In this document: positions 1 to 64,000 of the stretch, piece by piece | Layout: the number at the start of each line of letters is the position of its first letter | Numbering within the stretch: the stretch's first letter is position 1 | NCBI GenBank assembly: GCA_965243065.1 | Contig: CBDETO010000005.1 | Span: 987,520-1,051,519 of the forward strand | Source: Bdellovibrionales bacterium | GTDB taxonomy: Bacteria > Bdellovibrionota > Bdellovibrionia > Bdellovibrionales > UBA1609 | Length of the DNA stretch: 64,000 nucleotides | Direction: 5' to 3' | The notes under the pieces: generated by a model | The model's input: only the letters and a program-made list of their open reading frames with translations | Told to the model about the DNA's origin: nothing | The model's database searches: none | Position numbers and translations under genes: made by a program

Positions 1-2175
1 GGAGAGTTCACCCCCGATGAGTTGAGAAAATTTATTCATGATCTATTTTTACAGGATAGGGTTATAAATGATACGTTTTTAACTCAGCTGATGCGATTGA
101 AGCAGGTTATTATTGGAGGGCCTGTGGATAAATTGACCATAGAGGATATTGAACGATTTATTGTTTTTGTGGATATCTTGAATAAAGAAGCTCTTTTTTT
201 TCAACCTTATATTCAAATATTGAATGTTACAGGTTCCGAGCAGGTAGGATTGGATACGAGCCATTTAAACGGAACAATTGAACAGCAATTTGCAGATTCA
301 TTAAACCGCATCTCGAGTTTTATCAAACAGTTTTCACATCCTTATCTTCTTTCGGATTTAAAGATACTTGTTCAGGAATTAGATTTCTTTTTTGACCATG
401 AATACGATATATCCAATGTCAATGAAAAAATCAGCTTACTAGGCATCTTAAAACAATTTTCTGTAGGTGGTGAGGATACAGTTATTCAGCCAACCGAATG
501 GGAAGATTTTTTATTAGGACATTCTTATTTAGTTTCTGTCGGTATCAATTATCTGATCTTAAAAAGACAGGGTAACTTTATTTCCACTCAAGGGATCCGT
601 TACATATCTCTGATTCTGCAAGATGTGTTGGATTTTTTATCTCTCGCAGTAAAAAATCGTCCCCAGCATGTAGTGAGCGAGTCTGATTTTTTTAAAGTCA
701 CTTCTTATTTACAGGATACAGGAATATTACCTAAAAATTTTGAAAAGCAGGCTGTACAAAATTTATTACTGATTATCTTTGGAAAAGTGTTTAATGTGGA
801 AAAAGATAGGTATGGAGTGATTGAATTAACATTTCCTCAATTGGATAAAGTGCATAAAGTCATACAGCCTTGGAGAGGAATACAGGATTTTTTAGATCAT
901 ATATCCCATGAAAACATTTTTGAGAAAAACAAGATGCTTCCTTTACCCATATCCTCTTCTTTTTTTTCAGGAAGAGATACCTTTTTAAAGGGGCAGAACA
1001 TGATGAATCAAATACTTTTGCTGAAGCCTCTTTACGGATCTGGAAGAAAAATCAATTTATCGAGGGAAATTTATAGCACAAGGAATATCTTGAAAAAGGC
1101 TCCTGACTATAAAAACCTAACTTTATACAACTTTTATTATCTGATAGCTACTATGATGAGAGAGGGATATGAAAAGGGATACCCTGGAAGTACAGGTATG
1201 ACTCAAAAGGAACTGAGGAGTTTCTTTCAGGATTTTAATATTATTGCTGAAAATATGGGATGGTTCCAAGAAACAGAAAATAGGGCTTTAAACGCTGGGG
1301 AGGCGGAGTTTATAGCAGCTAATATATTAACACCTTCCGCCAAGGGGTTTGGTAAGTGGAATCAAGAGGAGTATCTGACATCAAGTGAAATTGCTGAATA
1401 TCTGTCCTATGCTATTTCTATTGGGTTTTCTCTCTCCGAATTGGAGACGGTTATTTTAAAAAAATGTGGATCCGCCGATCATCATATAGAACCATCTAAG
1501 CACCTTCTTCGCATAGATCATAAATATGATGTTGATTGTGTTCGATTGCATTTAATTCCTGAGTTGGTAAAGCAAGCGAAGAACATGCCTGATTTTCAAA
1601 AAGTGTTATCAAAGATGGATAAAGAACAAAAAAAAGGACTTACAGAAGCCCTTATCAACATCGCCTTTGAGACAGAAGAAGAATATCAACAAGTGTCTTA
1701 TCTGACACAAGGTCATTTGAAAAATATACTTATGGCTGTTTATTTTGTGGAAACCACCATCAATCGCTATGACTTAAATGGAGATTTGATTTTGGACAAC
1801 GATGAGATATGGGCTGCTTACCCTAATTTTAGCGGCTATTTATCCCATGTATTGATTTATTTAATTTGCCACCCCACGGATGATTGGGCGGCGGCCATGT
1901 ATGCTTATGTTATAAAGAATCATCGGTTACCTATGAATGATACTTTGGTATGGCATAAACGGGTGGCGGCGGCTATGCAATTAATTACACATACGGCTCT
2001 CCGTGATTTTAATATAAATTGGTGGGATCTGTATCTGGACCATGAAAAGCTGACGCAGGTGTTTTCCACTCTAGTGAAGGGTTTTATGGCTAAGAGGAGA
2101 GAAAAAAGAAAAAATGAGGAAACATGTAATACAGAACTTTTGAGAACTCTTAGAGATGATGCTTCCTATCCCTAA
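1..2175 (+). CDS. hypothetical protein, 5' partial (frame open to window edge)
   Basis: Track ORF 22..2175 (717 aa). Nt 1-21 are in the same frame with no stop, so the true start is probably upstream of the window. No motif recognised. Confidence 0.5.
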   Translation, partial: GEFTPDELRKFIHDLFLQDRVINDTFLTQLMRLKQVIIGGPVDKLTIEDIERFIVFVDILNKEALFFQPYIQILNVTGSEQVGLDTSHLNGTIEQQFADSLNRISSFIKQFSHPYLLSDLKILVQELDFFFDHEYDISNVNEKISLLGILKQFSVGGEDTVIQPTEWEDFLLGHSYLVSVGINYLILKRQGNFISTQGIRYISLILQDVLDFLSLAVKNRPQHVVSESDFFKVTSYLQDTGILPKNFEKQAVQNLLLIIFGKVFNVEKDRYGVIELTFPQLDKVHKVIQPWRGIQDFLDHISHENIFEKNKMLPLPISSSFFSGRDTFLKGQNMMNQILLLKPLYGSGRKINLSREIYSTRNILKKAPDYKNLTLYNFYYLIATMMREGYEKGYPGSTGMTQKELRSFFQDFNIIAENMGWFQETENRALNAGEAEFIAANILTPSAKGFGKWNQEEYLTSSEIAEYLSYAISIGFSLSELETVILKKCGSADHHIEPSKHLLRIDHKYDVDCVRLHLIPELVKQAKNMPDFQKVLSKMDKEQKKGLTEALINIAFETEEEYQQVSYLTQGHLKNILMAVYFVETTINRYDLNGDLILDNDEIWAAYPNFSGYLSHVLIYLICHPTDDWAAAMYAYVIKNHRLPMNDTLVWHKRVAAAMQLITHTALRDFNINWWDLYLDHEKLTQVFSTLVKGFMAKRREKRKNEETCNTELLRTLRDDASYP

Positions 2176-3442
2176 TATCAGAAGCTATCACATCATGTCC
2201 CAGCCAGCAGACAGCCTGTTTTGTTTGGTTTATTTCCTGAAGTATGAGATTACCACAACTATTGAATAAGGTTTCACTTAAAAAAGGAGTGATGCTTTGG
2301 GAAGTGTCTTTATGAAGGCCAGACAGTTTTTTTGAGATATTAATCATTGTTTCCATCTGTGCGGCACTGTTGTGTTGGGGCCATTTTTCAAATACGGATT
2401 GCTTTTTTACTTCTTCCGATTCAAAATAATTTTTAGTTGTTTCCATAATAATATGAAGGGCGTTTTCTGTCATTTGTTTTAAACAATGAGATACTATTTT
2501 TTCTTCTCCTCCATCTTTTTTTAAAGCACCTAAAATAGTGTAAAGAGGAATTTCCACCCCTGGAAAGACGGCACTAGACTTGGTCAATATTTCAGGAACA
2601 TTAAAAACACAGGTGTTTATGCCCTCACTGGCAAAGTCAGCAGAAATGTTTTCCAACTCCATCTTAGCAAAGCCTTGTAGATAAGGTGAATAAGTTTGCC
2701 ATTGATACCGGCCCCCTATGAGCACTTCGGTTCCGTGATAACTATAGGCGGTGTAAAAAATTTGTCGCCCTTGTTTATTTAATTTCTCTCTTAAAGGAGT
2801 GCTTAGTTCCATTAAATGCTTATAAGTTTGAGCGGTTACTTCATTAAAATTATTTTCGCAAAGCCATCCCAGGTCTGATTTCCAAAAAATTTCGGAAGAA
2901 AAAAATCTTTTCCCTACTCCTTTAAGGACACGATTGAGTATAGGAAGTAAAATTTTCGTTCTAGGCACTCCTCCAGCCATAGTATGAGCGATCAATACAT
3001 TACCTTTATCCGGCAATAGGGCTGTTAGCTCTTTTAACCATTGTTTTGTTCGGTTTTGAAAAAAAAGTATATATCTTTTTTTAGAATCTTCTATTATATT
3101 TTTATCCAATGAAGCTTGATCCCATTGACTTAACTTAATTTCCTGGCAGAGATCAATAGGTCGCTGACCAGAGTGAGAAGGCTCCATATCAAAGCCTGCT
3201 TCTAAAGGTACGTTAATCAGAGGGGTTGGTTGAAATTCCCGTTCCTGAGTATTGAGTGGCCTTAGCTTTCCATCTGAATCGCGTCGTCCTACAGTAGAAT
3301 AAATTACTTTCATTCCTTTGGATTGAGCGGAGCGAATCAAGCCACTGACATATCCCCCAGGGAAAATTTCTCCAAAGATAACAAGGGTATCTGTTTCTTT
3401 AAAATGGATTTTTTTAATTTCTCTTACCGCTTTTAATTGCAT
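2150..3442 (-). CDS. FabV / trans-2-enoyl-CoA-reductase-like protein (divergent, function uncertain)
   Basis: 430-aa ORF. The C-terminal half has AYSYHGTE ... GFAKMELE ... LTKSSAVFPGVEIPLY, resembling the Tyr/Lys catalytic block and the T(R/K)ASAVIPxxPLY block recalled from FabV/TER enzymes. The N-terminal half is not canonical. Confidence 0.35.
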   Translation of the reverse strand: MQLKAVREIKKIHFKETDTLVIFGEIFPGGYVSGLIRSAQSKGMKVIYSTVGRRDSDGKLRPLNTQEREFQPTPLINVPLEAGFDMEPSHSGQRPIDLCQEIKLSQWDQASLDKNIIEDSKKRYILFFQNRTKQWLKELTALLPDKGNVLIAHTMAGGVPRTKILLPILNRVLKGVGKRFFSSEIFWKSDLGWLCENNFNEVTAQTYKHLMELSTPLREKLNKQGRQIFYTAYSYHGTEVLIGGRYQWQTYSPYLQGFAKMELENISADFASEGINTCVFNVPEILTKSSAVFPGVEIPLYTILGALKKDGGEEKIVSHCLKQMTENALHIIMETTKNYFESEEVKKQSVFEKWPQHNSAAQMETMINISKKLSGLHKDTSQSITPFLSETLFNSCGNLILQEINQTKQAVCWLGHDVIASDIRDRKHHL

Positions 3443-3462
3443 AAATTTCCTTTCAGGGTTTT

Positions 3463-4587
3463 TTACAATATCTTTTTGGTGACCATGCGGGGATCAAAAA
3501 ATTGTAGGCCCAAAGTCAGGCTCTTTAAGCCTCTTTTTAGATCATCTGTAGAGATAGCCCCTAAATGCCCCACTCTTATAATACGGCCTTTTAATTTGCC
3601 CTGGCCTCCTCCCAACATAACTTGATATTTTTCCTCAATGTGTTTTTTTAATTTTACTCCATCAATATGTGATGGTAAAGCGATGCTGGTTACTGAGGGA
3701 GAAGGAGGGTTTGCGAAAATATTTAAGTGTAAGGATTGGCAAAATAGGTAGGTCATTTTAGAGAGCTGTTCACTTTTCTGAATCATCTTTTTTAAGCCGT
3801 TTGTTTCTTCCAAGGGCAAAAGAAAAGCATGTAGCGCACGAATAAAACTGACATTAGTGCTAAACGCTGTTTGTCCTTTCGTTTGTATTTTTTCCTTTTT
3901 AAGATCCAGATAATATACAGGAAAACGGGAAGATTCATTAAACTTCCAGGCTTTCTGGGAAAGAGCAATAAAAGACATTCCCGCTGGAAGACAGAAAGAT
4001 TTTTGAGAACCTCCTATCATTACATCCAGGCCCCATTCATCCATTTTAATATCTACAGCTCCTAAAGCGGATATAGCATCCACAATGAGCAGTATATCTG
4101 GATTATCTCGGGTAAGAGCGGCGAGTTCCTTTATAGGATGTAATACTCCTGTGCTAGTTTCACAAGCTTGTACCAAAATGGCTTTAATTTGAGGGTTTTT
4201 ATCTATTAAGCTGCGGATTTTTTCCGAAAGCACTGTTTGTCCCCAAGGGGCTTCCCATTTTAGTAATTGCAGGCCGTAAGCCGTTGCCATTTCTGCCCAG
4301 CGTTCGCCAAATTTTCCAGCAGATATGGCTAGGACTGTATCTTTAGGAGAAAGAGTGTTTAACAAAGAGGAAGCCATAGCCCCTGTTCCTGAGCTATTTA
4401 AAATAAAAACCTCCTGGTCCGTTTGAAATATTTTTTTTAGTAGGGTTTTTGTGTGTTTGAAAATGCCCTCAAATTCCGAACAACGATGATGAATCATAGG
4501 CTTTGAAAGGCTGTATAGTATGGCTTCGGGGATAGGAACAGGGCCAGGAGTGAGCAAAAGGGGTTTTAGATCGTGGTTTTTCTTCAT
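3463..4587 (-). CDS. class V (serine-pyruvate / alanine-glyoxylate type) PLP-dependent aminotransferase
   Basis: 374 aa. LLTPGPVPIP N-terminus, SGTGAMAS, and GGSQKSF (PLP-lysine context) are typical of aminotransferase class V. Confidence 0.85.
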   Translation of the reverse strand: MKKNHDLKPLLLTPGPVPIPEAILYSLSKPMIHHRCSEFEGIFKHTKTLLKKIFQTDQEVFILNSSGTGAMASSLLNTLSPKDTVLAISAGKFGERWAEMATAYGLQLLKWEAPWGQTVLSEKIRSLIDKNPQIKAILVQACETSTGVLHPIKELAALTRDNPDILLIVDAISALGAVDIKMDEWGLDVMIGGSQKSFCLPAGMSFIALSQKAWKFNESSRFPVYYLDLKKEKIQTKGQTAFSTNVSFIRALHAFLLPLEETNGLKKMIQKSEQLSKMTYLFCQSLHLNIFANPPSPSVTSIALPSHIDGVKLKKHIEEKYQVMLGGGQGKLKGRIIRVGHLGAISTDDLKRGLKSLTLGLQFFDPRMVTKKIL

Positions 4588-4680
4588 ATTTTAACTTTCT
4601 TTATTGCACCGCTCTTATTCGATCTTTTGATTATATACCAGTCTAGTTTGGATTTTCCGGTCGTCTCTTTTTTCTTCCAA

Positions 4681-4742
4681 GGGCAAAGGGAGTTCGCAAA
4701 TCTGTCCCTGTGGAAACGGGGATTTCTGACCGGTTCGGTATA
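4681..4742. repeat. composite palindromic repeat (distant family member)
   Basis: GGGAGTTCGCAAATCTGTCCCTGTGGAAACGGGGATTTCTGACCGGTTCGGTATA. Shares GAATCCCC/GGGGATTC and the CCGGTTCGGTATA terminus with 21177, 47890 and 55441. Confidence 0.45.
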
Positions 4743-4870
4743 AATTTATAATATAATTTTTTTGTTTATTTTCTTATTACTTTCGTTGATAATAGTTCAT
4801 AAAATAAGGAAGTTCAACCCGTAACAGTATAAACTGCATACCATAAGGGTATAACAACAGAATTTTTAAA

Positions 4871-5869
4871 ATGTCTTTAACTTTACATGATTTAGCAAAT
4901 AGATTTTCTAAAAAACCGATTTCTCCCTTTTATTTTATTATGGGGCCAGAAGTGTTCTTAATTAAAGAAAGTTTGTGTAAAATTCAATCTCATATATTGT
5001 CTCCAGAAGCCCTTGATTTTAACTACGAAGTGTTTTGTGCCGGTGAAGTGGAAATGGAAAGAGTGTGTGAAGCGGTGGAAACTTTACCCGTATTGTCCAC
5101 AAAGAGAGTGGTTGTTTGTGAAGAGGCTCATCGTCTAAAAGAGTCCGATTGGAAAATTCTAAAACCTATTATGAATAATCCGGTAGAAACCTGTGTACTG
5201 GTGTTTGTTTCTTCCCACCCGGATAAAAGAAAAAAGGTGATAAAAGAACTGCTCACTTTTTGTGAAGTTATATTGGCGAGTGCTCCGAAGGATGCGCAGT
5301 GGCCTATGTGGCTTAAATGGATGGGAGAAAAAGAAGGATTGTCTTTTTCTGATTCTGCTGTGGCTCTTATAAGGGAGTATGCCTGTTACGATCTTTTGCA
5401 TTTAGAAACAGAAGTAAAAAAGTTGAAGAGTTTTTTAGGGCCTAAAAAAAATATTTCAGCGGAGGATATTTTAAATGTGCTACCCCGTGTTCGGCCTGAA
5501 AATATTTTTGATCTATCAAAGGCTATCGGACAAAAAAATTTATCTTCCGCCTTAGTGTGTCTGGCTCGTCTTTTGGAGGATAATCACAATGAAGTGAGTG
5601 TATTATCTTTGATTAGTCGTCATATTCGTATTTTAGCTCGTGTAAAAGAAGGGGTAAAAAAGGGCCATACAGAACAAACCCTGTGTAATAAAACAGGAGT
5701 GCCCAGATTTTTTATCCGTGATTATATACGAGAATCAGATTTATGGACAAATCAAAAGCTGTTTTCCACTATAGAGATATTAAAAGCTACAGATAAAGCC
5801 CTTAAATCCTCGCCTTTATCCGCCCATATATGGCTGGAAAATTTTATTATAAAAACCTGTTCCGTTTAA
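4871..5869 (+). CDS. holA: DNA polymerase III delta subunit
   Basis: 332 aa. N-terminal PFYFIMGPEVFLIKE and the overall length and architecture are typical of HolA. Confidence 0.75.
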   Translation: MSLTLHDLANRFSKKPISPFYFIMGPEVFLIKESLCKIQSHILSPEALDFNYEVFCAGEVEMERVCEAVETLPVLSTKRVVVCEEAHRLKESDWKILKPIMNNPVETCVLVFVSSHPDKRKKVIKELLTFCEVILASAPKDAQWPMWLKWMGEKEGLSFSDSAVALIREYACYDLLHLETEVKKLKSFLGPKKNISAEDILNVLPRVRPENIFDLSKAIGQKNLSSALVCLARLLEDNHNEVSVLSLISRHIRILARVKEGVKKGHTEQTLCNKTGVPRFFIRDYIRESDLWTNQKLFSTIEILKATDKALKSSPLSAHIWLENFIIKTCSV

Positions 5870-5893
5870 ATGGCACTGGAGATAGACTATGTA

Positions 5894-6502
5894 TTACCTG
5901 TTTATGCGGCGAGATTTTTGTTGCTGTTGCCGCCGTTTTTTTCTTTTTTTATCTGTTTTAGTTAAGATATGTTTTTTTTGCTTCTTGTTGTTAAGTGTTT
6001 TTTCTGTGGATAGTTTTTCAGGAGACTTTTTTTCCATCGCGCTTTTTTTTGCTGTATCTTTCTTTTGTTTATCTGCGGTGGGGGGGGGAGCTTCTTTTTT
6101 TTCTTTTGTAGATGGTTTTTGTGTTTTAGAAGTTACGAGAGCTTTATAATCCACAAATTCCAAATAAGCTACGGGGGCTTGGTCACCTGATCGGTACCCC
6201 AGTTTTATAATGCGCGTGTAACCTCCTGGACGAGTTTTAAAGCGAGGAGATAGAACATTAATAATTTTACCTACCGTTTTTTTATTGGGGTAGCGGGAAA
6301 AAAGCAGCCGGCGGGCATGTATATTGTTTTTCTTACCCATAGTCACGGCTTTTTCAACAAGAGGTTGCACACATTTTGCTTTAGCTAAAGTTGTTTTTAT
6401 TCTTTCTTTTTCTACCAAACTGCTTACCAAGCCTCTTAGGAGAGCCTTTCTAGGGCCTCTATGTCTTCCAAAAGAAGAACTTTTTTGTTTGTGATGTCTC
6501 AT
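5894..6502 (-). CDS. rplQ: 50S ribosomal protein L17 with Lys-rich C-terminal tail
   Basis: MRHHKQKSSSFGRHRGPRKALLRGL... is the canonical L17 N-terminus. It lies downstream of rpoA. About 80 extra Lys/Gln-rich residues follow. Confidence 0.92.
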   Translation of the reverse strand: MRHHKQKSSSFGRHRGPRKALLRGLVSSLVEKERIKTTLAKAKCVQPLVEKAVTMGKKNNIHARRLLFSRYPNKKTVGKIINVLSPRFKTRPGGYTRIIKLGYRSGDQAPVAYLEFVDYKALVTSKTQKPSTKEKKEAPPPTADKQKKDTAKKSAMEKKSPEKLSTEKTLNNKKQKKHILTKTDKKRKKRRQQQQKSRRINR

Positions 6503-6533
6503 TTGTGCTCCCTTTAACCTGGCTTTTTATTGT

Positions 6534-8066
6534 TTATTGCTTCTCTTCCGGTGAGGGGGTTTTATTATTTTCTTCCAACGAAGAGGGTTCCTTGTCCTGA
6601 TTTTCCATTTTTTCTTTTTTTAAATGAAAAGAGGATGCACCAGGTTGGTTTTCTTCTATTGAAGTGAGATTTTCAGTTGTCTTTTTTTCCATGTTATCTT
6701 TTGTAAGATTCATATCATTTTCTTTTAGAGAAGGAGATGGGTAGCTCATGGGTTTATTTATAGTAGGTGGGGTTTGTTTTTCTGTAGGTGGTATAGGCTC
6801 AGCAGGCGCAGATGGGGGGGGGGTAGAAGGTGTGTGTGTAGCAGCAGGCGCAGATGGGGGGGTAGAAGGTGTATGTGTAGCAGCAGGCGCAGATGGGGGG
6901 GGGGTAGGAGGTGTAGATACAGTGTAATGGGTTCTTTGTACAGGATGTGTTGGTCCTCCTGTTACAGTAGGGGAAGGAGTGATATTGGAAAAATGAAAGG
7001 GGGGAGCCGGATTTGTAGAGGTGTTTCCCGTGCTGTTTTGGCTTCTATAGGCTTCCATGTCTTTAGGTGGCCACCCTTCTACATCCATACCTAAGGAAAG
7101 TCCCATTTGTTTAATAATATCTTTAATTTCGTTAAGGGATTTTCTGCCAAAGTTTTTTGTTTTTAGCATTTCCTGTTCTGTTTTTGTGACAAGATCTCCA
7201 ATATAACGAATACGAGCATTTTTCAGGCAGTTGGCACTGCGGACAGATAGTTCTAAATCCTCCACTGGCCGGAATAAATTTTTGTTCACCTGAGGTGTGT
7301 CTTCTTTCACTGTCTTTTCTTCTGGTTCTATATCTTCATTGAAATTCATAAATACCTGAATTTGTTCTTTAAGAATTTTGTATCCCAGTGGTACCGCTTC
7401 TTTTGGAGTTAAGGATCCGTCTGTCCAAACCTGTAAGACCAAGGAATCATAGTCTGTTTTTTGACCGACACGGGCGTTAGTCACAGTGTAATTTACGCGT
7501 CGAATGGGAGAGTGAATGGAATCAATAGGAATAAATCCCAAGGGTAAATTACCTGATTGTTCAGAAGCTTCAATATAACCACGATTAAAGGTCACTATAA
7601 TTTCTGCATTAAACTCTGCGTTTTTTCCAAGAGTGGCGATAACCTGTTTGGGATTAATAACTTTAATACCACTGACCAGTTCAATATCATTAGCTGTTAC
7701 CAGACCGGGGCCTTTTTTACTAATTTTTAATCTTTTTTGATCCGCATCTTCTTGTTGAAAACGTACTTGTTTTAAGTTCAGTGTAATGTCGGTAATATCT
7801 TCTAAAACATCAGGGATGGTAGTGAACTCATGTAATACATTTTCAAATTTTACCGCGGAAACAGCAGAACCCATCATAGAACTAAGTAAGATCCGACGAA
7901 TGGCATTACCTAAAGTTAAGCCATAACCTCTCTCCAAAGGACGAATAGTAAATTTTCCATAAATGGAAGTCAGGCTGTCTTTGTCTATCTCAAAACCTTT
8001 TGGTTTTATAAGATTTTTCCAATATTGATAATAATGTGGTTTAATATCTATTTTTTCCATTTCCAT
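6534..8066 (-). CDS. rpoA: DNA-directed RNA polymerase alpha subunit with ~170-aa Pro-rich C-terminal extension
   Basis: 510 aa. N-terminal domain ([22 protein letters not shown]) and alpha-CTD ([23 protein letters not shown]) are both present. The tail contains [14 protein letters not shown] repeats. Confidence 0.95.
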
Positions 8067-8126
8067 CTCCTGTTTTATATATAAAATATTTTTTATTTAC
8101 TACGACTATTTTTCCTTATTCTTAAA

Positions 8127-8513
8127 TCAGACTCGTCTTCTTTTAGGAGGGCGGCAGCCATTGTGGGGAATAGGGGTAATGTCCCTGAGCGAGGTGATTT
8201 TCAAGCCAGCGGAGGCAAGAGTACGCACCGCCATTTCCCGTCCTGTACCAGGCCCTTTTAAAAATACATTAACTGTCTTAACACCACACTCTTGCGCTCT
8301 GCGAACAGCATCTTCTGCTACAGCTTGTGCTACAAAAGGAGTCCCTTTACGGGAACCTTTAAAGCCCAATACACCAGATGAGGACCAGCAAATCACTTGT
8401 CCACCAGGGTCAGTAAAGCTGACTTGTGTGTTGCCAAAACTAGCATAGATATAGCAATTTCCCTTTGGTATATTTTTTTTCTCTTTTTTCTTTTTTGGTT
8501 TTCGTACAGACAC
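8127..8513 (-). CDS. rpsK: 30S ribosomal protein S11
   Basis: 128 aa. [14 protein letters not shown] and [17 protein letters not shown] are canonical S11 motifs. Confidence 0.95.
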
Positions 8514-8528
8514 AGTAACTCCTGAAAA

Positions 8529-8903
8529 TTAAATAGCTTTTTTCTTGTTGGCGACAGTTTTTCTAGGGCCTTTCCTCGTTCTGGCATTTTGTCTTGTACT
8601 TTGTCCTCGGACAGGCAATCCTTTTTTGTGGCGAAGGCCCCGATAGCAGGATAAATCCATAAGCCTTTTTATGGATAAACCAACTTCCCTCCGTAGGTCT
8701 CCTTCCACTTTACAGTCTTTTTCAATAATAGTTCTGAGTGTCGCTATATGTTCATCTTTTAAATCTTTCGTTCTCATGGAGTGGGGAAAGTTAGCTTTTT
8801 TACATATACTGCGGGCCCGTGTGCGTCCGATACCATAAATATAGGTCAGGGCTACTTCCACTCGTTTTTCTTTTGGCAAATCTACTCCGGCTATACGGGA
8901 CAT
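8529..8903 (-). CDS. rpsM: 30S ribosomal protein S13
   Basis: 124 aa. [26 protein letters not shown] is canonical S13. Confidence 0.95.
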
Positions 8904-8909
8904 ACTTTG

Positions 8910-9023
8910 CTATCCTTGTCTTTGTTTGTGTTTTGGGTTTTGACAAATAACCCGAAGATAATTTTTCCTTCGGATAAGACGACAATGCTTACAAATTTTT
9001 TTGACCGAGCTGCGTACTTTCAT
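8910..9023 (-). CDS. rpmJ: 50S ribosomal protein L36
   Basis: Not in the ORF track (below the length cutoff). My translation of the minus strand is [40 protein letters not shown] at 9023..9021 and TAG at 8912..8910. It is immediately upstream of rpsM, as in most bacteria. Confidence 0.9.
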
Positions 9024-9409
9024 ATTTTTATTTACCTTTAAAATGTTTCATTGTTTAATAAGCTGCACTTGGTTTTTCCCTCATCATCTTCTTTTTCTCG
9101 AAAATATATAAATGCGAAAAGGAAAAAGCCCCTACAGAACCTTATTTTGAATTTATGTGCTTTATTACATAACTGAACCAGAGAGGCTATCATTGATTTT
9201 TTTTAATGTCTATAATTTTACAGGAAAAATTTCCTTTGGAGGGTTTTCCTTAAAAAAAGCTTTAGTATGCGTAGCATTATTGTTTTTATTAAAAAAAACA
9301 CAATATTTTCAATACTTTACATTTTTGTGCTTTAGAAATTTGAAACCGCTGATTCTTTAGATAAAATAGCCCATACGATTGAAGAGGCCACTTTTTTAGC
9401 GCGACTCAC

Positions 9410-12010
9410 TTATAATGCTTCTTTTAAAAAGGGAGCGGTGACACTCTTATTAGATCGAGCCATTTTTTCCGGTGTTCCTTCGGCCACGACTTTACCTCCG
9501 TGCCTTCCTCCGCCAGGACCTAAGTCAATAACATAATCACAGGATTTAATCACATCCATTTGATGTTCTATAACAATCACAGTGCTGCCTTTTTCAGTTA
9601 ATTTTTTTAACACAAAAACCAGTTGTTCAATATCCTTAAAATGTAAGCCCGTGGTGGGTTCATCTAAAATGTAAAGCGTCCGGCCTGTGTTCTTTTTAGC
9701 TAGCTCACGGGTCAGCTTGATCCTTTGTGCTTCTCCTCCAGAAAGAGTCATAGAGTTTTGACCTAAAGTCAGATATCCCAGTCCCACCTGCTCTAAAAGC
9801 TGTAATTGTTGCTGAATCAGAAAATGATGAGCAAAAAACAACTTAGCACCAATAATATCCATACTTAAAATATCGTGTATATTCTTGTTCTTATACAAAA
9901 TACTTAATATTTCATTTGAATAACGCTGTCCCTGACAAATATCACAAGTTAAAATGGCAGAAGGTAAAAAAAGCATTTCTTGCTTAATCTGCCCTGTCCC
10001 GGAACATTTTTCACAACGTCCCCCTTTAATATTAAAACTGAAATCACCAGGAGTATAACCCCGAACACGGGCTGCAGGAACTTGAGACATTAAAGCCCGA
10101 ATAGGAGACATAATACCCACATAAGTGGCCGGAACGGAACGAGGTGTCCTTCCTATAGGTTTTTGATTTATGGCTATGGCTTTGTTTAAAAACTCCAAAC
10201 CTTTTATCTCACTATAGGGGTGGGGTTTAGCAAAAGACACCTGGTTTAAATGTTGCAAAATAGCTTTATAAAGAGTGTCTATAACTAAAGTGCTTTTTCC
10301 GCTACCTGAAACTCCGGTAACACCCACTAAACAGGATAAAGGTATTTTCACATTTATATTTTTTAAGTTATTTCCCCTGGCTCCTTTTATTTCTAGTGTG
10401 TTTCCTTTATGAGGGTTTCTTTTCGTTGGCAGGAATATCTTTTTTTTACCAGATAAGTAATGTCCTGTAATAGATTGAGGTGATTTTATAATATCTTGCA
10501 GAGAACCTTCTGCTATAATATGCCCTCCCTTTTTTCCCGCTACAGGCCCCAGGTCAATAAGATGCTCAGCGGAGCGAATGGTTTTTTCATCATGCTCCAC
10601 CATAAGCACTGTGTTCCCTCTATCTCTTATATGAAATAAGATTTTTAAAAGACGATCGTGATCTTGAGGGTGCAGGCCAATACTAGGTTCATCCAGCACA
10701 TACAATACACCTATTAAGGGAGAAGAGATTTGAGACATCAATCGAACTCTTTGTGCTTCTCCTCCAGAAAGGGTGCGAATAGGCCGATCCAAACTCAAGT
10801 ACCCCAAACCCATTTTTTTTAAAAAACTCAAATCCAACTTTATTTTCTCCAAAATTTTATCGGCTACAAGCTTATATTGAGATGGAAATTTTAGGCGAGA
10901 GCAAAATGGGATTAGTTTTTCTATGCTAAAAGAGGAGAGTTGAGCGATATTTTTATCTTGTATTCTTACATTTAAAGCAAAAGGTTTAAGTCGTGTGCCC
11001 TTACATAAGGGACATGTTTTGACAGCTATACCAGTCTGGTTTGTGTATTCATGGTTTTTTTTCTCAAAGTCGGAAAACACCAAATTTTCCTCATTAATAT
11101 CTTCTTCCATCCACTCGCTTTCTTCTCCCCATTCCTCTTCTTCCTGCAGGTATCCTAATCCATTACATTTTAAACAAGCTCCTTTTGGATTATTAAAGCT
11201 AAATAATTTTGGTTCTATTTCTGGAAAGCCAGCTAAACAGACCGGGCAGGTGGCATGAAGGGAGTAGTGTTTTGTACCCATTTGGCTGGAATCTAAGCAT
11301 TCAATTTTAATTCTCCCGTTTGTTAGGTCAGCAGCTTTTTGCAGGCTTTCCTTTAACCGAAGGTTCAGTCGTGGCTCCACATTCAACCGGTCCACCAGCA
11401 GATCAATAAAATGATCTTTTCTCTTGGAAAGTTTTTCAGCTTCAGCCAGTTCTAACCATTTTCCATCCACTTTTGCTCGAGTGTAACCTGAGGATAAAAA
11501 ACCTTGAAATTCTTTTATGAACTCCCCTTTTTTTCCTTCAGCTACAGGAGCCAGAACAAAAAAGCGGCTTTTTTTTGGCCATGTCATTATTTCTCTTGTA
11601 ATGTCGTCAATAGAGCTTTTTTTTAAAGCCTGCTGATGTTGTATGCAATAAGGTGTTCCCAACCTGGCAAACAACAATCGAAGATAGTCATAAATTTCTG
11701 TCACTGTTCCTACAGTAGAACGAGGGCTGGTGTTAATAGACTTTTGATCAATAGCCACGGCAGGAGATAAACCTGTAATGGCATCCAGATCCGGTTTTTT
11801 TATTTGAGATATAAAAAAGCGGGCATAAGAAGATAAACTTTCCACATACCGACGCTGTCCCTCTGCATAAACCGTATCAAATACAAGAGAGGACTTTCCA
11901 CTTCCACTGAGTCCCGTCACAATAGTTATTTTGTTACGAGGGATAAAAGTATTTATGGATTTAAGATTATGTTCCCTGGCTCCATAAATATAAATACCTT
12001 CTTGTTTCAA
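9410..12010 (-). CDS. uvrA: excinuclease ABC subunit A (short form, 866 aa)
   Basis: YGAREHNLKSI, two Walker A sites (GLSGSGKSS and GVSGSGKST), two LSGGEAQR signatures, and zinc-module cysteines. Confidence 0.9.
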   Translation of the reverse strand: MKQEGIYIYGAREHNLKSINTFIPRNKITIVTGLSGSGKSSLVFDTVYAEGQRRYVESLSSYARFFISQIKKPDLDAITGLSPAVAIDQKSINTSPRSTVGTVTEIYDYLRLLFARLGTPYCIQHQQALKKSSIDDITREIMTWPKKSRFFVLAPVAEGKKGEFIKEFQGFLSSGYTRAKVDGKWLELAEAEKLSKRKDHFIDLLVDRLNVEPRLNLRLKESLQKAADLTNGRIKIECLDSSQMGTKHYSLHATCPVCLAGFPEIEPKLFSFNNPKGACLKCNGLGYLQEEEEWGEESEWMEEDINEENLVFSDFEKKNHEYTNQTGIAVKTCPLCKGTRLKPFALNVRIQDKNIAQLSSFSIEKLIPFCSRLKFPSQYKLVADKILEKIKLDLSFLKKMGLGYLSLDRPIRTLSGGEAQRVRLMSQISSPLIGVLYVLDEPSIGLHPQDHDRLLKILFHIRDRGNTVLMVEHDEKTIRSAEHLIDLGPVAGKKGGHIIAEGSLQDIIKSPQSITGHYLSGKKKIFLPTKRNPHKGNTLEIKGARGNNLKNINVKIPLSCLVGVTGVSGSGKSTLVIDTLYKAILQHLNQVSFAKPHPYSEIKGLEFLNKAIAINQKPIGRTPRSVPATYVGIMSPIRALMSQVPAARVRGYTPGDFSFNIKGGRCEKCSGTGQIKQEMLFLPSAILTCDICQGQRYSNEILSILYKNKNIHDILSMDIIGAKLFFAHHFLIQQQLQLLEQVGLGYLTLGQNSMTLSGGEAQRIKLTRELAKKNTGRTLYILDEPTTGLHFKDIEQLVFVLKKLTEKGSTVIVIEHQMDVIKSCDYVIDLGPGGGRHGGKVVAEGTPEKMARSNKSVTAPFLKEAL

Positions 12011-12036
12011 TTTTTATCTCCTAGAGGGTTGTATTT

Positions 12037-12084
12037 GATTCCCGCTTTCGCGGCACTGAGAACCACCAAAGTGGCTTTCCGTTT
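12037..12084. repeat. hairpin repeat, units A (truncated) and C
   Basis: GATTCCCGCTTTCGCGG...ACCACCAAAGTGGCTTTCCGTTT between uvrA and the PhoH2 gene. Confidence 0.8.
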
Positions 12085-12115
12085 AAGAAGTAGGCCATCC
12101 AAACTGCGGTAAAAT

Positions 12116-13435
12116 CTATAAAATATTGGCGGCTAATTCAGCCAGTTCTGATCTTTCCCCTTTGGTAAGAGTGACATGGGAGGAAAGTGCCGAGGTCTTA
12201 AACTTCTCCACCGAAAAAGTAAGTCCGTTATTAGATGAATCCACATAAGGATTATCAATTTGATAGCAATCCCCCGTTAAAATAACCTTTGTCCCCTGCC
12301 CTGCTCTTGTCAACACAGTTTTTATTTCATGAGGAGTTAGATTTTGAGCTTCATCCACAATAAGATATTGATGGGGAATACTTCTACCTCGCATATAAGC
12401 TAAAGGCTCTACATTTACTAAGCCCTGGTTCATTAAGTCTTGCGCCAAGTGTGATGCCTTTTTTCCCAATCCCATTAAAAACTCTATACTATCAAAAATG
12501 GGTTGCATCCAAGGGTTCAATTTCTGCTCAATATCTCCTGGTAAATAACCAATATCCCGCCCCAAGGGAAATACAGGCCGGGAAACCAATAATTTTTGAA
12601 AAGAATTTTCCTCTAATGTCTTATATAAACCAACGGCTAAAGCTAACAATGTTTTTCCTGTACCCGCTTTTCCTAAAAGAGAAACAAACATAAGATTGTC
12701 ATTCATTAAAGCATCTAAAGCAAAATGCTGCTCCCTGTTTCTAGGGTGCACACCCCAAACTGGTTCTGTAGGCTGATACACAGGCACAATTTGTTTTTTC
12801 TTATCGTCATAGCGGCCTAGGGTTTTTTCCGACTTATTTTCTAATATCACATATTGATTGGGATAACACTTACCATTTTCTACAGGTAAAAACTTCTTCT
12901 CTCTAAACTTCTGAACTTGACCTGAATCTACATTAAGACTACGCACACCTGTATAAAGATCTTCAAAATCAGGAGTCTGTCCAGGTTCATAATCTTTGGC
13001 CGGAATACCGAAAACATCCGCTTTAATTCTTAAATTAATATCCCGGGTGACTAACTCAACATGGTCTGAAGAATTTTGTTTCTTTAAGTACAAAGCCGTA
13101 GCTAAAATACGATGATCCACTTTAGATAAGTCCAACTCAGGAATAGGAGATGGTAGGTCCCTGCACACATATAAACAAGAACCGGAATCAAGTAATACTC
13201 CTTCTACTAAAGACCCTTTATTTCTTAAATTATCAATAAAACAATTAAATTGTCGGGCGTTTCTTCCTTTTTCCCCCATATCTCTTTTAAAAGTATCAAT
13301 CTCTTCTAAAACAGAAAAAGGAATATAAATATCAGATGAATCAAACACACTAAAGGCCAAAGCATCATAAATAAGCGTACTTGTATCTAAAATAATTTTT
13401 TTTGTGAATTTTCCGGTAAAAGATTTTTTTTCCAT
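12116..13435 (-). CDS. PhoH2-type protein (N-terminal PIN domain + PhoH ATPase)
   Basis: 439 aa. PIN-like ILDTSTLIYD...VLEEID, then Walker A GKAGTGKT and IVDEAQNLTPHE, typical of PhoH. Confidence 0.85.
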   Translation of the reverse strand: MEKKSFTGKFTKKIILDTSTLIYDALAFSVFDSSDIYIPFSVLEEIDTFKRDMGEKGRNARQFNCFIDNLRNKGSLVEGVLLDSGSCLYVCRDLPSPIPELDLSKVDHRILATALYLKKQNSSDHVELVTRDINLRIKADVFGIPAKDYEPGQTPDFEDLYTGVRSLNVDSGQVQKFREKKFLPVENGKCYPNQYVILENKSEKTLGRYDDKKKQIVPVYQPTEPVWGVHPRNREQHFALDALMNDNLMFVSLLGKAGTGKTLLALAVGLYKTLEENSFQKLLVSRPVFPLGRDIGYLPGDIEQKLNPWMQPIFDSIEFLMGLGKKASHLAQDLMNQGLVNVEPLAYMRGRSIPHQYLIVDEAQNLTPHEIKTVLTRAGQGTKVILTGDCYQIDNPYVDSSNNGLTFSVEKFKTSALSSHVTLTKGERSELAELAANIL

Positions 13436-13459
13436 TATGAATGAGATAATATAAAAAAA

Positions 13460-14485
13460 TTATTCAGAAGAAAACACTTTATTTCGCCCTGTGGTTTTAG
13501 CCTTATATAGTAGTTGGTCCGCTCTTTCATAAATAGCCTTATACCCTTTATCTGTTTCCTGCCGGTGCGCCACTCCCGCTGAAATAGTCACTTTAATTTT
13601 CTCACCTTTATAATTAAAAACAAAGTTTTCTATCTTTTTACGGATGATTTCTATAGCTTCTTTAGCCCTATTCACCTCTACTTGCATAATAACACAAAAT
13701 TCTTCCCCTCCACAACGAGTAACAATGTCATTAGATCTAAAGCAAGACTTACTCACCTTAACCACCTCTTTTAAGATAAAATCACCGGCTAAATGTCCAT
13801 AAGTATCATTGACCTTCTTAAAATGATCTATATCAAAAATAATGAAGGAAATAGGAGTTTGATATGATTTAGATTGAGCAAAAAGCTCTTTCGCTCTTCT
13901 TTCAAAAAGAAGCTTATTTCCAGCCCCTGTTAAAGAGTCATAAAAAGCTTTTTCGAAGCTTTCCATTACGGAAACAATTTCAGGGTTCCCTTTATTCAAA
14001 AACTTAAAGACAATATTACCCAATTTCAACTTACTATTATCTTTCAGTTCCACTTCTATATCAGCCTCTACACGCTTATCATCAATAAATGTGCCATTTG
14101 TAGATTTTTTATCTTTAACAAAGATTTTATCTGTTTCATCAACACGAATGATAATATGTTTTTTACTAATAGATAATTCTTGTATAGGAATATCACATGT
14201 TCTACTTCGCCCCACAATCACCATTTCCTTTGTATTACCAATAGTCCAATATCTTCCTATTAACTCTTCAGGACCTAATAAACACACAAGACAAGCCGGA
14301 GATGTATGATGGTCTTTTGCGTATAGAGGGCTGGTATTCATCACCATTGTTTCAAATCGCTCTATAGATCCATGAACACCACTGGTACTTGTACCGGTAT
14401 GGGGGAATAGCCGTTTTTTTTCACCCGTGTTAGATTCTTCACTATTTTCTATTTTTTTATTTATTTTTAATGACATAATATACAC
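13460..14485 (-). CDS. FHA-domain diguanylate cyclase (FHA + GGDEF)
   Basis: FHA signature (VGRSRTCDIPI..SISKKH...STNGTFI), then DIDHFKKVNDTYGH and the active-site variant GGEEF. Confidence 0.85.
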   Translation of the reverse strand: MYIMSLKINKKIENSEESNTGEKKRLFPHTGTSTSGVHGSIERFETMVMNTSPLYAKDHHTSPACLVCLLGPEELIGRYWTIGNTKEMVIVGRSRTCDIPIQELSISKKHIIIRVDETDKIFVKDKKSTNGTFIDDKRVEADIEVELKDNSKLKLGNIVFKFLNKGNPEIVSVMESFEKAFYDSLTGAGNKLLFERRAKELFAQSKSYQTPISFIIFDIDHFKKVNDTYGHLAGDFILKEVVKVSKSCFRSNDIVTRCGGEEFCVIMQVEVNRAKEAIEIIRKKIENFVFNYKGEKIKVTISAGVAHRQETDKGYKAIYERADQLLYKAKTTGRNKVFSSE

Positions 14486-14490
14486 CTATT

Positions 14491-15612
14491 TTAATGGTCT
14501 TCCCCTTCTTCTTCCATCTTCTGTTCCGGAGAAAAATTACTTCCTCTTGCAATGTGTAGAATCATCTGTAAACCCCGAGTGACACGTCGATTTTGATTTC
14601 TATATCCTTCCAATTTTTGTGACACTTCATTATACTTATTTTTTTGGCTGTCTAAATCCATCTTCATCTTATCAATGTTGCGCTTCAAGTCTAAAATATA
14701 CCGATCTTTTTCTCTAGCTAAAGTCTGATTATCCAATTTCATCAACTCCAACCGATTTTCTAACTCCCTTTCTCTAACTCTAATTTGTTGAATATTGCTG
14801 GAGAGTCTTTTTTCAAGCTCCTTGTTTTTAATAATCATTTTCTCAATTTCCCGACCTTGGTCGCTAAGTGTATCCGTTAAAGTGCGCTTTTCATTTTGAA
14901 ATTCCTCCCTATTCTCTTCATACACTTTCTTCAAATTATCATTCTGAGCTATCACCTTATCTAAACGTTCTCTAAAAATATCTCCTGTTGCTATAAGCTC
15001 TTCATTCTCCGTACGCAACCTTTCAATTTCTGCCTCTAATTCAATAATACGATCTTGAGCCACTCTTAAATTTTCTGATTGCTGCAAAGTGATCCTCATA
15101 GGAAGATTTTGATCATTTTTCTCCATTTCGTAAGCCAGATTAGAGGGCGAAGTTTTATGGACTGCTGGTGATTTTAAGGGGAAATTAATTTTAAATTTAT
15201 TTGCCTCTTTAGCTGATTTTTTACCTTTTTTCGCAGATATACCCTTCTTCTTAAACAAAGCCTTATCTGGCGTAGATACTACCCCCTGAGCCTCCTCTTT
15301 TTTCTTGGAGGAGCTATTATTTGAAAACTGCTTAAGTGCTTTTTTAGATGACTTTACCTGATTATCAGGGGCTAATTCATGATCCTCTTGCTTTTCCTTC
15401 CTATCCATTTTACGAGGTGTAAAATGAATAAGACTAGCCAAATCCGTATTTTTTTGATCTTTTTCTTCTAAATTATCGTCAGATTCATTGACAGAATGGA
15501 AAGTAAAAAGGTCAGGTGAAGGCTGTAAAGAAGATTGCACCTCTTCATTTAATTCATCCATTACTTGGTCAATAGCTGAGTTTTTCTTTACTTTTCCCAT
15601 AAAACTTCCCAC
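14491..15612 (-). CDS. coiled-coil protein, unknown function
   Basis: 373 aa. Charged low-complexity N-terminal half and a heptad-rich C-terminal half. Separated by 5 nt from the FHA-GGDEF gene, so probably co-transcribed. Confidence 0.5.
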   Translation of the reverse strand: MGSFMGKVKKNSAIDQVMDELNEEVQSSLQPSPDLFTFHSVNESDDNLEEKDQKNTDLASLIHFTPRKMDRKEKQEDHELAPDNQVKSSKKALKQFSNNSSSKKKEEAQGVVSTPDKALFKKKGISAKKGKKSAKEANKFKINFPLKSPAVHKTSPSNLAYEMEKNDQNLPMRITLQQSENLRVAQDRIIELEAEIERLRTENEELIATGDIFRERLDKVIAQNDNLKKVYEENREEFQNEKRTLTDTLSDQGREIEKMIIKNKELEKRLSSNIQQIRVRERELENRLELMKLDNQTLAREKDRYILDLKRNIDKMKMDLDSQKNKYNEVSQKLEGYRNQNRRVTRGLQMILHIARGSNFSPEQKMEEEGEDH

Positions 15613-15919
15613 TTTTCCTACTAAAGCCTTTATTTACACCAATCTGGTATTACCTGTATCTTATCGGAAATACACTGAAGTTCTTAAGAGCTGAACTAAA
15701 GCAATGGTCAAAAGAATGAAAAAAGCCACATTTTTATAAGAATAAACCTTTAGTCTAAAATATTACAGAAAAAGCATATATACTCTAAATGAGGAGATAA
15801 ATAATTCTTACATTTATAAATGATATTATGTTTTTGCTATTTGCTTTTTTTGATTATTCAAGATAAATTTTTCTATATTAGTAACCATTGAAGACCGGCA
15901 ATATATACTGATCTTGTTT

Positions 15920-15946
15920 GATCCCCGCTTTCGCGAGGACATTTTT
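15920..15946. repeat. hairpin repeat family member (GATCCCCGCTTTCGCGAGGACATTTTT)
   Basis: Matches the dispersed core seen at 12037, 51189, 53199 and 63548. Confidence 0.7.
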
Positions 15947-16009
15947 TGTGATTTTTGTAAGCTTCTTCCCAAGGAAAGCTTCTTCACAAAGTTAAACGGA
16001 GTTCGGAAT

Positions 16010-17365
16010 TTGCAAATTCCTAACCTGTTCGGTATAACACCGGAGTACTTTAAAAAAACTTTCAAAGGCAGTTCTGTGACCTATGGTGAAGATGAAATTT
16101 TAAAACACCCCTTATATAAAAATGTGCTTTATGAACTAGAAAAAGCCGGAAAACATATTGGCATCAATAGAAATGTCATGGAAAGGTTACGGCTTCCCCG
16201 CCGCTCTATTCGTGTTTCTATACCTGTCCGTATGGATAATGATAGTGTACAGGTCTTTAACGGCTACAGAGTTCAGCATAATCACACTTTAGGCCCTTTT
16301 AAAGGAGGTATTCGGTATCACCCTGGGGTGAATATTGGAGAAATAGCTGCCTTAGCCTCTCTGATGACCTATAAAAACTCTCTTTTAAACCTCCCTCTAG
16401 GGGGAGCCAAAGGGGGAGTGCAGCTAGACCCTTCCGCCCTATCAAAAGCGGAATTAGAATCTTTAACCCGCCGCTTTACATCTGAACTCAGCCCTTTTAT
16501 AGGGCCAGATAAGGATATTCCTGCCCCTGATGTAGGCACCAATTCAGAGACTATGGCCTGGATGTTAGACACTTATTCACTGGAATCTGGTTTTTCACAA
16601 ACCGGTGTCGTAACAGGAAAACCTATTGAAATAGGAGGCTCTAAAGGAAGAAGCTCTGCCACAGGCTTAGGAGTGGTCTATGCCTTGGAAAAAGCCTTAG
16701 AGGCACAAAACAAAGATATTAGTGAAGTTACCGTAGCTGTACAGGGATTTGGAAAAGTGGGGCTGCATGCTTGTGTGGAAGCACATGCCCTGGGAGCACG
16801 TATTGTAGCTGTCAGCGATCGTTCAGGGGGCTGTTTTAATCCAAAGGGTTTAAATATAACTGAACTAATACATTATGTAGAAGAACACCGTTTCATTAAG
16901 GGATACCCAAAAGGAGAAAATATCACAAATGAAGAGCTTCTGACTATGGATGTGGATGCAGTTATTCCCTGCGCTTTAGATGGAGTTATCAATAAAGATA
17001 ATATGAAAAATATAAAAACCTCCTTAATTGTAGAAGGGGCAAATGGTCCCACTACTCCAGAGGTAGGAGAGTATCTCAGTAATAATGGTGTCTTAATAGT
17101 TCCTGACATCTTGGCCAATGGCGGGGGAGTTATTGTTAGTTATTTTGAATGGGTTCAGGACATTGGTTGGCTGTTTTGGACAGAAAAAGAGGTACGAAAT
17201 AAATTAAGGGATATTATGTATATGTCCTTTGACAAAGTCTGGAAATTCGCGGAAGATCACCCTGATAAAAGTAATGGGAAATGCAAGGATCTACGCTTAG
17301 CCGCTATGGGAGTCTCTCTTATGCGCCTGGAAAAAGCTATGAAGCTCAGAGGACAAGCTTGGTAA
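16010..17365 (+). CDS. gdh: NAD(P)-dependent glutamate dehydrogenase (Glu/Leu/Phe/Val DH family)
   Basis: PVRMDNDSVQVFNGYRVQHN, GPFKGGIRYHP, LPLGGAKGG (catalytic Lys), GFGKVG. Start uncertain. The track ORF begins at TTG 15914 but runs through a hairpin repeat. TTG 16010 has GGAG 8 nt upstream. GTG 16076 is another candidate. Confidence 0.85.
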   Translation: MQIPNLFGITPEYFKKTFKGSSVTYGEDEILKHPLYKNVLYELEKAGKHIGINRNVMERLRLPRRSIRVSIPVRMDNDSVQVFNGYRVQHNHTLGPFKGGIRYHPGVNIGEIAALASLMTYKNSLLNLPLGGAKGGVQLDPSALSKAELESLTRRFTSELSPFIGPDKDIPAPDVGTNSETMAWMLDTYSLESGFSQTGVVTGKPIEIGGSKGRSSATGLGVVYALEKALEAQNKDISEVTVAVQGFGKVGLHACVEAHALGARIVAVSDRSGGCFNPKGLNITELIHYVEEHRFIKGYPKGENITNEELLTMDVDAVIPCALDGVINKDNMKNIKTSLIVEGANGPTTPEVGEYLSNNGVLIVPDILANGGGVIVSYFEWVQDIGWLFWTEKEVRNKLRDIMYMSFDKVWKFAEDHPDKSNGKCKDLRLAAMGVSLMRLEKAMKLRGQAW

Positions 17366-17397
17366 CACAATTTCTACCGCCCGGTCTATCCCATAAA

Positions 17398-18345
17398 ATG
17401 GCTGATTTTTTACTTTCTCTTTACTCTACAGTGGCTGGAAATATCCCCCCACCTGAATGGCACTCTGTTCATTGGAAAGACCTTTACTTTCCCAATCCAC
17501 TAGCCCCGGCGGGAGGACTGGATAAATCGGCAAAACATATAAAAGCCTGGTGGGCTTTAGGAGCTGGTTTCATTGAGATAGGCACAATCACCCCACAAGC
17601 TCAAAAGAAAAATCCTGGAACTACACTTAAAAGAGATGAGAAAACACAAGCTCTATGGAACCACTTAGGTTTTCCGGGAGATGGGGTGGAAATTGTACAA
17701 AAGAGACTTAAAAAATGGCAGCATTTTCGCTCTACACCTATTTTTGCCAATATTGGAAAAAACAGAGATACAAAAAACGAAGAAGCCGGGCAGGATTACC
17801 TTCATTGTATTTCTGTCCTTTATCCTTATGTAGATGGTTTCGTCATCAACATCAGCAGTCCGAATACAAAAGATTTAATAGAACTGTCCCGTCCACAAAA
17901 GCTAAAAGCATTCTTACAACCTATTCAAAAAAAACTGTCTTCTTTTAAAAACAGAAAGCCTTTTTTCATTAAATGGAGTCCTGACATGGACGAAAATGAG
18001 TTTTTACGATCCCTGGATGTCACTTTGGAATGCGGAGTAGAAGGTCATATCATTTGTAATACCAGTACATACAGAGAATCTGGTAGCCTTTTCCCGCATT
18101 ATGGAGGAGTATCCGGTGCCCCTTTAGCTAAAATTTCAAAAAAAAGGCTCTCTCTAACACAAAAACATTTAGGAACAGAAAGGAAAAATCAACTTATTAT
18201 CTCCGTGGGAGGAGTTCTCAAACCGGAAGATGTTATGGAAAGGCTGGCTCTTGGTGCCAACTTAGTACAGGCTTACTCTGCTCTAGTTTTCCACGGCCCT
18301 TTTTTCTTCAAAAAAGTCTATTCATTTAAAACACATTATGGTTAA
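17398..18345 (+). CDS. pyrD: dihydroorotate dehydrogenase (quinone), class 2
   Basis: GAGFIEIGTITP, NISSPNT, GGVSG motifs. The first ATG after the gdh stop (17398) was chosen; the track ORF start at 17281 overlaps gdh. Confidence 0.85.
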   Translation: MADFLLSLYSTVAGNIPPPEWHSVHWKDLYFPNPLAPAGGLDKSAKHIKAWWALGAGFIEIGTITPQAQKKNPGTTLKRDEKTQALWNHLGFPGDGVEIVQKRLKKWQHFRSTPIFANIGKNRDTKNEEAGQDYLHCISVLYPYVDGFVINISSPNTKDLIELSRPQKLKAFLQPIQKKLSSFKNRKPFFIKWSPDMDENEFLRSLDVTLECGVEGHIICNTSTYRESGSLFPHYGGVSGAPLAKISKKRLSLTQKHLGTERKNQLIISVGGVLKPEDVMERLALGANLVQAYSALVFHGPFFFKKVYSFKTHYG

Positions 18346-18700
18346 AAAAATAATTGCAAAAACAGAAAAATTCATTAATAATAACAACTCAATGGCAAAA
18401 AAAAACCAACAAGCTAGTTTTATAAAATCTGACTTAATTCAGGAGTTGTCACAAAAGCACAACACCACTAAGTCTATGGCCACCTTAATTGTGGATAGTA
18501 TCCTGGATTCTATTACAAATACCCTTAAAAAAGGAAACAGAGTGGAAATACGAGGTTTAGGCACTTTTGAATTAAGGGAGTATGAAGCTTATGAAGGCCG
18601 CAATCCTCAAACAGGAGAAAAAATTCAAGTAAAGGCTAAAAAACTGCCTTTTTTCAAACCCGGAAAATTTAAAGACCAAATTAACAAAAGCCGATCGTAA
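18338..18700 (+). CDS. HU/IHF-family DNA-binding protein
   Basis: VEIRGLGTFELREYEAYEGRNPQTGEKIQVKAKKLPFFKPGK is the HU/IHF beta-arm. ATG 18338 overlaps the pyrD stop (ATGGTTAA). ATG 18392 is an alternative start. Confidence 0.85.
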   Translation: MVKKIIAKTEKFINNNNSMAKKNQQASFIKSDLIQELSQKHNTTKSMATLIVDSILDSITNTLKKGNRVEIRGLGTFELREYEAYEGRNPQTGEKIQVKAKKLPFFKPGKFKDQINKSRS

Positions 18701-18732
18701 CTCGTAGCCTCTTTTTAAAGAAACTATTAAAT

Positions 18733-20028
18733 CTAACGAGGGAGTACAGAAATACGGATAGGAATACCCTTTAAGTTCCATTTGTTTTGAATTTGACGAA
18801 CTAAAAAACGACGATAGGAATCCCGAACTCCTTTTGGATAATTAGCAAAAGCAATAAAAGAAGGAGGAGTATGATGAGTTTGTGTTAAGTAATAAAACTT
18901 AACATCCTGAGTGCCATAAACTGGAGCAGGAGCTTTACGAATCACCTGCATAAAAAAGCGATTTAATTCCGATGTAGAGACGCGAAAATGCAACTTCCCA
19001 TAAACTTCATTCACTTTTTTCATTAAACCACCTAAACCATCAGAATTTAAAGCACTAATAAATACAATAGGTAAATCAGGGTAAAAACGAAACTTTTTTT
19101 GAATATTATTTCTATATTCCTCTTTTGTAGTATTTGCAGCCTTACCATTTAGATCCCATTTATTAACAACCACGATAATAGCTTTATGTTTTTCTACACA
19201 TAAATCAAACAAACGGGCTTCCTGACGGCCAGGGCCAGTAGAGTAATCTATCAATAACAAAATGATGTCCGCTTCCGTAAAACCTTGATCGGATTTTAAT
19301 TCCGCAAGAGACTGCGCCTTACTTTGAGCCTTTTTGGTTTTCCCGGCTGTATCCAACAAAGTATAACTGCGTCCGGCGTATTTAAAATGATTTGTGACGA
19401 CATCTACAGTAGTACCAGCAATAGAGGAAATAAGTACCCGATCCTCCTTAAGTAAAGCATTACATAAAGTGCTTTTACCCACATTTGTTTTTCCGGCTAA
19501 CAAGAGACAAACACCGGAATTTTCAAACACGCTCGTTATACTTTTACTATGAGCTAAAATCCACTCCACTATTTCCACTACACCTCGATCTTGTTCAAAA
19601 GCACAAGATAAAAGAGAAACACCCAAGCAGTAAAAATCACTCAATAATCCGTCTGCTCCCTCAATATCATCCACTTTATTAACAAGAGCTAGAAAAGGTT
19701 TTCCCGATTTCTTTACTAATTGAAAAGTTTTTTTATCCTCTGCCAAAAAACCGGATCGAGCATCCATAATAAATAAAATCAAATCAGACTGCTGAACAGC
19801 GTTTCGAACCTTCTTATCAATTAAATCACCCCACCGGTCATCCTCCGACCATAACCCGCCAGAATCCCATACCTCAAAATCCACCCCCCACCATGATGTC
19901 TTTTGTTTTAAAATATCTCTTGTCACTCCAGGTTGATTAATGACAAGAGCTTTTCTTCTCCGCACTAGCCGATTAAACAAAGAAGACTTACCCACATTAG
20001 GTCGCCCTATAATTAATACACGATTCAT
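18733..20028 (-). CDS. der: ribosome-associated GTPase Der (EngA)
   Basis: Two G domains (GRPNVGKSSLFN and GKTNVGKSTLCN) plus a KH-like C-terminus. Start set at MNRVLIIG (ATG 20028). The longer track ORF reads through a hairpin repeat. Confidence 0.9.
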   Translation of the reverse strand: MNRVLIIGRPNVGKSSLFNRLVRRRKALVINQPGVTRDILKQKTSWWGVDFEVWDSGGLWSEDDRWGDLIDKKVRNAVQQSDLILFIMDARSGFLAEDKKTFQLVKKSGKPFLALVNKVDDIEGADGLLSDFYCLGVSLLSCAFEQDRGVVEIVEWILAHSKSITSVFENSGVCLLLAGKTNVGKSTLCNALLKEDRVLISSIAGTTVDVVTNHFKYAGRSYTLLDTAGKTKKAQSKAQSLAELKSDQGFTEADIILLLIDYSTGPGRQEARLFDLCVEKHKAIIVVVNKWDLNGKAANTTKEEYRNNIQKKFRFYPDLPIVFISALNSDGLGGLMKKVNEVYGKLHFRVSTSELNRFFMQVIRKAPAPVYGTQDVKFYYLTQTHHTPPSFIAFANYPKGVRDSYRRFLVRQIQNKWNLKGIPIRISVLPR

Positions 20029-20056
20029 ATAGCCTACTCTTATACTTAAAAGGTCA

Positions 20057-20097
20057 GGAATCCCCGCCCCCGCTTTCGCTGGAAAAACCTCGCGGAG
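20057..20097. repeat. hairpin repeat family member
   Basis: GGAATCCCCGCCCCCGCTTTCGCTGGAAAAACCTCGCGGAG, just upstream of der. Confidence 0.6.
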
Positions 20098-20113
20098 ATA
20101 TGTTTGCAAAATT

Positions 20114-21157
20114 TTATTGGGTATCTGCTGTTTCCACTAAGAAGCGCAACACCAAATTTTTAGCCTCTTGATAACCCTTCTCTAAATAGACATCACCTAT
20201 TAAAACATAAAAAGCATTCTCTATATTATAAGGTCTTTCTGGATGATTCCATATCACATTAAAAACTTGCTCCAAAAGACTTCTATCTTCGTGATTTAAA
20301 CGATCTAAATCTATTTTATAAATAGATTCCCGCAATAATCTCCTCTTTTTATGTAAATATTCCACTTTTTTATTAGGGTATTGCTCCATCACTATTTCTG
20401 TAATCAATAATATTAAACCTGCAAGTCCTACAACTTGCACTTTGTTCCTGTAAAAGTATTTTATAGGAAACTGGAGCTGTTCTATTTTTTTCCACTCTGC
20501 GAAATGCATACTAGAACGATTCAAATCCGTATATTCTACTCCATTTATGATCCCTGTATCAATAGCTACATTAACCAAACGAACTACCAGCTTTTTAGCT
20601 TCTCGATAACCTCCATCTAAATACACCGCCCCCACCAAAGCTTCCAATACCTTCGCCAACAAAATTGATTTTCTGTTGCTACTTACATCTTTTCCAGCAT
20701 ATTGATCTAATTTAAGAGAAAAAGCCAACGCAACCATAGCCCTGTTTGCTTTCAAGTGATTCCACCCTTTCATTAATTCTATATAACGACCGGGAGGATA
20801 TTGACTTACTAATGTATCAAAGGCATAAAAATTAAAAACAGCATCTCCTAAAAACTCTAATCGCCGACTGTGAAAATAATGTTTTCCATGTTCTCTTATT
20901 TGATCTTTGTTCGTAGCTGTAAAGTAGTGTAGAGCATCTGTCTTTAGTTTTTGATTTTTAAAAGAGTACCCTAAACTTCTCTCTAATAAACCATCCGGGA
21001 CATTTTGAGGCACATCCGATGGAATATAAATAAATATACTTTCTTTATTTCTTTTAAAACCATCCGAACACTCTTCACCAATAATATAAAAATGAATTAA
21101 ACACAGTAGAACACAAACAAAAAAAGGGTTCCTATAAATAAACACTCTAATAGCCAC
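20114..21157 (-). CDS. RNase III paralogue with N-terminal hydrophobic anchor and a second, degenerate RNase III-like domain; no dsRBD
   Basis: RRLEFLGDAVFNF and VLEALVGAVYLDGGYREAKKLVVRLV are near-identical to the adjacent rnc. The C-terminal half repeats the pattern (VVGLAGLILLITEIVMEQYP ... AFYVLIGDVYLEKGYQEAKNLVLRFL) without the acidic residues. Confidence 0.7.
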   Translation of the reverse strand: MAIRVFIYRNPFFVCVLLCLIHFYIIGEECSDGFKRNKESIFIYIPSDVPQNVPDGLLERSLGYSFKNQKLKTDALHYFTATNKDQIREHGKHYFHSRRLEFLGDAVFNFYAFDTLVSQYPPGRYIELMKGWNHLKANRAMVALAFSLKLDQYAGKDVSSNRKSILLAKVLEALVGAVYLDGGYREAKKLVVRLVNVAIDTGIINGVEYTDLNRSSMHFAEWKKIEQLQFPIKYFYRNKVQVVGLAGLILLITEIVMEQYPNKKVEYLHKKRRLLRESIYKIDLDRLNHEDRSLLEQVFNVIWNHPERPYNIENAFYVLIGDVYLEKGYQEAKNLVLRFLVETADTQ

Positions 21158-21176
21158 ACTCCCTGTACTTATACTG

Positions 21177-21256
21177 AACCGATATAGAATCCCCTTTTTT
21201 CGTTTGGGTCTTGCCCCTTTAGAAACAAAAAGCGGGGAGCAATCCGAATTGGTATA
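21177..21256. repeat. composite palindromic repeat (related to 4681..4742)
   Basis: GAACCGATATAGAATCCCC ... GCGGGGAGCAATCCGAATTGGTATA lies between the two RNase III genes. Confidence 0.5.
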
Positions 21257-21442
21257 TTATGTTCTATAAAGATATTCCCATTTTTTGTAAATATATTTTG
21301 TAAATAATATGAAAAAATTAATAATCTGTTATAATATTTTCACACTTATCTACCCACCACATCCAATATCTTGGGGTCGTATTAACTTCATAATACGCAC
21401 AAAAGAAGAACCATATAACAGACCCCAGAATTCGTAATTTTC

Positions 21443-22189
21443 TCACTCCTGCTTTTGAGAGATAGGAGCTATTCCTAGTTTTTTTAAAGCGGCTAGAGCC
21501 GCTTCCTGCGTGGCTTGTTTTTTACTGGACCCTTTTCCCTGGCCTAAAACCTTTTGATCCATTTGCACTTCCATTACAAAGACTTTATCATGTTGAGGTC
21601 CTTTTATTTCCACTGTACTATAGGTGGGAACTTTCTGAAATTTCTTCTGAATACACTCTTGAAGGAAGCTTTTATAATCTTTATTCACCGGTCCGGTTTT
21701 TATGGCCTCCCCCACTAACCGCATCACCAATTTTTTAGCTTGCTTATATCCCCCATCCAGATAAACCGCCCCCACTAAAGCCTCCAATACACAAGCTAGA
21801 AGCCGAGGTTTTAATTTTCCTCTATCTCTTTCTTCAGCAGCACTCAATTTCAGATCCTTATCCAAGCCTAAAAAAAGAGCTAAATCAGCCAGATCATTTG
21901 TATTCACCAACGAAGCCCGCATCTTAGATAGCTCTCCTTCATCTGCAAAAGGGTATTCCTGCATCAATAAATCACTCACACACAAATCAAAAACAGCATC
22001 CCCTAAAAATTCCAAACGTTCGTTATGAAAATCATTTCCCTTTTCTCCGGCTAAACTCTTATGAGTTAAAGCGCGTATTTTTAAATTTTTGTTTTTAAAA
22101 GAATAAGCAATACGGCTTTCCAATGAAAGATCGGAAGAGGGCCCTTTTCTTCTCTGCCATAGTGAACGAACAAAAGTTTTCATACTCAT
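21443..22189 (-). CDS. rnc: ribonuclease III
   Basis: NERLEFLGDAVFDL signature, VLEALVGAVYLDGG, and a C-terminal dsRBD (GPQHDKVF...GKGSSKKQATQEAALAALKKL). Confidence 0.9.
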   Translation of the reverse strand: MSMKTFVRSLWQRRKGPSSDLSLESRIAYSFKNKNLKIRALTHKSLAGEKGNDFHNERLEFLGDAVFDLCVSDLLMQEYPFADEGELSKMRASLVNTNDLADLALFLGLDKDLKLSAAEERDRGKLKPRLLACVLEALVGAVYLDGGYKQAKKLVMRLVGEAIKTGPVNKDYKSFLQECIQKKFQKVPTYSTVEIKGPQHDKVFVMEVQMDQKVLGQGKGSSKKQATQEAALAALKKLGIAPISQKQE

Positions 22190-22196
22190 AAACTAA

Positions 22197-23597
22197 CTAC
22201 CCCTCCACAAAATCACCTGTTAAACATCCATCCTTTTCATTAACAGAACGGATATACATGCGACACTCCGTACTTATACCCATTTGGTTTGATCCCCGCC
22301 TCAAAGGGAACAAGGGTTTTCTAGCCGTTTTTTTCTCTACCAAGGGGACACACGTCCCCAAGGGAACAAGAGTTCCCAAAGGAAAAGAGCCTCTATCAGA
22401 CCAACTCACTTTCCAATAATCCCGACTAATACCTATTTGTTCTTTTTTTCTAAGAGGCAATACATATTTAATACTCCCAATTTGCTTTTGACTTTCCTTT
22501 TTTAATCGTTCCTCACTTAAATGTCTGAGCAAGGCCGCTCGTTTCATAACAAGAGAACGAGGCCAAGCGGAATAAGCTTTTTCTGCATAAGTATAGCGAC
22601 GGGGACTATACGGAAAAACATGTATTTTTGTCCACGGCCAATCTTTTAAACGAAAATAGGCATCCTCAAATTGTTTTTGACTTTCTCCAGCAAAACCGGC
22701 AATAAGATCCATTCCCACAAAAGCCAAAGGCAGTTTTTTATGAATCCTAAGCAAACTATCTTCCACATCTTTTGCTGTATATTTTCTTTTCATCCTCTGT
22801 AATACATCAGAATCTACACTCTGAATACTTAAGTGAAAATGAGGGCAAACTCTAGGAGAGGTAAAAAGCTCTAATACCTCATTACTTAGTTCTATTGGTT
22901 CTAAACTGGATAACCTGATACGAGGTATTTTTGTTTGTTGCAATAAAATACGAATCAACTCTGCTAAACCCTTTTTTTCATCCCCAGGGATTCTATAGTC
23001 TCCTATATGCACCCCTGTCAGAACAACTTCCTGTACCCCCTCTTCATAATGTTTTTGAATAGCTCGTACTAAATCAGCAGGAGGAATACTGCGGCTTTTT
23101 CCTCTGGCAAACGGGATAATACAAAAAGTACAAAAGCTATCACAACCATCCTGAATTTTTAAAAACAATCTGGTATGACCGCTTTCTAATTGCCCCTCCG
23201 CTCCCAAGCTGTTTTTCCTAAAAATAGAGGATTTAAAAGTTTTTTCTTGTTTGCCACGCTCCTTCGATAAAATCTCAGCTAACTCCGACTTGTGAGAATT
23301 AGCTACAAGCAAATCCACCTCGGCTAAATTAGAAAACTTCTCTGTCTCCGCCTGAGCTGCACAACCCGTTATCACTATCTGACTTTGAGGATTTTTTTTT
23401 CGATAACGACGAACCCATCGTTGCGCCTCTTTAACGGCTTCTGCCGTTACGGCACAGGTATTTACAATATGCACCTTTACAGTAGAGTCGTTGAGAGGCC
23501 GTTCAACCCAGGTCTTTTCCTTTAGTGTTTTTTGAATTAAAGAACTGTCGTAGGTATTAACCTTACATCCAAAAGTTTTTATAGAATATTGTTTCAT
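22197..23597 (-). CDS. MiaB/RimO-family radical SAM methylthiotransferase (MtaB-like)
   Basis: N-terminal UPF0004 domain (TFGCKVNTYDS), radical SAM CDSFCTFCIIP, and a C-terminal TRAM-like region interrupted by repeat-derived sequence. Confidence 0.85.
   Translation of the reverse strand: MKQYSIKTFGCKVNTYDSSLIQKTLKEKTWVERPLNDSTVKVHIVNTCAVTAEAVKEAQRWVRRYRKKNPQSQIVITGCAAQAETEKFSNLAEVDLLVANSHKSELAEILSKERGKQEKTFKSSIFRKNSLGAEGQLESGHTRLFLKIQDGCDSFCTFCIIPFARGKSRSIPPADLVRAIQKHYEEGVQEVVLTGVHIGDYRIPGDEKKGLAELIRILLQQTKIPRIRLSSLEPIELSNEVLELFTSPRVCPHFHLSIQSVDSDVLQRMKRKYTAKDVEDSLLRIHKKLPLAFVGMDLIAGFAGESQKQFEDAYFRLKDWPWTKIHVFPYSPRRYTYAEKAYSAWPRSLVMKRAALLRHLSEERLKKESQKQIGSIKYVLPLRKKEQIGISRDYWKVSWSDRGSFPLGTLVPLGTCVPLVEKKTARKPLFPLRRGSNQMGISTECRMYIRSVNEKDGCLTGDFVEG
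22291..22378. repeat. hairpin repeats lying in frame inside the methylthiotransferase 3' region
   Basis: GATCCCCGCC..., GGGGACACACGTCCCC and GGGAACAAGAGTTCCC palindromes, translated as GSFPLGTLVPLGTCVPLVEKKTARKPLFPLRRGSNQ. Confidence 0.6.
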
Positions 23598-23702
23598 TTA
23601 TACTCATCCTATTTTTATACCAATCGCACTTAAAAATTCCGGACCTAAAGACTTAGCTGCTCCAGGAAAAAGAACCAAAAAGTTACAAAAAAGCTTATCT
23701 CC

Positions 23703-24332
23703 GTGGAAACGAGCATAATACCCTATTGGGTATACTTTCTGCCTTTGCCTTTAATATCCTATTGCCGGTTTCGGCTTTTTCTGATATGTTTATACATCAA
23801 ACACAAAAAGGAGTTTACTATTTTTAAAAGAAAAACGCCACCACCAAAAACAAACGGAGTTCTGGAGATCAATATCGGTATTCCAGAATATAATAGGCTG
23901 CGTATTGCAGAAAAACTATCAAACCTACTAGCGGATACTTACCTTCTCTATATTAAAACACATAATTATCACTGGAATGTAACAGGACCTTTATTTCAAA
24001 CCCTACATCTTATGTTTGAAACCCAATATAAAGAACTAGCTACGGCTATAGATGTTATAGCCGAAAGAATCCGGGCATTAGGAGTACCCGCCCCTGGTTC
24101 GTATGCGCAATTTATTGAATTAAGTTCCTTAACAGAGGAAGCAGCTATACCCAAGGCTACAGACATGATAAAAAACCTCACTCTTGACCATGAGCGGATA
24201 ACACAAACCGCCCGCTCTGTTTTTCCCGTAGCGGAAAAAGGAGACGATGAAGCCACATTAGACTTACTCACTCAACGGATTCAGATACATGAAAAAACCG
24301 CATGGATGTTAAGAAGCCTTCTGGAAGAATAA
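23703..24332 (+). CDS. dps: Dps (DNA protection during starvation) ferritin-like protein
   Basis: [35 protein letters not shown] is the Dps ferroxidase region. The track start (GTG 23703) adds a ~40-aa hydrophobic prefix. AAGGAG-N6-ATT at 23820 would give a normal 170-aa Dps. Confidence 0.85.
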
Positions 24333-24333
24333 G

Positions 24334-24987
24334 CTAAATTATATCAAGTGGAATGTCCCTGAAAAGTGGACAGTGAGTAAGCATCATTTTTTGTCCCCAG
24401 AAAGGGTGTTTTATTATAGCTCCTTGTTCTGAACAGAATTCTGGAAATTTTTTACAAGAAAAATTAATTTCAGAAAGAACGGAAGGGGAAAGATCAAAAA
24501 TCTCACCCGTACAACTCGCAGAGAGAGCAGATGCAGAATTTTGGCTTATGCTATTTGATCTGTTTTGATGTAGTACTGGTGTAAATTCCGGACGGCAGTA
24601 TTTTACAGAACTTTGTTTTTCGATTTGTTCACATACTTCATAAGCTGTATTTAAGCTCAAAACATTTTTTAAATTTTGGTTGTGCTTTTCCAACCATGAA
24701 AAACTCCATAGTTTTAGTTCTTCCATTTCTTCTGATTTTTTTAAGCCTGCCTTTCTTGCTAGCTGAAGGATTTCTATCGTTTCTTCTTTATCCGGCATCT
24801 TATTGAATACTACTAATATTCCATTCAACTTAAGCTCTTTGTTGTTATTTTGAAAAACAAACTTAGAAGCAGAAGTATTTTTAGCCTGAGCATGGACTAA
24901 AAATATAAAATTATTTAGAAGGCATATAAAAGAAATCAAAAATAAAAACATATTTTTAATACTAAAGGTATAGCTAAAAATAATCAA
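24334..24987 (-). CDS. hypothetical secreted/membrane protein
   Basis: 217-aa ORF with an N-terminal hydrophobic segment (FLFLISFICLLNNFIFLVHA). No motif recognised. Confidence 0.4.
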   Translation of the reverse strand: MIIFSYTFSIKNMFLFLISFICLLNNFIFLVHAQAKNTSASKFVFQNNNKELKLNGILVVFNKMPDKEETIEILQLARKAGLKKSEEMEELKLWSFSWLEKHNQNLKNVLSLNTAYEVCEQIEKQSSVKYCRPEFTPVLHQNRSNSISQNSASALSASCTGEIFDLSPSVLSEINFSCKKFPEFCSEQGAIIKHPFWGQKMMLTHCPLFRDIPLDII

Positions 24988-25108
24988 ATATTTTTCCTCT
25001 CAAAAGCTAACTCTTAAGACATAACCCCAATCTCACCGAGAGTTCGAAACAAGCTTTAAAAAGCAACTAGTGACTCAAATTGAAACTGGTCTCATATTAA
25101 TACAACAA

Positions 25109-26185
25109 CTAAGAACGCCAGGATTGCCAATAGGACTGTATTTCTAAAGCAGAAAGCTCTTTTGTCCTATATAAAATATTTCTTGAATCTAGCATCACAG
25201 CATATTCATTAGTATGAGTTTTACCCTTAATAGCCTGAATCGCTTTAGGATGTGGCCCATGCGGGAATCCCGCCGGATGAAGGCTCATCATGCCTGCTCG
25301 CAAATTATCTCGGCTAAAAAAATCCCCTTTATGATAAAAAATAACTTCATCATAATCCGTGTTTTGATGATAAAAAGGCACTTTTAAGGCATCTGCGTCT
25401 TGCTCCAAAGGACGAGGTAAAAAACTACACACAATAAAATGGTCCGTTACAAATGTGGTATGCACACTAGGTGGAAGGTGCGCACGATGGCTCATTATAG
25501 GCATAATATCCTGCATATCTAAAGTAAAAGGAAAAAGGTCTCCCTTCCATTCCACTACATCAAAAATACATTCATCATAAGTAAAATAAGTAACTTTATT
25601 TTGATGATAAACAGTAATTTTTTTTAACTCCAGTTTACTCTCTTTTAAGTAAGTATAAAGAGCTTCTAAGTCCGGCCTTGTTAAAGAGTCCTTATCATAA
25701 AGGCCATGACGACCCAAAAGCCCCCTGTCCGGCTCTCTAAAATGGCCTTTCAAACTTTCTATAATAAAAAAACTAGAAGGTTTTGTAGGAATAAAGACAT
25801 GAGTAAAGCATTTAGGAATCAAAACATATTGACCGGCAGAATATTTTAAAAGCCCGTATTCCGTAAGAACAACACCTTCCCCTTCATGGCAAAAACAAAG
25901 GAGGTCCCCATCCGCACTGCGGAAAGCTGTTTGAGGAGGAGATGTACAATGGTAAAAATGAACATTCACATTATCATTATAAAGTAGTTTCTGCCAGCTT
26001 TCTCCACCTGCTTTTATCTTGGGTAAATCAAAGAGTCGTGGTTTAAGGTCACCTTCAATATGAGTCCATCTTGTACTCGGTTTTTTTTTAATTAAATGAG
26101 AAACAGGACCATAAAAACCCCACTGCCCCTGCTCTTCTTCAAAATGCCCAGCCGGTATATTTTTATGAGGATGTCTTTTTTTCAT
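25109..26185 (-). CDS. hmgA: homogentisate 1,2-dioxygenase (short form)
   Basis: 358 aa. GHFEEEQGQWGFYGPVSHL and HPAGFPHGPHP are typical of the HGD family. Confidence 0.75.
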   Translation of the reverse strand: MKKRHPHKNIPAGHFEEEQGQWGFYGPVSHLIKKKPSTRWTHIEGDLKPRLFDLPKIKAGGESWQKLLYNDNVNVHFYHCTSPPQTAFRSADGDLLCFCHEGEGVVLTEYGLLKYSAGQYVLIPKCFTHVFIPTKPSSFFIIESLKGHFREPDRGLLGRHGLYDKDSLTRPDLEALYTYLKESKLELKKITVYHQNKVTYFTYDECIFDVVEWKGDLFPFTLDMQDIMPIMSHRAHLPPSVHTTFVTDHFIVCSFLPRPLEQDADALKVPFYHQNTDYDEVIFYHKGDFFSRDNLRAGMMSLHPAGFPHGPHPKAIQAIKGKTHTNEYAVMLDSRNILYRTKELSALEIQSYWQSWRS

Positions 26186-26220
26186 TTTGCATTCCTCCTT
26201 TTTTCATCCCAGCCTTCTCT

Positions 26221-26244
26221 GTCACCCTCGCAAAAGCGGGGGTC
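26221..26244. repeat. hairpin repeat family member (GTCACCCTCGCAAAAGCGGGGGTC)
   Basis: GC-rich stem with a tetraloop, in the hmgA / secG intergenic region. Confidence 0.5.
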
Positions 26245-26413
26245 TAGTAGTTTTGAATGAAAGAGGTTTTTCTTTTTAAAACTACTACTCTAAAATAACA
26301 AAAATATAAATAAAATCAAGTTGTTAGAATTTTTTCAGGACCGACTAACGGGTATATATCAAAAAAAACTAATTTTATTGACTAATTCTAAAAAAAAATC
26401 TTATAAGCAGTAT

Positions 26414-26947
26414 ATGTTCACTTTTCTCTCTATAGTTCATATTATCGCTTCTGTTATTATGATCCTCTTTATCCTTCTTCAAGATCCCAAAGGAGGAGGA
26501 GGGGCTTTTGGAATAATAGGAGGTGGTGGATCTAAAAGTCTTTTTGGAAACACCGGAGGAAATCAATTTTTAGTCAATGTTACCAAGTTCATGGCTGTTA
26601 TTTTTGCCTTTACCTCTATCTATCTAGCTGCCTTAAGCTCCCAAAAAGAAGACAGTGTCATGGACGAATACACACAGGAAGCCCCTAATAAACCTATGGA
26701 ACAACAAGACAAACCACCTGTAGAAACAAACAAAGATACACCCCCTAATGAAGCAACAAAAAAAAACACTTCCAAAAAAACAAAACCGGCATTACACCCT
26801 GTAGAAGAACAAGCTCCTCTGCCTTCGTCTCAAAATTTAGGTGAACAAAAAGAAAGTGATGCAAATAAATCAAATACAAGCCCTTCCAATAAAGTGAACT
26901 CCCCTCCCACACAGCCAACAAAAGAGGAAGAAAATAATCAAAAATAA
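26414..26947 (+). CDS. secG: preprotein translocase subunit SecG with low-complexity C-terminal extension
   Basis: MFTFLSIVHIIASVIMILFILLQDPKGGG...GGGSKSLFG is canonical SecG (ATG 26414). About 70 extra Pro/Lys/Glu/Asn-rich residues follow. Confidence 0.8.
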   Translation: MFTFLSIVHIIASVIMILFILLQDPKGGGGAFGIIGGGGSKSLFGNTGGNQFLVNVTKFMAVIFAFTSIYLAALSSQKEDSVMDEYTQEAPNKPMEQQDKPPVETNKDTPPNEATKKNTSKKTKPALHPVEEQAPLPSSQNLGEQKESDANKSNTSPSNKVNSPPTQPTKEEENNQK

Positions 26948-27474
26948 GAGGGGATTTAAACAAAATAGCGGCTTTACAGACATCCTCTTTAGGAAGAAAA
27001 AAAGAGACAATGGAAAAATTCAAACTGGACTGTTACAAATCAAGTCTTTTTTTTTCCTCTGTTTTTTTGTACTTTTTATATCTGTAGGAAATACCAGCCC
27101 CCCCGCTGTTCCCTACATGGATCAAGTGATAAGTAGAAAAAAAATCATCATTATTGATAAGTGTTCGAAACACATTAAAACACATACCACAGGATTTATA
27201 ATGATAGAGGTAAAAATCTCGCCAAAAAAAAACACTCAGGCCAGGCTGATAGCTACAGAACTAAAGAGCAAAGAGTTTTTAAATTGCACTTTATCTATAT
27301 TAAATAGAATTCAATTTAAAAAAATGAGAACCTACCCTTTAACCCGCATTTACCGTTTTTTTGTGTTATAATCTGTACTAGTCCCGACGAATTGTTGAAA
27401 AAAACAGGTTCCCGTTTTGACAAAAGTGTAAATCTATCAAAACATAAAGCAGGTTTACCTTAATAGAAGCTGTT

Positions 27475-30400
27475 TTAACAAGAAGAATTTTGCAATTGAG
27501 TTATCTTCTTATTAATATCTTCTATTTTTTGCTTCGTATCTTCTACATCATATAAAATAATTTGCTTATTATCAGAAGAATCAATGTTATCCCAATATTT
27601 TATCATATATTGAATACCAAGAGGTTCAAAAGCACCTTTACCTGATTTTAAATCAACAGAAGTAGTACCACTTGGACAGCTTTCAGTTAATTTGCGTAAT
27701 GAATAGGGTAACTTATTTTTTACACATAGGCGATAATACTTTCCCATATCTATTAGGCTATGTGATACCTTACAATAATAAGGGCTTTCTCCAAGAACAC
27801 TCCCACTAGAGCATCCCCCCCAACCATTATACCGACGACAACGTCTGGTGCTCGTTATACTATTTATATCAGGTAGATTAAGAGAACCAACCACACCCTT
27901 TGTAGTCATATATGTACCTGCTGTACGAACAGCATTTCTAGCCTCACTTCTTTTGGATTTTAAAAATATAGATCCCATTGGCCAAGGCCGACTTAGTCGT
28001 AAATTCTTAACAAAAGGAGGATTTTCTTGTGCTGCAGTGCCATTCTCATACCTATGCCTTAAAGCCACCCAGGCCATAGGATTTGCCACCGTTTTTTGAT
28101 ATAAAAAAGAGTTGGGAGGCATATCACTGTCAGAAACTCCTGGATTTGGATAAGGGTACTGGTCATCATTGCTGTTTAAAGCCAGCATGGCCTTAACCCA
28201 ATCCATACTGGACTCAGGAGGTACAAAACGACCTCCATACATATTACATTTTTCAACCCCCTCTGTGGCTTTACCTTTCGTATTACTTATAAAAAAATGA
28301 TCTTTATTTGAACCGGATTTTTTCTGACATACAAAGGGCAGCTCCTCACTAGCCGGTTGTGGTGAAAGTCCCTTCCACCGAATATTATGAGACAAAGCCA
28401 TATATTGCTCATCACTAAAACTCTCACTGTCGTCTCTCAACAAAATAGGAGAATGGGCATTGGCTTTACTAAAATAAAGAGAAAAAGGCGCGTCTTTAGC
28501 CACCAAGGCCCAAGGAGGAGAAGCTACCACTGCGCCACCGGCATCCCACTCCATAGCAGTCCATAATTTATATCCCGCTCTCCTTGCCACCTCACTACTG
28601 ATAAAAGCCTTTATCACTTCCTCAATACTAGTAGGTAAAATAGACAAATTAAGGGGAGGAGGAGCTAAAAACAAGCCTCTGCTAACATTATTAATGAAAT
28701 TGAATTTTAAATTACTGGGGTTTTCCAGAGTAAAACTAGATGTGTTATCTCCCGGTAAAGCGGTCACTGCCGATATGGCCTTCTGAGCTGAATTCCCATT
28801 ATCATTTGGTTGATAAGTATTAAAAAGTAGAATAGCTAAATCATAATATCGCCCCTTTTCCCTGCCCATTTCAAAGCAAATCTTCTGAGCGTCTCGAAAT
28901 GGAGCCGTAATCCATTGTAAAGGCTGCGTGGTATTATTTGAAAGCCTCATCGCCGGATAATAATGTCCATTCACAAAACAAAGAACAGGTAATTTGCTGG
29001 TACACTTTACTGCCTCATACTGAGTGTCACGAAAATCCTTAAAAGAGTCTAAACTATTAAAATTCTTTACAGCTATACCTTTACATCCATTATCTCCCGG
29101 ATCATATAAGGCTCCCTGATTAGCAGCTGTAGAAGGTAAATTCCTTATATATCTATATTTGTCTTTAATGGAACATTCAGGAACTTGACCATCTAAAGGT
29201 TCATCGGCCAAGCCATATATAAACTGTTGGCTTCCTTGTTGATTTTGTGTAGTCACTATAGATTTTTCCGTATTGTAAGGACCGAAGGTCCCCAGTCCAT
29301 AACGATGACAGGCTTTCATGTGACATACAGTACAGCGCACCCGATTACTTACATCATTGCCATTACTTACATCACTGCTATAATCCTTTTCAAAAATCAT
29401 TCCATTCTTTTTGTCTTCGTGAATATTTATAACCGGATATACATAACTGGCTTCTTCCGTGGGCTTGTAAGTTTTACATATTTCCTGGCAAACAGGTGCT
29501 ATATCAGTCATAACCTCAAAACTACTGGCCCCCCTTGGTATGTTGAATTTTATATTATTCTTATTTCCTTCTATCCGCTTCCCTTTATTACTACTGTGAT
29601 ATAAGGAAAGTGTGCCGGATTCCAATACTCCGTCATCTGTACCATCTAGCTCTGAATTCCCTTTTTTTAAAGTTACATTAATAGCTTTGATGGGTAGGCT
29701 GCGAGGTTTGTAATTTATAACATTAAATGTAAATTGGAGATCATCGTAGTCAGCACTGTCATTTAATAACTCTTGTCTGCACTTGAATTTATTCTTTACA
29801 CAGCTGACTTTTGTATTTAAGCCAGATAAAGCAAATAAATCAAAGTTCTCCACCCTGCCAGCTTGGACAATATCTTCATTGATATTCAATATTTCTAGCT
29901 TACGAGAATGGCCACTAAATATAGGGCTGTTAAACACATTTCTGTTGAATGTGGTTCCAGGTCCTGTACCTGAAAATTTGACAATGGTTTTTTTACCGTC
30001 CACCGCCGTTATATTGCACTCACCTATCTCGTTAGCCCACACAATATCCGATGAGGAACTTTTATAAGTAGTCAATCCCTCATCCAACATACCTTCCCTC
30101 ATCAATTCAGTTCTCAGATAAAAAACCACTCTTTTAGAGTCTATAAGACTACCCCTTTGTTGATGGATATCAATAGAGTTAAATTGAGGAAAAACTTTTG
30201 GAATAATTTGAGCTATAGCATAAATAACCATACCGGCCGTCTCTTCACTGCCTCGATATACAAGACATCGGCTTAAATTGTTATTAGAAAAAGAAGCATT
30301 TATTTTTCTGCATTTTTCTTTTGCCGCATTCCCTGATAAAAGCTCCCATTCCGACTTTGAAAAAAAATACTTCCAACGGCTTTTATTCCAACTGCTTTTA

Positions 30401-30810
30401 TCTTGCATTTTAAATAAATTGAGATCCACTTGTTCTATTCCATAAAAATCTGCCGGTGGTTTAACAAGAGAACAAATACCATAAGTATTTACCTTATTCT
30501 TCGTCTTGGGAGTTTCTCCGTTTTCATCCAGGTTTTTTTCTATTAACAGAGACTTCATCCCATTAATAATCCTGGCTTTCAAAATGGGCTTATAGTGCAC
30601 TTGCTCGACAGTACTTTGGCTGGTTTTCCTAACATTACTGGTATAATGCACTAAGCCTGTTCCACTGATGACCAGTAAAGAAAAAGCCACAAGACTCCCC
30701 ATGACCGAAAAACCTTTAGTAGAAAAAAAGAGAGAAGTTTCAGAAGCTCTCTTCCTTTTAGAGAACATAAAGAAACAACCGGAAAATCTAAACATTCTTT
30801 TTTTTGCCAT
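27475..30810 (-). CDS. very large minor-pilin-like / pilus-associated surface protein (1111 aa)
   Basis: N-terminus STKG|FSVMGSLVAFSLLVISGTGL is a prepilin-like hydrophobic helix lacking Glu5 (GspK/PilX-like). The remainder is Cys-rich with no domain I can name. It is the last gene of the 35764->27475 cluster. Confidence 0.5.
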   Translation of the reverse strand: MAKKRMFRFSGCFFMFSKRKRASETSLFFSTKGFSVMGSLVAFSLLVISGTGLVHYTSNVRKTSQSTVEQVHYKPILKARIINGMKSLLIEKNLDENGETPKTKNKVNTYGICSLVKPPADFYGIEQVDLNLFKMQDKSSWNKSRWKYFFSKSEWELLSGNAAKEKCRKINASFSNNNLSRCLVYRGSEETAGMVIYAIAQIIPKVFPQFNSIDIHQQRGSLIDSKRVVFYLRTELMREGMLDEGLTTYKSSSSDIVWANEIGECNITAVDGKKTIVKFSGTGPGTTFNRNVFNSPIFSGHSRKLEILNINEDIVQAGRVENFDLFALSGLNTKVSCVKNKFKCRQELLNDSADYDDLQFTFNVINYKPRSLPIKAINVTLKKGNSELDGTDDGVLESGTLSLYHSSNKGKRIEGNKNNIKFNIPRGASSFEVMTDIAPVCQEICKTYKPTEEASYVYPVINIHEDKKNGMIFEKDYSSDVSNGNDVSNRVRCTVCHMKACHRYGLGTFGPYNTEKSIVTTQNQQGSQQFIYGLADEPLDGQVPECSIKDKYRYIRNLPSTAANQGALYDPGDNGCKGIAVKNFNSLDSFKDFRDTQYEAVKCTSKLPVLCFVNGHYYPAMRLSNNTTQPLQWITAPFRDAQKICFEMGREKGRYYDLAILLFNTYQPNDNGNSAQKAISAVTALPGDNTSSFTLENPSNLKFNFINNVSRGLFLAPPPLNLSILPTSIEEVIKAFISSEVARRAGYKLWTAMEWDAGGAVVASPPWALVAKDAPFSLYFSKANAHSPILLRDDSESFSDEQYMALSHNIRWKGLSPQPASEELPFVCQKKSGSNKDHFFISNTKGKATEGVEKCNMYGGRFVPPESSMDWVKAMLALNSNDDQYPYPNPGVSDSDMPPNSFLYQKTVANPMAWVALRHRYENGTAAQENPPFVKNLRLSRPWPMGSIFLKSKRSEARNAVRTAGTYMTTKGVVGSLNLPDINSITSTRRCRRYNGWGGCSSGSVLGESPYYCKVSHSLIDMGKYYRLCVKNKLPYSLRKLTESCPSGTTSVDLKSGKGAFEPLGIQYMIKYWDNIDSSDNKQIILYDVEDTKQKIEDINKKITQLQNSSC

Positions 30811-30849
30811 AACATGAACCCATAAATATCATTCAAACTTTTTAACAAG

Positions 30850-32343
30850 TTAATGAGGGGGAATGTATCGCACTATAGTTGTAAGAAAATCAAAAGTTTT
30901 AACAGTAACAGTACTCTGTAATGTAACAGACTGTTCTACCTTTTTAGGGTAAAACACTCTCCTAGGCTCAATATGCGGGTATAAACAAACCCCACCTGAA
31001 CCACATGATGTATTAACTGAATATTGATTATTGCAAGAACCGGGTATTTGTTTTCTATTGCCAAAACTATCCGTACTGCGCTCCACACAAATCCCTATCG
31101 GTGTAAATAAAGACCCTACCCTGTAAGTAAGAGACATAAGGGGCTGGGCATGCACATTAATACTGCTGGAAGAAGTCGTACTGGTACTAGTAAAAGGGTT
31201 AACTCCCCGAAACTGTCCACGGGGAACTCGATTTAAGGGAAATGGAGAATTATTAATCTCTATAGTTGTAGTTTGACTTGTTATTTTATACCTTACTTTC
31301 TCCGTACAAGTAACTCTGTCCTGAACGATAAATGACTCTCCCGGGTGAACCACTTCTTTACCATCTCTTTCCAACAAATCATCAGTCACTTGGTAGAATT
31401 TAAGCGGATCTCCCTTTTTATCCTTTTCCACTATAGATGTCTGCTCTCTTAACAAAGATAAAGCATAAATGACACCAGGTCCGTTGTTGGTTAATTTCAT
31501 CTGTAGATTAGAATATTCCTTCCCAGAAGGAGGTACAAATTCCCCACGGCATTCAGGATACCTGTACCCGGTATCACTAGAGGCACAGGTCAACTCACAT
31601 TTTGCATTACTCTCCAATGCCATAGTGACATGAGATAAAGGTCTCCTGATACCGGCATGGTGAAATTCCTGTTTTTCTCCTTCCGATTTAACTGCAACCA
31701 AAACAATATAAAAATCCTGATCGGCCTCCTTAATATACTCACACACAGAGTTAGGTATAGGCGCGTTCGTACCCTCATCTACACACTTTTGTTGATTAGG
31801 AGGAGTGCACTTTCCAGGTATCATTTTCAATGTCTTTTTATGCCGACATACGGCTGTAGGTATCTCCCCAATAAGATTTTGAATATAAGAGTCCTTCCAA
31901 TTCACCAGATTAAATTGGATGGTGTAATTCAGAGGCTTCCCGCCATTTAAAGTGGGTTCATTTTTTATCTGACCTTCTATCGTTAAAATATCCTTCCCAG
32001 CTACTTTTGTTAATGCAGGTGAACTTAGGTTATAGTCCTGTAATCGAATAGTGCTGTCGTAGGTATTCCATTTACACAAAGCCGTCGTGTCTTTCCAACC
32101 TGTTTCTTTACATAAAACCAAATTATTGGCAACTAGATAACCTCCTAAAGTAAAACCATATTTAGCAGTAAGATGGCTTTCCCAATCTTCCTTATTTAAC
32201 TCTATGTTGGATAGAAACCAATTAATACTTTTTTGACTATGAAATATAGTAGATAACACGGCCCCGGATACCATCAAAGATAAAATAATAGCCGCACTTC
32301 CCGCTTTTTTTGAAAAATAATGAGTAGGTACAAAATTATCCAT
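30850..32343 (-). CDS. PilX-like minor pilin / pilus assembly protein (497 aa)
   Basis: N-terminus KKAGSAAIILSLMVSGAVLSTIF resembles the PilX N-terminal segment. Cys-rich extracellular part. Confidence 0.45.
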   Translation of the reverse strand: MDNFVPTHYFSKKAGSAAIILSLMVSGAVLSTIFHSQKSINWFLSNIELNKEDWESHLTAKYGFTLGGYLVANNLVLCKETGWKDTTALCKWNTYDSTIRLQDYNLSSPALTKVAGKDILTIEGQIKNEPTLNGGKPLNYTIQFNLVNWKDSYIQNLIGEIPTAVCRHKKTLKMIPGKCTPPNQQKCVDEGTNAPIPNSVCEYIKEADQDFYIVLVAVKSEGEKQEFHHAGIRRPLSHVTMALESNAKCELTCASSDTGYRYPECRGEFVPPSGKEYSNLQMKLTNNGPGVIYALSLLREQTSIVEKDKKGDPLKFYQVTDDLLERDGKEVVHPGESFIVQDRVTCTEKVRYKITSQTTTIEINNSPFPLNRVPRGQFRGVNPFTSTSTTSSSSINVHAQPLMSLTYRVGSLFTPIGICVERSTDSFGNRKQIPGSCNNQYSVNTSCGSGGVCLYPHIEPRRVFYPKKVEQSVTLQSTVTVKTFDFLTTIVRYIPPH

Positions 32344-32383
32344 AGCAATATTACCTTAATAGCCACAGAAAACACAAAAGCCT

Positions 32384-32404
32384 GTCCTCGTGAAAGCGAG
32401 GATC
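32384..32404. repeat. hairpin repeat family member (GTCCTCGTGAAAGCGAGGATC)
   Basis: Stem-loop just upstream of the PilX-like gene. Confidence 0.5.
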
Positions 32405-32622
32405 AAATAAAATTAGTCACGAACATATTTTACAACATGACATTTCTACCATTACAAAGATTTTTTTTCGTTTTTCGATAAACCCCACTAAAAATCTCAT
32501 AATGATACAAAGTGCTGTAAAATAAATAGTCACTTTTCCCGAGTTCGACACAGAGCAATACATAGTGGTTTTATGCAAAAACTAAACACCTCTTTAGTAG
32601 CTCCCCATCCCATGAAAACATT

Positions 32623-32831
32623 GTCATCCCCGCGAAAGCGGGGACCTCTTATAGGTAAAGCCGGATAATATGCTATGTTATTTGTCATCCCCGCGAAAGC
32701 GGGGACCTCTTATAGGTAAAGCCGGATAATATGCTATGTTATTTGTCATCCCCGCGAAAGCGGGGACCTCTTGATCGCTTAAAGGAAGGTATTAATTTAA
32801 GAGTTGTCATCCCCGCGAAAGCGGGGACCTC
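32623..32831. repeat. 4-copy hairpin-repeat array with exact 61-nt period (CRISPR-like geometry, probably not CRISPR)
   Basis: GTCATCCCCGCGAAAGCGGGGACCTC starts at 32623, 32684, 32745 and 32806. The intervening ~33-35-nt segments 1 and 2 are identical and segment 3 is unrelated. Confidence 0.85.
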
Positions 32832-32881
32832 ATCTTGACATATATCGAACTAGCATATATTAAATTCATTGTTTTTGCTCT

Positions 32882-35764
32882 TTAATTTTTATTCTTCTCG
32901 ACTTTTTGTTGTGCCTCTTCTATATCCTTAAGCTTTATTTTTAATTGTGTGAGTTCTTTTTGTTGCGATGTAAGTGCTTCCTGCTGTGATGTAAGGATTT
33001 CTTGTTGTAAAAGAATAAGGGTGTTTAATTTCTTTATCTCCTCTTTCTCTTTGGCCCATGTCTTTTTTATTTCCTCTATTTCGTTTATAATAACTGTTAC
33101 CTTTTCTGTAAGTGTTTTTATTGCCGACGAGGTATTTTCTTTAATGGCTATTACCTCCTCTGTTACTTTTTTTAATGCTGACAAAGTGTTTTCTTTAAAA
33201 CCTTCAAATTTAATAATTAAAGCTTTTATAGCAGCCCAAAAGGTCCCGTAAATAGAAGGCATATCTGGCATAGAAGGCTGGCCTTTGTCTTTAATCTGAA
33301 GATAATGGGGCAATTCCTCGGAAATAAAACCCATACGACTTTTATTTGGGTGGTCCTCTTTGTACTCATAAGTAAATAAAGGGGTCTTTTTTATATCTTT
33401 ATAAACTCTCTCAAAGTTTTTAAATTTTTTAATGTTTTTCTTATACACCCGAGAGGAGGGAGTGCCATGACTGTGACCCGCAGGAGCGTAGCCACTATGA
33501 CCATGACCGGATGGAGAGTAAGGATGAGTATGAGCATCTAGGGCATGGTGACCATTATGATTATGACCAGGCATGGAAGGACAAGTAGAACCACCACAGC
33601 TAAATACCCCCGAGGTGAGATTAATACCCCCTTCCACCTCAAGTCCATCTGCATGCACCTTTAGTTTTTTTGCAACATCTAAAGTCCCATGAATCACAGC
33701 CCCAGGAGAAGAGGGAATGAAAGGATTGGAGGAGGGGGGGGCACTCGTATTTAACTTTCCTAAAATTAAGTTTCCGATATTCAGTTGGTTGGATCCTGTT
33801 TTGCTAATTCCCACATGGGATCCAGAATTAGGTGGCCCTACCTCACTCCCTATATATATGTTTTCATTACCTGAAGTATTATATATACCTGCTTGAAATC
33901 CCAAGAAGGTATTTTTATCTCCCGTGCAGTTCACAGACCAAGCCTGTCTTTCTGCTTCACCGCCAGGGTCAACCCAAAGATATGTAAATGGAGTGGAAGG
34001 TATGCATATCCCAGCATTACCTCCTAAAAACACATTTTGTTTTCCTGTCCCATAAAATGCCCCCGAGTGAAATCCTACAAAAGTATTTTCACCCGCTTTA
34101 TTAAAATACCCCGATCCTCCACCTACATAAAGATTATGAATAGATGTTTCATTATATTTTCCTGTTGCAGCTCCTAAGAAAGTATTCTGTGATCCTGTTA
34201 TATTCGACCTACCCGCATCCATCCCTAAAAAGGTATTCCAACGAGCTGTATTTGAGTTTTGACCCGCTCGTGCCCCTATATAGGTATTACCCACGCCAGT
34301 TGCATTAAGTCTTCCTGCCTTGTGACCTATAAAAACATTGTGAGAAGCTTCAAAAATACTACTGGTTGTGTCATCTTCTGTGGTGTATTTACCCGCTTCG
34401 TGCCCCACAAAGACATTGTTCCGCGCAGTTGTAGCACTAAAACCTGCATAACGACCTATATAGACATTTTCATCCCCTGTAGTATTAGAGTGGCCTACAG
34501 CAGCACCTATAAAGATGTTACTTTTACCGGTGGTATTAAAATAACCTGCATTACTACCCAAAAAAACATTGCTACTACCCAAAGTATTGGCATAGCCTGC
34601 TTGATAACCTACAAAAGTGTCGTTACTACCCAAAGTATTAGAATAACCCGTATGATAACCCATAAAAACATTAAATGCTCCTTTCTGATTAACAACTGTA
34701 CCTGGTATAGTATTAATCCCCGACTCAAATCCAAAGGCCGTCACCGTGCTGACAGGTATCTTTGAGGTGCCCCCACAACCTATTAAAGCTCTTCCTTTGC
34801 CCAATTCTGAACCAGGAGAAATTAAACGTTCAACACTATCAGGGTGTACATTCTGAGTTATAGAAGGCCCATCAAAATCCACCGTATAACAAGAGATATT
34901 GTCCCCACCTACGCAATTTAAAGTATCACAGGCTACGACATCCGGGTTACTCGCCACATTCTCCAACCTATAATCCAGATCACATTCCAAAAAGTAACAC
35001 CCGCTCGTATCACTGCTGGTACAATCACCCCCATCTAATGTGTTTAAATCCTTTGTCTGCTTCTTGCTGTAATACACCACAAATTTTCTATTTACTGTAG
35101 CTGTCTTAGGGTTCTGAGTTGCATCACCTGTAAGTTCTAGCTTTACAATATCCAAGTTCCCCTTAAAAGACTTCCCCTCCTCCAGCAAGGCCACACCATC
35201 TTGCTCCAACTTACTAATCGTGCCTATCCCCTTTTGACTGTTACTCCCTGTAAGTCTGCCCGCTTCCGGCTTTAAATTAGCCTTACAGTAATTATCATTT
35301 GTAAGAATGTTATTTACGGCTATTCGTAACTCCTGCTCAGAAAAAGTCCCTCTTACCACCTGAGAAGACTGCATAGATACCGTGGCTAATTGCAGGGTCC
35401 CCACAGTAATCACCGCCATTAAACCTATGACTACCAGAATCTCCAATAAGGAAAATCCACCTTTGTTGCAAAGCTGGCCCAGAGAAAACAAAGATGGCTT
35501 CCCGTTTCCGCAGTCTATCCAGGAAAACAATTTCCAAGGAAACAAGCTTGATACTGGATCAGATGGATTCCCGCTTCCGCGGGAATTGCACCTGCTCACT
35601 TTCGTAAGGACTAGCCTCGAGGGGAGCTTTGTCCCCGCTTCCACTTTCGAAAGCTTTGCGGAAAATAACCGGATGAATATACCTGAAGTTAGTTCTCTGA
35701 ATGAATGAATGAATGAATGAATGAATGAATGAATGATTTTTTCACACTTCTTACTTCCCTGCAA
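32882..35764 (-). CDS. type IV pilin-like N-terminus fused to tail-fibre-like repeats, HxH cluster, S74-type intramolecular chaperone domain and coiled coil
   Basis: NKGG|FSLLEILVVIGLMAVITVG prepilin motif at codons ~100-125. G/N/T-rich 13-16-aa repeats. GHNHNGHHALDAHTHPYSPSGHGHSGYAPAGHSHG. SSRVYKKNIKKF...LFTYEYK...RMGFISEELP. Start ambiguous: TTG 35764 (longest ORF) or TTG 35491 (GGGAAG 6 nt upstream, 12-aa leader). Confidence 0.7.
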   Translation of the reverse strand: MQGSKKCEKIIHSFIHSFIHSFRELTSGIFIRLFSAKLSKVEAGTKLPSRLVLTKVSRCNSRGSGNPSDPVSSLFPWKLFSWIDCGNGKPSLFSLGQLCNKGGFSLLEILVVIGLMAVITVGTLQLATVSMQSSQVVRGTFSEQELRIAVNNILTNDNYCKANLKPEAGRLTGSNSQKGIGTISKLEQDGVALLEEGKSFKGNLDIVKLELTGDATQNPKTATVNRKFVVYYSKKQTKDLNTLDGGDCTSSDTSGCYFLECDLDYRLENVASNPDVVACDTLNCVGGDNISCYTVDFDGPSITQNVHPDSVERLISPGSELGKGRALIGCGGTSKIPVSTVTAFGFESGINTIPGTVVNQKGAFNVFMGYHTGYSNTLGSNDTFVGYQAGYANTLGSSNVFLGSNAGYFNTTGKSNIFIGAAVGHSNTTGDENVYIGRYAGFSATTARNNVFVGHEAGKYTTEDDTTSSIFEASHNVFIGHKAGRLNATGVGNTYIGARAGQNSNTARWNTFLGMDAGRSNITGSQNTFLGAATGKYNETSIHNLYVGGGSGYFNKAGENTFVGFHSGAFYGTGKQNVFLGGNAGICIPSTPFTYLWVDPGGEAERQAWSVNCTGDKNTFLGFQAGIYNTSGNENIYIGSEVGPPNSGSHVGISKTGSNQLNIGNLILGKLNTSAPPSSNPFIPSSPGAVIHGTLDVAKKLKVHADGLEVEGGINLTSGVFSCGGSTCPSMPGHNHNGHHALDAHTHPYSPSGHGHSGYAPAGHSHGTPSSRVYKKNIKKFKNFERVYKDIKKTPLFTYEYKEDHPNKSRMGFISEELPHYLQIKDKGQPSMPDMPSIYGTFWAAIKALIIKFEGFKENTLSALKKVTEEVIAIKENTSSAIKTLTEKVTVIINEIEEIKKTWAKEKEEIKKLNTLILLQQEILTSQQEALTSQQKELTQLKIKLKDIEEAQQKVEKNKN
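35495..35655. repeat. cluster of hairpin repeat units inside the 5' leader of the pilin-fibre ORF
   Basis: GGATTCCCGCTTCCGCGGGAATTGCA (35565-35590), GTCCCCGCTTCCACTTTCGAAAGC, GGCTTCCCGTTTCCGC. Confidence 0.65.
35698..35736. repeat. tetranucleotide simple-sequence tract (TGAA)9+TGA; (ATTC)9 on the coding strand
   Basis: Counted directly. Translated in the track ORF as IHSFIHSFIHSF. Confidence 0.95.
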
Positions 35765-35953
35765 GAGTTTTTTTCTTTCCCGTATTAGAAATTATATCAG
35801 ATAAATCTTTAAAAAATCAAATTTTTTATTTTTCATGTCCCATGTAGGAAAAAATCTCAAAAAAACTCCCCCCTTACCCGGCTTATACAAGTCAGGAATC
35901 CCCATTCCCCTCTTTCATGGACTAAAATCTTGCTAGTTAAGGAACCATCTTTC

Positions 35954-36000
35954 AGTACATTGATAATTGGTCTTGACTAATTATCAATGTACTTTAAAAT
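35954..36000 (+). promoter_or_regulatory. sigma70-like promoter (TTGACT-N16-TAAAAT) embedded in a perfect 15-bp inverted repeat; putative operator
   Basis: AGTACATTGATAATT (35954-35968) and AATTATCAATGTACT (35979-35993), with TTGACT at 35973-35978 and TAAAAT at 35995-36000. The ATG of the next gene is at 36007. Confidence 0.5.
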
Positions 36001-36006
36001 AAAGCT

Positions 36007-37185
36007 ATGTTGAAACCAAGGTATTTACAATCGGCTATACAAAAGGATGCTTTAAAAGATCGTAAAATGGCTTTTATAAGTGGCCCCAGACAGGTGGGAA
36101 AAACCACTTTAGGAAAGCAACTTTTAAAAGATAAAAACAATTATTTTTCTTGGGATCAAACAGAATTTAGAAAAACATGGGTTAAATTTCCGGAAAAAAT
36201 ATTAGAAAACATTGGTATAGGTCCTATTCTTTTTGATGAAATTCATAAGGACAGAAAGTGGAAATCAAAAATTAAAGGTATTTACGATACCTATTCCGAA
36301 GAACTAGATATTTTAGTCACGGGAAGCGCAAAGTTGGATATCTACCGAAAAGGAAATGACAGCCTTCTAGGAAGATATATCCCTTATCGTTTGCATCCTT
36401 TTTCGGTTTCAGAATCTCGTACTCCACCCCATCCAGATGATATATTAAAAACATTTAAGATTTCTTATAATTGGAAAGACCTGATGGTATTGGGCGGGTA
36501 CCCCGAGCCTTTACTTTCTGGAAGAGAAAATAAAGCGCAAAGGTGGTCACGGCTCAGATTAGACAGATTAGCTTATGAAGATACCAGAGATATCAAGGTT
36601 TTATCTAACTTAAATGCGTTTAGAGTTTTATTGGATCTGATTCCTGAAAAGGTGGGATCTCTTTTTTCCTTTAATTCTTTAAAAGAAGATGTGGGTGTAG
36701 CTTATGCTACAGTGAGAGAGTGGGTTTTGTTATCTGAGTTGCTATATTATGGTTTTTTTGTCAAACCGTATTCAAAAGGTTTTAAAAGATCTATAAGAGC
36801 TGAACCTAAGTTTTACCTCTATGATATCTTACAAATTCCCAAATCCGAACATGCTAAACGATTAGAAAATTTAACAGCTCTTCATCTTATAAAAATCTGC
36901 CACTTTTGGACAGATACCGGTGCAGGACTTTTTGATTTATTTTTTGTCAGGGATAAAGAAAAAAGAGAAGTGGATTTTTTAATAACCAAAGATAAAAAAA
37001 CTTGGATGCTTGTAGAATGTAAATCACAATCAAAAAATATATCTCCCCTCTTACTTTATTACTCAAAACAACTAAAAACTCCTTTAAACTTTCAATTAGT
37101 TGATGAAAATAAGTACGACAAAAAGCACCGTATTCAAAATGTCAGAGTGATGGAGTATGAAAAGTTTTTTTCAGGCTTGATCTAA
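36007..37185 (+). CDS. AAA-type ATPase of the COG1373 / DUF4143 family
   Basis: 392 aa. Walker A GPRQVGKTTLGKQL, Walker B-like ILFDEIHK, and a C-terminal restriction-endonuclease-like REVDFLI...VECK. Confidence 0.7.
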   Translation: MLKPRYLQSAIQKDALKDRKMAFISGPRQVGKTTLGKQLLKDKNNYFSWDQTEFRKTWVKFPEKILENIGIGPILFDEIHKDRKWKSKIKGIYDTYSEELDILVTGSAKLDIYRKGNDSLLGRYIPYRLHPFSVSESRTPPHPDDILKTFKISYNWKDLMVLGGYPEPLLSGRENKAQRWSRLRLDRLAYEDTRDIKVLSNLNAFRVLLDLIPEKVGSLFSFNSLKEDVGVAYATVREWVLLSELLYYGFFVKPYSKGFKRSIRAEPKFYLYDILQIPKSEHAKRLENLTALHLIKICHFWTDTGAGLFDLFFVRDKEKREVDFLITKDKKTWMLVECKSQSKNISPLLLYYSKQLKTPLNFQLVDENKYDKKHRIQNVRVMEYEKFFSGLI

Positions 37186-37245
37186 ATAATCAGTATTGAA
37201 ATGGGTCATTTTTTTACCAGTTAGGTACAAAAAAATTCTTCTAGT

Positions 37246-39162
37246 CTAAATGATCTTCTCTACAAAAACTTTCCTGTCTAAAAGCATATAAGCGCGTTCC
37301 ACACCCTCTTCTGAAATACGCAATAACATTTCATCATCATTACTATCATCATAGGTATCTTTTAATATAAAGTGTCCTGATCTAATACCCCCCAACCACC
37401 AACGATGATCCGATACATAAATACGATCTCCTTGTTTTGCTTTTAAGAGATCACAAACTTTTTTGGAAAGACCAATCTCTTCCCGATTTAGTTTCGAGTC
37501 TAACGATAACTTTAGTTTTGTTACTTGTTGACCTGGTTCTAAATTAGGCACACCACCTTTAAAAAAAGACATAGCTTTATCTAAAGTATCCGCTGTTAAA
37601 CCTGGGGCTTCTACATGATCTTTCTTACTCCACAGAGGGCGAGTAAGACAGGTCGTCACGCCAATCACCCCGGTTAAAATACTACCAAACACCGCTCTAA
37701 AATAAATAGGATCTCCAGACTCCGCACCCATAAAAAAAACTCTTAACCATAACACCGGCTCTGGAAATATGCCTGTTAAAACAGTTGCTGTTCCACCTAC
37801 TACCATAGCCAATATAGCGGATAAAGCATCAAATCGTCGCCAAAATAAAGCTATAAATACAGTAGTTACAACAGGAGGAATGATCGTCATAATGCCCTTA
37901 TAGTGTATGGACATTAAAGTCCCCTTTTGGCGAAAAAACCAAATGACTAATAGAAGACTAATGCCAATGACTAAAACAGAAGCTCCACGCGCTATCCGTA
38001 AATAATGTTTTTCGTTCTCGTTAGGCCGAATCAAGGGTTTATAAATATCATACACCCCAATAGCAGCAGAAGCGTTAATAAGAGTGTCCACTGTGGACAT
38101 AAGAGCCGCTAACAAAGCCGCGATCACCAAACCTAAAAGAAGTTCCTGCTGTTTTAACACTTCAAAAGCCACATTGATAAAGACACTATAAGTATCCGTC
38201 ACACTTAAAGCTTCATAGCCTGGTAAAGCGGATCCGATACTTTCTTGTTTTGTAATAATAGACTTAGCAATCCAACCAGCCACTCCCACAGTAAGAGCAG
38301 AAAGAGGAAGACAAACAAGCACATTAAATAAAGCTGTAATACGGGCTTGCTTGACACTCCTTATAGAAAGAAACCGCATAAGAATACCCTGGTTCATAAA
38401 TAAAAAGGCCGCACTCCCAACTAAAGCGTCTCCCCAAAAAACACCTACAGAGTTAAAGTGAGAGTTAGCATTTAAAGAAGTAAAAGGAAGACGATGGCTT
38501 ACAGGTAGATAAGACCAAAATTCCTCTATACCACCCAAAGCATAAATTCCAAAACCCACCACTAGGAAGCCTGCCAGGTAAAGCATTAAACCCTGAAATA
38601 AATCTGTTAAAATAACAGCCGTTTGACCGCCAAAGGTGACATAAAAACCGAGGATAAAAGTCACTATAGGAACTGTGTAAATAGGAGGAAAGCCAAATAG
38701 TCCATCTAAAGCTAAACCGATAGTATAGAGATTGTAACTAATATAATAAAAGATATAGGCTAAAATTAAAGTAACAGCTACATAACGAGCCGTACGATTA
38801 AATCGTCTTTCAAAATATTCGGGAACGGATTTAATTCGGTTGTAATATAATATAGGAAGCCAAGCAAAAACAAACACAGGCAATACAAACCATTCGTTCA
38901 TATAAACCATTGTGCTGCTCATTCCTGTATTAAAACCCTGTTCAGAGTACTTTAAATAACTATAAGAACCAATACCTGTGGCCACCATACTAAAAGCAGG
39001 AAGCCACCAGGAAAACCTCTGACCACTGAAAAAGAAATCATTGATATTAGAACTGAATCGAGAAAAATAAATACCGGCAAAGCTAATAAAAACAAAATAA
39101 AAAATAATAACCGCAAAAACAATAATAAGTGTTTTTTGGGGGAGAATATGACTTAGTTCCAT
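37246..39162 (-). CDS. sodium:solute symporter family transporter with extra C-terminal soluble domain
   Basis: 638 aa, about 13 hydrophobic helices. N-terminal FFFSGQRFSWW and GGQTAVILTDLFQG are typical of the SSF family. Confidence 0.7.
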   Translation of the reverse strand: MELSHILPQKTLIIVFAVIIFYFVFISFAGIYFSRFSSNINDFFFSGQRFSWWLPAFSMVATGIGSYSYLKYSEQGFNTGMSSTMVYMNEWFVLPVFVFAWLPILYYNRIKSVPEYFERRFNRTARYVAVTLILAYIFYYISYNLYTIGLALDGLFGFPPIYTVPIVTFILGFYVTFGGQTAVILTDLFQGLMLYLAGFLVVGFGIYALGGIEEFWSYLPVSHRLPFTSLNANSHFNSVGVFWGDALVGSAAFLFMNQGILMRFLSIRSVKQARITALFNVLVCLPLSALTVGVAGWIAKSIITKQESIGSALPGYEALSVTDTYSVFINVAFEVLKQQELLLGLVIAALLAALMSTVDTLINASAAIGVYDIYKPLIRPNENEKHYLRIARGASVLVIGISLLLVIWFFRQKGTLMSIHYKGIMTIIPPVVTTVFIALFWRRFDALSAILAMVVGGTATVLTGIFPEPVLWLRVFFMGAESGDPIYFRAVFGSILTGVIGVTTCLTRPLWSKKDHVEAPGLTADTLDKAMSFFKGGVPNLEPGQQVTKLKLSLDSKLNREEIGLSKKVCDLLKAKQGDRIYVSDHRWWLGGIRSGHFILKDTYDDSNDDEMLLRISEEGVERAYMLLDRKVFVEKII

Positions 39163-39494
39163 TATTACTCCAGATTCATTATCAGTACTCCCTTTTTAGG
39201 GATTTAAGCTCTGTCTGTCACTACAAAAATACTGCCTTTAATTTGCCTTGCATAAAAACCCTGCTCTGTCCAACCAGGAGAATATCTTTAAGCAACAAAG
39301 AACCCGAACCAATTAGAATCCCTATTCTCCATTGTCACAAGTTTCTCGAAGATCAAACTAAATCCATATAAAAAATATACAAAAATGTAAATATTTCATT
39401 AAAGTTTTTTATATTAGTAAAAATAGAACCTGATGTAGTATCTTTATAAGGTTCATGTTGGACTTAAACTCACTATTTAAGATAGTGACTTATT

Positions 39495-41186
39495 GTGTTT
39501 AGAAAAATAGAGGAATTGTTCATGTTTTTAAAAGGATTATATATGGCCGTCTTGCAGAACACTGTATCACTTTTAGCCGGGAGAATTTATTATCTCTCTT
39601 TGATTTTTTTAGTAACTGTCAATTCACAAGCTTTTTCTGCTTTAGCTTGTGAAGATTTTGCTCGATCACGCTACTCAACTTCCGTAAATGATGCGGCAAA
39701 AAGCTATAGGCAACTTCTCACTAGGTTGGCTCAGTCCAGCTTGAAAGTAAAAGAATTAAATCCTCAGCAGATAAAAGCTTTAGAGCATTACTATAGTGTG
39801 GTTCAAGGGGAGACAGGAAAAGACGGCACTTTTGCCAGAGCGGGTAATTATACGGTAGGCCAGAGAAGAAAGATCATAAAATACCTTGAGGACCAAGGGT
39901 TTTCCCGTGAACAAGTGAGAAGGTTAATAGAAGATGGAATAGTGGAAATTAATCGTGTAACAAGACCAAAGCTAAATACAAGGAGAATTTTAAATAATAT
40001 TAATGAGTTAAAACCTGTTTTTGCTGCAAACTCCGCACGCTCAGTAAAAGTAAATAAAGTGGAAAGAACAGATCATAATCTTTTAGTGAAAATAGAGAGA
40101 ATAGATCCTAAAACTGGTGAATTACTCACAGAAGATGTGATCATTCCTCTGCGTCCTAGTGAATTACTCATAGAAACACTGCTTATAGAAGCAGGTTGGT
40201 TGGTAAGTCCTGAATTTGAACTTGTATTTACTGCTGCTCGTTCCACCAGGAAAAAAGTGGATTCTAAGGACTTAAAACTTCCACCACCCACTAATGAAGA
40301 AACTAAATTATTGAAGCAAGATTATAAAGCCAGCTATACGAGAGGTTTAGATCAAGTTAATGAATGGGCCTATGTTCGCAGACGACTTCAAGAACTAAAG
40401 GCCAACCCTCGAATAACCCATATTGAGTATTTTGCGAATCAAATTCCTGATCATATTGCCCATATAAAAAGAGGTTTTGAAGAAAGTTATCTTGAGTCTC
40501 ATTTTTTTGGTAGCAAGTCGAAACAACTACAACACCTAGAGAGTCTGGAAGTAGAAGCAAAGAAAGCTATTGCAGGTAAGAAAGTCACTTATCAGTGGTG
40601 GCTAGAGTTTAACCATAAGTTATCTACAGTGATGGCAGGAGCCCATCCCGAAAATAGAGCGGACAGAGGCATGATTGAGGATGTAGTATCTGATTTTCCA
40701 TTAAAAATCATAATACCAACCACTATAGAAGATATAGGAATTATGGCTTTCAATATATCCAGGTTTGAAGGTGTGTATCCAGCAAGTGTGAGTAATAAAA
40801 ATAATAATAGTGCAGATGCTACACAATATACCTCCTCTGCTTTTTTTGCACATGATGTAGAACATTCTATATTTAACGGTAATAGGCTTTATATGGATTA
40901 TTCTATGAGCCATAGACTATTGCATAAAAGATTATTAGATAATATGGAAAGTCTCCCACCGAATAAAAGAAAAAAAGCGGAAAGGGTTTATTTTATTATG
41001 ACACATGAAAGTGATACCAATATTCTTAACTCTGATCTGACATTAAAAGAAATAAAAATCGCTATAATGGAAGATATTTCTGGCGTTTTTAAACTCTCCG
41101 ATGATCCTGCTCAAAAACAAAAAAAACTAGAAGATCTGGCCGACACTTTTATGGAAGTGTATAACCAGGCACAGCAACATCAATAA
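39495..41186 (+). CDS. hypothetical protein with N-terminal hydrophobic segment
   Basis: 563-aa ORF. Signal/anchor-like LSLIFLVTVNSQAFSALA. No motif recognised. Confidence 0.45.
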   Translation: MFRKIEELFMFLKGLYMAVLQNTVSLLAGRIYYLSLIFLVTVNSQAFSALACEDFARSRYSTSVNDAAKSYRQLLTRLAQSSLKVKELNPQQIKALEHYYSVVQGETGKDGTFARAGNYTVGQRRKIIKYLEDQGFSREQVRRLIEDGIVEINRVTRPKLNTRRILNNINELKPVFAANSARSVKVNKVERTDHNLLVKIERIDPKTGELLTEDVIIPLRPSELLIETLLIEAGWLVSPEFELVFTAARSTRKKVDSKDLKLPPPTNEETKLLKQDYKASYTRGLDQVNEWAYVRRRLQELKANPRITHIEYFANQIPDHIAHIKRGFEESYLESHFFGSKSKQLQHLESLEVEAKKAIAGKKVTYQWWLEFNHKLSTVMAGAHPENRADRGMIEDVVSDFPLKIIIPTTIEDIGIMAFNISRFEGVYPASVSNKNNNSADATQYTSSAFFAHDVEHSIFNGNRLYMDYSMSHRLLHKRLLDNMESLPPNKRKKAERVYFIMTHESDTNILNSDLTLKEIKIAIMEDISGVFKLSDDPAQKQKKLEDLADTFMEVYNQAQQHQ

Positions 41187-41343
41187 CAGTTTTACGAAAT
41201 GACTTAATAACTCTGACTCCATCTTATAACCTTTCAACAAATATTTCAGTATATTTAATATTATACCATCTGCATCTCTTTGTATTTGCATCATCTCTTT
41301 AAAAAGAAAAAATACTCTTTTAAAATTGAGCTTTCCTGACCCA

Positions 41344-41400
41344 CTTTTGAGATAAAAAAATCCGAATATTTAGAGGTAAAAATCCGGATTTCATTGTTTT
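41344..41400. repeat. AT-rich dispersed repeat (AAATCCGAATATTTAGA..AAAATCCGGATTT), copy 1
   Basis: About 55-nt match, in inverse orientation, to 48654..48720. Confidence 0.7.
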
Positions 41401-41453
41401 ATGCCCGAGTTTATAAAGACCTTTTTTTCTATATTGGGTCGGTGTTATCCCCT

Positions 41454-41774
41454 TTATCCTTTAAAGGGAAAATACACGGCTGCAAAAATCCATAACCCAT
41501 GAGCTAACATATTCCATGCAAGACCTAAAATAAAAAAAAAGAGCCACTTGCGTTCCCCAAGCACTTTAAAATGGATAGCCCTGGAGCGGATGAGTAAATA
41601 TATACCTAAAATAAAAAAAGGAAGTCCAAACCCATAAATATATAAGTAACTGGATAAAAAATGAGCCTCACCTAAGTGAGAAACCAACCATCGAGGAAAG
41701 AAAAAAGCAGAATAAGCGAAAAAACACAACAGTGAAGAAGTAATAAAAATATTTTTGCCTTGAACCCACTTCAT
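41454..41774 (-). CDS. small integral membrane protein
   Basis: 106 aa with 3-4 hydrophobic helices. Confidence 0.4.
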   Translation of the reverse strand: MKWVQGKNIFITSSLLCFFAYSAFFFPRWLVSHLGEAHFLSSYLYIYGFGLPFFILGIYLLIRSRAIHFKVLGERKWLFFFILGLAWNMLAHGLWIFAAVYFPFKG

Positions 41775-41859
41775 TGGTGTTTATTCCGAACCGGTAAGGA
41801 TTTTGTGCGCTTCATAACTTCGCTTTCCCTGGAGAAATACAACTTATGATGAGGAAAAA

Positions 41860-42612
41860 TTAGTCTTTAGAGAGGGGCAGAGGATGGCAACTTCCCCCTA
41901 TCATTTCCAAATAGGCACACTCACGATAACCCATAGACATTACCTCCGCCAACCTGGACATTTCTATGACATAGACATTTATATCGGCTGTATTCTCTCC
42001 ACAAGAGAAATTATGACGCATACCATCGTTAGCCTTGTATTGCTGATAAACCATAATTTCCGCTTCAATCAACTCCTGCTCCATAGCCTTAACATCCACT
42101 CCTGACCCCAGATGGCATTGTTTTTGCTCGGCTGTTTTATAAACACTTGTAACAAAGAGGCTTTTCCCTGTCATCAGCTCCGTATAAGATAAAGCATGAC
42201 ATTCTCCCCCTTCCTCCTGAAGTTCCTTACACAAACGAAACCCTAATTCTTTAACCTGCTCATAAAACTCTACGGGTACAGAAACCACATTAATAGTTGG
42301 AGAGTTCACATCCTCCCTATCTTCTAAGGCATACCGCAAACCATCGTAACCGATATAGCTTGATAACACAGTTACACCTTTTGCATTTAACTCCATCTGC
42401 ACATCCCAAGGCTCTAAAGGTAGTTCTCCATCACCAGCAGCTAAATACATTTGAATTATGTCCTGATTAAACAGCCACTGTTCTATAGATGCTTGTACAT
42501 CCTCAGCTTGTGCATCCTCAGCTTGTTCCGATCCAACTTCATCCATTGCTCCATAAGATGGTTGTATCAATATTAGAGAAAAAATAATCATTAAGCTTAA
42601 AACTTTTTTCAT
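41860..42612 (-). CDS. secreted hypothetical protein with internal duplication
   Basis: Signal peptide MKKVLSLMIIFSLILIQPSYG. Two related halves: GFRLCKELQEEGGECHAL and GYRECAYLEMIGGSCHPL. Confidence 0.5.
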   Translation of the reverse strand: MKKVLSLMIIFSLILIQPSYGAMDEVGSEQAEDAQAEDVQASIEQWLFNQDIIQMYLAAGDGELPLEPWDVQMELNAKGVTVLSSYIGYDGLRYALEDREDVNSPTINVVSVPVEFYEQVKELGFRLCKELQEEGGECHALSYTELMTGKSLFVTSVYKTAEQKQCHLGSGVDVKAMEQELIEAEIMVYQQYKANDGMRHNFSCGENTADINVYVIEMSRLAEVMSMGYRECAYLEMIGGSCHPLPLSKD

Positions 42613-42886
42613 AATGCAAAAACCCCCTTAAAATATAAACCCATAATGATAAAGCACATTTCATCTCCCCAGTGAAGAAAATATATTCCAGAGCTTATCA
42701 AAAAAGATAAAAAAGTCCAACTATAAAAACACCCTTATTGTAGCCTGTCTTCTCGAAGTTGATCCCTATTATGAGAGCCTATTCTCGTGCGGAGCGGGGA
42801 GTGCGGATCAAACCCTCTGGATTTAACGAAAAAACCAAAGCCTTTTACTTTACTTAAAGTACAAAAAATTATAGATTTTTCGTGCT

Positions 42887-43687
42887 ATGAACTTAACAAG
42901 CACCAGTGAATGCGAAAAATATTTGGATTTTCAGCCTGAAAAGTCCTGGCCAAACAATTGGCCCCCCTTTGCTTGGGAAAACAAGCTCATTTCCGGTTTT
43001 AGCTGTAAGAATCAGCATGTTTTGAATTTTTCCTCTGCGGAGGTGAATTTTTTACACCTATTTCACACTTGCCATCCCCAACTGAATTTTTCGGAATTAG
43101 GTCGCATTATCCTAAAATGGGGCGATAGGGAAAAGCCTATTTGCTCATGGAAAGAGTTTTTCTCTCTATACGGATTTCATCAAAATACAGAGTCACTTAT
43201 TCAGCAACTTAAAGTTTTTATATCCACTCCTGTATCCTTTCAAAATTGGGTGAATAAAAAAGAAGTCCATCTCTCTGAGTTGCGTATTCTTAATTCACTG
43301 GAAAATGTAAAACAAATTTACTTTATTTTTGAATGGATAGCCGAACACAGCCCATCTCATTCCTATGGAATAAAAATACTGGAACTAGGAGTGGAGTTAT
43401 TTTTGATGAACCTGGAACCCGATAAAATTCTAAAAGCCCATCTCTCCCCGGAAAAAGCTATGCAAGAAATGGAGAAAAAGCGTCATCCCATTTCCTCTTC
43501 TAAAGATCAAATGCAAAAAGATAATTTAAAAAAAATAATCTGGCCTTCCCATGTCACAGCTGGGTGGCAGAGAAAAGGCGATACCACCGGATTGGAAATT
43601 AAGATATGGTGTCATAATCAAAAAGAGCTAGAAAAAAAACTCAACAAAATGAGTCAATTATCCCTATTTCAAAAACTAAAAAAATAA
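42887..43687 (+). CDS. hypothetical protein
   Basis: 266-aa ORF. No motif recognised. Confidence 0.4.
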   Translation: MNLTSTSECEKYLDFQPEKSWPNNWPPFAWENKLISGFSCKNQHVLNFSSAEVNFLHLFHTCHPQLNFSELGRIILKWGDREKPICSWKEFFSLYGFHQNTESLIQQLKVFISTPVSFQNWVNKKEVHLSELRILNSLENVKQIYFIFEWIAEHSPSHSYGIKILELGVELFLMNLEPDKILKAHLSPEKAMQEMEKKRHPISSSKDQMQKDNLKKIIWPSHVTAGWQRKGDTTGLEIKIWCHNQKELEKKLNKMSQLSLFQKLKK

Positions 43688-43707
43688 AAATTTATAAAGC
43701 CAAACTG

Positions 43708-43908
43708 ATGAAAGATCAGGAAGCCTCTGTACGAAAAGCAGTAGTTACAGCTTTCAAAAGCATAGAGAATCCATCTGGTTATCAGGCTTTCACAAACATA
43801 AAAGATATACAAAGAGCTACGAATATTCTAAAACATTTAATCAAAGATCAAGATAAGGATGTGCGTATATTGGCCATACAAACTATGGGTAAAGTAAATC
43901 AAAACTAG
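43708..43908 (+). CDS. small HEAT-repeat-like protein (possibly a remnant)
   Basis: 66 aa. KDQEASVRKAVVTAF and KDQDKDVRILAIQTMGKV resemble PBS-lyase/HEAT repeats. Confidence 0.3.
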   Translation: MKDQEASVRKAVVTAFKSIENPSGYQAFTNIKDIQRATNILKHLIKDQDKDVRILAIQTMGKVNQN

Positions 43909-44025
43909 ATGTTTATACAATGTTCTGTTTTTAATGATTTACAAAGTACTTAATGGCAGCTATACTGATTGTGTTTATTATGAATAAAATCACACTCAAA
44001 ATAAACCGTTACCCCTAAAAAGATA

Positions 44026-45180
44026 ATGATTAAAAAAAACCTCATCAAACAATTTCAAAACATCTATGTTGAAGAAAAGTCCTTAGATTCGGAATCAGCT
44101 AAAAGAGCTTTTCAAATATTTCCTCAAAATCGCATTCACATTATTAAAGATAAGTCAGAATTAAAACATCTCTCCAATATGAGCGCGAGTCAATTTAATC
44201 AGAGTAAAAAAAACCTGTTGCTTTGCACTTTTAAAGGCAAGTTTTTTAAAAGATGCCCTGGAGCCCGTCCGGGTCTCATTTGTTGCAACTATTTTGTATT
44301 AAATCTGGGGCAACATTGTGAAATGGATTGCTCTTACTGCTATCTTCAAAGTCTCATTAATTTTCCTTTTGTCACTATTTACACCAATATTGAAGATGCT
44401 TTAAACGAGCTATCAGGAATAGCCTCTGAAATGAAAGACCATAAACTGCGCATTGGCACAGGGGAAATTACAGACAGCCTCAGCTTAGACGATATCACTC
44501 TCTACTCCACTCACCTTGTGAATTACTTCAAGCAATACCCTCATTGGACTTTGGAATTTAAAACCAAGTCGGCTAATATTAAAAACTTTGTTCATAAAAA
44601 ACATCGTGGAAACATCATTGTCAGCTGGTCTCTCAATCCCCAATACATTGTTGAAAAAGAAGAACATGGTACAGCCAGTTTAAAAGAAAGACTGAATGCG
44701 GCCCGCCTTTGCCGAGACAAAAAATTTCCGGTCGCTTTTCATTTGGACCCGATTATTTATCATACAGAATGGGAAAAAAACTACTCTGATATGATTCAAA
44801 AAATCACTTCTTTATTTAAACCCGAAGAAGTGTTTCATATCTCCCTAGGAGCTTTACGCTTTCAGCCGGAGCAAAGGCATATTATGAGAGAAAGGTTTGG
44901 AATGGAGTCTTTAGTAACAAAGGGAGAGTATTTTAAAAGCAAAGACGGCAAACTGAGATACGACAGCCAGTTAAGACAGAAAATGTTTCAATTTATTTTT
45001 TCAAAATTTAAAAAACATCATCCTCAATGGAATATCTTTTTATGTATGGAAGATAAAGAAAACTGGCTAGCTGCAACAAGCCAACTACCTTCTAAAATAG
45101 AGCAAACTAAAGATCTGTTTAACTTAAAATCCGTACGCACTTTTTCTCGTTTCTCTAATGAAAAAATGAAAAATGCCTGA
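44026..45180 (+). CDS. radical SAM protein of the spore-photoproduct-lyase (SplB) family
   Basis: 384 aa. CEMDCSYCYLQS (CxxxCxxC) preceded by CPG...CCNY, as in SPL-like DNA repair lyases. Confidence 0.7.
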   Translation: MIKKNLIKQFQNIYVEEKSLDSESAKRAFQIFPQNRIHIIKDKSELKHLSNMSASQFNQSKKNLLLCTFKGKFFKRCPGARPGLICCNYFVLNLGQHCEMDCSYCYLQSLINFPFVTIYTNIEDALNELSGIASEMKDHKLRIGTGEITDSLSLDDITLYSTHLVNYFKQYPHWTLEFKTKSANIKNFVHKKHRGNIIVSWSLNPQYIVEKEEHGTASLKERLNAARLCRDKKFPVAFHLDPIIYHTEWEKNYSDMIQKITSLFKPEEVFHISLGALRFQPEQRHIMRERFGMESLVTKGEYFKSKDGKLRYDSQLRQKMFQFIFSKFKKHHPQWNIFLCMEDKENWLAATSQLPSKIEQTKDLFNLKSVRTFSRFSNEKMKNA

Positions 45181-45880
45181 AAAAAAGATTTTTCTTACAG
45201 CCCATTGGAACTACCTTTTGTTATTTAATTATGCCGTTCCTGAGCATTTTTTAACTCCTTTTTTACCTAAAGGCTGTGAACTAGCTTTGTGGAATAACCA
45301 AGCCTTTATCAGTATTGTGGGTTTTCAGTTCAATCACACCCGGGTTTTTAAAATTAAATGGCCTTTTTTTACTCACTTTATAGAAATCAATCTGAGATTT
45401 TATGTCCTTTATAAAGAGAAAAGAGCAGTTTGTTTTATAAGGGAGTATGTACCTTCCTACCTGATTGCGGGTATAGCTCGTATTCTTTATAATGAACCCT
45501 ATAAAACCGAAAAAATCACCAGCTTTTTTGAACAAGACAATGAAACACTGAAATTACAATATGGTTTATCTGTGAAAAACCACCCTTTTACTATGAGTGT
45601 AACAGCTAATAATAAACCTTATATGCCAGAGAAAAATACAGCTGAGTTTTTTTTTAAAGAACATGATCTGGGTGTAGGGCAAACCCGTAAAGGAAAAACT
45701 CTTCTGTATAATGTTCATCATCCTGAGTGGAGAGTGTTCCCTATAGAAAAACACTCTATTGAAATAGACTGGGTTTTTTTCTTTGGTTCGGCCTTTGCCT
45801 TTTTAGAAAATAAAGACCCACACTTTGTGTTTCTGGCTGAAGGTTCTCCTGTGGAAGTTTATCATCATGCAGTTGTGTAA
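45173..45880 (+). CDS. DUF2071-like (YqjF-like) protein
   Basis: 235 aa. LTAHWNYLLLFNYAVPEHFLTPFLPKG...AFISIVGF resembles the DUF2071 N-terminus. Overlaps the SplB-like gene by 8 nt. Confidence 0.5.
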   Translation: MPEKKIFLTAHWNYLLLFNYAVPEHFLTPFLPKGCELALWNNQAFISIVGFQFNHTRVFKIKWPFFTHFIEINLRFYVLYKEKRAVCFIREYVPSYLIAGIARILYNEPYKTEKITSFFEQDNETLKLQYGLSVKNHPFTMSVTANNKPYMPEKNTAEFFFKEHDLGVGQTRKGKTLLYNVHHPEWRVFPIEKHSIEIDWVFFFGSAFAFLENKDPHFVFLAEGSPVEVYHHAVV

Positions 45881-45988
45881 AAAATGATTCCTACCAACTT
45901 GTCCACTTTTCTTGGACGATCCAATATAGTACCAATTTTACATAAGTATGTTGAATTAGTACTAATATTATGGGATGATATAGAGAAT

Positions 45989-46185
45989 ATGTTTAAAAGG
46001 GAAGCGGAAAAATTATTAGAAATTTAGCATCCTCTTATCCTGTCGTGGCTATAACAGGTCCTAGACAGTCTGGAAAAACCACACTGTTCAACTCTATCCT
46101 CCCTCCTAGGTGTCATCCACAAGTCGCGTTCAAACCTTTTAATACACTACTACTGGACTACTACTGGGTGGATTTTGGAGGATGA
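45989..46185 (+). pseudogene. 5' remnant of a COG1373/DUF4143-type ATPase gene (stop plus frameshift)
   Basis: ATG 45989 gives MFKREAEKLLEI*. The next frame reads SSYPVVAITGPRQSGKTTLFNSI..., a Walker A context like the intact gene at 36007, and then terminates. Confidence 0.55.
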
Positions 46186-46624
46186 TTTGTCGCAAGTGGT
46201 GTAACGGCTTAATACGAACTTTTTCTCCCGTTGCCTCGTATTTCCCCAAGATCCACCACCATTTGGATTCTGAGGGGGATTTTTTATGCATACAAGCCAC
46301 CAACGATGGCACCATTTTGACTTGAATTTGTTTTCTTTTATTATCCACACTGGTACTCCTTCCTTGTTTGTGAACGAAAAAAGAGTCAACAACAGATATT
46401 TTACAAAAACATTATCAACTATTCGCCATCATCTCGAAAAACAAACCTCGGGAAAATAATAAAACAAAAAAATATATTAACACTACTTGTAGAAATACAT
46501 ACATCCCTTTTTTTGGTTTGGAAACAGGCTGGCTTTCAAATATGATTCTGTTACACTAATAGATAGATTTGAAATTTTTAGCAAATTATGACGTGATAAC
46601 AGTTTGTTTATAACTAATTAATAA

Positions 46625-47800
46625 TTAATGAGCGGGAGAATCACCGTACCCGACAGGAGCACCACAAAATATAGGTTTTCCATTATAAGTTTTAGAGTGG
46701 CTGTGACCCTTATCCCCGGTCGCCGGTCCACAGTTTATAGTACGGTGCTGACATTTACTGCCAGTAAAATAAGGACCTATCGGTGTGCCTTTTTCTACCT
46801 GACATGTGCAAGTTTTCTGCCATTTATGAGTATGTAATCCTCCAACATTTTCTCCTTCACCACAGAACCGATGACTACCCAAGTTCTCTCTCGTGAAAGT
46901 GTGTGTTATATATTCTTTTTTTGGTTGTGGTCGTCTTGGTGGTCTTGGTTTGTAAATGATGGATCCCGTAGTTGATCCGCTACTGGACCCCGTAGTTGAG
47001 CTAGATGTACTAGGTAGTGATACTACTGTACCTGATCCCGCCGGTCCCCTAGGCCCTGGGGGCCCTGGAGGTACCGGATGACATGTTTTAATACCACTAC
47101 TATTAAATCCTCCTAAATACTGTCCTGATGGACAAATCTGCGAACCAATAAGAGTGGATCTGTTTAAGCAGATCTTATTACCATTACTATCAAAGCCTTT
47201 TAAGTATTCATTAGTTGCACACTCCCCTAAATCCTGACAGATTTTATTCCCATTACTATCAAATCCCTTTAAGTACTTGCCTGATCCACAACTAATACCT
47301 GCTATATGATTCTCCCCCAATCCTGCACAATTTTGCACATCACATACCTCTACATTCGGACTGGCATTGTTCTCTAACTTATACTTCAAACTACATCCCT
47401 GAAAATAACAACCCTCTACATTAGAACTGTTACAGGGCTTATCCTCCATTGTCCCCACTCCCTTCTTCTTGTAATAAACTATAAAATCCCTAATCACTGT
47501 ACTGGTCTTGGGATTACCTGTACCACTACCCGTAAAATCCATCTTCACTACCTCTAAAGTATTTTTAAAACCACCCACCTTTACTAAAGTGGTATCCTCT
47601 ACATTCGGGTCACCTAAACCCTGTATGAGCGTGCTTACTGTACCTTTACCATTGGTGGCACTTATACCCCCACTGCTGGGTTTGAGATTAGCCTTACACG
47701 GAATAGTATTGGTTAATACTTTACTTATAGACCATATAAGGGACTGCTCGGCTGAGGAGGCTTGAATGGTTTTAGAGGAATGAAGAGAAACAGCAATCAT
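46625..47800 (-). CDS. pilin-like modular surface protein, paralogue of 32882..35764; its prepilin leader lies upstream (to ~47950) and lacks an in-frame start codon
   Basis: The track ORF starts at an internal Met. The same frame upstream reads LKRNKG|LSIIEALAAAFIGGVVLAGTGK. The next ~150 aa align with the 960-aa paralogue (CKANLKP, NPKT.TV.R.F.VYY.KK, GCYF..C.L.Y.LEN). The C-terminus has Cys-rich YLKGFDSNGNKIC repeats, GPPGPRGPAGSG, an S/T-rich linker and HxH motifs. Confidence 0.7.
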   Translation of the reverse strand: MIAVSLHSSKTIQASSAEQSLIWSISKVLTNTIPCKANLKPSSGGISATNGKGTVSTLIQGLGDPNVEDTTLVKVGGFKNTLEVVKMDFTGSGTGNPKTSTVIRDFIVYYKKKGVGTMEDKPCNSSNVEGCYFQGCSLKYKLENNASPNVEVCDVQNCAGLGENHIAGISCGSGKYLKGFDSNGNKICQDLGECATNEYLKGFDSNGNKICLNRSTLIGSQICPSGQYLGGFNSSGIKTCHPVPPGPPGPRGPAGSGTVVSLPSTSSSTTGSSSGSTTGSIIYKPRPPRRPQPKKEYITHTFTRENLGSHRFCGEGENVGGLHTHKWQKTCTCQVEKGTPIGPYFTGSKCQHRTINCGPATGDKGHSHSKTYNGKPIFCGAPVGYGDSPAH

Positions 47801-47952
47801 TTTCCCTGTTCCCGCTAAGACAACTCCTCCTATAAAAGCCGCTGCTAAAGCCTCTATAATAGATAAACCTTTATTGCGTTTAAGAGGATTATACCGGTTC
47901 GGTTTAAGAACACGCTGAGACTTGACTTTTATCTCATTTTGAGACGAAAATG

Positions 47953-48193
47953 TGATTGGTGATTGGTGATTGGTGATTGGTGATTGGTGATTGGTGATTG
48001 GTGATTGGTGATTGGTGATTGGTGATTGGTGATTGGTGATTGGTGATTGGTGATTGGTGATTGGTGATTGGTGATTGGTGATTGGTGATTGGTGATTGGT
48101 GATTGGTGATTGGTGATTGGTGATTGGTGATTGGTGATTGGTGATTGGTGATTGGTGATTGGTGATTGGTGATTGGTGATTGGTGATTGGTGA
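47953..48193. repeat. heptanucleotide simple-sequence tract, 34 perfect copies of TGATTGG (CCAATCA on the coding strand) plus a partial copy
   Basis: Counted: 47953..48190 = 238 nt = 34 x 7. The two track ORFs 47929..48246 and 47934..48206 are just (ITNHQSP)n translations of it. Confidence 0.97.
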
Positions 48194-48327
48194 CTATAAT
48201 ATACATTCATATCTGTAATCTCCTTATCGAAAAAGTTACTTAACAATCCCTGAAAAATGGCTCTTATTCAAAATTTCCCCAACAAGAGGGAAAAATGAGT
48301 TAGGCCCTTGAGAGCACAATGCGACTA

Positions 48328-48381
48328 GATTCCCGTTCTCCATTCCCCGCTTTCGCGAGGACAAGCTTCACGGGAATGACA
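48328..48381. repeat. nested hairpin repeats (one unit inside the loop of another)
   Basis: GATTCCCGT[TCTCCATTCCCCGCTTTCGCGAGGACAAGCT]TCACGGGAATGACA. Confidence 0.7.
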
Positions 48382-48393
48382 AAGAGATAAGTT

Positions 48394-48506
48394 CTTCAGG
48401 AGGAATAGGAGGCAAAAGCGAGTTCGGATTTGACACACGAGCAACCAAAGGTTGCTCTGTGGCAAAACGCATGTCCGAACCTTTTGTACTCCTATTCCTC
48501 CTGAAG
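48394..48506. repeat. 113-nt palindromic element: conserved core flanked by copy-specific perfect 18-nt arms (copy 1)
   Basis: Arms are CTTCAGGAGGAATAGGAG and CTCCTATTCCTCCTGAAG. Core is CGAGTTCGGATTTGACA-[hairpin]-TGGCAAAACGCATGT. Confidence 0.8.
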
Positions 48507-48518
48507 AGCAAGAGCGAC

Positions 48519-48594
48519 TGGTTCCCGTTCCCCATTTTCACGGGGACAAGCTTGACACAGGAGCAACTAGATTCCCGTTTTCACGGGAATGACA
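48519..48594. repeat. two hairpin repeat units
   Basis: GGTTCCCGTTCCCCATTTTCACGGGGACAAGC and GATTCCCGTTTTCACGGGAATGACA. Confidence 0.7.
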
Positions 48595-48653
48595 GTTTAT
48601 CGGCACTCTTCACTTTTTTCTTTAATTTTTTTTCCGACTTCGACCCACAGTAC

Positions 48654-48720
48654 AAAAAACAACAAAATCCGGATTTTCCTATCTAAATATTCGGATTTCG
48701 GATTTTTTTCTCTCAAAAAT
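48654..48720. repeat. AT-rich dispersed repeat, copy 2 (inverse of 41344..41400)
   Basis: AAAATCCGGATTTTCCTATCTAAATATTCGGATTTCGGATTTTTTTCTCTCAAAA. Confidence 0.7.
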
Positions 48721-48869
48721 AGCTCTAAACTCACTCTTTCCCCATTCTCCCTTTTGCACATTATGAAAGCACCATGAACACAAGGGAAAGCCTAAGCCTC
48801 CTTGAACTTAAACAAAATATACCAATTTAGCTTGAAGGCTCTAGGTGTATAGCTGAACAGTTTTCAAAA

Positions 48870-48976
48870 CTTAAAAAAGAAAGGCTTAAAACGAGTTCGG
48901 CTTTGACATAAATGCGGCGGTACGCCCGCTTTATGGCAAAACGCATGTTTGAGCTTTTAAGCCTTTCTTTTTTAAG
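48870..48976. repeat. 107-nt palindromic element, copy 2 (same core, different 22-nt arms)
   Basis: Arms are CTTAAAAAAGAAAGGCTTAAAA and TTTTAAGCCTTTCTTTTTTAAG. Core is CGAGTTCGGCTTTGACA-[hairpin]-TGGCAAAACGCATGT. Confidence 0.8.
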
Positions 48977-49046
48977 TTTTTACACACAAACACTGAATTG
49001 TAATTGAAATATTCAAATCAAATTTTTTAAACAGGATTTTAGTAAA

Positions 49047-49979
49047 ATGGCTATTCACACCAACCATCACGATCAGTTCTTTAAGTTCTTCTTCTCTAAA
49101 ACAGAACTGGCCCAAGAATTACTTGAACTTATTTTCTCTAAAGAAGAACTAAAAGCCTACGACCTAACAAAACTAAAAGCAGAGCAAAACTCCTTCCCCG
49201 ATGGCCGTAGTGCAGACCTCATCTTCTCCCTACCTCTGAAAAACAACAAAAAATCCGAAGTTCGTATATTTATACTGCTCGAACACAAATCCTCTTACAA
49301 TGTAAAGGTTTTTGAACAGCTTTTCCGGTACCAATATCTGCTTATCGAACAAAGCTTAAGTAAGGAAGGAGTCATTACCCCTATTATCTGTGTTGTCTTC
49401 TCTCATGGAAAAACACCACGGAAGTGGAAGCTCTCTTTCCAGGAGGCTTTAGGGGATCCGGATTTTTTAACTTTGCCTCTTACTTTTAGAAAAAGTATGT
49501 TAAACTTTGAGATAAGGCTTTTGGACATACAGGATAAGCAGTGGGGGTGGGTGTTTAAGAACTCTCATTTTCAAATTCGGGGTGTTTTATATTTGTTACG
49601 GGAAGTATGGTCAGGAGAGTTAAACTTTAAAACAGTATGTTTTCTTTTTAAAGAGATGTTGCAAAGGCAAAGGGATACAGAAGGCATAATATTAAACATA
49701 CTGAAGTATTTACTGAAGGGCTATAAGATGAAGCCAGAGCTATGTGAGAAAATGGAGTTAGAGATGATAAAAGAGGATTTAATAAAAAAGGGAGGTTATA
49801 TGGACGCAAGGGACTATTTTAGAGAAGAAGGACGACAGGAAGGACGACAAGCCGGACGGAAAGAAAGAGATAAAGAAGTAATTTTAAATATGCTGAAAGA
49901 AAAAGCGGATATTGCTTTTATTTCGAAAGTGACAGGTTTGTCTGAAAAAGCAATCAGAAAATTAAAAAACGGCTCTTAA
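49047..49979 (+). CDS. Rpn-family recombination-promoting nuclease / PD-(D/E)XK putative transposase (YhgA-like)
   Basis: 310 aa. HHDQFFKFFFS...AQELLE, ADLIFSL...IFILLEHKSS, typical of the Rpn/PDDEXK_2 family. C-terminal GRQEGRQAGRKE repeat. Confidence 0.7.
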   Translation: MAIHTNHHDQFFKFFFSKTELAQELLELIFSKEELKAYDLTKLKAEQNSFPDGRSADLIFSLPLKNNKKSEVRIFILLEHKSSYNVKVFEQLFRYQYLLIEQSLSKEGVITPIICVVFSHGKTPRKWKLSFQEALGDPDFLTLPLTFRKSMLNFEIRLLDIQDKQWGWVFKNSHFQIRGVLYLLREVWSGELNFKTVCFLFKEMLQRQRDTEGIILNILKYLLKGYKMKPELCEKMELEMIKEDLIKKGGYMDARDYFREEGRQEGRQAGRKERDKEVILNMLKEKADIAFISKVTGLSEKAIRKLKNGS

Positions 49980-50239
49980 CTTTAGCGAGTCAACCCTCTA
50001 AATTTTATACTGAAGTTTTGTCATAATCTTTAATTGACCAATATAAAAAAGGTCTTATTTCTTTTCCTCAGGTATCTGAAAAACTGCCTATAGACTTATA
50101 TCGCTTCCTTGGAGAAAATTTTTAGGAAATATTTTTTTGAGGGGTAACAATCTTGCATACATTGAGGTCATTTTGCACGACTTTTTGACGATATACACAT
50201 TAAAACAGAGATGGTTATTCTTTGCTCTTTGAGCATAAA

Positions 50240-51490
50240 TCACCAATTCATCACAATAGGAATTTTATTTTTTTCACACACTTGTTCTAACTCCCGTTTA
50301 TTCTTTCGGTCCTCGGCTAATACAAGCAAACAGCCGCCCCCACCTGCCCCACAGAGTTTGACCTCTTTAGCACCATGACTCCTCATTAAATCAATAAGAG
50401 AAGATACAGAAGGGTTCAACCAATTGGAAAAATACTTGCCTCTTAATGCTTGTTCTTTGTTCAAACAAATAAATAAATCAGACCAATTTTCCTGACGGCA
50501 AATTTCCAAGGTCTTTAAAGCGTTGTCTCTAAGTTGATAGATACCATTTAAAATATCCTGATCTTTTTCAATAATTTTTTTTAATATCTCCCAATTATTA
50601 TTCCCAGAGTGATGGCTGTGCCCCGTATCTACTAATAGAAAATGATCTTTAAAAAAAGCGATAGGAATTTTTTTTCTACTCCATTTAGGGCCGGAAGAAA
50701 TACATTCAATAACATAAAGAAAATCCGGTTCTTCCTCTATAGCAGGAACATAATCCTGAACCCCCGCAGGAGCATGCAGCAAAGAAGTTTCTAAATCCCG
50801 ACATAGCATCAATAATTCATTTTTCGTTAGCTCTTTTTTCAATACAGAAGAAAGTACTTTCGCCAAGCCCACACAGAGGCTGGAACTGGCACCCAACCCG
50901 CCCCCTACGGGAGACTCTGACCTTAGAGAAATACTTTTTAGAAAAACCTGCTCCTTTGGCATATACCTACTCCAATATTCCAGATGTGTTTTTAATAATC
51001 TGAGTTCATCTGAAGAGTCTTTTAATAGATTATTTAAGCTTGTAAAAGAGTTTTTATAAGACCCAGAGGGGGAAAAAATACTCACATCTATTTTTGCTTT
51101 ATCAAAATGACGAGCCTCCCTAACATGAGAAACTCCCCGGGAAGAGTTGTCATCCCTTTGAAAATAAGTGTCCAGAATTAGTTTTTCTGGATTCCCGCTT
51201 TCGCGGGAATGACATTTTTCGCGGGACGGGAAGCCACCAAAGTGGCTTCCCGCTTCGTGGGATGGAAAGGCAACAACTTGCCTTTCTGTTTGAGCAGAAA
51301 TAACATCATTTTCTGTTTGAACAGAAGTAAAAACAGGAATAGAAAAGTTAAGCACAACACAATCGGGCACAAGAGCATACACAGGCCAAATATCCAACAA
51401 GCCTCCAGCCAAATCCACTCTTGTTGGACTTTTTACACTATACTTATACATTTTGTGTTCATCCATAATTAGCACCATTATAAAAATCAT
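50240..51490 (-). CDS. GHMP-family sugar kinase carrying an in-frame hairpin-repeat insertion
   Basis: PTRVDLAGGLLDIWP (motif I), SPVGGGLGASSSLCVG (motif II), LCGAGGGGCLLVLA (motif III). Start uncertain (Met codons at 51490, 51478, 51466, 51451). Confidence 0.7.
   Translation of the reverse strand: MIFIMVLIMDEHKMYKYSVKSPTRVDLAGGLLDIWPVYALVPDCVVLNFSIPVFTSVQTENDVISAQTERQVVAFPSHEAGSHFGGFPSREKCHSRESGNPEKLILDTYFQRDDNSSRGVSHVREARHFDKAKIDVSIFSPSGSYKNSFTSLNNLLKDSSDELRLLKTHLEYWSRYMPKEQVFLKSISLRSESPVGGGLGASSSLCVGLAKVLSSVLKKELTKNELLMLCRDLETSLLHAPAGVQDYVPAIEEEPDFLYVIECISSGPKWSRKKIPIAFFKDHFLLVDTGHSHHSGNNNWEILKKIIEKDQDILNGIYQLRDNALKTLEICRQENWSDLFICLNKEQALRGKYFSNWLNPSVSSLIDLMRSHGAKEVKLCGAGGGGCLLVLAEDRKNKRELEQVCEKNKIPIVMNW
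51189..51286. repeat. modular hairpin repeat (units A-B-C) inside the GHMP kinase ORF
   Basis: GGATTCCCGCTTTCGCGGGAATGACATTTTTCGCGGGACGGGAAGCCACCAAAGTGGCTTCCCGC..., near-identical to 63548..63620. Translated as AFPSHEAGSHFGGFPSREKCHSRESGNPEK. Confidence 0.85.
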
Positions 51491-51625
51491 TTGCTATTTA
51501 AACCTATATCCCTTTAATATATAAATATATGAAATTTTTTACAATTTACTTTATGGTTTCTTTATTTGCTTCGCCTCACTATGTATATCGAATCGGTACA
51601 GATTCCCGCTTTCGCGGGAGTGACA
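51471..51625 (+). repeat. 155-nt direct repeat, copy 1 (promoter plus first ~30 codons of the 53126 gene)
   Basis: Near-identical to 53064..53222, apart from a 4-nt TA-repeat indel and a few substitutions. Encodes a truncated MKFFTIYFMVSLFASPHYVYR... ORF starting at 51531. Its distal part carries the hairpin-repeat units at about 51585-51647. Confidence 0.85.
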
Positions 51626-51727
51626 AGGCTCTCGCGAGGACGGGAGGGCCATTTCACTGATTTTTAAAACGGAAAATTTTTCATTTAATGCTTTTTTTCT
51701 TTATTGTTGTGTTTTATATAAACGGAA

Positions 51728-52885
51728 ATGAAAAAGGTCAGATTTTTTTGTTTTTTATCTTTATTAACTGTGTTTCCCGGTCTCTGTTATTCTGCCAAGA
51801 AAAAGTCTTCAGTTTGCAAAACAATGTTTGCAAATGAGGGGGAGAACTTTGAAGACTTGTTTCCGTTCAAGAACTTTGTTCAGCTTATGGTAGATCTTAA
51901 AATTTATTCCACCCTAGATTTGGTTAAAGCAAAAAGAGACGGGGATTTTCCTGAAGAGGTTCCTGATAAACCTCTACAGACTTATCCTGAACTAGAAGGA
52001 AAATGGAGTTTGCTATGGGATACAGTGCATGCTCTTCATTTATCTCAAAGGGAAGATGTAGCTAAGCGGAGAAAATGGACGACGAGTGAGGTTCGAGCCT
52101 TTATAAAAGAAGTCTTGAAGACAGAAAGTCGGCGTAACAGCCAAATAAATAAAGTAGGGGAGCATGTTCCAGAGAGGCAGAAAAAAATCGGGAGAAAAGC
52201 CTTGTCTAGCCACGTGCCGGCAGCCCTGATAGCTCATAATGAAAGACTGAGAAAAAACCAGGAAGAAGTGCTTTCTTTAATAGCCAAGAATCCTCAAATA
52301 AAGGTAGAGGAGTTGGCAGAGCAGATGCAAATACCAAAGAGACCCACAGAGCAGATAATTTCTAAGTTAAAAGAAGGAGGCCATCTGGTGAGAGTGGGAA
52401 GGACTAGTAAATATGGATACTGGGAGGTTTTTAAAGAAGGAGAGAAAGTGTCTGCTTCTGTTGTCAGCCTGCAAAGCGAGCGGGAGAGTAAAATGCTTTC
52501 TTTAATAGCCAAGAATCCTCAAATGAAGGTAGGAGAGTTGGCAGAGCAGATGCAATTATCAAATAGACTCACAGATGAGATAATCTCTAAGTTGAAAGAA
52601 GGAGGCCATCTGGTGAGAGTGGGAGGGAGCAGTAAATATGGATACTGGGAGGTTTTTAAAGAAGGAGAGAAAGTGTCTGCTTCTGTTGTTAGCCTGCAAA
52701 GCGAGCGGGAGAGTAAAATGCTTTCTTTAATAGCCAAGAATCCTCAAATGAAGGTAGGGGAGTTGGCAGAGAAGATGCAAATATCAGAGAGATCCGCAAG
52801 GGGGATAATCTCTAAGTTGAAAAAAGAAGGCCGGCTGGTGAGAGTGGGAGGGAGCAGTAAATATGGATACTGGGAGGTACTTTAG
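51728..52885 (+). CDS. signal-peptide protein with three tandem winged-helix (HTH) DNA-binding-like modules
   Basis: MKKVRFFCFLSLLTVFPGLCYSA signal-like N-terminus. Three copies of LSLIAKNPQMKVGELAEQMQ.S.R....IISKLKEGGHLVRVGGSSKYGYWEV. Confidence 0.6.
   Translation: MKKVRFFCFLSLLTVFPGLCYSAKKKSSVCKTMFANEGENFEDLFPFKNFVQLMVDLKIYSTLDLVKAKRDGDFPEEVPDKPLQTYPELEGKWSLLWDTVHALHLSQREDVAKRRKWTTSEVRAFIKEVLKTESRRNSQINKVGEHVPERQKKIGRKALSSHVPAALIAHNERLRKNQEEVLSLIAKNPQIKVEELAEQMQIPKRPTEQIISKLKEGGHLVRVGRTSKYGYWEVFKEGEKVSASVVSLQSERESKMLSLIAKNPQMKVGELAEQMQLSNRLTDEIISKLKEGGHLVRVGGSSKYGYWEVFKEGEKVSASVVSLQSERESKMLSLIAKNPQMKVGELAEKMQISERSARGIISKLKKEGRLVRVGGSSKYGYWEVL
52268..52885 (+). repeat. 225-bp tandem repeat, 2.7 copies, within the CDS
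   Basis: CTTTCTTTAATAGCCAAGAATCCTCAAAT starts at 52271, 52496 and 52721, an exact 225-nt spacing. Confidence 0.9.
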
Positions 52886-53063
52886 CTACAATGTTGTGTT
52901 TCAGCTTTAATAAAAAAACCTTAAATTTGCTTCGTTAAAAGAATTTGTGGGTGATGAGAGGTGGTTCTGGGAGTTTGTTTGTATCCCTGTTAAGTTTTTT
53001 CGCAGACCCATTTCACTCCTATTATTCTTTAAAGCTTCCCTATTTAATTAAGATACCATTTAT

Positions 53064-53222
53064 AGCACCATTATAAAAATTATTTGCTATTTAAGCCTAT
53101 ATCCCTTTAATATATATATAAATATATGAAATTTTTTACAATTTACTTTATGGTTTCTTTATTTGCTTCGCCTCACTATGTATATCGAACCGGTACAGAT
53201 TCCCGCTTTCGCGGGAGTGACA
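53064..53222 (+). repeat. direct repeat, copy 2 (159 nt)
   Basis: See 51471..51625. This copy is joined to the full-length ORF 53126..53776 and runs into the hairpin-repeat units at about 53183-53258. Confidence 0.85.
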
Positions 53223-53776
53223 TTTCCCACGAGGATGACATTTTTCGCGGGAATGACAGACAAGGCTGGAGTGATAGTGCTCTCGTGAAGGGGGGGATCA
53301 AACAAGATCAGTATAAAATAACTGCTAAAAAGCCAAAAATGAAGACTCAAGCTAAAAAACCGACACCGCAAAAAGCAAAAAGATTATTAGCAAAAGAAGA
53401 CGCGCTCCCAAAAGATTATGACAAAACAAAAAAAAGTAAGACAGAACTGGTAAAAGAATTTGAAAAACAGCTAACATATCTAAAACAAACTTGTGAAACA
53501 AAAGAGGATAAACAAGAGTTCTTACAAACACAATTAAATGCTTTTGACGGTTTTTTAAAAATCAGCTTAAAAGATCCTAATATGGATTACACTTTACAAC
53601 TTTTATTTTCTGATATAACCAGTGTCATTGCAGAAATGAACTCCTCTAATTTGAATTTAGACACCTTTATCCGACTCTACAGAATGCTTTATAACCTGCC
53701 GGAAAATATGGAAACAGCAAACTACCCCGACTATTGGGCCCAAATCATAGCCCAAAGTATAGAGTGCACTCAATAA
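53126..53776 (+). CDS. hypothetical protein (N-terminal hydrophobic segment, then repeat-derived sequence)
   Basis: 216 aa. Residues ~20-50 (TGTDSRFRGSDISHEDDIFRGNDRQGW) are encoded by hairpin repeat units at 53183..53258. Confidence 0.45.
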   Translation: MKFFTIYFMVSLFASPHYVYRTGTDSRFRGSDISHEDDIFRGNDRQGWSDSALVKGGIKQDQYKITAKKPKMKTQAKKPTPQKAKRLLAKEDALPKDYDKTKKSKTELVKEFEKQLTYLKQTCETKEDKQEFLQTQLNAFDGFLKISLKDPNMDYTLQLLFSDITSVIAEMNSSNLNLDTFIRLYRMLYNLPENMETANYPDYWAQIIAQSIECTQ

Positions 53777-53869
53777 AAGAGGAGAAAATTAAAGCTATAT
53801 ACTGGCCGTGTTTGAGAAAAGAAAAGGCCAAAATAGTAGATACAGAAAACTCACTAAGGAAAGCACAAC

Positions 53870-55297
53870 ATGCACTATAAAGTTATTTTTATTCTTATTC
53901 TCTTCACTCACAGTCCTATTGCTTTAGCAAACGATTCAAAACTTCCTTATGACAGCCAATGCACCAAACATAAAATACAACGAACAAATGATCTTGCCCA
54001 AGACCCCTCTATAACAGAAGCTGATTTTTGTGAGCAATGTGAAAGCTATTTCGCTAATACGCTTGAAGACTACATTTCTATTAAAGAGATTTTTACTGCC
54101 ATTCCTAAACAATGTTTTTTAGCTATGGCTCTTCGAGGAAATAGACTATTCTCCTACGATCAATATGTACATTGTGAATCAAAAAACCAAGCATCCTTTG
54201 ATAAAAGAAGAAAGTTTTGCATCAATGAAGATTATATCAATACGATATATGAAGCTTGGACAGATGTGGCGGAATGCTTCAATTACAGCTTAGAAAGACA
54301 AAAAGAGATTTTTCATCTCATCAATCAAGAATCAGGAGGAATTTTAAATATCAAAAGTAAGACAGGAGCTAGATGTCTAGGTCAAGTAACTATTGATTAT
54401 GTAAAAACGATTAACACTCTCATCAGGTCTGCTGATAAGAAAAACCCTTTACAGCATTCAGAGATTTACACAGAAGTGGCACAAAGATGCCCGCAGATGA
54501 CAGAAAAAGCTTTAGAAAATATAAATTTCATCACTTGTCAAACCAGCTTGGACCCTCATACTTGTCTTTTTTACACATTTTACGGTCTGGAAAGAAACCA
54601 CAGAATAATGACAAACAATTTACAATCTAAATTGGATTATATGGGCAATAGAGAATTTCCGGAAAGTGTAGCTCATAAATATCAACTTCCCATTAAGCTA
54701 AACGAGATGCTACATATTACAGGGACTACAAAAAACGGCAATAGTGTTGATTGGGTGATTTGGGATGATTCGGAGTTATATGAATTATGGGAAAGAATAG
54801 ATGACTCAAAAGATCTGACAATAAAAAAAGTACCCCTTTTTAAAAAGCAAGAAGAGATTGAAAAGATGTTTAACTATTGGGCGCATAATGGAGGACAATC
54901 TTTAGTCAACAACAGTTTAATAAAACGAATAGAAAAACTAAAAAGAGATATTTCCCGTTCTTGCAGATCCCATTCAAAAAAACCCAGATGTTTGGCCAGA
55001 GAACAAATAAAGCAAAAAGGGAGGGGTATAGATAGCTCATTGGCTTTAAAAATTTTCTCTGCAGATTTATTGGAAACTTACCCCAGTAACAGTAAAAAAA
55101 GAAGAACAGAAGTATCTCAATATATAACCAAAATGATAGATTCCTCCCAACGGACTTTTAGTTATAATAAAGGTTCAGAGGGCACTAATTCTATGCTAAA
55201 TAATTATGCAAATGCTCAGCCAAACTTAAGTGCAAAAGAGAGGGTTTCTTTCCAAAAAAAAGTTTCTAATGTATGCCCTAAGCTCAGTTTTAAGTAA
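53870..55297 (+). CDS. secreted protein, possible SLT-type lytic transglycosylase
   Basis: Signal-like N-terminus. INQESGGILNIKSKTGARCLGQVT resembles the E-S ... GAxGLMQ catalytic block of family-1 lytic transglycosylases. Weak call. Confidence 0.3.
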   Translation: MHYKVIFILILFTHSPIALANDSKLPYDSQCTKHKIQRTNDLAQDPSITEADFCEQCESYFANTLEDYISIKEIFTAIPKQCFLAMALRGNRLFSYDQYVHCESKNQASFDKRRKFCINEDYINTIYEAWTDVAECFNYSLERQKEIFHLINQESGGILNIKSKTGARCLGQVTIDYVKTINTLIRSADKKNPLQHSEIYTEVAQRCPQMTEKALENINFITCQTSLDPHTCLFYTFYGLERNHRIMTNNLQSKLDYMGNREFPESVAHKYQLPIKLNEMLHITGTTKNGNSVDWVIWDDSELYELWERIDDSKDLTIKKVPLFKKQEEIEKMFNYWAHNGGQSLVNNSLIKRIEKLKRDISRSCRSHSKKPRCLAREQIKQKGRGIDSSLALKIFSADLLETYPSNSKKRRTEVSQYITKMIDSSQRTFSYNKGSEGTNSMLNNYANAQPNLSAKERVSFQKKVSNVCPKLSFK

Positions 55298-55355
55298 AAA
55301 CTGGGCTTCATTAAAAGAATTTATGGGTGATAACAGATAGGCATGATAATCTGAT

Positions 55356-55454
55356 CGGTATAATACCCAGTGGGTATTATACCCATTTCCACGAGGACAA
55401 GCTTTTGTGTAACCCCCTGTAGCCTTTTTCCCTTTGTTATACCGAACCGGTATA
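55356..55454. repeat. composite palindromic repeat
   Basis: GGTATAATACCCAGTGGGTATTATACC (12-bp stem), CATTTCCACGAGGACAAGC, terminal TATACCGAACCGGTATA. Confidence 0.6.
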
Positions 55455-55622
55455 TTATTCAGCTTTCTCAATATTTGCTCTCATTCAAAAAAACTAAAAA
55501 AAAAAGCTGACAGAGGCTCTAATTTGTTATATTTCAAATAGTCTAAACCGAGTTAAAGTTGATTTTCCCAGAACTTTGTATAAAAATGGGGATTTTTAAA
55601 TTAAGATGAAATAAGGAACCAA

Positions 55623-56003
55623 ATGCCTACTTTAAATCAGCTGATCCGCAGTAACAGAAGAGTGCAAAGAACACGGACCAAATCTCCCGCTCTTACCCGT
55701 TGTCCACAGCGGAGAGGGGTTTGCACCCGGGTGTTCACCCGTTCACCTAAAAAACCTAATTCCGCCATACGCAAAGTGGCCAGGGTCCGTTTAACAAATG
55801 GGTTTGAAGTAAATTCCTATATTCCAGGGGAAGGGCACAATCTGCAAGAACACTCTGTAGTTTTAGTGCGAGGGGGCCGTGTGCAGGACCTACCCGGAGT
55901 GAAATACCATATTGTCCGTGGTCACCTGGATACACAAGGAGTGAAAGACAGAAAAAGAGGTCGTTCTCTATATGGAACGAAAAGAACTAAAGGGAGTAAA
56001 TAA
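55623..56003 (+). CDS. rpsL: 30S ribosomal protein S12
   Basis: MPTLNQLIR...[19 protein letters not shown] is canonical. Confidence 0.97.
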
Positions 56004-56005
56004 AG

Positions 56006-56482
56006 ATGTCTCGTCGAAGTCGCAAAATTCATAAAAAAGAAGTTAAGCCAGACTCTGTCTATTCCGATGTCATGGTGTCCTATTTTATAAATAAAATTAT
56101 GTGGGATGGTAAAAAAGAACTAGCACGAAACATTGTATATGGTGCTTTAGATATCTTAAGCAAAAAGTATCCAAAAGAGAGTGCGGTCTCTGTATTCAAG
56201 AAAGCTATAGATAACTGCAAACCCAACCTGGAGGTTCGATCTCGTCGAGTGGGGGGAGCTACCTATCAGGTACCTGTGGATGTCCGCCCTGTCCGTAAAT
56301 CTGCCTTGGCTATTCGTTGGATTATTACCCATTCCCGTACCCGAAAAGAAAAAACCATGACGGATCGTCTGGCCGAAGAATTAATGGATGCCTATAACAA
56401 AAAAGGGGCTTCCATTAAGAAAAAAGAAGATGTGCATCGTATGGCTGAATCCAACCGTGCCTTCTCTCACTATAACTGGTAA
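56006..56482 (+). CDS. rpsG: 30S ribosomal protein S7
   Basis: 158 aa. [17 protein letters not shown] and [13 protein letters not shown] are canonical. Confidence 0.97.
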
Positions 56483-56505
56483 CATTTTCTTATAGAGAGG
56501 AAAGT

Positions 56506-58596
56506 TTGCCAAGCCTTCAAATTAAAACAACTGAAGATCTAAAACACACCCGCAATATAGGGATTATTGCTCATATTGATGCTGGCAAAACCACCCTCAC
56601 AGAACGAATTTTATTTTACACAGGAAAAAGCCATAAAATGGGTGAAGTGCATGAAGGCAACACCATTATGGATTGGATGGAGCAAGAACAGGAAAGAGGT
56701 ATTACCATCACCTCCGCCGCTACAACCTGCTTTTGGAAAGATCATCGTATTAATATTATAGATACCCCTGGTCATGTGGACTTTACCATAGAAGTAGAAC
56801 GTTCTCTAAGAGTTTTAGATGGAGCCATTGTTGTATTTGACGGTGTTAGTGGAGTGGAAGCACAAAGTGAAACCGTATGGAGGCAAGCGAATAAATATCA
56901 TATTCCACGGATATGCTTCATCAACAAAATGGATAGGATAGGAGCAGACTTTGCAAAAAGTGTGAGTTCTATCTCCCATAAGCTAAAAATCACCCCTGTA
57001 TGCTTGCAACTCCCTATAGGATCTGAAGAAAATTTTAAAGGAGTGATAGACCTTGTGGAAGAAAAAGCTTTTATATGGGATCAAGATAAGTTAGGAGAAA
57101 AATATTCCACAGTCCCTATACCCGAAGAGTATAAGCGGCCTGCCCGTAAAGGGAGAGAGAAAATGATCGAACAGATAGCGGAGTTGGACGACGAAATAAT
57201 GCAAAAATATCTAGCTGAAGAAAGCATCTCAACAGATGAAATAAAAAAGGTTCTTAGGCAGGCCACTTTGAATTTAAAAATGACACTGGTGTTTTGTGGA
57301 TCCGCTTTTAAAAACAAAGGAGTGCAACAAATTATTTCTGCTGTGTTGGATTATCTGCCAGGGCCTTTGGATTTACCTCCTATTGAAGGACAGGGACAGG
57401 GGAAGAAACAGGGAAAAAAAATGCTATGTCCTACAGACTTTGAACATCCTGTTTGTGGTTTTGCTTTTAAACTAATGGAAGATACTTTTGCAGGCCATCT
57501 TACTTATATTCGTGTCTATTCGGGCTGTTTAAAACCCGGTGTTCCCTTGCTCAACACCAGAGAAGCTAAGAAAGAAAGAATCCAGAAACTGTTAAAGATT
57601 CATTCCAAATCCAGAGAGGAGGTGCCTTTCCTAAAAGCAGGAGACATAGGAGCGGTTTTGGGCTTAAAGTGGACTAAGACAGGGGACACTTTATGTACGA
57701 CGGCTTATCCGGTTTCTTTGGAATCTATTTCTTTTCCCGAACCAGTGATCTCTATGGTTATTGAGCCGAAATCTTCTGTAGATCAAAAAAAAATGATGAA
57801 AGTTTTGCAAACCATACAAAGAGAAGACCCTTCTTGCTTTATTTCTTCCGACCCGGAGACAGGGCAAGCCCTTTTAATGGGAATGGGAGAGCTGCACCTG
57901 GAAGTGCTGATTCATCGTCTTGTAAAAGACCATAAAGTGCAGGTAAATACGGGTCCGCCAAAGGTTTCTTACAGGGAAACTATTTTAACTTCAGCAGAAG
58001 GGAAAGGCATTTTTGATAAAAAGATAGGAGAACAAAAACAATTTGCCCATGTACTGTTAAAGATAGAACCGGATAAAAATTTAAAGGCTTTGATATTTGA
58101 CAATCAAGTCCAGGAAACACTCCCCACAGAATTTATTTCAGCTATTAAAGAGGTGATAGAAGGTTCCTCTTATGCGGGCCTACTGATGGGTTATCGCCTG
58201 TTGGGGATAAAAGTGTGTTTATTGAAAGCAGAGTATCAAGGAGAAAACGAAGAAGGGATAAAAGCGGCTTTAAAAACGGCGGCGGTTCAAGCTTTTAGAA
58301 AAGCACTCACCAACAGCAAAAGCTGGCTGTTGGAACCGATATTTAACCTGGAGGTGCTGACACCAGACGAGTTTTTAGGGGATGTGATGAGTGATCTAAA
58401 TACCAGAAGGGCCAAAGTAGAAGAAGTGTTTTTGGAAAATCATTTACAGGTCATTAAAGCACAGGTTCCCCTAGCTCCTCTTTTTGGTTACGCCACAGAG
58501 CTTCGCTCCCTTAGCCAAGGGCGCGCCTCTTTTTCTATGGAGATGCGGGAGTACGCTCCTGTGCCGGAAAAAATATCGAAGCAAGTTCTTGTTTGA
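56506..58596 (+). CDS. fusA: elongation factor G
   Basis: [39 protein letters not shown]. 696 aa. TTG start. Confidence 0.95.
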
Positions 58597-58671
58597 GTTT
58601 CATACTACTTCCATGTATAATAGAAAGATAGAGTGCTCTAGCCTGACGACCATAGAGAAAAATATAAAACC

Positions 58672-59529
58672 ATGAAAATAAATAATAATTCTTTTTTTCA
58701 CAAATCCCAATGGCCCTTTGTGATTATAGCCGGTCCCTGTTCTATAGAAAATGCGGAACAAATGGATCAAATACAAAAAGTTCTTTTAGAAGAAAATATC
58801 TCCCTAATGAGAGGGGGTATTTATAAAATGAGGACTCACCCTGACTCTTTTCAAGGATTAGGAAAAGAGGCTATTGATCTCATTCAAAATTTGAAAAAAA
58901 AGCGAAACTTAAAGTTTGTGTCTGAAATAACTGACCCAAGGCAAATGGAAGCACTCTTTTCTGTGGTGGATATTTTTCAAGTGGGCACGCGTAACATGTT
59001 TAACTACGAGTTACTCAAAGAATTGGGAAAACAGTCCAAGCCTGTATTACTGAAAAGGGCTTTTTCCGCTAGGGTAAAGGAATGGCTGTTAGCGGCAGAT
59101 TATGTGGTTCAGGCTGGAAATAAAAAAGTTATTTTATGTGAAAGGGGAATTCGCACTTTTGAAACCAGCACGCGTAATACCTTGGATTTATCCGGTGCTC
59201 TATTAGCTCAAAGGGAATCTGCTTTTCCAGTGATTGTGGATCCGTCACATGGCACAGGAGAAGCTTCTTTAGTGATACCTATGGCTTTGGCTGTAGTAGC
59301 AGCGGGATTAGATGGTCTTTTGCTGGAAATCCATCCAGAACCATTTAAAGCTTTATCAGATGGCTATCAATCCTTAAATTTTAGTCAGTTTAAACAAATG
59401 ATGCAGCAACTTAAAAAAATCTTGTATGTTATAGGAAAACCTATAGATAGCGAATTTATTTATGAAAGCTTCTCTAACAAAAAGGTCGCCACAGGAAATA
59501 AAGAAGATATTCAACTCCATAGCTCTTAA
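58672..59529 (+). CDS. aroF: 3-deoxy-7-phosphoheptulonate (DAHP) synthase, type I-beta
   Basis: IIAGPCSIEN, LLKRAFS, ILCERGIRTFETSTRNTLDLS, VDPSHGTG, HPEPFKALSDGYQSL. Confidence 0.8.
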   Translation: MKINNNSFFHKSQWPFVIIAGPCSIENAEQMDQIQKVLLEENISLMRGGIYKMRTHPDSFQGLGKEAIDLIQNLKKKRNLKFVSEITDPRQMEALFSVVDIFQVGTRNMFNYELLKELGKQSKPVLLKRAFSARVKEWLLAADYVVQAGNKKVILCERGIRTFETSTRNTLDLSGALLAQRESAFPVIVDPSHGTGEASLVIPMALAVVAAGLDGLLLEIHPEPFKALSDGYQSLNFSQFKQMMQQLKKILYVIGKPIDSEFIYESFSNKKVATGNKEDIQLHSS

Positions 59530-60196
59530 TTATGATCGGGCCAATAAAGCGATTACCTTGGGTATGGATTCCTGGTGGAGAAAAAAACTGGTAAAGTGGA
59601 GTGAAGCACCGCTGGATGGAAAAATTCTGGACTGTGCCACAGGAACCGGTGTTTTAGCTTTTGAATTTCAAAAGCAGTTAGGACCTAAAGCTCAAATCAC
59701 CGCCGTGGATTTTTGCGAAGGGATGCTCAAACAAGCCTATAATAAAGTAAATTCATCTTCTATTTCACCTAAAAACATTGATTTCCAAACGGCCGATGTG
59801 CAAGAGCTGCCTTTCCAGGATAATAAGTATGATGTATGTGCTATGGCGTATGGCTTAAGAAATGTAGAAGATCCTATAAAAACTTTAATGGAAATGGCAC
59901 GAATTACCAAAAAAGGAGGAACAGTAATGATTTTAGAAACCGGTGATCGCCCAATGTTTCTTTTATATCCTTTATTTTATTTATATTTTCGTTTTATTGT
60001 CCCCCGGATAGGGGGATGGCTTACTGGTCAGAAATCCGCCTATGAGTATTTACAAAAATCCTCGCAGAATTTCCCTTCTCGACACTCTCTTTTAACACTT
60101 ATGGACAAAACAAAATGCTTTAGCGAGTGCCAATACAAAACCCTTTTTTTTGGTTCTAGTTTTATATATAAAGCCCGGGTGTCTAAAGAGCATTAA
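59462..60196 (+). CDS. ubiE: demethylmenaquinone / ubiquinone C-methyltransferase
   Basis: IFNSIALNYDRANKAITLGMDSWWRK, DCATGTG SAM motif, AYGLRNV. ATG 59462 overlaps the aroF 3' end by 68 nt. Confidence 0.8.
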   Translation: MKASLTKRSPQEIKKIFNSIALNYDRANKAITLGMDSWWRKKLVKWSEAPLDGKILDCATGTGVLAFEFQKQLGPKAQITAVDFCEGMLKQAYNKVNSSSISPKNIDFQTADVQELPFQDNKYDVCAMAYGLRNVEDPIKTLMEMARITKKGGTVMILETGDRPMFLLYPLFYLYFRFIVPRIGGWLTGQKSAYEYLQKSSQNFPSRHSLLTLMDKTKCFSECQYKTLFFGSSFIYKARVSKEH

Positions 60197-60351
60197 AGTA
60201 ACTTCCCAGCCTTTCACTTTTTTAAAAAAATCAAAATCTTATTTTTAAATCGGGTGAAAAAAATTCACTCTATATGCGGTCTATCTTAATTTCAGGAAGA
60301 TTTTTTTCTCTATTGCTTCGTTTAGGCACAGATTTTGCATAAAGATTTAGC

Positions 60352-61236
60352 ATGCAATCCTGGTTAGAATATCTTGCTTTTTTAAGCTGGCAAAATCAAA
60401 GTTTGGTTTTAGAAGATTTTGAAAATGTCTTTCGAAACCAAAGTAGGATTCATTCTGCCTGGCAGTTAATTAATTTTATCTCCCAACCGAAAACAAAACA
60501 TTATCTCCAACATCAAAAAAATTGGTGGAAACAGGCAGAAAAAGATAAAAAAGATTGCAAAAGTTTAAAAATTCATACTTTTTGGCCTTTTCATCCAAAC
60601 TACCCTCAAACTCTTTTCAAGATGGAAAAACCACCCATGCTTATTAGCTGGAAAGGAGAAAGAGAGTTTTGCTGGAAAAATTATTTTCTTTTTTCTGTGG
60701 TAGGGAGTAGAGAACCTTATCGAGATACTCTACTTTGGATGGATATGCACTTAAGTCTCTTCCTGAAAAGAAAAAAAGGAGAAGTTTGTGTTATGAGTGG
60801 AGGAGCAAGAGGGGTAGATCAAAAAGCACATGCTCTATGCTTGGCTTCTCAAAATCCCACGCTTTGTTTTTTACCTTGTGGAATAAAACATTATTATCCC
60901 TCTGCTTTAAAGAAGTGGGAAAAACCTATTATACAAAGTGGAGGTGGCTTCGTCAGTGTTTTTCCTTTATCAGCACCTATGCAAAAATCTCATTTTCACA
61001 TTCGAAATAAAACTCTGGCTTTTTTATCTGATATGATCTTGATAGCACAAGCCCAATCCAGAAGCGGAACAATGGTAACAGCCCGTTATGCTTTAGATGC
61101 GGGAGTGACTATATCTGCCTTACCAGGGAGTGCTCTTTATTCTGGATACAGAGGTAACCTTAGTTTAATCAACGATGGTTGTTTTATGCTTCGAGATCAC
61201 TTGGATTTGGAAACTCTTTACCACTCTTGTAGATGA
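60352..61236 (+). CDS. dprA: DNA-processing protein DprA (Smf)
   Basis: VVGSREP...SGGARGVDQKAHALCL...AQAQSRSGTMVTARYALDAG is the DprA Rossmann-like core. Confidence 0.8.
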   Translation: MQSWLEYLAFLSWQNQSLVLEDFENVFRNQSRIHSAWQLINFISQPKTKHYLQHQKNWWKQAEKDKKDCKSLKIHTFWPFHPNYPQTLFKMEKPPMLISWKGEREFCWKNYFLFSVVGSREPYRDTLLWMDMHLSLFLKRKKGEVCVMSGGARGVDQKAHALCLASQNPTLCFLPCGIKHYYPSALKKWEKPIIQSGGGFVSVFPLSAPMQKSHFHIRNKTLAFLSDMILIAQAQSRSGTMVTARYALDAGVTISALPGSALYSGYRGNLSLINDGCFMLRDHLDLETLYHSCR

Positions 61237-61865
61237 CTACCGCTAAAGGCTTTGGGTTTAAAGTCTTTTTTATTGACCAGTCTGGCACTGTCTCCTGTAG
61301 CTTGGATAAGAAATAAACCCTCTCCTTCCGCAAGCAAGTGAGCCTTATTCTCACTAGCTAGATAAGCCATAGCTCCATAGATAGTTTCCGTTTTATATCT
61401 TCGAAAGTAATTTCTAAAATCCCTAAGTGTTTCTAAAAAAACAGTGACATCTTTGGGAACTAAAGTGGTTTTTACTTCTACAACCACAACTTCTGTTCCA
61501 TTGGCAACAATAATATCAAACTCCCGCCTCTCAATACGACCATCCGGCTTTCTCCATTCCGATTTAGAGCGGGTATGCGTTTGTGTTATATCTATCCTAT
61601 GATCTTGAAAAATTTTTACCAGCTTCCCTTCAACTAAAGACTCCACTAAAGCTCCCCATCGTTGGTTAAACCGGCCCCCTATTTTTTGTATTTGCCGGTC
61701 GGTTTCTTTTTGGCTAGCACGGATTTCTTTCATGTCTTCTTTGTGGCTGGCACGGATTTCTTTCATATCCTCTTTGTGGCTGGCAGAAGCTTCTTTTAGG
61801 CTTTTCTGAGTCTCTTTTATAAGTACCCAAATCTCATCCGCTGGCGATATTGTGGATTTATTCAT
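61218..61865 (-). CDS. PD-(D/E)XK-fold protein with N-terminal coiled coil
   Basis: EFDIIVANGTEVVVVEVKTT is a D...E-x-K restriction-endonuclease-like core. The N-terminus has a duplicated ASHKEDMKEIR, encoded by a 33-nt tandem repeat at 61713..61778. Confidence 0.55.
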   Translation of the reverse strand: MNKSTISPADEIWVLIKETQKSLKEASASHKEDMKEIRASHKEDMKEIRASQKETDRQIQKIGGRFNQRWGALVESLVEGKLVKIFQDHRIDITQTHTRSKSEWRKPDGRIERREFDIIVANGTEVVVVEVKTTLVPKDVTVFLETLRDFRNYFRRYKTETIYGAMAYLASENKAHLLAEGEGLFLIQATGDSARLVNKKDFKPKAFSGSHLQEW

Positions 61866-62066
61866 ATCGTTCTCCTTTCTTATATAGTAACATAGTTTTT
61901 TTAAGACTAGCTATGCAAAATCCATACCTAAACCCCAAGGATGTTTCCCAATTTCGGCATAATACAGGGAAATATGCTAGTGATCTCATATATTTATAAA
62001 TTTCAATGGGGGCTACATTTTTAAAAAGAGTTAAAATGAAGATAGGAATTGAAAAAATAGATATCA

Positions 62067-62563
62067 ATGAATGATGAACATGTTCGATCCATGGTGAGTT
62101 GGGAAAATAGCGAAGATTTTTATCATCTGATTACTCCTGTTAAACTTGGAGATAAACGCAAAAAGCACACTGTTGAATCTGTAAAGAAAACCTTGATGGT
62201 GTGCATAATACCTATATTATTCTCGATAGAGAGAAACCTATTGGTAATTTCTCAATACAAATGAATCCTGGGCATTTGATGAAAAAAGAGAAGAAAACAA
62301 GTTGGATCGGATTAATTATTGGAGAAAAAGAATACTGGGGGAGGGGTGTAGCTAAAATAGCTATGGATTATATTGAAAAAAAATCCAGAAGGTTGGGAGC
62401 GGTTAGAATTGAATTAGGTACTTTTGAATTTAACCATAGAGCACATGTTTTTTATAAGAAATGCGGCTTTATGGAAATAGGTAGGTTAAAAAGGTTTACT
62501 TATTGGAATGGCAAATACTGGGATGACATCAGAATGGAGAAGTATCTACCATCTACTTTATAA
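62067..62563 (+). pseudogene. GNAT-family N-acetyltransferase split by a frameshift near 62200
   Basis: The two overlapping track ORFs (62067..62264 and 62201..62563) together have the length and order of a RimJ/RimL-like GNAT. The second half has IGLIIGEKEYWGRGVAKIAM...ELGTFEFNHRAHVFYKKCGF. Confidence 0.55.
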
Positions 62564-62564
62564 T

Positions 62565-63695
62565 TTATTTTTGTAAAGGCCAATCAAAGTGAATTTTCAC
62601 ACGAGCCGCCCACAGGTCATTCGTTAAATGTCCCTTTATTTGTGAACTAATAAAACGCTCTCCTATTAAGGTGATATTAGGGTGAACCTGATACGAAACT
62701 TGGAACACTCTTTCATAAAGAGAAGATTGAGTTTGCCCAGGTTTAAAGTGAGAAGAATATCTGTTTATATTTCCAAAAACCATTCCCACTTTTAGTTTAT
62801 CAATAGCGATACTAGGGAAAGTATAATATGTAAAAGTGGTTTGCTCTCTTTCTTTAATTCCCCAAAATTCAGATTGAAGGGATACTCGTAGTTTTTTGTA
62901 CGAAGTATGTAAATAAATACCTCCTCCATAAGTTTTAAGAGGATCAAAGAAAGCCAGGTCTTTTTCAAACCAACTGGCGAAAGCATCCCAAAAAAATCCC
63001 TCACTTCTGACACTGATTATAACAGGGGCGGACTCTGGTGCTCTATAGGAGTCATCTTGCTCTCTATAAAGCCAGCCTCCAAAATAACTCAATTTCAAGC
63101 TTAAAAATTTTTTCCAAATATATAGATCCGCAACAGCCCCTATGTCTTTCTGACTCCAAGCCAGGACCTTATAAAAAGATAGGTTTTGAGAAAACACATT
63201 ATTGTTCTTACCTTTGTAACCAAGAGGAATGGGAAACCATCCGGCTTTTACACTAAGTGGAATCACCTCACAATCATAAGAAAGGCTCATCTCCTCCAAG
63301 CCTATTTCCCACTTGTTTTTATAAGACTCTATTTCTCCGTTGATAAAGATATTCAAGTTACTGTCTTTAGAATAAAGCAATCCTATTTCCGTATAGGGTA
63401 TATAAGGATGCCACTGTTTTTGATTTCGGGAGATTTGATTCTTAGATAGGCGGCCTTCACTTTCCAGTTGAAAGGAGAAAGCGTGCTCTGTTTGTTCCTG
63501 AGAAAACACAAAGAAAGGAATAAGTAGAATAAAAATAAAATAATTCTGGATTCCCGCTTTCGCGGGAATGACATTTTTCGCGGGACGGGAAGCCACCAAA
63601 GTGGCTTTCCGTTTCGTGAAACAAGGAGCCACCAAAGTGGCTTTCCGTTTAGAGAAGTGAATAACTAGCTTTCGCAGGCAGTATATATATATCAT
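62565..63695 (-). CDS. putative outer-membrane beta-barrel protein; N-terminal ~50 codons are hairpin-repeat sequence
   Basis: Alternating-hydrophobic strands through most of the sequence. The signal-like FIFILLIPFFVFSQE is preceded by repeat-encoded KRKATLVASRPAKNVIPAKAGIQ. No canonical start codon lies directly before the signal-like segment. Confidence 0.4.
   Translation of the reverse strand: MIYIYCLRKLVIHFSKRKATLVAPCFTKRKATLVASRPAKNVIPAKAGIQNYFIFILLIPFFVFSQEQTEHAFSFQLESEGRLSKNQISRNQKQWHPYIPYTEIGLLYSKDSNLNIFINGEIESYKNKWEIGLEEMSLSYDCEVIPLSVKAGWFPIPLGYKGKNNNVFSQNLSFYKVLAWSQKDIGAVADLYIWKKFLSLKLSYFGGWLYREQDDSYRAPESAPVIISVRSEGFFWDAFASWFEKDLAFFDPLKTYGGGIYLHTSYKKLRVSLQSEFWGIKEREQTTFTYYTFPSIAIDKLKVGMVFGNINRYSSHFKPGQTQSSLYERVFQVSYQVHPNITLIGERFISSQIKGHLTNDLWAARVKIHFDWPLQK
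63548..63650. repeat. modular hairpin repeat, units A-B-C-C (best-preserved copy)
   Basis: GGATTCCCGCTTTCGCGGGAATGACA | TTTTTCGCGGGACGGGA | AGCCACCAAAGTGGCTTTCCGTTT, with the last unit present twice. Confidence 0.9.
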
Positions 63696-64000
63696 TGGTT
63701 TATAGGTCCTCGTGAAGCAAAATTCAAACGCACTTTATTTAGTTGAAGCCCCCACAACATACCCTCTCCTTTGGAGAAAAATAAAAAATCTTTGGAATCC
63801 ACAATCAAATTCTGTTGGGAAAGAAAAAGAGCATGCTCTTTTACATACCCGCTTGGATTTGTATAAGTATTCCATATTTTAATGCTGATAAAGTTCTCTG
63901 TTCCGTTTTGCACCTCTATATACATTTCCAGATTTTGGTTTTTAGTAAAATAACTTGTATCTGTGTGTACAGTTTGTATGGGATAAGATGGGGTGCTGGC
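63692..64000 (-). CDS. hypothetical protein, 5' partial (frame open to window edge)
   Basis: Track ORF 63692..63925. The same frame continues without a stop to nt 64000. Its stop overlaps the start of the next gene (ATGA). Confidence 0.4.
   Translation of the reverse strand, partial: ASTPSYPIQTVHTDTSYFTKNQNLEMYIEVQNGTENFISIKIWNTYTNPSGYVKEHALFLSQQNLIVDSKDFLFFSKGEGMLWGLQLNKVRLNFASRGPINQ

Follow-up and report, generated by a model that had tools for sequence, protein, structure and literature searches.

A tandem RNase III paralogue with a degenerate second domain and an apparent export signal in a Bdellovibrionales bacterium

The 64,000-nucleotide stretch of Bdellovibrionales DNA analysed here (the window; GenBank assembly GCA_965243065.1, contig CBDETO010000005.1, positions 987,520 to 1,051,519) carries, next to a canonical rnc gene, a paralogue whose product contains two RNase III domains in a single chain, the second of which has lost its metal ligands. 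Bacterial RNase III is the textbook homodimer, and the fusion of two such domains in one chain is regarded as an invention of the eukaryotic enzymes Drosha and Dicer. Our preferred reading, to which we assign a probability of about one-half, is that the paralogue is exported by the Sec route as a single-chain RNase III pseudo-dimer, has no more than one catalytic site, which is probably weakened, and acts on structured RNA.

A second RNase III gene between rnc and der

The maximal open reading frame of the paralogue (20114..21157, minus strand) runs for 347 codons from a GTG at 21157 to a TAA stop at 20114-20116, as a prior reading of the letters alone (the sequence-only reading) had described. 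It lies between rnc (RNase III domain plus dsRBD; 21443..22189, minus strand), from which it is separated by a 285-nt spacer, and der/engA, encoding a ribosome-assembly GTPase (18733..20109, minus strand), which follows directly downstream. The real start is probably either an ATT at 21151-21149, 7 nt past a Shine-Dalgarno sequence (AGGGAG, 21159..21164, minus strand) and corresponding in position to the ATT start of the orthologues in the related loci L001 and L002, or the GTG at 21145, where an independent gene call for the paralogue (P0001) begins. The spacer has otherwise diverged from those of L001 and L002, but it keeps a promoter-like element, TTTACA-17 nt-TATAGA (21263..21291, minus strand), recognised by pattern and by conservation with these two loci only, which suggests that the paralogue has its own promoter, separate from that of rnc. 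A generic promoter and terminator scan gave no signal above shuffled expectation. The spacer gave no support for an autoregulatory hairpin or other structured RNA (folding z-score -0.97, not significant), and an Rfam search of the whole window returned 0 matches. The window contains no third RNase III paralogue.

Two independent BLASTP matches to the catalytic domain of the neighbouring rnc define the architecture: residues 58-205 at 48% identity (E 3e-32) and residues 235-346 at 27% identity (E 7e-9). RNase III domain a accordingly spans residues 57-200 (20558..20989, minus strand), and domain b, a catalytically dead pseudo-domain, residues 222-344 (20126..20494, minus strand). Between them lies a linker of residues 201-221 (20495..20557, minus strand; low pLDDT at 210-217), the position at which a dsRBD sits in other members of the family. 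A Pfam scan likewise returned two Ribonucleas_3_3 stretches, and the whole protein exceeded the curated RNase III thresholds (PF14622 / PF00636) with 70.2 bits (cut-off 35) and 59.1 bits (cut-off 27). The C-terminal half by itself stayed below threshold, at 20-21 bits against the cut-off of 35; the same half alone matched PF14622 in 16 of 17 family members, and a profile of domain b built from 17 sequences aligned with the rnc profile of the clade at an HHalign probability of 99.7% (E 1.6e-25). The second, degenerate RNase III domain proposed by the sequence-only reading is thus real. So is the absence of a dsRBD: no dsrm (PF00035) match was found in the paralogue at E<=1, and the rnc control has one. 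With TIGR02191, the equivalog model for bacterial Rnc, the paralogue scored 77 bits, below the cut-off of 166.25, and the adjacent rnc 222.9 bits. PAZ, helicase, platform and P-rich/RS domains gave no Pfam matches in the paralogue.

The blocks of near identity with rnc that had first drawn attention to the gene are present in domain a, where RLEFLGDAVF and VLEALVGAVYLDGGY are almost identical to their rnc counterparts despite diverged synonymous sites: at identical residues of the shared blocks, third-codon positions agree in 12 of 23 and 6 of 10 cases. This divergence led us to reject gene conversion as the source of the likeness, and preservation of the blocks in spite of it suggests that domain a is under constraint beyond a scaffold role.

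Predicted pairing of the domains and the catalytic residues

An AlphaFold2 model of the paralogue (pLDDT 82.8, pTM 0.81) packs domain a against domain b. The intramolecular pairing that the sequence-only reading had put forward is thus what is modelled, although an alignment made up of homodimeric relatives could bias the model towards this arrangement. Foldseek matches in the PDB that span both RNase III domains (RIIIDs) were Drosha, Dicer and DCL3 chains, the best of them Drosha chains over ~390 columns across both RIIIDs (TMq 0.55-0.56), and these matches further bear out a single-chain protein of two RNase III domains. The RNases III of Aquifex, Campylobacter and E. coli were also matched; single-domain bacterial RNase III covers one half of the model, with TMq ~0.35.

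As in Drosha and Dicer (PDB 6LXD, 9ASM, 2FFL, 7VG2), RIIIDa and RIIIDb stand in tandem in one polypeptide, and these enzymes are both the best structural matches over the two domains of the modelled pseudo-dimer (TMq 0.44-0.56) and the top PDB sequence-profile matches with two stretches. The paralogue differs from them in its size of 347 residues, in having no PAZ, helicase or other accessory domain, in its predicted bacterial Sec leader and in its independent origin, and its domain b is dead, whereas both sites work in Drosha and Dicer (PMC3867540). Domain a is directly paralogous to bacterial Rnc (TIGR02191; PDB 2NUG, 7R97) and shares its signature motifs and all-helical fold, and the modelled a-b pair would mimic the homodimer; unlike Rnc, the paralogue has two RNase III domains per chain, no dsRBD, a predicted signal peptide and one domain without catalytic residues, and it would have no more than one catalytic centre, against two in the Rnc homodimer. 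It shares the lack of a dsRBD with Mini-III (PDB 4OUN), to which it gave a weak, partial profile match (E 8e-7 over about 60 residues), but Mini-III is a single-domain cytoplasmic homodimer with two active sites. In Mini-III the RNase III domain needs no dsRBD to be active and specific (PMC3867540).

The metal-binding acidic tetrad is numbered here as Ec E41, D45, D114 and E117, equivalent to Aa E40, D44, D107 and E110, with the metal-ligand roles given in PMC3867540. In domain b these positions read Q/L/N/Y, none of the four being acidic, so the acidic signature residues are indeed missing from the second copy, as had been claimed. The equivalents of D45 and E117 are lost from domain b in every family member examined, and we take the domain to be dead throughout the family. 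What the domain keeps is the L-x-(F/V)-(L/V)-G interface motif and a G-x-x-Y-L core, and the interface glycine of the signature motif (G244) is invariant in domain b across the family. Because domain b has no metal ligands, the protein has at most one catalytic centre and would be expected to cut one strand, as a nick or single cut, rather than to make a staggered double cut. In the L002 orthologue the signature helix of domain b is removed by an in-frame deletion of 30 aa, and the domain may therefore not be indispensable.

Domain a of most family members has the full tetrad, and for these the proposal of one active half-site stands at the level of sequence; the L001 copy and P0004 are among the orthologues that keep the Asp. 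It stands less well for the window copy, in which three of the four ligands remain (E101, D105 and E172, with K169 the exception). The signature motif RRLEFLGD (20843..20866, minus strand) provides E101 (E41) and D105 (D45) but has R98 in place of E38/E37, and KVLE (20642..20653, minus strand) provides E172 (E117/E110) but has K169 (codon AAG) at D114(Ec)/D107(Aa). Domain a is thus not fully intact, a point that the sequence-only reading had overlooked, and the lysine at the D114 position and the arginine at the E38 position make the activity of the window copy uncertain. In Aquifex RNase III, E110K abolishes metal binding (PMC8943300), and by analogy the positive charge that K169 brings to the metal pocket may leave the window copy completely inactive.

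A related observation concerns the housekeeping rnc of the clade, which has an invariant Cys at the D114 position. The position is evidently dispensable in this clade, and the substitution calls into question the universality of the four-carboxylate site.

These residues bear on an alternative that we consider possible but doubtful, namely that the paralogue is an exported, catalytically dead dsRNA-binding pseudo-enzyme with both domains inactive, which would bind, sequester or sense structured RNA or another ligand. It would account for the replacement of a Mg2+ ligand by K169 and of E38 by R98, the more so as a lysine in the same pocket (E110K) is incompatible with metal binding in Aquifex (PMC8943300), and for P0131, a family member whose domain a lacks three of the four acidic residues (E41, D45 and E117, with D114 kept) and which is still full length; the loss of both dsRBDs from the window copy also fits. 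Against this, E101, D105, E172 and their flanking motifs are as conserved as in rnc, while the corresponding positions of domain b have drifted, and loss of the Asp is by itself no proof of inactivity, given that the clade's rnc also lacks it.

For a protein with one working site, the idea of nicking has published precedent. RNase III dimers with one active site nick dsRNA, according to a passage of PMC3867540 that cites Meng & Nicholson 2008 and Conrad et al. 2002, and the precedents named there are E. coli RNase III heterodimers made artificially from an active and a dead subunit, which follow the one-site logic proposed for the paralogue, and the trypanosome KREN/KREPB4-5 pairs. In the latter, KREN1-3 provide an active RNase III domain and KREPB4/5 a degenerate partner, so that a single site cuts one strand (PMC3867540; PMC5648035). 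Both are assembled from separate polypeptides, in mitochondria or in vitro, whereas the paralogue is fused, bacterial and apparently exported.

Under the preferred reading of an exported pseudo-dimer, domains a and b would fold together after the signal peptide and a flexible Cys-x-x-Gly-Phe linker, in the manner of the two subunits of an RNase III homodimer, and would form one dsRNA-binding valley in which domain b serves as structural partner only. The window copy, which has no dsRBD left to hold substrate, would then be expected to cleave one strand of structured RNA, weakly or with an altered metal requirement, in the periplasm or beyond the cell, with prey or environmental RNA as possible targets. 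Export, single-strand cleavage and this class of substrate are what we infer from the features of the sequence and the model.

The leader and the predicted location of the protein

Residues 1-27 (21077..21157, minus strand) form a predicted Sec-type signal peptide, a feature found throughout the family and modelled by AlphaFold2 as a helix at residues 2-25. In the window copy the n-region carries R4 and R9, followed by 18 uncharged residues, NPFFVCVLLCLIHFYIIG, and by Ile at -3 and Gly at -1 before EEC. We compared leaders heuristically in the 21 N-complete family members and in seven rnc controls from the clade. Every N-complete member has a tripartite leader (a K/R n-region, 14-25 uncharged residues and small end residues), and the combination of such a leader with a C-x-x-G-F motif occurs in 21 of 21 members and in none of the seven controls; the L001 leader ends in a textbook VQA|TG site. 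In the window copy the motif is CSDGF (residues 30-34; 21056..21070, minus strand), just past the leader and within a low-confidence, probably flexible linker (residues 28-56; 20990..21076, minus strand; pLDDT 48-61), and C30 is the sole Cys of the predicted mature protein.

The sequence-only reading had called the N-terminus a signal anchor and the protein membrane-anchored. The hydrophobic segment is real and conserved in the family, but the heuristics and the conservation of tripartite leaders, together with the VQA|TG site of L001, make a cleaved export signal more likely than an anchor. Whether or not the signal is cleaved, the body of the protein is predicted to lie on the periplasmic side: the flanks of the segment in the window copy carry charges of +2 (N-terminal) and -1 (C-terminal), which predicts an N-in/C-out orientation.

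We find it improbable that the paralogue is instead tethered to the membrane facing the cytoplasm, with an anchor like that of RNase Y, and either joins Rnc and Der in the maturation of rRNA or ribosomes or modulates Rnc through heterodimers. The conserved position between rnc and der would fit such a role, the uncharged stretch of 14-25 residues lies in the upper range for signal peptides, and several members, P0016 and P0126 among them, have a C-flank more positive than the N-flank. Synteny, however, is the expected remnant of a local rnc duplication and says little about function, and in most members the n-region is positive and free of acidic residues; small residues and AXA-like sites close the h-region. 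The flanks of the segment in the window copy predict the opposite topology, and the a-b pairing, as modelled, would leave Rnc no free dimer interface.

The protein does not look like a bacterial lipoprotein, since the lipobox [LVI][ASTVI][GAS]C is missing and charged residues precede the conserved Cys (EEC, GEC, KKC, GKC and similar). Nor are the L001 and L002 orthologues N-terminally truncated pseudogenes; they look truncated because gene callers picked internal ATG or TTG codons, and their frame is intact back to a Shine-Dalgarno sequence and an ATT start.

To our knowledge, no RNase III of any kind works outside the cytoplasm, and we know of no extracytoplasmic dsRNA substrate. An unlikely but far-reaching extension of the preferred reading would make the paralogue the first extracytoplasmic RNase III, a secreted, Drosha-like one-site enzyme that nicks or opens structured RNA outside the cytoplasm of a Bdellovibrio-like, possibly predatory or epibiotic, bacterium. 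Candidate targets would be the ribosomal RNA of prey during feeding and the dsRNA or structured RNA of phages or competitors, and the conserved Cys-x-x-Gly-Phe motif might act as a new sorting or attachment signal.

Family, origin and significance

The family is rare. An exhaustive profile search of 1.84 billion representatives yielded about 25 clusters at 50% identity, whose representatives align to the full two-domain profile as a single stretch with scores of 199 bits or more, below which there is a clear break. The best explanation is that the family is small and specific to the clade labelled Bdellovibrionales. A scan of genome contigs with the family alignment returned at least 80 loci, those listed all being ordinary rnc at 28-37% identity; having used patterns common to generic rnc, it is uninformative on taxonomic distribution. 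The paralogue lies upstream of der in all five genomic contexts, and in four of them (the window, L001, L002 and L004) one or more copies stand between rnc and der; in L003 the paralogue adjoins der only. A role as an anti-phage defence component was set aside, there being no PADLOC-DB match at E<=0.01.

Four architectures occur in the family, all beginning with the signal peptide (SP): SP-a-b, SP-a-dsRBD-b, SP-a-b-dsRBD and SP-a-dsRBD-b-dsRBD. That one or two dsRBDs persist in some variants points to the fusion of two complete rnc copies, and the bacterial type of these dsRBDs, together with the 48% identity of domain a to the adjacent rnc, argues for local duplication and fusion of rnc. We propose that rnc was duplicated in place, that the two copies fused and that lineages then separately lost one or both dsRBDs. 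Because the gene would thus have arisen from the neighbouring bacterial rnc, the likeness to Drosha and Dicer is convergent, a qualification of the parallel drawn by the sequence-only reading.

The paralogue is under purifying selection (omega 0.31 and 0.25), and values of about 0.3 argue against a pseudogene. Pseudogenisation, named beforehand as an outcome that would tell against the sequence-only reading, was not found, the frame being intact over 347 codons here and intact in relatives. That the gene is a decaying rnc duplicate without a function of its own is accordingly very improbable, although it evolves fast (the window paralogue is 50% identical to its L001 orthologue, against 87% for rnc), has lost catalytic residues and the dsRBD, carries an in-frame deletion in L002 and varies in copy number (two in L001 and L002, one in the window). 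Besides the intact frame and the omega values, the signal peptide, the Cys motif and the core of domain b are conserved across about 25 divergent clusters, and upstream of the gene lie a Shine-Dalgarno sequence and a conserved promoter-like element.

Our literature searches turned up neither a tandem nor an exported RNase III in bacteria, and the family appears to represent a previously undescribed miniature Drosha/Dicer-like core in bacteria, apparently exported. It shows that bacteria made a tandem RNase III fusion independently and then inactivated one half, the active-plus-inactive arrangement being that used by trypanosome editosomes to cut one strand of RNA. If the extracytoplasmic reading is true, the fusion of an active with a dead domain would have evolved independently in bacteria, in eukaryotic Drosha/Dicer relatives and in trypanosome editosomes. 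Should export and single-strand cleavage both hold, the paralogue, at about 320 aa, would amount to a small, naturally occurring dsRNA nickase, possibly of use as a reagent, and would add a new participant to extracellular RNA turnover or predation. The family would then also offer a tractable model for the evolution of pseudo-dimeric RNase III, because intermediates with two, one and no dsRBDs still exist.

Locus, internal duplication and predicted fold

The 347-aa ORF (GTG start) that the sequence-only reading had placed next to rnc is confirmed at 20114..21157 (-), with canonical rnc as its upstream flank (21443..22189, -), a MiaB-like radical-SAM gene farther upstream of rnc, and der/engA downstream (18733..20109, -). 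A BLASTP comparison of this paralogue with the adjacent rnc product gave two independent matches, both onto the single rnc catalytic domain, one through residues 58-205 (48% identity, E 3e-32) and the other through residues 235-346 (27% identity, E 7e-9). Pfam found two Ribonucleas_3_3 stretches and, as also claimed from sequence, no dsRBD, which the rnc control has; the NCBIfam RNase III equivalog model scored the paralogue at 77 bits versus a cut-off of 166. The C-terminal half alone stays below the Pfam threshold, at about 20 bits. Its profile, built from 17 family members, matched the clade rnc profile with an HHalign probability of 99.7% (E 1.6e-25), and in 16 of the 17 the half individually matches PF14622. 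From these sequence matches, we concluded that the internal duplication of the RNase III domain is genuine and far exceeds chance.

The near-identical blocks reported to be common to the paralogue and rnc, RLEFLGDAVF and VLEALVGAVYLDGGY..AKKLV.RLV, were both found. At identical residues, third-codon positions agree in just 6/10 and 12/23 cases, ruling out recent gene conversion as the source of the blocks, which instead reflect protein-level constraint.

An AlphaFold2 model made from a 35-sequence alignment (mean pLDDT 82.8, pTM 0.81) opens with a helix (residues 2-25), followed by a low-confidence linker (residues 26-56) and two helical domains, a (residues 57-200) and b (residues 222-344), separated by a short low-confidence linker. 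The top Foldseek matches in the PDB were human Drosha chains, aligned over ~390 columns that take in both RNase III domains (TMq 0.55-0.56), with DCL3, Dicer and Giardia Dicer next (TMq 0.44-0.48). Chains of bacterial RNase III covered one domain only (TMq about 0.35). The sequence profile of the paralogue also matches Drosha in two stretches. The model and these matches support the suggested pairing of domains a and b as an intramolecular pseudo-dimer, which can be likened to a miniature Drosha/Dicer catalytic core.

Catalytic residues and predicted mechanism

In Aquifex RNase III, two Mg2+ ions are held by E40, D44, D107 and E110, the equivalents of E41, D45, D114 and E117 in the E. coli enzyme (PMC3867540). 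Domain b of the window copy has Q, L, N and Y at these four positions, bearing out the reported loss of acidic residues. Across all family members examined, domain b has lost its D45 and E117 equivalents, and its signature-motif glycine, in the dimer-interface helix, is invariant. The proposal of one active half-site fits most family members at the level of sequence, but it missed that domain a of the window copy is also altered. This domain retains E101, D105 and E172, but its D114/D107 position is occupied by Lys169 (codon AAG) and its E38/E37 position by Arg98. The D114 position is Asp in most relatives and Asn or Thr in some, Lys occurring in the window copy only among the family members compared. 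A Lys in the same pocket of the Aquifex enzyme (E110K) abolishes metal binding (PMC8943300).

The housekeeping rnc of this clade itself has a cysteine, Cys133 (LLACVLEALVG; codon 21791..21793, -), at the D114 (E. coli)/D107 (Aquifex) Mg2+ ligand position. It is invariant in the window rnc and 12/12 aligned orthologues (64-91% identity; database representatives within P0010-P0031, the 91% match P0010 being labelled "Bdellovibrionales bacterium"), and the remaining three metal ligands are kept. Thus, a carboxylate at this position is evidently not indispensable in this clade. It is uncommon for a conserved RNase III to lack it, and the metal chemistry may therefore differ.

RNase III cleaves both strands of its substrate, each subunit of the dimer contributing one site. 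Nicking of dsRNA is known for heterodimers in which one subunit is dead (PMC3867540), and the trypanosome enzymes KREN1-3 are thought to pair with KREPB4/5, which are degenerate RNase III proteins, to cleave one strand (PMC3867540; PMC5648035). With its b half dead, a fused a-b pseudo-dimer would have no more than one site and would cleave a single strand. Such cutting seems likely for most family members, because their domain a has the full tetrad, whereas the activity of the window copy is uncertain because of Lys169 and Arg98. We slightly favor a weakened or altered-metal enzyme over a dead one, since its domain-a catalytic motifs are conserved as in rnc while the same positions of domain b have drifted freely, and since the essential rnc of the clade also tolerates loss of the D114 Asp.

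Distribution, origin and maintenance of the family

The family profile was run exhaustively with HMMER against 1.84 billion cluster representatives, and ~25 proteins matched the whole two-domain profile in one stretch, at 199 bits or more; below that came a break, and then generic rnc and eukaryotic Dicer-like proteins. The family is rare. Matches listed in a genome-collection scan with the family alignment were dominated by ordinary rnc genes, and a word-indexed protein search with domain b alone gave no match. Four architectures follow the leader: a-b (the window paralogue, P0004, P0005), a-dsRBD-b (P0006, P0016, P0026, P0123 and others), a-b-dsRBD (P0007, P0009, P0124 and others) and a-dsRBD-b-dsRBD (P0126, P0129).

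In the simplest history, rnc would have been duplicated in tandem, its two copies would have fused, the second catalytic site would have died, and dsRBDs would have been lost repeatedly. Gene position agrees with this history: in the window and in three other genomic contexts (L001, L002, L004), the paralogue has rnc on one side and der on the other, and in a fourth, the 1.83-Mb circular contig L003, P0006 (6001..7332) lies directly upstream of der, with no rnc adjoining it at that locus. Where the window has one paralogue, L001 and L002, from close relatives, have two in a row, in the order rnc, A, B before der (L001 6775..10123; L002 5891..9149), and the window copy is orthologous to A (about 48-50% identity).

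In a comparison of L001 with L002, A has an omega of 0.31 and B one of 0.25, and each evolves far more quickly than the rnc beside them (dS 0.025 for rnc, 0.137 for A and 0.685 for B). This 27-fold spread of dS over neighboring genes hints at recombination or allelic exchange at the paralogues. Within the 285-nt spacer between rnc and the paralogue, a TTTACA-17-TATAGA element is preserved in L001/L002 amid otherwise diverged sequence; a generic promoter scan was at background, no significant fold was found in the spacer, and Rfam gave no match at the gathering threshold on either strand of the whole 64-kb window. The omega values, the conserved element and the intact reading frame of the window copy argue against a pseudogene. 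In the L002 copy of A, a 30-aa in-frame deletion has removed the domain-b signature helix, so decay of individual copies is possible.

Other tandem proteins were seen. P0154, P0168 and P0235, from JGI and Logan metagenome contigs, form a separate-looking family, each with a pair of RNase III domains of which the second is degenerate (RLGFIGPH/VDTVRALIG), followed by Sel1 repeats in P0154 and long Ser/Pro/Thr-rich tails in the others. The N-terminus resembles a signal peptide in P0154 and P0168 but not in P0235, which may be N-truncated. These proteins may represent a second, independent exported active-plus-dead tandem RNase III. P0070 (480 aa), bacterial-looking and of a different kind, joins two complete rnc copies in one chain (RIIID-dsRBD-RIIID-dsRBD); it lacks a leader, and both of its signature motifs are intact. 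Elsewhere in the window, five large ORFs of 497-1111 aa lack a Pfam match at E<=1e-5 (22..2175, +; 27475..30810, -; 30850..32343, -; 32882..35764, -; 39495..41186, +) among housekeeping neighbors (rpoA, uvrA, phoH-PIN, fusA and a sodium:solute symporter), and the 510-aa rpoA ORF (6534..8066, -) extends, with about 190 unassigned C-terminal residues, beyond its Pfam RpoA domains, which stop at residue 319.

N-terminal leader, start codon and predicted export

All 21 N-terminally complete members share one layout: a short, K/R-containing n-region, a hydrophobic stretch of 14-25 uncharged residues, small residues at the leader end (FST, FSA, FG, VQA) and, 3-10 residues beyond, a C-x-x-G-F motif (window copy 21056..21070, -) whose Cys is usually the sole cysteine of the predicted mature protein. 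These features are absent from 7/7 rnc controls. A lipoprotein lipobox at the Cys is ruled out because charged residues precede it. In the L001 and L002 orthologues, which gene callers had shortened, the frame is intact back to AGGAG and an ATT codon and encodes ...FLLLFIQVQA|TGGECPDGF, a textbook signal-peptidase I site. No ATG, GTG or TTG is present at the 5' end of this conserved frame (L001 7788..7793; L002 about 6907..6912), and the ATT lies 6-7 nt after a strong Shine-Dalgarno sequence; the window equivalent (21149..21151, -) lies seven nt after AGGGAG. ATT is thus the likely start codon of the L001/L002 orthologues, which would be why gene callers shorten P0002 and P0003 or choose nearby GTGs (P0001, the window copy).

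On the sequence evidence, we take the leader to be a Sec-type signal peptide, probably cleaved; the hydrophobic N-terminus of the sequence-only reading is there, but more likely as a signal peptide than as an anchor. Even uncleaved, it would place the protein body on the periplasmic side because of its charge distribution (window copy, N-flank +2, C-flank -1).

The paralogue fails as a canonical Rnc, lacking a dsRBD and falling below the equivalog cut-off, and as Mini-III, having two domains. Its predicted mode of action follows the active-plus-dead logic of KREN/KREPB, but its origin from the neighboring rnc, its lack of all eukaryotic accessory domains and its one dead site set it outside both that system and Drosha/Dicer. 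PADLOC gave no match for it, and a full-text literature search turned up no report of a bacterial RNase III that is exported or has tandem domains. The predicted secretion signal is its most surprising element, and export would suggest that the substrate may be RNA outside the cytoplasm, for example prey, environmental or phage RNA.

Follow-up and report, generated by a model that had tools for sequence, protein, structure and literature searches.

The DNA analysed here, called the window below, is a stretch of 64,000 nucleotides from a Bdellovibrionales genome. A long gene on its minus strand, here the fibre gene, was first described in a reading of the letters alone (the sequence-only reading), which saw in it a type IV pilin-like N-terminus, a repetitive shaft, an HxH cluster, an S74-type chaperone domain and a C-terminal coiled coil. 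The ORF lies where that reading placed it, has 960 codons and contains all five features. In the protein the parts follow one another as prepilin motif and helix, Cys-rich head, shaft, HxH cluster, S74 chaperone and a 120-residue helix. Residues are numbered for the 869-residue form of the protein, which starts at TTG 35491. The gene and its surroundings contain the following features, given from 5' to 3' on the coding strand (↓, predicted prepilin cleavage site).

35791-35820, minus strand: best sigma-70-like promoter, TTGATT, 18-nt spacer and TG-TATAAT, with an extended -10 and 10/12 matches (a consensus match only)
32882-35764, minus strand: fibre gene as the longest ORF, 960 codons from TTG 35764, stop codon at 32882-32884
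35698-35736, minus strand: (CATT)x9.75, an uninterrupted tetranucleotide repeat that follows TTG 35764 in frame and precedes the pilin motif, a candidate slipped-strand switch
35567-35586, minus strand: REP-like palindrome TTCCCGCGGAAGCGGGAAT, within the leader region
35489-35491, minus strand: alternative TTG start, with SD-like GGGAAG 7 nt upstream and a 12-residue leader, MFSLGQLCNKGG
35300-35464, minus strand: class III (prepilin) signal KGG↓FSLLE and hydrophobic alpha-1 helix, residues 10-64 (HMM, PDB profile search, AF2)
34877-35299, minus strand: Cys-rich beta-sheet head of the N-module, residues 65-205 (AF2 pLDDT 82-94; Cys conserved)
34772-34876, minus strand: variable linker, residues 206-240 (pLDDT <50 for residues 208-232)
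33812-34771, minus strand: shaft of ~17 beta-solenoid turns with the 17-residue repeat NxFxGxxAGxxNTTGxx, residues 241-560 (self-identity and AF2)
33572-33811, minus strand: segment QLNIGNLILGKL, conserved in relatives, and distal region, residues 561-640 (low AF2 confidence)
33734-33741, minus strand: C8 homopolymer on the coding strand (G8 on the plus strand), codon 584
33458-33571, minus strand: HxH cluster HNH, HTH, HGH, HSH with a spacing of ~10 residues, residues 641-678 (sequence motif)
33254-33457, minus strand: Peptidase_S74-type intramolecular chaperone core with the Ser-x4-Lys pair S679/K684, residues 679-746 (HMM and PDB profile)
32885-33253, minus strand: C-terminal long helix or coiled coil, residues 747-869 (AF2 helix over residues 747-868; weak PDB matches to coiled coils)
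32621-32831, minus strand: array of 3.5 61-nt units, each with a GC-rich, REP-like hairpin, directly 3' of the fibre-gene stop codon

Two start codons are candidates. TTG 35764 would give a leader of 103 residues that holds the (CATT)9.75 repeat, and the promoter candidate lies ~25 nt upstream of it. TTG 35491 would give the 12-residue leader, and it is close in position to the ATG of an ortholog (L005) with a 16-residue leader. In the gene calls of the family the median leader length is 16 residues, and leaders of at least 40 residues occur in 15 of 85. The 91 codons 5' of TTG 35491 are free of stops, for which the base composition gives a probability of ~0.002. The palindrome in this region has six copies in the window, against none expected by chance.

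The N-terminus resembles that of a type IV pilin. The prepilin motif noticed in the sequence-only reading, NKGG↓FSLLEILVVIGLMAVITVGTLQ, is present, and NKGG↓FSLLEILVVIGLMAVITVG has the Gly at -1, the Phe at +1, the Glu at +5 and then the ~20 hydrophobic residues of the class III pattern. Across the alignment of N-modules, G12 and E17 are invariant and Phe is the consensus residue at +1; one paralog subgroup lacks Glu at +5 and has Gly there. The fibre protein itself scores just below the curated cutoffs of Pfam N_methyl (PF07963; E=8e-4, 19.3 bits against 21.2) and NCBIfam TIGR02532 (15.9 against 16.3), and its weak NCBIfam matches are minor pseudopilins (GspJ, XpsH, ComGE and prepilin-peptidase-dependent proteins). 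N_methyl matches 9 of the 14 full-length homologues (best 1.8e-6), and several relatives exceed the curated cutoff of either Pfam N_methyl (P0136, P0132, P0139) or TIGR02532 (P0005, P0016, P0132). In the PDB profile search, type IV pilins were matched over alpha-1, among them that of Geobacter (7tgg, E=6e-5). In the AF2 model, residues 12-64 are helical and lead into a sheet of ~9 beta-strands (pLDDT 82-94), and the ~7 conserved Cys are in keeping with export and disulfide bonding. Foldseek against the PDB gave no significant match for the N-module (best E=0.3) or for the whole model of the fibre protein, so that the structural support for a pilin fold comes from topology only.

Beyond the linker the shaft begins. 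The G/N/T-rich repeats described in the sequence-only reading are real, but their period is 17 residues and not 13-16: over residues ~250-560 the self-identity at lag 17 is 0.28, against a background of ~0.06. As a single chain the shaft is modelled by AF2 as a solenoid with pLDDT 82-94 over residues 270-490. It matches phage families, among them phrog_6002 (3e-23), the 'tail spike' family phrog_4636 (6e-15) and virion proteins in PHROG, and there are ten matches to BFVD viral structures at E<=1e-3. Since AF2 already models the solenoid with confidence from one chain, the case for trimerisation of the shaft is made by the S74 domain alone.

This domain is C-terminal, after the solenoid (residues 250-560) and the tip, as in S74-bearing phage fibres. 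Pfam Peptidase_S74 (PF13884) falls just below its cutoff on the fibre protein (E=7e-4, 20.3 bits against 22) and matches 12 of the 14 full-length homologues (best 7.5e-15). For N_methyl and S74 alike, close relatives pass the Pfam cutoff and the fibre protein stays just under it. Both members of the catalytic-type pair in S679-S-R-V-Y-K684 are invariant in 43 sequences; position 2 of the motif is Ser, not Asp. The only PDB sequence matches of the S74 block are marginal: 8hqz (1.5e-3) and 8jov (1.6e-3), which are S74-bearing phage tail fibres, followed by MyRF 7dc3 (0.2) and the tail-fibre chain 6f45 (0.27). The structural matches in BFVD include phage proteins annotated as 'intramolecular chaperone auto-processing' (2.5e-3 to 5e-3). 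By analogy with the Bdellovibrio fibre Bd3182, cleavage is predicted between P678 and S679; the S74 block has no detectable sequence match to the Bd3182 PDB chain. After the core, the C-terminal coiled coil that had been proposed appears in the AF2 model as one long helix.

The HxH cluster ends 3 residues ahead of this predicted cleavage site. Where four to five HxH motifs had been reported, we counted four strict ones, at residues 643, 654, 663 and 673, and one HH. Within the 60 residues before the catalytic Ser, HxH occurs in 8 of 68 relatives, against 0.006 per 60 residues elsewhere in the same proteins. Because only these 8 of the 68 have it, the cluster is, as far as sequence comparison goes, one tip type among several in the family. 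The AF2 model has pLDDT <50 across residues 583-687, which comprise the tip and HxH region. In the long tail fibre of phage T4, HxH motifs occur in the metal-binding needle at the tip (gp37). The fibre protein resembles gp37 in its repeated HxH at the distal end of what would be a trimeric fibre, a likeness by motif only. The HxH-rich tip may bind metal on the three-fold axis.

The fibre gene has many relatives. The whole architecture is common to at least 45 database proteins, and 251 cluster representatives were retrieved with an HMM of the N-module at E<1e-10. The 27 genomic loci found are all from MAGs of Bdellovibrionales, in which a genome has up to 6 copies, so the link that had been drawn to the fibre adhesins of predatory bacteria was apt. 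Compared with its relative P0001, the fibre protein is 98-100% identical in the N-module, 31% in the linker and 47% in the shaft. The same N-module also carries other cargos, such as the subtilase of P0200. The fibre gene is a member of a multi-paralog, mosaic family, and the window holds a second gene with this N-module:

46625-48246, minus strand: gene that shares this pilin-like N-module, with NKG↓LSIIEAL as its motif and 40% identity to the fibre protein over residues 12-215
47952-48193, minus strand: perfect (CACCAAT)x34.6 repeat before this second N-module gene, separating out-of-frame start codons from the pilin frame

The pairing of a pilin signal with an S74 domain, which the sequence-only reading did not know to be described, is not new. 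An InterPro survey of modular pilins already tabulated the architecture IPR012902-IPR030392 for 29 proteins, and 7 further proteins that also have a YadA-head domain (Raynaud et al., 2021; PMC8179133). There, the pair was read only as 'peptidase', without analysis (PMC8179133). In the modular pilins, such as PilB and PilC of S. sanguinis, a functional module is grafted through a linker onto a pilin module. The fibre protein has the same order of N-module, variable linker (residues 206-240) and non-pilus domain, and its N-module recurs on different cargos. It would differ from the modular pilins known in that its cargo is an obligate-trimer fibre, of which the S74 part is proposed to be discarded after folding. 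It had been pointed out that a trimeric fibre must be reconciled with the monomeric helix of a pilin. For this a precedent exists: the minor pilins CofB and TcpB are homotrimeric, are located or predicted at the pilus tip, and consist of a pilin module, a flexible linker and C-terminal beta domains (PMC8179133). The fibre protein is similar to CofB (CFA/III of ETEC) and TcpB (TCP of Vibrio cholerae) in having a pilin domain, a linker and a C-terminal beta part, and would share their trimeric state. Unlike it, CofB and TcpB belong to type IVb systems and have neither an S74 domain nor a solenoid shaft, and no sequence relation is detectable.

A close parallel is found in Bdellovibrio bacteriovorus, where S74 is present in 13 of the 21 MAT fibres (Caulton et al., 2024; PMC10769870). 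We read the fibre family as a variant of these. Like the MAT fibres of the S74 subgroup (e.g., Bd3182), its members are cell-encoded, multi-paralog, phage-like fibres of Bdellovibrionales that exchange parts as a mosaic, with an S74 chaperone with Ser-x4-Lys at the end and a conserved N-module that is thought to be at the predator surface. The MAT fibres begin with a Sec signal peptide and a beta-rich domain of ~130 residues (PMC10769870), whereas the fibre family has at this end a prepilin-type signal, then a long alpha-1 helix and a Cys-rich head. Its shaft also differs, being a solenoid of 17-residue repeats (in the single-chain prediction), and so does the 120-residue helix after the S74 core.

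From these comparisons we consider it somewhat probable, at a little better than even, that the product of the fibre gene is a minor type IV pilin of the modular kind, onto which a trimeric phage-like fibre has been grafted as cargo. The class III signal would direct insertion into the inner membrane, the remainder of the protein would be periplasmic, and a prepilin peptidase would cut off the leader after Gly. Three chains would be gathered by the S74 domain and the long coiled coil. The distal tip would then fold and the three 17-residue-repeat solenoids pack laterally, starting from the C-terminus, before the S74 domain cleaves itself off at the P678-S679 bond by means of S679 and K684 and exposes the HxH-rich tip. 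The three pilin modules, on their flexible linkers, would seed or cap a type IV filament, and the fibre would be shown at the pilus tip. There it may help to recognise prey or host cells or to attach to them, as the MAT fibres of B. bacteriovorus do.

The same N-terminus could instead be a means of export and an inner-membrane anchor only, as in a T2SS-like pseudopilin substrate or a signal-anchor, with the fibre released or attached to the envelope otherwise than at a pilus tip. The weak matches to minor pseudopilins fit this reading, as do the paralogs that lack Glu at +5, and the N-module on the subtilase P0200 is as compatible with secretion as with display. Neither the 64 kb window nor the surroundings of the homologues examined showed a gene for prepilin peptidase, pilus ATPase, platform or secretin, and a tblastn search for PilT-like sequences over the fetched loci gave no match; this too fits export alone and counts against a pilus. 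However, the N-module is more than a signal, with its conserved 50-residue helix and 130-residue Cys-rich head. Its near-complete identity to that of P0001 while the shaft diverges argues for a structural role in docking, and trimeric, tip-located modular pilins are already established. We regard export alone as rather unlikely, a serious minority view at something over one chance in five. An ordinary Sec signal or uncleaved anchor that happens to resemble a prepilin motif, on a MAT-type fibre unrelated to pili, is less probable still, and we give it little credence. It would agree with the sub-threshold HMM scores of the fibre protein, with the Sec signal peptide and conserved beta-rich N-domain found in MAT fibres of B. 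bacteriovorus and with the lack of a Foldseek pilin match. Against it, the family keeps G-1 and E+5 without, or almost without, exception and has F+1 as consensus, several relatives exceed the curated thresholds for the pilin motif, and the helix of ~50 residues is as long as in pilins and far beyond the length of a Sec signal.

That the gene is a mere remnant of a degraded prophage, a tail-fibre gene with no cellular role, appears very improbable. Its shaft does match phage virion and tail-spike families, its model matches predicted viral structures and, in the PDB, phage fibres are matched by its S74 block. The fibre protein shares with phage fibres and spikes that carry an intramolecular chaperone (K1F endosialidase, the T5 L-shaped tail fibre) a beta-helical shaft followed by S74 with the Ser/Lys pair. 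Unlike these, it has a pilin module in place of the virion-attachment N-terminus, a chromosomal non-prophage site and a long coiled-coil tail. The genes flanking it are housekeeping or hypothetical, without phage genes. The frame, intact over 869-960 codons, the conserved non-phage N-module and the at least 45 proteins of the same architecture, with up to six paralogs in one small genome, speak for a family that the cell maintains.

Returning to the grafted-pilin reading, the DNA repeats suggest that members of the family may be switched. Many paralogs have long non-triplet repeats in the stretch from the start codon to the pilin motif, and the two cases in the window are listed above. In 0.65 Mb of sequence, 8 of the 26 long non-triplet SSRs are found at most 400 nt upstream of a pilin motif of the family, in a region that makes up 1.5% of the sequence (P=4e-9), and this enrichment suggests phase variation. 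Within one genome, the paralog L016 is in frame and L009 out of frame; elsewhere, L022 and L024 are in frame and L027 and L028 out of frame. Expression of part of the family is probably switched by non-triplet repeats in the leader-coding region, as judged from paralogs compared with each other. A metagenome scan for alleles of the fibre-gene locus found none, and a literature search found no report of SSR switching in Bdellovibrionales. Contingency loci of this type are well known in other bacteria, such as the pentamer repeats in the signal-peptide coding region of Neisseria opa genes and the tetranucleotide repeats of Haemophilus. Like them, the fibre family has long perfect non-triplet repeats after the start codon and ahead of the mature surface protein, and its paralogs occur both in frame and out of frame. 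Unlike them, it carries the repeats in a prepilin leader of unusual length, which would be removed. It is conceivable, as a tentative proposal that we would not yet expect to hold, that uncultured Bdellovibrionales with small genomes keep a repertoire of pilus-tip trimeric phage-like fibres, and of other cargos on the same pilin carrier, whose individual members are turned on and off by slippage of non-triplet repeats in a long, disposable leader. If true, predatory bacteria would have a system of contingency loci for prey or host range, and there would be an answer to how the cell anchors fibres of the MAT type. A homopolymer also lies within the coding sequence. The G8 run at 33734-33741, also noticed in the sequence-only reading, is C8 on the coding strand, and a gain or loss of one nucleotide there would truncate the fibre protein at residue 598 or 617.

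The proposed link of the fibre protein to type IV pili resides in its N-terminal part (the N-module), which consists of a prepilin motif, a first helix and a Cys-rich beta head and extends to about residue 205; residues are numbered from TTG 35491, which gives a protein of 869 aa. The prepilin motif proposed in the sequence-only reading, NKGG/FSLLEILVV..., is present. The protein's own scores are slightly below the cutoffs of Pfam N_methyl (19.3 bits, cutoff 21.2) and TIGR02532 (15.9, cutoff 16.3), and it is the family that supports the call: N_methyl was matched in 9 of 14 full-length homologues, several relatives are above the cutoff for both models, and the N-module alignment shows no variation at Gly-1 or Glu+5. 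When the family profile was compared with the PDB, type IV pilins were matched over the first helix (Geobacter pilin, E=6e-5). AlphaFold2 predicted a helix (residues 12-64) and then, with confidence, a beta sheet that runs to about residue 205, and the topology of this model is that of a pilin. Foldseek of the N-module model against the PDB gave no significant neighbour, and the predicted pilin fold rests on topology. About seven conserved cysteines fit an exported protein.

The G/N/T-rich repeats of the shaft were also found, with a period of 17 residues, not the 13-16 suggested earlier. AlphaFold2 modelled the shaft as a single-chain beta-solenoid (pLDDT 82-94). In PHROGs it matches phage virion and tail-spike families (3e-23 and 6e-15), and it also matches predicted viral fibre structures, some of which are annotated with an auto-processing chaperone domain. 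The HxH cluster noted earlier consists of four motifs spaced about 10 residues apart, the last one 3 residues before the predicted cleavage site. HxH is found at this tip position in only 8 of 68 S74-bearing relatives, with about hundred-fold enrichment there over the rest of the same proteins; the cluster is not family-wide and looks like one exchangeable type of tip. The pLDDT of this region is below 50 in the AlphaFold2 model, and metal binding there is putative. The G8 run reported within the gene exists, and slippage by one base there would cut the protein short ahead of the tip.

Assignment of the self-cleaving chaperone domain (S74) likewise draws on the family. The protein itself scores 20.3 bits against Pfam Peptidase_S74, below the threshold of 22; 12 of 14 relatives match it (best 7.5e-15), and Ser679 and Lys684 do not vary among 43 sequences. 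By sequence, the only PDB entries matched by the S74 block were phage tail-fibre chains and MyRF (8hqz and 8jov at about 1.5e-3, MyRF and 6f45 at 0.2-0.3). Foldseek against the PDB gave no significant match for the S74 fold, and hits were obtained only in the viral predicted-structure library. Residues 747-868 are predicted by AlphaFold2 to form one long helix, in line with the C-terminal coiled coil that had been proposed. The observation as a whole is confirmed and most of its earlier interpretation stands; to call the combination undescribed was too strong. Raynaud et al. (2021) tabulated the pilin and S74 pair in 29 proteins, plus 7 with YadA-head repeats, and took it only as a peptidase (PMC8179133). 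Thus, the combination is catalogued but uncharacterised, and this listing in a database survey limits the novelty.

Phage-tail-fibre-like fibres of Bdellovibrio have recently been shown to recognise prey, and how they are attached to the predator is unknown (PMC10769870). B. bacteriovorus has 21 such mosaic adhesive trimer (MAT) fibres, 13 of them with S74; a Sec signal peptide comes first in them, then a conserved N-domain of unknown surface partner (PMC10769870). The difference between the MAT fibres and the present family falls exactly at this N-terminal end. A possible interplay of MAT fibres with type IV pili was raised by the same authors (PMC10769870), and the present family would offer a direct and testable link of fibre to pilus, as the pilin module is part of the fibre protein itself. 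In the favoured reading, the protein is a modular minor type IV pilin with a trimeric phage-like fibre as its cargo. Each step of the proposed mechanism rests on the established behaviour of class III signal peptides, S74 domains and the tip pilins CofB and TcpB. S74 domains trimerise and then cut at the conserved Ser, as in the MAT fibre Bd3182 with its S782A control (PMC10769870), and CofB and TcpB are homotrimeric minor pilins of the tip (summarised in PMC8179133). The variable, low-confidence linker (residues 206-240) could take up the axial stagger of three pilin subunits at the filament tip. Read from sequence, as are the other points of significance raised here, such a protein would widen the concept of the 'modular pilin' to cargo that needs to trimerise, with a throw-away chaperone.

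A whole-protein search gave 1892 hits, mostly through the shaft repeats, and 13 full-length homologues have every part of the fibre protein in common. With the N-module alone, a word-indexed search recovered only 2 proteins, and an exhaustive HMM search, which gave 251 cluster representatives at E<1e-10, was needed. Among 258 fetched proteins, the N-module occurs with repeats and S74 in 45, with repeats in 37, and without repeats or detectable S74 in 89; some of the last carry other cargo and others may be fragments. In one such protein (P0200, 1053 aa, on a 3.0 Mb ENA contig), the pilin-like N-module precedes a coiled coil and a subtilase domain (Peptidase_S8), so this carrier is used for enzyme cargo too. 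The window itself has a second gene of this type:

46625-48246 (or about 46625-47893), minus strand: second N-module gene, motif NKG/LSIIEAL, 40% identity to fibre residues 12-215

This gene carries another kind of cargo, made up of three repeats of C..G.YLKGFDSNGNKIC, collagen-like PGPPGPRGPAG, a region rich in S/T and a tail rich in Cys and His, so that the N-module behaves as a reusable carrier. In the species-representative genome collection, all 27 loci found belong to MAGs labelled 'Bdellovibrionales bacterium' (1.4-2.2 Mb), which have up to six paralogs each. The closest relative of the fibre protein, P0001, shows 98-100% identity in the N-module and 95% in S74, but its linker and shaft are 31% and 47% identical. 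This mosaic pattern suggests cassette exchange or fast shaft diversification between close relatives. Within the P0001 shaft, about 150 aa are also duplicated. In other phyla, shaft and S74 proteins occur without the pilin module, some with a type IX secretion sorting domain; the fibre cassette thus appears to be joined to different export modules in different lineages.

The fibre gene and its flanking DNA have the following features.

27475-30810, minus strand: second gene downstream, 1111 aa, pilin-like N-terminus without Glu+5, STKG/FSVMGSLVAFSLLVISG
30850-32343: first gene downstream, between the fibre gene and the 1111-aa gene, 497 aa, hydrophobic N-terminus
32621-32831: tandem array of 3.5 x 61 nt directly 3' of the fibre stop codon, with a GC-rich REP-like hairpin GGTCCCCGCTTTCGCGGGGATGAC per unit (four hairpins)
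32882-35764, minus strand: fibre ORF, a single long open frame of 960 codons from TTG
35567-35586: REP-like palindrome between the two candidate starts
35698-35736: perfect (CATT)9.75 repeat between the two candidate starts
35820-35791, minus strand: best sigma-70-like promoter of the region, TTGATT-18-TG-TATAAT

There are two candidate starts, TTG 35764 and TTG 35491. The former lies about 25 nt downstream of the promoter; the latter has an SD-like GGGAAG 7 nt upstream and is near the ATG position of the ortholog in locus L005. The 91 codons between them, which include the (CATT) repeat and the palindrome, are free of stops, with a probability of about 0.002 from base composition. A riboswitch or other known RNA in the approximately 270 nt upstream of the pilin motif was discarded, as Rfam gave no match at gathering thresholds and chance-level ones in E-value mode. 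The gene is probably transcribed alone, because the four REP-like hairpins come after its stop codon. The 497-aa and 1111-aa proteins had no Pfam, NCBIfam or PHROG match and no homologues beside any other family member, and were therefore excluded as conserved partners.

The window is ordinary chromosome, containing rpoA, rplQ, uvrA, der, rnc, secG, fusA and others. No phage genes were found in it, and a prophage origin of the fibre gene was rejected on genomic context. No pilus or type II secretion machinery was seen among the 43 window ORFs of at least 150 aa scanned, and PilT-like tblastn on all loci was negative.

Perhaps the most interesting part was met in passing: many paralogs have long perfect non-triplet repeats just 5' of the pilin motif. 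The tracts are listed below (L numbers are fetched paralog loci of Bdellovibrionales MAGs).

Fibre gene: (CATT)9.75, in frame with TTG 35764
Second N-module gene of the window, 47952-48193: (CACCAAT)34.6, perfect repeat
L009: (CAAC)26
L016: (CAAC)34
L022, L024, L027, L028: C14 to C22

In these six loci and L026, the tract, (CAAC)26-34 or C14-C22, lies between an ATG on its 5' side and the pilin motif (near position 9400-10020), about 80-170 nt from the latter. The upstream ATG is in frame in L016, L022 and L024, and out of frame in L009, L027, L028 and the second window gene. Several repeat-bearing genes have no start codon from the repeat to the pilin motif; in these, translation must therefore start upstream and read through the repeat. 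In the second window gene, the repeat separates two out-of-frame upstream starts from the pilin frame, with no later start, and gain or loss of one CACCAAT unit would put one or other ATG in frame. Such an arrangement resembles a slipped-strand switch in its OFF state. In 0.65 Mb, 8 of 26 long non-triplet repeats fall in the 400 nt 5' of a family pilin motif, zones that make up 1.5% of this sequence (P=4e-9). Such tracts have the design of a contingency locus, set within a leader that would be removed in any case, and suggest a predator that stochastically varies its displayed fibres, as pathogens do with adhesins. Switching of the fibre gene itself is uncertain, because the downstream start TTG 35491 stays possible. 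Two scans looked for alleles of different repeat length: the one by exact flanks on metagenome contigs found none, and the protein-based one returned three distant loci only. A literature search gave no report of such repeat-driven switching in Bdellovibrio.

Arrays of another kind are present upstream of all six paralogs of OZ251448.1 (L004, L006, L007, L008, L017, L018). They have 8-nt units (GTTACATC/GTTACAGC) in 6 to 86 copies, 0.75-1.8 kb from the gene (e.g., L006 8155-8842 and L018 8652-9259); that of L007 begins directly after a promoter-like TTGACA-17-TATATT.

The REP-like palindrome is found repeatedly in the window:

35567-35586, 48571-48590, 51191-51210, 51602-51620, 53199-53217, 63550-63569: TTCCCGCGAAAGCGGGAAT and variants, six copies against none expected

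It was considered as a specific regulatory site upstream of many paralogs and judged a generic mobile palindrome, being present elsewhere as well; a GHMP-kinase-like ORF (50240-51490) has one copy in frame (peptide ...CHSRESGNPE...). In some homologues, leaders and S74 loops have insertions of related peptides, VIPAKAGIQ and RHPRENGEPES. The element is similar to palindromes that are inserted in frame, for example those of Rickettsia.

Two other window ORFs contain internal repeats. The rpoA ORF (6534-8066, minus strand) encodes 510 aa, and its RpoA domains finish near residue 319; its C-terminal extension (6800-6915) has a 39-nt repeat in 2.8 copies, each with a G10 run on the plus strand. 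ORF 51728-52885 encodes a 385-aa protein with a hydrophobic, signal-peptide-like N-terminus, in which a 225-nt unit repeated 2.7 times at 52269-52878 with 91% identity encodes winged-helix (HTH_24/MarR-like) modules.

Follow-up and report, generated by a model that had tools for sequence, protein, structure and literature searches.

Contingency loci that rest on simple sequence repeats (SSRs) are well established, to textbook level, in a small number of host-adapted pathogens. In the stretch of Bdellovibrionales DNA analysed here (64,000 nucleotides, hereafter the window), a tetranucleotide tract lies 5' of a 2.6-kb gene for a fibre protein with a prepilin motif and a putative S74 domain, and the question that it raises is whether changes in tract length switch this gene and, if so, whether they act within the coding region or from the 5' untranslated region (UTR). 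An earlier note on this DNA had left the mechanism open and had called a start codon downstream of the tract, TTG 35491, the more conventional one. That site is as described, in frame 11 codons before the G-1 codon of the motif and with GGGAAG 6 nt upstream, but the evidence favours frame-shifting through a translated tract over the 5'-UTR option. We propose that (ATTC)n is probably a slipped-strand translational ON/OFF switch at the start of the coding region of the pilin-like fibre gene, and that it is most likely one of about 20 slipped-strand switches, placed inside an unusually long leader that is cleaved off. The coordinates of the features are collected in Table 1.

Table 1. Features of the fibre gene and its 5' region (positions in the window; a slash marks the cleavage site)
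Feature	Position	Strand	Remarks
Inverted repeat, 15-nt arms	35954-35993		Promoter region of divergent AAA_14 gene
Sigma-70-like promoter, TTGATT-18 nt-TATAAT, TG extension	35791-35820	-	10/12 consensus matches, TG before -10; predicted only
TTG start candidate	35762-35764	-	Upstream of tract, in frame with prepilin motif, 102-codon pre-sequence; gene would be ON
Shine-Dalgarno-like AGGGAAG	35754-35760	-	8 nt before GTG 35745; -5.7 kcal/mol (64% of long genes have a weaker site)
GTG start candidate	35743-35745	-	Aligns with ATG of G004 loci
SSR tract	35698-35736	-	TC(ATTC)9A on gene strand; no stop in any frame of gene strand
Linker, 239 nt	35459-35697	-	Partly REP-like hairpin elements; stop-free in gene frame only
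TTG, alternative "conventional" start	35489-35491	-	12-aa leader MFSLGQLCNKGG; SD -4.3 kcal/mol
Prepilin (class III signal) cleavage motif G/FSLLEIL	35435-35458	-	F+1, E+5, hydrophobic helix begins; N_methyl 19.1 bits
Mature fibre protein, 857 aa	32882-35455	-	Pilin-like N-domain first

The tract and the fibre protein

The perfect ATTC/TGAA tract that had been reported at 35698-35736 is borne out by a TRF period-4 array of 9.8 copies with 100% matches (score 78). On the plus strand it reads (TGAA)9 followed by TGA, that is a perfect (TGAA)9.75 whose 4-nt unit is not a multiple of three, and it is oriented so that the gene strand is free of stops while the complementary strand reads TGA. A perfect period-4 run of 39 nt is not expected by chance in 2.2 Mb. 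The tract is the only one of the TGAA type in the 64-kb window and one of two (ATTC)n tracts of at least six copies in the genome, and a survey of 150 other genomes from 70 genera of the order turned up no such tract. It is extremely improbable that it is an error of assembly or consensus calling in repetitive DNA, a reading for which nothing specific speaks, although a duplicated 5' cassette can confuse assemblers. Within a contig of 2.08 Mb the tract is flanked on either side by unique sequence, and the tract and its junctions are likewise present in other species; it is also found, beside an identical neighbouring gene, in the independent short-read assembly L079 (GCA_028824845.1), and is therefore not an assembly artefact.

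The product of the gene has the hallmarks of a type IV pilin-like protein, with a G-1 residue (codon 35458-35456) in the motif GG/FSLLE, a hydrophobic residue at +1, E+5 and a hydrophobic helix of about 20 aa (GG/FSLLEILVVIGLMAVITVG), and its Pfam N_methyl score lies just below the cut-off of 21.2 bits. Prepilin peptidase is represented in the genome by two Peptidase_A24 genes that score above the cut-off. After the N-domain the mature fibre continues with about 300 aa of NxFxGxxAGxxNTxG repeats, a His-rich stretch, a putative S74 self-cleaving chaperone domain (20 bits against a Pfam cut-off of 22, with the S-x4-K motif present as SSRVYK) and a coiled-coil tail. A PDB sequence search with the mature fibre gave no match. 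The database homologues P0003 and P0004 are without a long SSR, the latter having a pre-sequence of 77 aa with no repeat.

Promoter and candidate start codons

The best promoter match, which is identical in a paralogous cassette, lies wholly upstream of the tract and predicts a transcription start at about 35783-35785. The tract thus falls outside the interval between the -35 and -10 elements of this predicted promoter. Switches in which the SSR is a promoter spacer include hif (TA)n and the homopolymers of opc and porA. The predicted 5' UTR would be about 40 nt for a start upstream of the tract versus about 290 nt for TTG 35491.

As the earlier note had said, the longest open reading frame begins at TTG 35764; it reads the tract as (IHSF)n and has no stop in the 239 nt from there to the prepilin motif. 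TTG 35764 is in frame, but the codon homologous to the in-frame ATG of the sister species G004 is GTG 35745. The predicted N-termini are alike (M-K-K-S from GTG 35745, M-R-H-S or M-K-H-S from the G004 ATGs), and the AGGGAAG before this GTG resembles the AGGGAG site of the pentamer-SSR family. GTG 35745 is now out of frame, lying 287 nt (2 mod 3) from the G-1 codon; its frame stops 6 nt past the tract to give an 18-aa peptide, and the gene would be OFF. The gain of one unit or the loss of two would bring it into frame. Each candidate has a point against it. The SD energy of TTG 35764, -4.3 kcal/mol, is close to the genome median, and G004 does not keep this codon as a start, its equivalent there running into a stop; the homologous GTG 35745 is out of frame. 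With TTG 35764 in the frame of the gene and GTG 35745 lacking one unit for it, the gene would at present be either weakly ON or OFF. SD hybridisation energies were tried as a discriminator among the three starts (-4.3, -5.7 and -4.3 kcal/mol for TTG 35764, GTG 35745 and TTG 35491) and rejected, as they give no separation.

If TTG 35491 is used, expression would be independent of the frame of the tract. The tract would then be non-coding and part of a long 5' UTR, about 210 nt ahead of the start codon. Its length could tune mRNA level, stability or translation, the case of uspA2 in Moraxella with its AGAT repeat, or could change the geometry of a regulator site, the case of meningococcal nadA with its TAAA repeat. 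We regard this reading as unlikely. TTG 35491 is in frame, has its GGGAAG and equals TTG 35764 in SD energy, all of which count in its favour; against this, an in-frame TTG or GTG is expected by chance within 79 codons, and the position of the tract outside the -35/-10 interval of the best promoter match also counts against the non-coding reading. The choice of start sets the length of the leader, which would be 12 aa from TTG 35491 versus about 96-102 aa from the starts upstream of the tract. Class III leaders, taken here as the reference, are short and basic, of about 6-30 aa, and we know of no case in which a prepilin leader of about 100 aa is processed.

The linker between the tract and the prepilin motif

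REP-type elements are usually extragenic. The linker is partly built of such elements, its REP core at 35559-35600 recurring more than 15 times in the genome, and this composition, typical of untranslated regions, speaks for a non-coding tract; a search of Rfam found nothing near threshold in 35300-36100. The linker nevertheless has no stop in the gene frame, against 4 and 1 in the other two, and the wrong frames terminate 6 and 116 nt past the tract. Dinucleotide shuffles give P = 0.041 for an open gene frame, which is modest for this locus taken alone (P = 0.04). Seven other loci also have stop-free linkers between SSR and motif, of up to 693 nt (P < 0.0004), and Fisher's combined P for the eight loci is about 2e-6. 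The open gene frame at this locus and at all comparable loci argues against the non-coding reading and, by sequence, suggests a translation start upstream of the tract, with a leader of the longer kind.

Paralogue, sister species and independent assembly

The fibre gene shares its 5' cassette with a paralogue at C5:882833-886246. Outside the tract the two cassettes are about 99% identical over some 500 nt, and the tract itself has 23.5 copies in the paralogue versus 9.75 at 35698-35736; in the two homologous loci of the sister species G004 it has 14.75 and 27.75 copies, so that copy number differs within conserved flanks. The record annotates the paralogue from an internal Met within the pilin helix. 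The duplicated cassette starts inside the inverted repeat 35954-35993, which was considered as an invertible promoter and rejected as a switch, since it forms a hairpin (loop of 10 nt) that belongs to the AAA_14 promoter region, also in other species.

At the G004 locus at 137 kb, ATG-(CATT)14.75-469 nt-AG/FGLVES forms a single open reading frame of 549 aa, and the other copy, at 424 kb, reads out of frame to a stop after 74 aa. A homologous locus that is one reading frame from an ATG upstream of the tract is evidence against a non-coding tract, as is the loss of the ancestral RBS-ATG beside the cleavage site: an SSR-free orthologue in G014 has an RBS-ATG and a 15-aa leader, and that ATG is absent at the fibre gene here.

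In the L079 assembly, where the contig enters the tract from the unique side, that of AAA_14, there are at least 13.5 copies with a paralogue-type junction (AAAAAATTTT). The approximately 270 nt between the AAA_14 side and the tract are identical in both cassettes, and the L079 contig may be a short-read mis-join with the paralogue; for this reason it is not taken to prove that alleles vary. Metagenome contigs were also scanned for exact matches to the left flank (26 nt), with no match. In the relatives that have the neighbouring SSF transporter (L001-L010), the fibre gene is absent at that position, and the positional comparison of orthologous tracts therefore failed.

Simple sequence repeats in the genome and the genus

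About 24 long perfect SSRs occur in the 2.17-Mb genome, 12-13 of them within 400 nt 5' of genes with a prepilin motif, and the strong concentration of long SSRs at the 5' ends of such genes is seen both genome-wide and genus-wide. For the second pilin-like gene of the window, the earlier note's long simple-sequence tract is confirmed as (GTGATTG)34.6 at 47952-48193. Together with the differences in copy number, this concentration supports the earlier proposal that 35698-35736 is a second contingency locus in a switching pilin-like family. The genus consists of small-genome, sponge-associated Bdellovibrionales. Repeat units vary among its paralogues and species, being tetra-, penta- or heptanucleotides or poly-C; the heptamer loci show an apparent, odd bias towards n = 1 (mod 3). 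All 15 genomes of the genus have MutS, which rules out its loss as the cause of the abundance of SSRs and means that these are not a simple by-product of that loss.

In genome G000, 11 of the 12 SSR-linked prepilin genes are without an ATG within 14 codons of the cleavage site, and SSR-less pilins have an ATG 5-13 codons before it. One SSR-linked gene, C5:17510, does carry an ATG of its own, 7 codons ahead of the motif and separated from the SSR by stops, and counts for the non-coding reading. In other SSR families of the genome, the repeat is preceded at 10-37 nt by a strong RBS-ATG pair. This pattern recurs in genus relatives with different repeat units, among them a CAAC x34 that is in frame 32 nt before the motif and a polyC13 that is also in frame.

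The tract at 35698-35736 is the shortest among the long SSRs of the genome and could be a contracted remnant without useful switching, the gene being locked either ON, through TTG 35764 or TTG 35491, or OFF, and the 23.5-copy paralogue being the active switch. We consider this quite improbable. The tract is still perfect and uninterrupted, tetranucleotide tracts of similar size vary among strains in other species, and the independent assembly joins the identical neighbouring gene to at least 13.5 copies, with the possible mis-join noted above. Besides its shortness, this reading can draw on models that predict shorter tracts under sustained selection for one state (PMC3546556), and on the rate fit for Haemophilus influenzae, u = 2e-5*L - 2e-4, which is about zero at 10 units (PMC3546556). 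By extrapolation of the same fit, 9.75 copies give a rate of about zero, and the copy at 35698-35736 may therefore switch rarely. At about 10 copies, it would be the slowest switch of the set.

Comparison with known systems

In Neisseria, opa genes carry (CTCTT)n in the region that codes for the signal peptide, and pilC carries poly-G in the same region. On the proposed reading the fibre gene resembles both: a non-triplet repeat follows the start by a few codons and belongs to the portion of the precursor that export removes, so that the members of a multigene family of surface adhesins would switch independently with the mature protein unchanged. It differs from them in that the removed part would be a class III (prepilin) leader and not a Sec signal peptide, in that the repeat is followed by an unconstrained, REP-invaded linker of 80-230 codons, with units that differ between paralogues and species, and in that the organism is an uncultured member of the Bdellovibrionales and not a human pathogen. 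Among the contingency loci of H. influenzae, lic1 has (CAAT)n with start codons in two frames and mod has (AGTC)n. Here too the candidate initiation codons are closely followed by a perfect tetranucleotide tract, and as at lic1 the candidate starts, TTG 35764 and GTG 35745, are in two frames. The rate would likewise be expected to scale with copy number (PMC3546556). Unlike the H. influenzae loci, the present one has a copy number at the bottom of the range that was calibrated and codes for a secreted fibre whose leader would be cleaved, and its switching is deduced from sequence.

The non-coding reading has its models in Moraxella catarrhalis uspA2, with (AGAT)n in the 5' UTR, and Neisseria meningitidis nadA, with (TAAA)n upstream of the promoter. 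These share with the present locus a tetranucleotide tract 5' of a gene for a trimeric fibre adhesin, but their tracts are outside any open reading frame, whereas the stretch from tract to cleavage site is here kept open in the gene frame. In product the fibre resembles the S74 subgroup of the mosaic adhesive trimer (MAT) fibres of Bdellovibrio bacteriovorus, as both are multi-copy long fibre adhesins of Bdellovibrionota that end in an S74 domain with S-x4-K, putative in the present protein (PMC10769870). MAT fibres, however, begin with a Sec signal peptide and then a beta-rich domain that is conserved, in place of the prepilin-type N-terminus and putative SSR switch of the fibre gene here, and the MAT study mentions neither pilin motifs nor phase variation (PMC10769870).

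A proposed frame switch in a disposable leader

In the frame-shifting mechanism that we favour, transcription would start at about 35783, from the promoter upstream of the tract, and translation would begin slightly further on, still ahead of the tract by a few codons, from GTG 35745 and its AGGGAAG and/or from TTG 35764. The ribosome would read the tract as (IHSF)n and then pass through the 239-nt linker, unconstrained in sequence, to GG/FSLLE, where prepilin peptidase would remove the entire pre-sequence of about 100 aa at the cytoplasmic face. The gain or loss of a single 4-nt unit would shift the frame. As the pre-sequence would be removed whole, tract length would act on the reading frame alone and would always leave the mature fibre as it is. 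Graded expression could result from the presence of two starts in different frames, as at lic1 of H. influenzae. The anatomy of the locus, the differing copy numbers between near-identical flanks, the homologue that has ATG, tract, linker and motif in one frame and the stop-free linkers are observed; the start in use, cleavage of the long leader and a useful rate of switching at only about 10 copies we infer.

A leader that is cytoplasmic and cut off could act as a disposable 5' switch cassette. The genus may run a "phasome" of about 20 loci per genome, with switches housed in unconstrained prepilin leaders of 60-240 aa that REP and tandem repeats have invaded in frame, the leader being a portable cassette (promoter, start, SSR, junk linker) copied between adhesin genes; we hold the chances for and against this wider proposal to be about even. 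If it is true, prepilin peptidases can handle leaders that exceed all described ones several-fold. A confirmed switch would also open two questions to test, the greatest length at which a class III leader is still processed and whether repetitive elements can be domesticated as coding "filler". For annotation, long leaders would explain why gene callers truncate such genes, the paralogue that was called from an internal Met being an example. A full-text literature search found no description of SSR contingency loci in Bdellovibrionota. If the proposed switch is real, it would be separated from the mature product more cleanly than in Opa, and an uncultured, sponge-associated relative of predatory bacteria would vary its adhesive fibres stochastically, for the recognition of prey or host.

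Repeat tract and fibre gene

The genome (G000) is 2.17 Mb in five contigs, with 37% GC; the window corresponds to C5:987520-1051519. The focal tract is a perfect period-4 array of 9.8 copies (100% matches, TRF), which on the minus (gene) strand reads TC(ATTC)9A. This confirms the earlier note, which had placed a tetranucleotide tract 5' of a pilin-fibre gene and inside its longest ORF. This ORF has 960 codons from the TTG. A prepilin-type motif, GG/FSLLEILVV, lies at codons 100-123 of the protein (the slash marks the predicted cleavage point) and scores 19.1 bits with Pfam N_methyl, for which the cut-off is 21.2. NxFxGxxAGxxNTxG repeats make up some 300 aa, and there are a putative S74 chaperone domain (SSRVYK; Pfam 20 bits, cut-off 22) and a coiled-coil tail. 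Directly after the stop codon lies a tandem repeat whose unit contains the hairpin CCCCGCGAAAGCGGGG.

Features of the focal gene, its homologues and other repeat loci (plain numbers, window; C5, contig of G000)
Feature	Position	Remarks
Focal tract	35698-35736	
Longest focal ORF	35764..32882	minus strand
Candidate starts	TTG 35764, GTG 35745, TTG 35491	SD energies -4.3, -5.7, -4.3 kcal/mol
Best promoter match (predicted)	35820-35791	TTGATT-18-TGaTATAAT
REP-like palindrome	35559-35600, >15 further G000 sites	ttcccgcg[g/a]aa[g/a]cgggaat
61-nt repeat	32621-32831	x3.5, 89% matches
39-42-nt tandem repeat	6800-6915	x2.8; G10 runs in two copies (C5:994333, 994414)
225-nt tandem repeat	52269-52878	x2.7, 91% matches, TRF score 1038; apparently coding
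Paralogue	C5:882833-886246	81% protein identity
Heptamer loci	C5:204841, 580318, 904763, 1035471 (= window 47952-48193), 381253	strong RBS-ATG 10-17 nt upstream
(ACAT)28-41 elements	C5:444849, 1209722, 1464411, 1925854	
(ACTCC)33.8	C5:118729-118897	after AGGGAGG...ATG
(ATCACCA)9.7	C5:323773-323840	after AAAGGAG-ATG
(ATTC)16.5 in related genome G009	C1:1578771-1578836 (L077/L056)	
Contig end in independent assembly (L079)	JAPPCD010000167.1, 1-60	GCA_028824845.1

Tract length among homologues

The focal gene and its paralogue have in common a 5' cassette of about 500 nt, which starts midway through an inverted repeat and reaches the coding region. Outside the tract the cassettes differ at only about seven points, clustered just 3' of the tract and beside the cleavage-site codons, while the tract itself has 9.75 copies at the focal gene and 23.5 at the paralogue, which also has four additional T at the 5' junction. 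Two homologous genes of the sister species G004, which have the N-domain in common and are alike in their flank upstream (cTTGACAGGAAAAAAGAAAACATGAGA[CATT]n), contain 14.75 and 27.75 copies. Such differences within matching cassettes would be direct evidence of change in tract length, and they support the contingency locus proposed earlier; that the tract is an artefact is highly improbable. In an independent short-read assembly the contig ends inside the tract after at least 13.5 copies, linking the focal-type AAA_14 gene (an identical neighbour) and the stretch of about 270 nt from this gene to the tract to a paralogue-type junction, which would be either a short-read mis-join or gene conversion of the cassette in another population. 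In G009 the tract follows AGGAGG-ATG (MKHDII) and precedes the Sec signal peptide of an unrelated secreted protein; in its assembly this tract is out of frame. No (ATTC) tract of at least 6 copies was found in 150 other genomes of the order.

The relatives, which were reached by way of the neighbouring transporter gene, are MAGs of uncultured 'Bdellovibrionales bacterium', several of them complete chromosomes (1.3-2.3 Mb); judged by isolate or sample names (RHO3_bin, IP30b_bin, ROBB21, LUOR22), they look like products of marine-sponge studies. A perfect-repeat census of G000 gave about 24 long simple-sequence repeats (SSRs), with units of 4, 5 and 7 nt and as many as 40 copies, and a single poly-C19. 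A strict prepilin motif was found in 31 ORFs, of which twelve have a long SSR within 400 nt upstream, and a thirteenth such case was seen; these genes form three sequence families with one repeat unit each (GFSLLEI with ATTC, GFSIVEL with pentamers, GLSIIEA with heptamers). Ordinary pilins of about 190 aa have no SSR and an ATG 5-13 codons ahead of the cleavage glycine; no ATG lies within 14 codons of the cleavage site in 11 of the 12 SSR-linked genes. Loss of MutS was ruled out as an explanation for the tracts, since each of the genus's 15 genomes has an intact MutS.

Probable translation through the tract

Five lines of evidence point to translation through the tract. At the 137-kb locus of G004 an ATG, the tract, a 469-nt linker (the DNA between tract and prepilin motif) and the motif AG/FGLVES form a single ORF of 549 aa; the copy at 424 kb is out of frame, with a stop after 74 aa. 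The focal linker has no stops in the gene frame versus 4 and 1 in the other frames, and linkers elsewhere are likewise open.

Linkers open in the gene frame (focal P from dinucleotide shuffles)
Linker	Length (nt)	P	In Fisher's combination
Focal	239	0.041	yes
G004 L055	562	<0.0004	no
G004 L063	469	0.002	yes
G004 poly-C	693	<0.0004	yes
G003	318	0.011	yes
Pentamer family	122	0.086	yes
Heptamer family	82	0.14	yes
Heptamer family, C5:1366653	191	0.013	no
G006 short poly-C		0.39	yes
G010 short poly-C		0.37	yes

The eight loci combined give P = 2e-6 (Fisher); two were omitted because their linkers have sequence in common with loci already counted, so that of the two G004 CATT loci L063 alone is included. 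All three substitutions between the focal and paralogue linkers are non-synonymous, and it seems to be openness, rather than peptide sequence, that is conserved. The REP-like palindrome also occurs inside leader-coding linkers, where it is stop-free and reads FPRKRES, IPAKAGI or HSRESGN according to frame.

In the other SSR families a strong RBS-ATG lies 10-37 nt ahead of the repeat, with no in-frame start after it. G007 has ATG-(CAAC)34, in frame and ending 32 nt before the motif, and G010 has AAGGAG-GTG-polyC13, also in frame. In G014 the orthologue, with 70% identity and no SSR, has a leader of 15 aa and AGAGGGGA-ATG; this ATG has been lost from the focal gene. The predicted promoter lies upstream of the tract and suits a 5' UTR of about 40 nt for an upstream start.

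Alternatively, translation could begin at TTG 35491, leaving the tract in the 5' UTR. This start is in frame with a median SD, the linker is REP-type sequence, and one family member (C5:17510) has its own ATG; however, the stop-free linkers and the single G004 ORF would be left unaccounted for, and we consider this reading unlikely. Between the two mechanisms that the earlier note had left open, these same observations favour frame shifting, while promoter or UTR spacing from TTG 35491 is less supported. The tract would probably be a translational frame switch inside a long cleavable prepilin leader.

Starts, frames and switching rate

The frame of TTG 35764 matches that of the prepilin motif (102 codons). 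GTG 35745 lies 8 nt after AGGGAAG and aligns with the G004 ATG, and its N-terminus (M-K-K-S) is similar in kind to the M-R-H-S or M-K-H-S of G004, G007 and G009. This GTG is in frame 2, with a stop 6 nt past the tract, and would be brought into frame by gain of one unit or loss of two. Depending on the start, the focal gene may be ON or OFF at its present tract length. SD energies do not discriminate between the candidates. Neither upstream start of the paralogue is in frame; its GTG would be after loss of one unit. In Haemophilus influenzae lic1, starts in two frames give graded expression, and the candidate starts of the focal gene could permit the same. The H. influenzae calibration (u = 2e-5 × L - 2e-4; PMC3546556), used as an analogy only, would put a tract of 10 units close to the mutability floor and one of 23.5 units at about 3e-4. 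The focal tract may switch slowly or be semi-locked; that it is a locked remnant is rather improbable.

Other repeat loci

The five heptamer loci of G000 differ in copy number and are identical in phase, all out of frame with an ATG-frame stop 20 nt after the repeat. The four of them with the same upstream flank have 37, 13, 28 and 34 whole units, all 1 mod 3, and, in the frame of the gene, a TAG that immediately precedes the repeat; one possibility is that this single OFF phase arises from expansion bias starting at ON. Four near-identical elements, TTGACA...AAGGA-N10-ATG-(ACAT)28-41, precede a stretch of about 220 codons, mostly REP-like, that is open in several frames, and neither a recognisable protein nor a prepilin motif was found downstream of them. 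(ACTCC)33.8 lies upstream of a 906-aa ORF and (ATCACCA)9.7 runs on into an ORF of 984 aa whose signal peptide is Sec-like; SSR switches therefore extend beyond prepilin-type genes. The G10 runs at 6800-6915 are a possible further hypermutable site. The database record of the paralogue (P0002) starts at an internal Met within the pilin helix (MAVITVG...), and start-less, SSR-led genes are evidently mis-handled by automatic gene calling.

Relation to known systems

The focal fibre is similar to Bdellovibrio MAT fibres of the S74 group, but has a prepilin N-terminus rather than their Sec signal and beta-rich domain; the paper describing them mentions neither pilins nor phase variation (PMC10769870). 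In our full-text search of the literature, no paper on SSR phase variation in Bdellovibrio came up. The proposed switch would work like Neisseria opa and pilC, multigene-family adhesins whose repeats lie within the signal sequence that is cleaved off, and like the Haemophilus tetranucleotide loci. It would differ from all of these in its class III leader, in a very long filler linker made of repetitive elements, in repeat units that vary among paralogues, and in the host lineage. The leader of a class III signal peptide stays in the cytoplasm and is cut N-terminal to the hydrophobic helix, so its length is not limited by translocation. The prepilin leader would be a tolerant site for repeat and filler.
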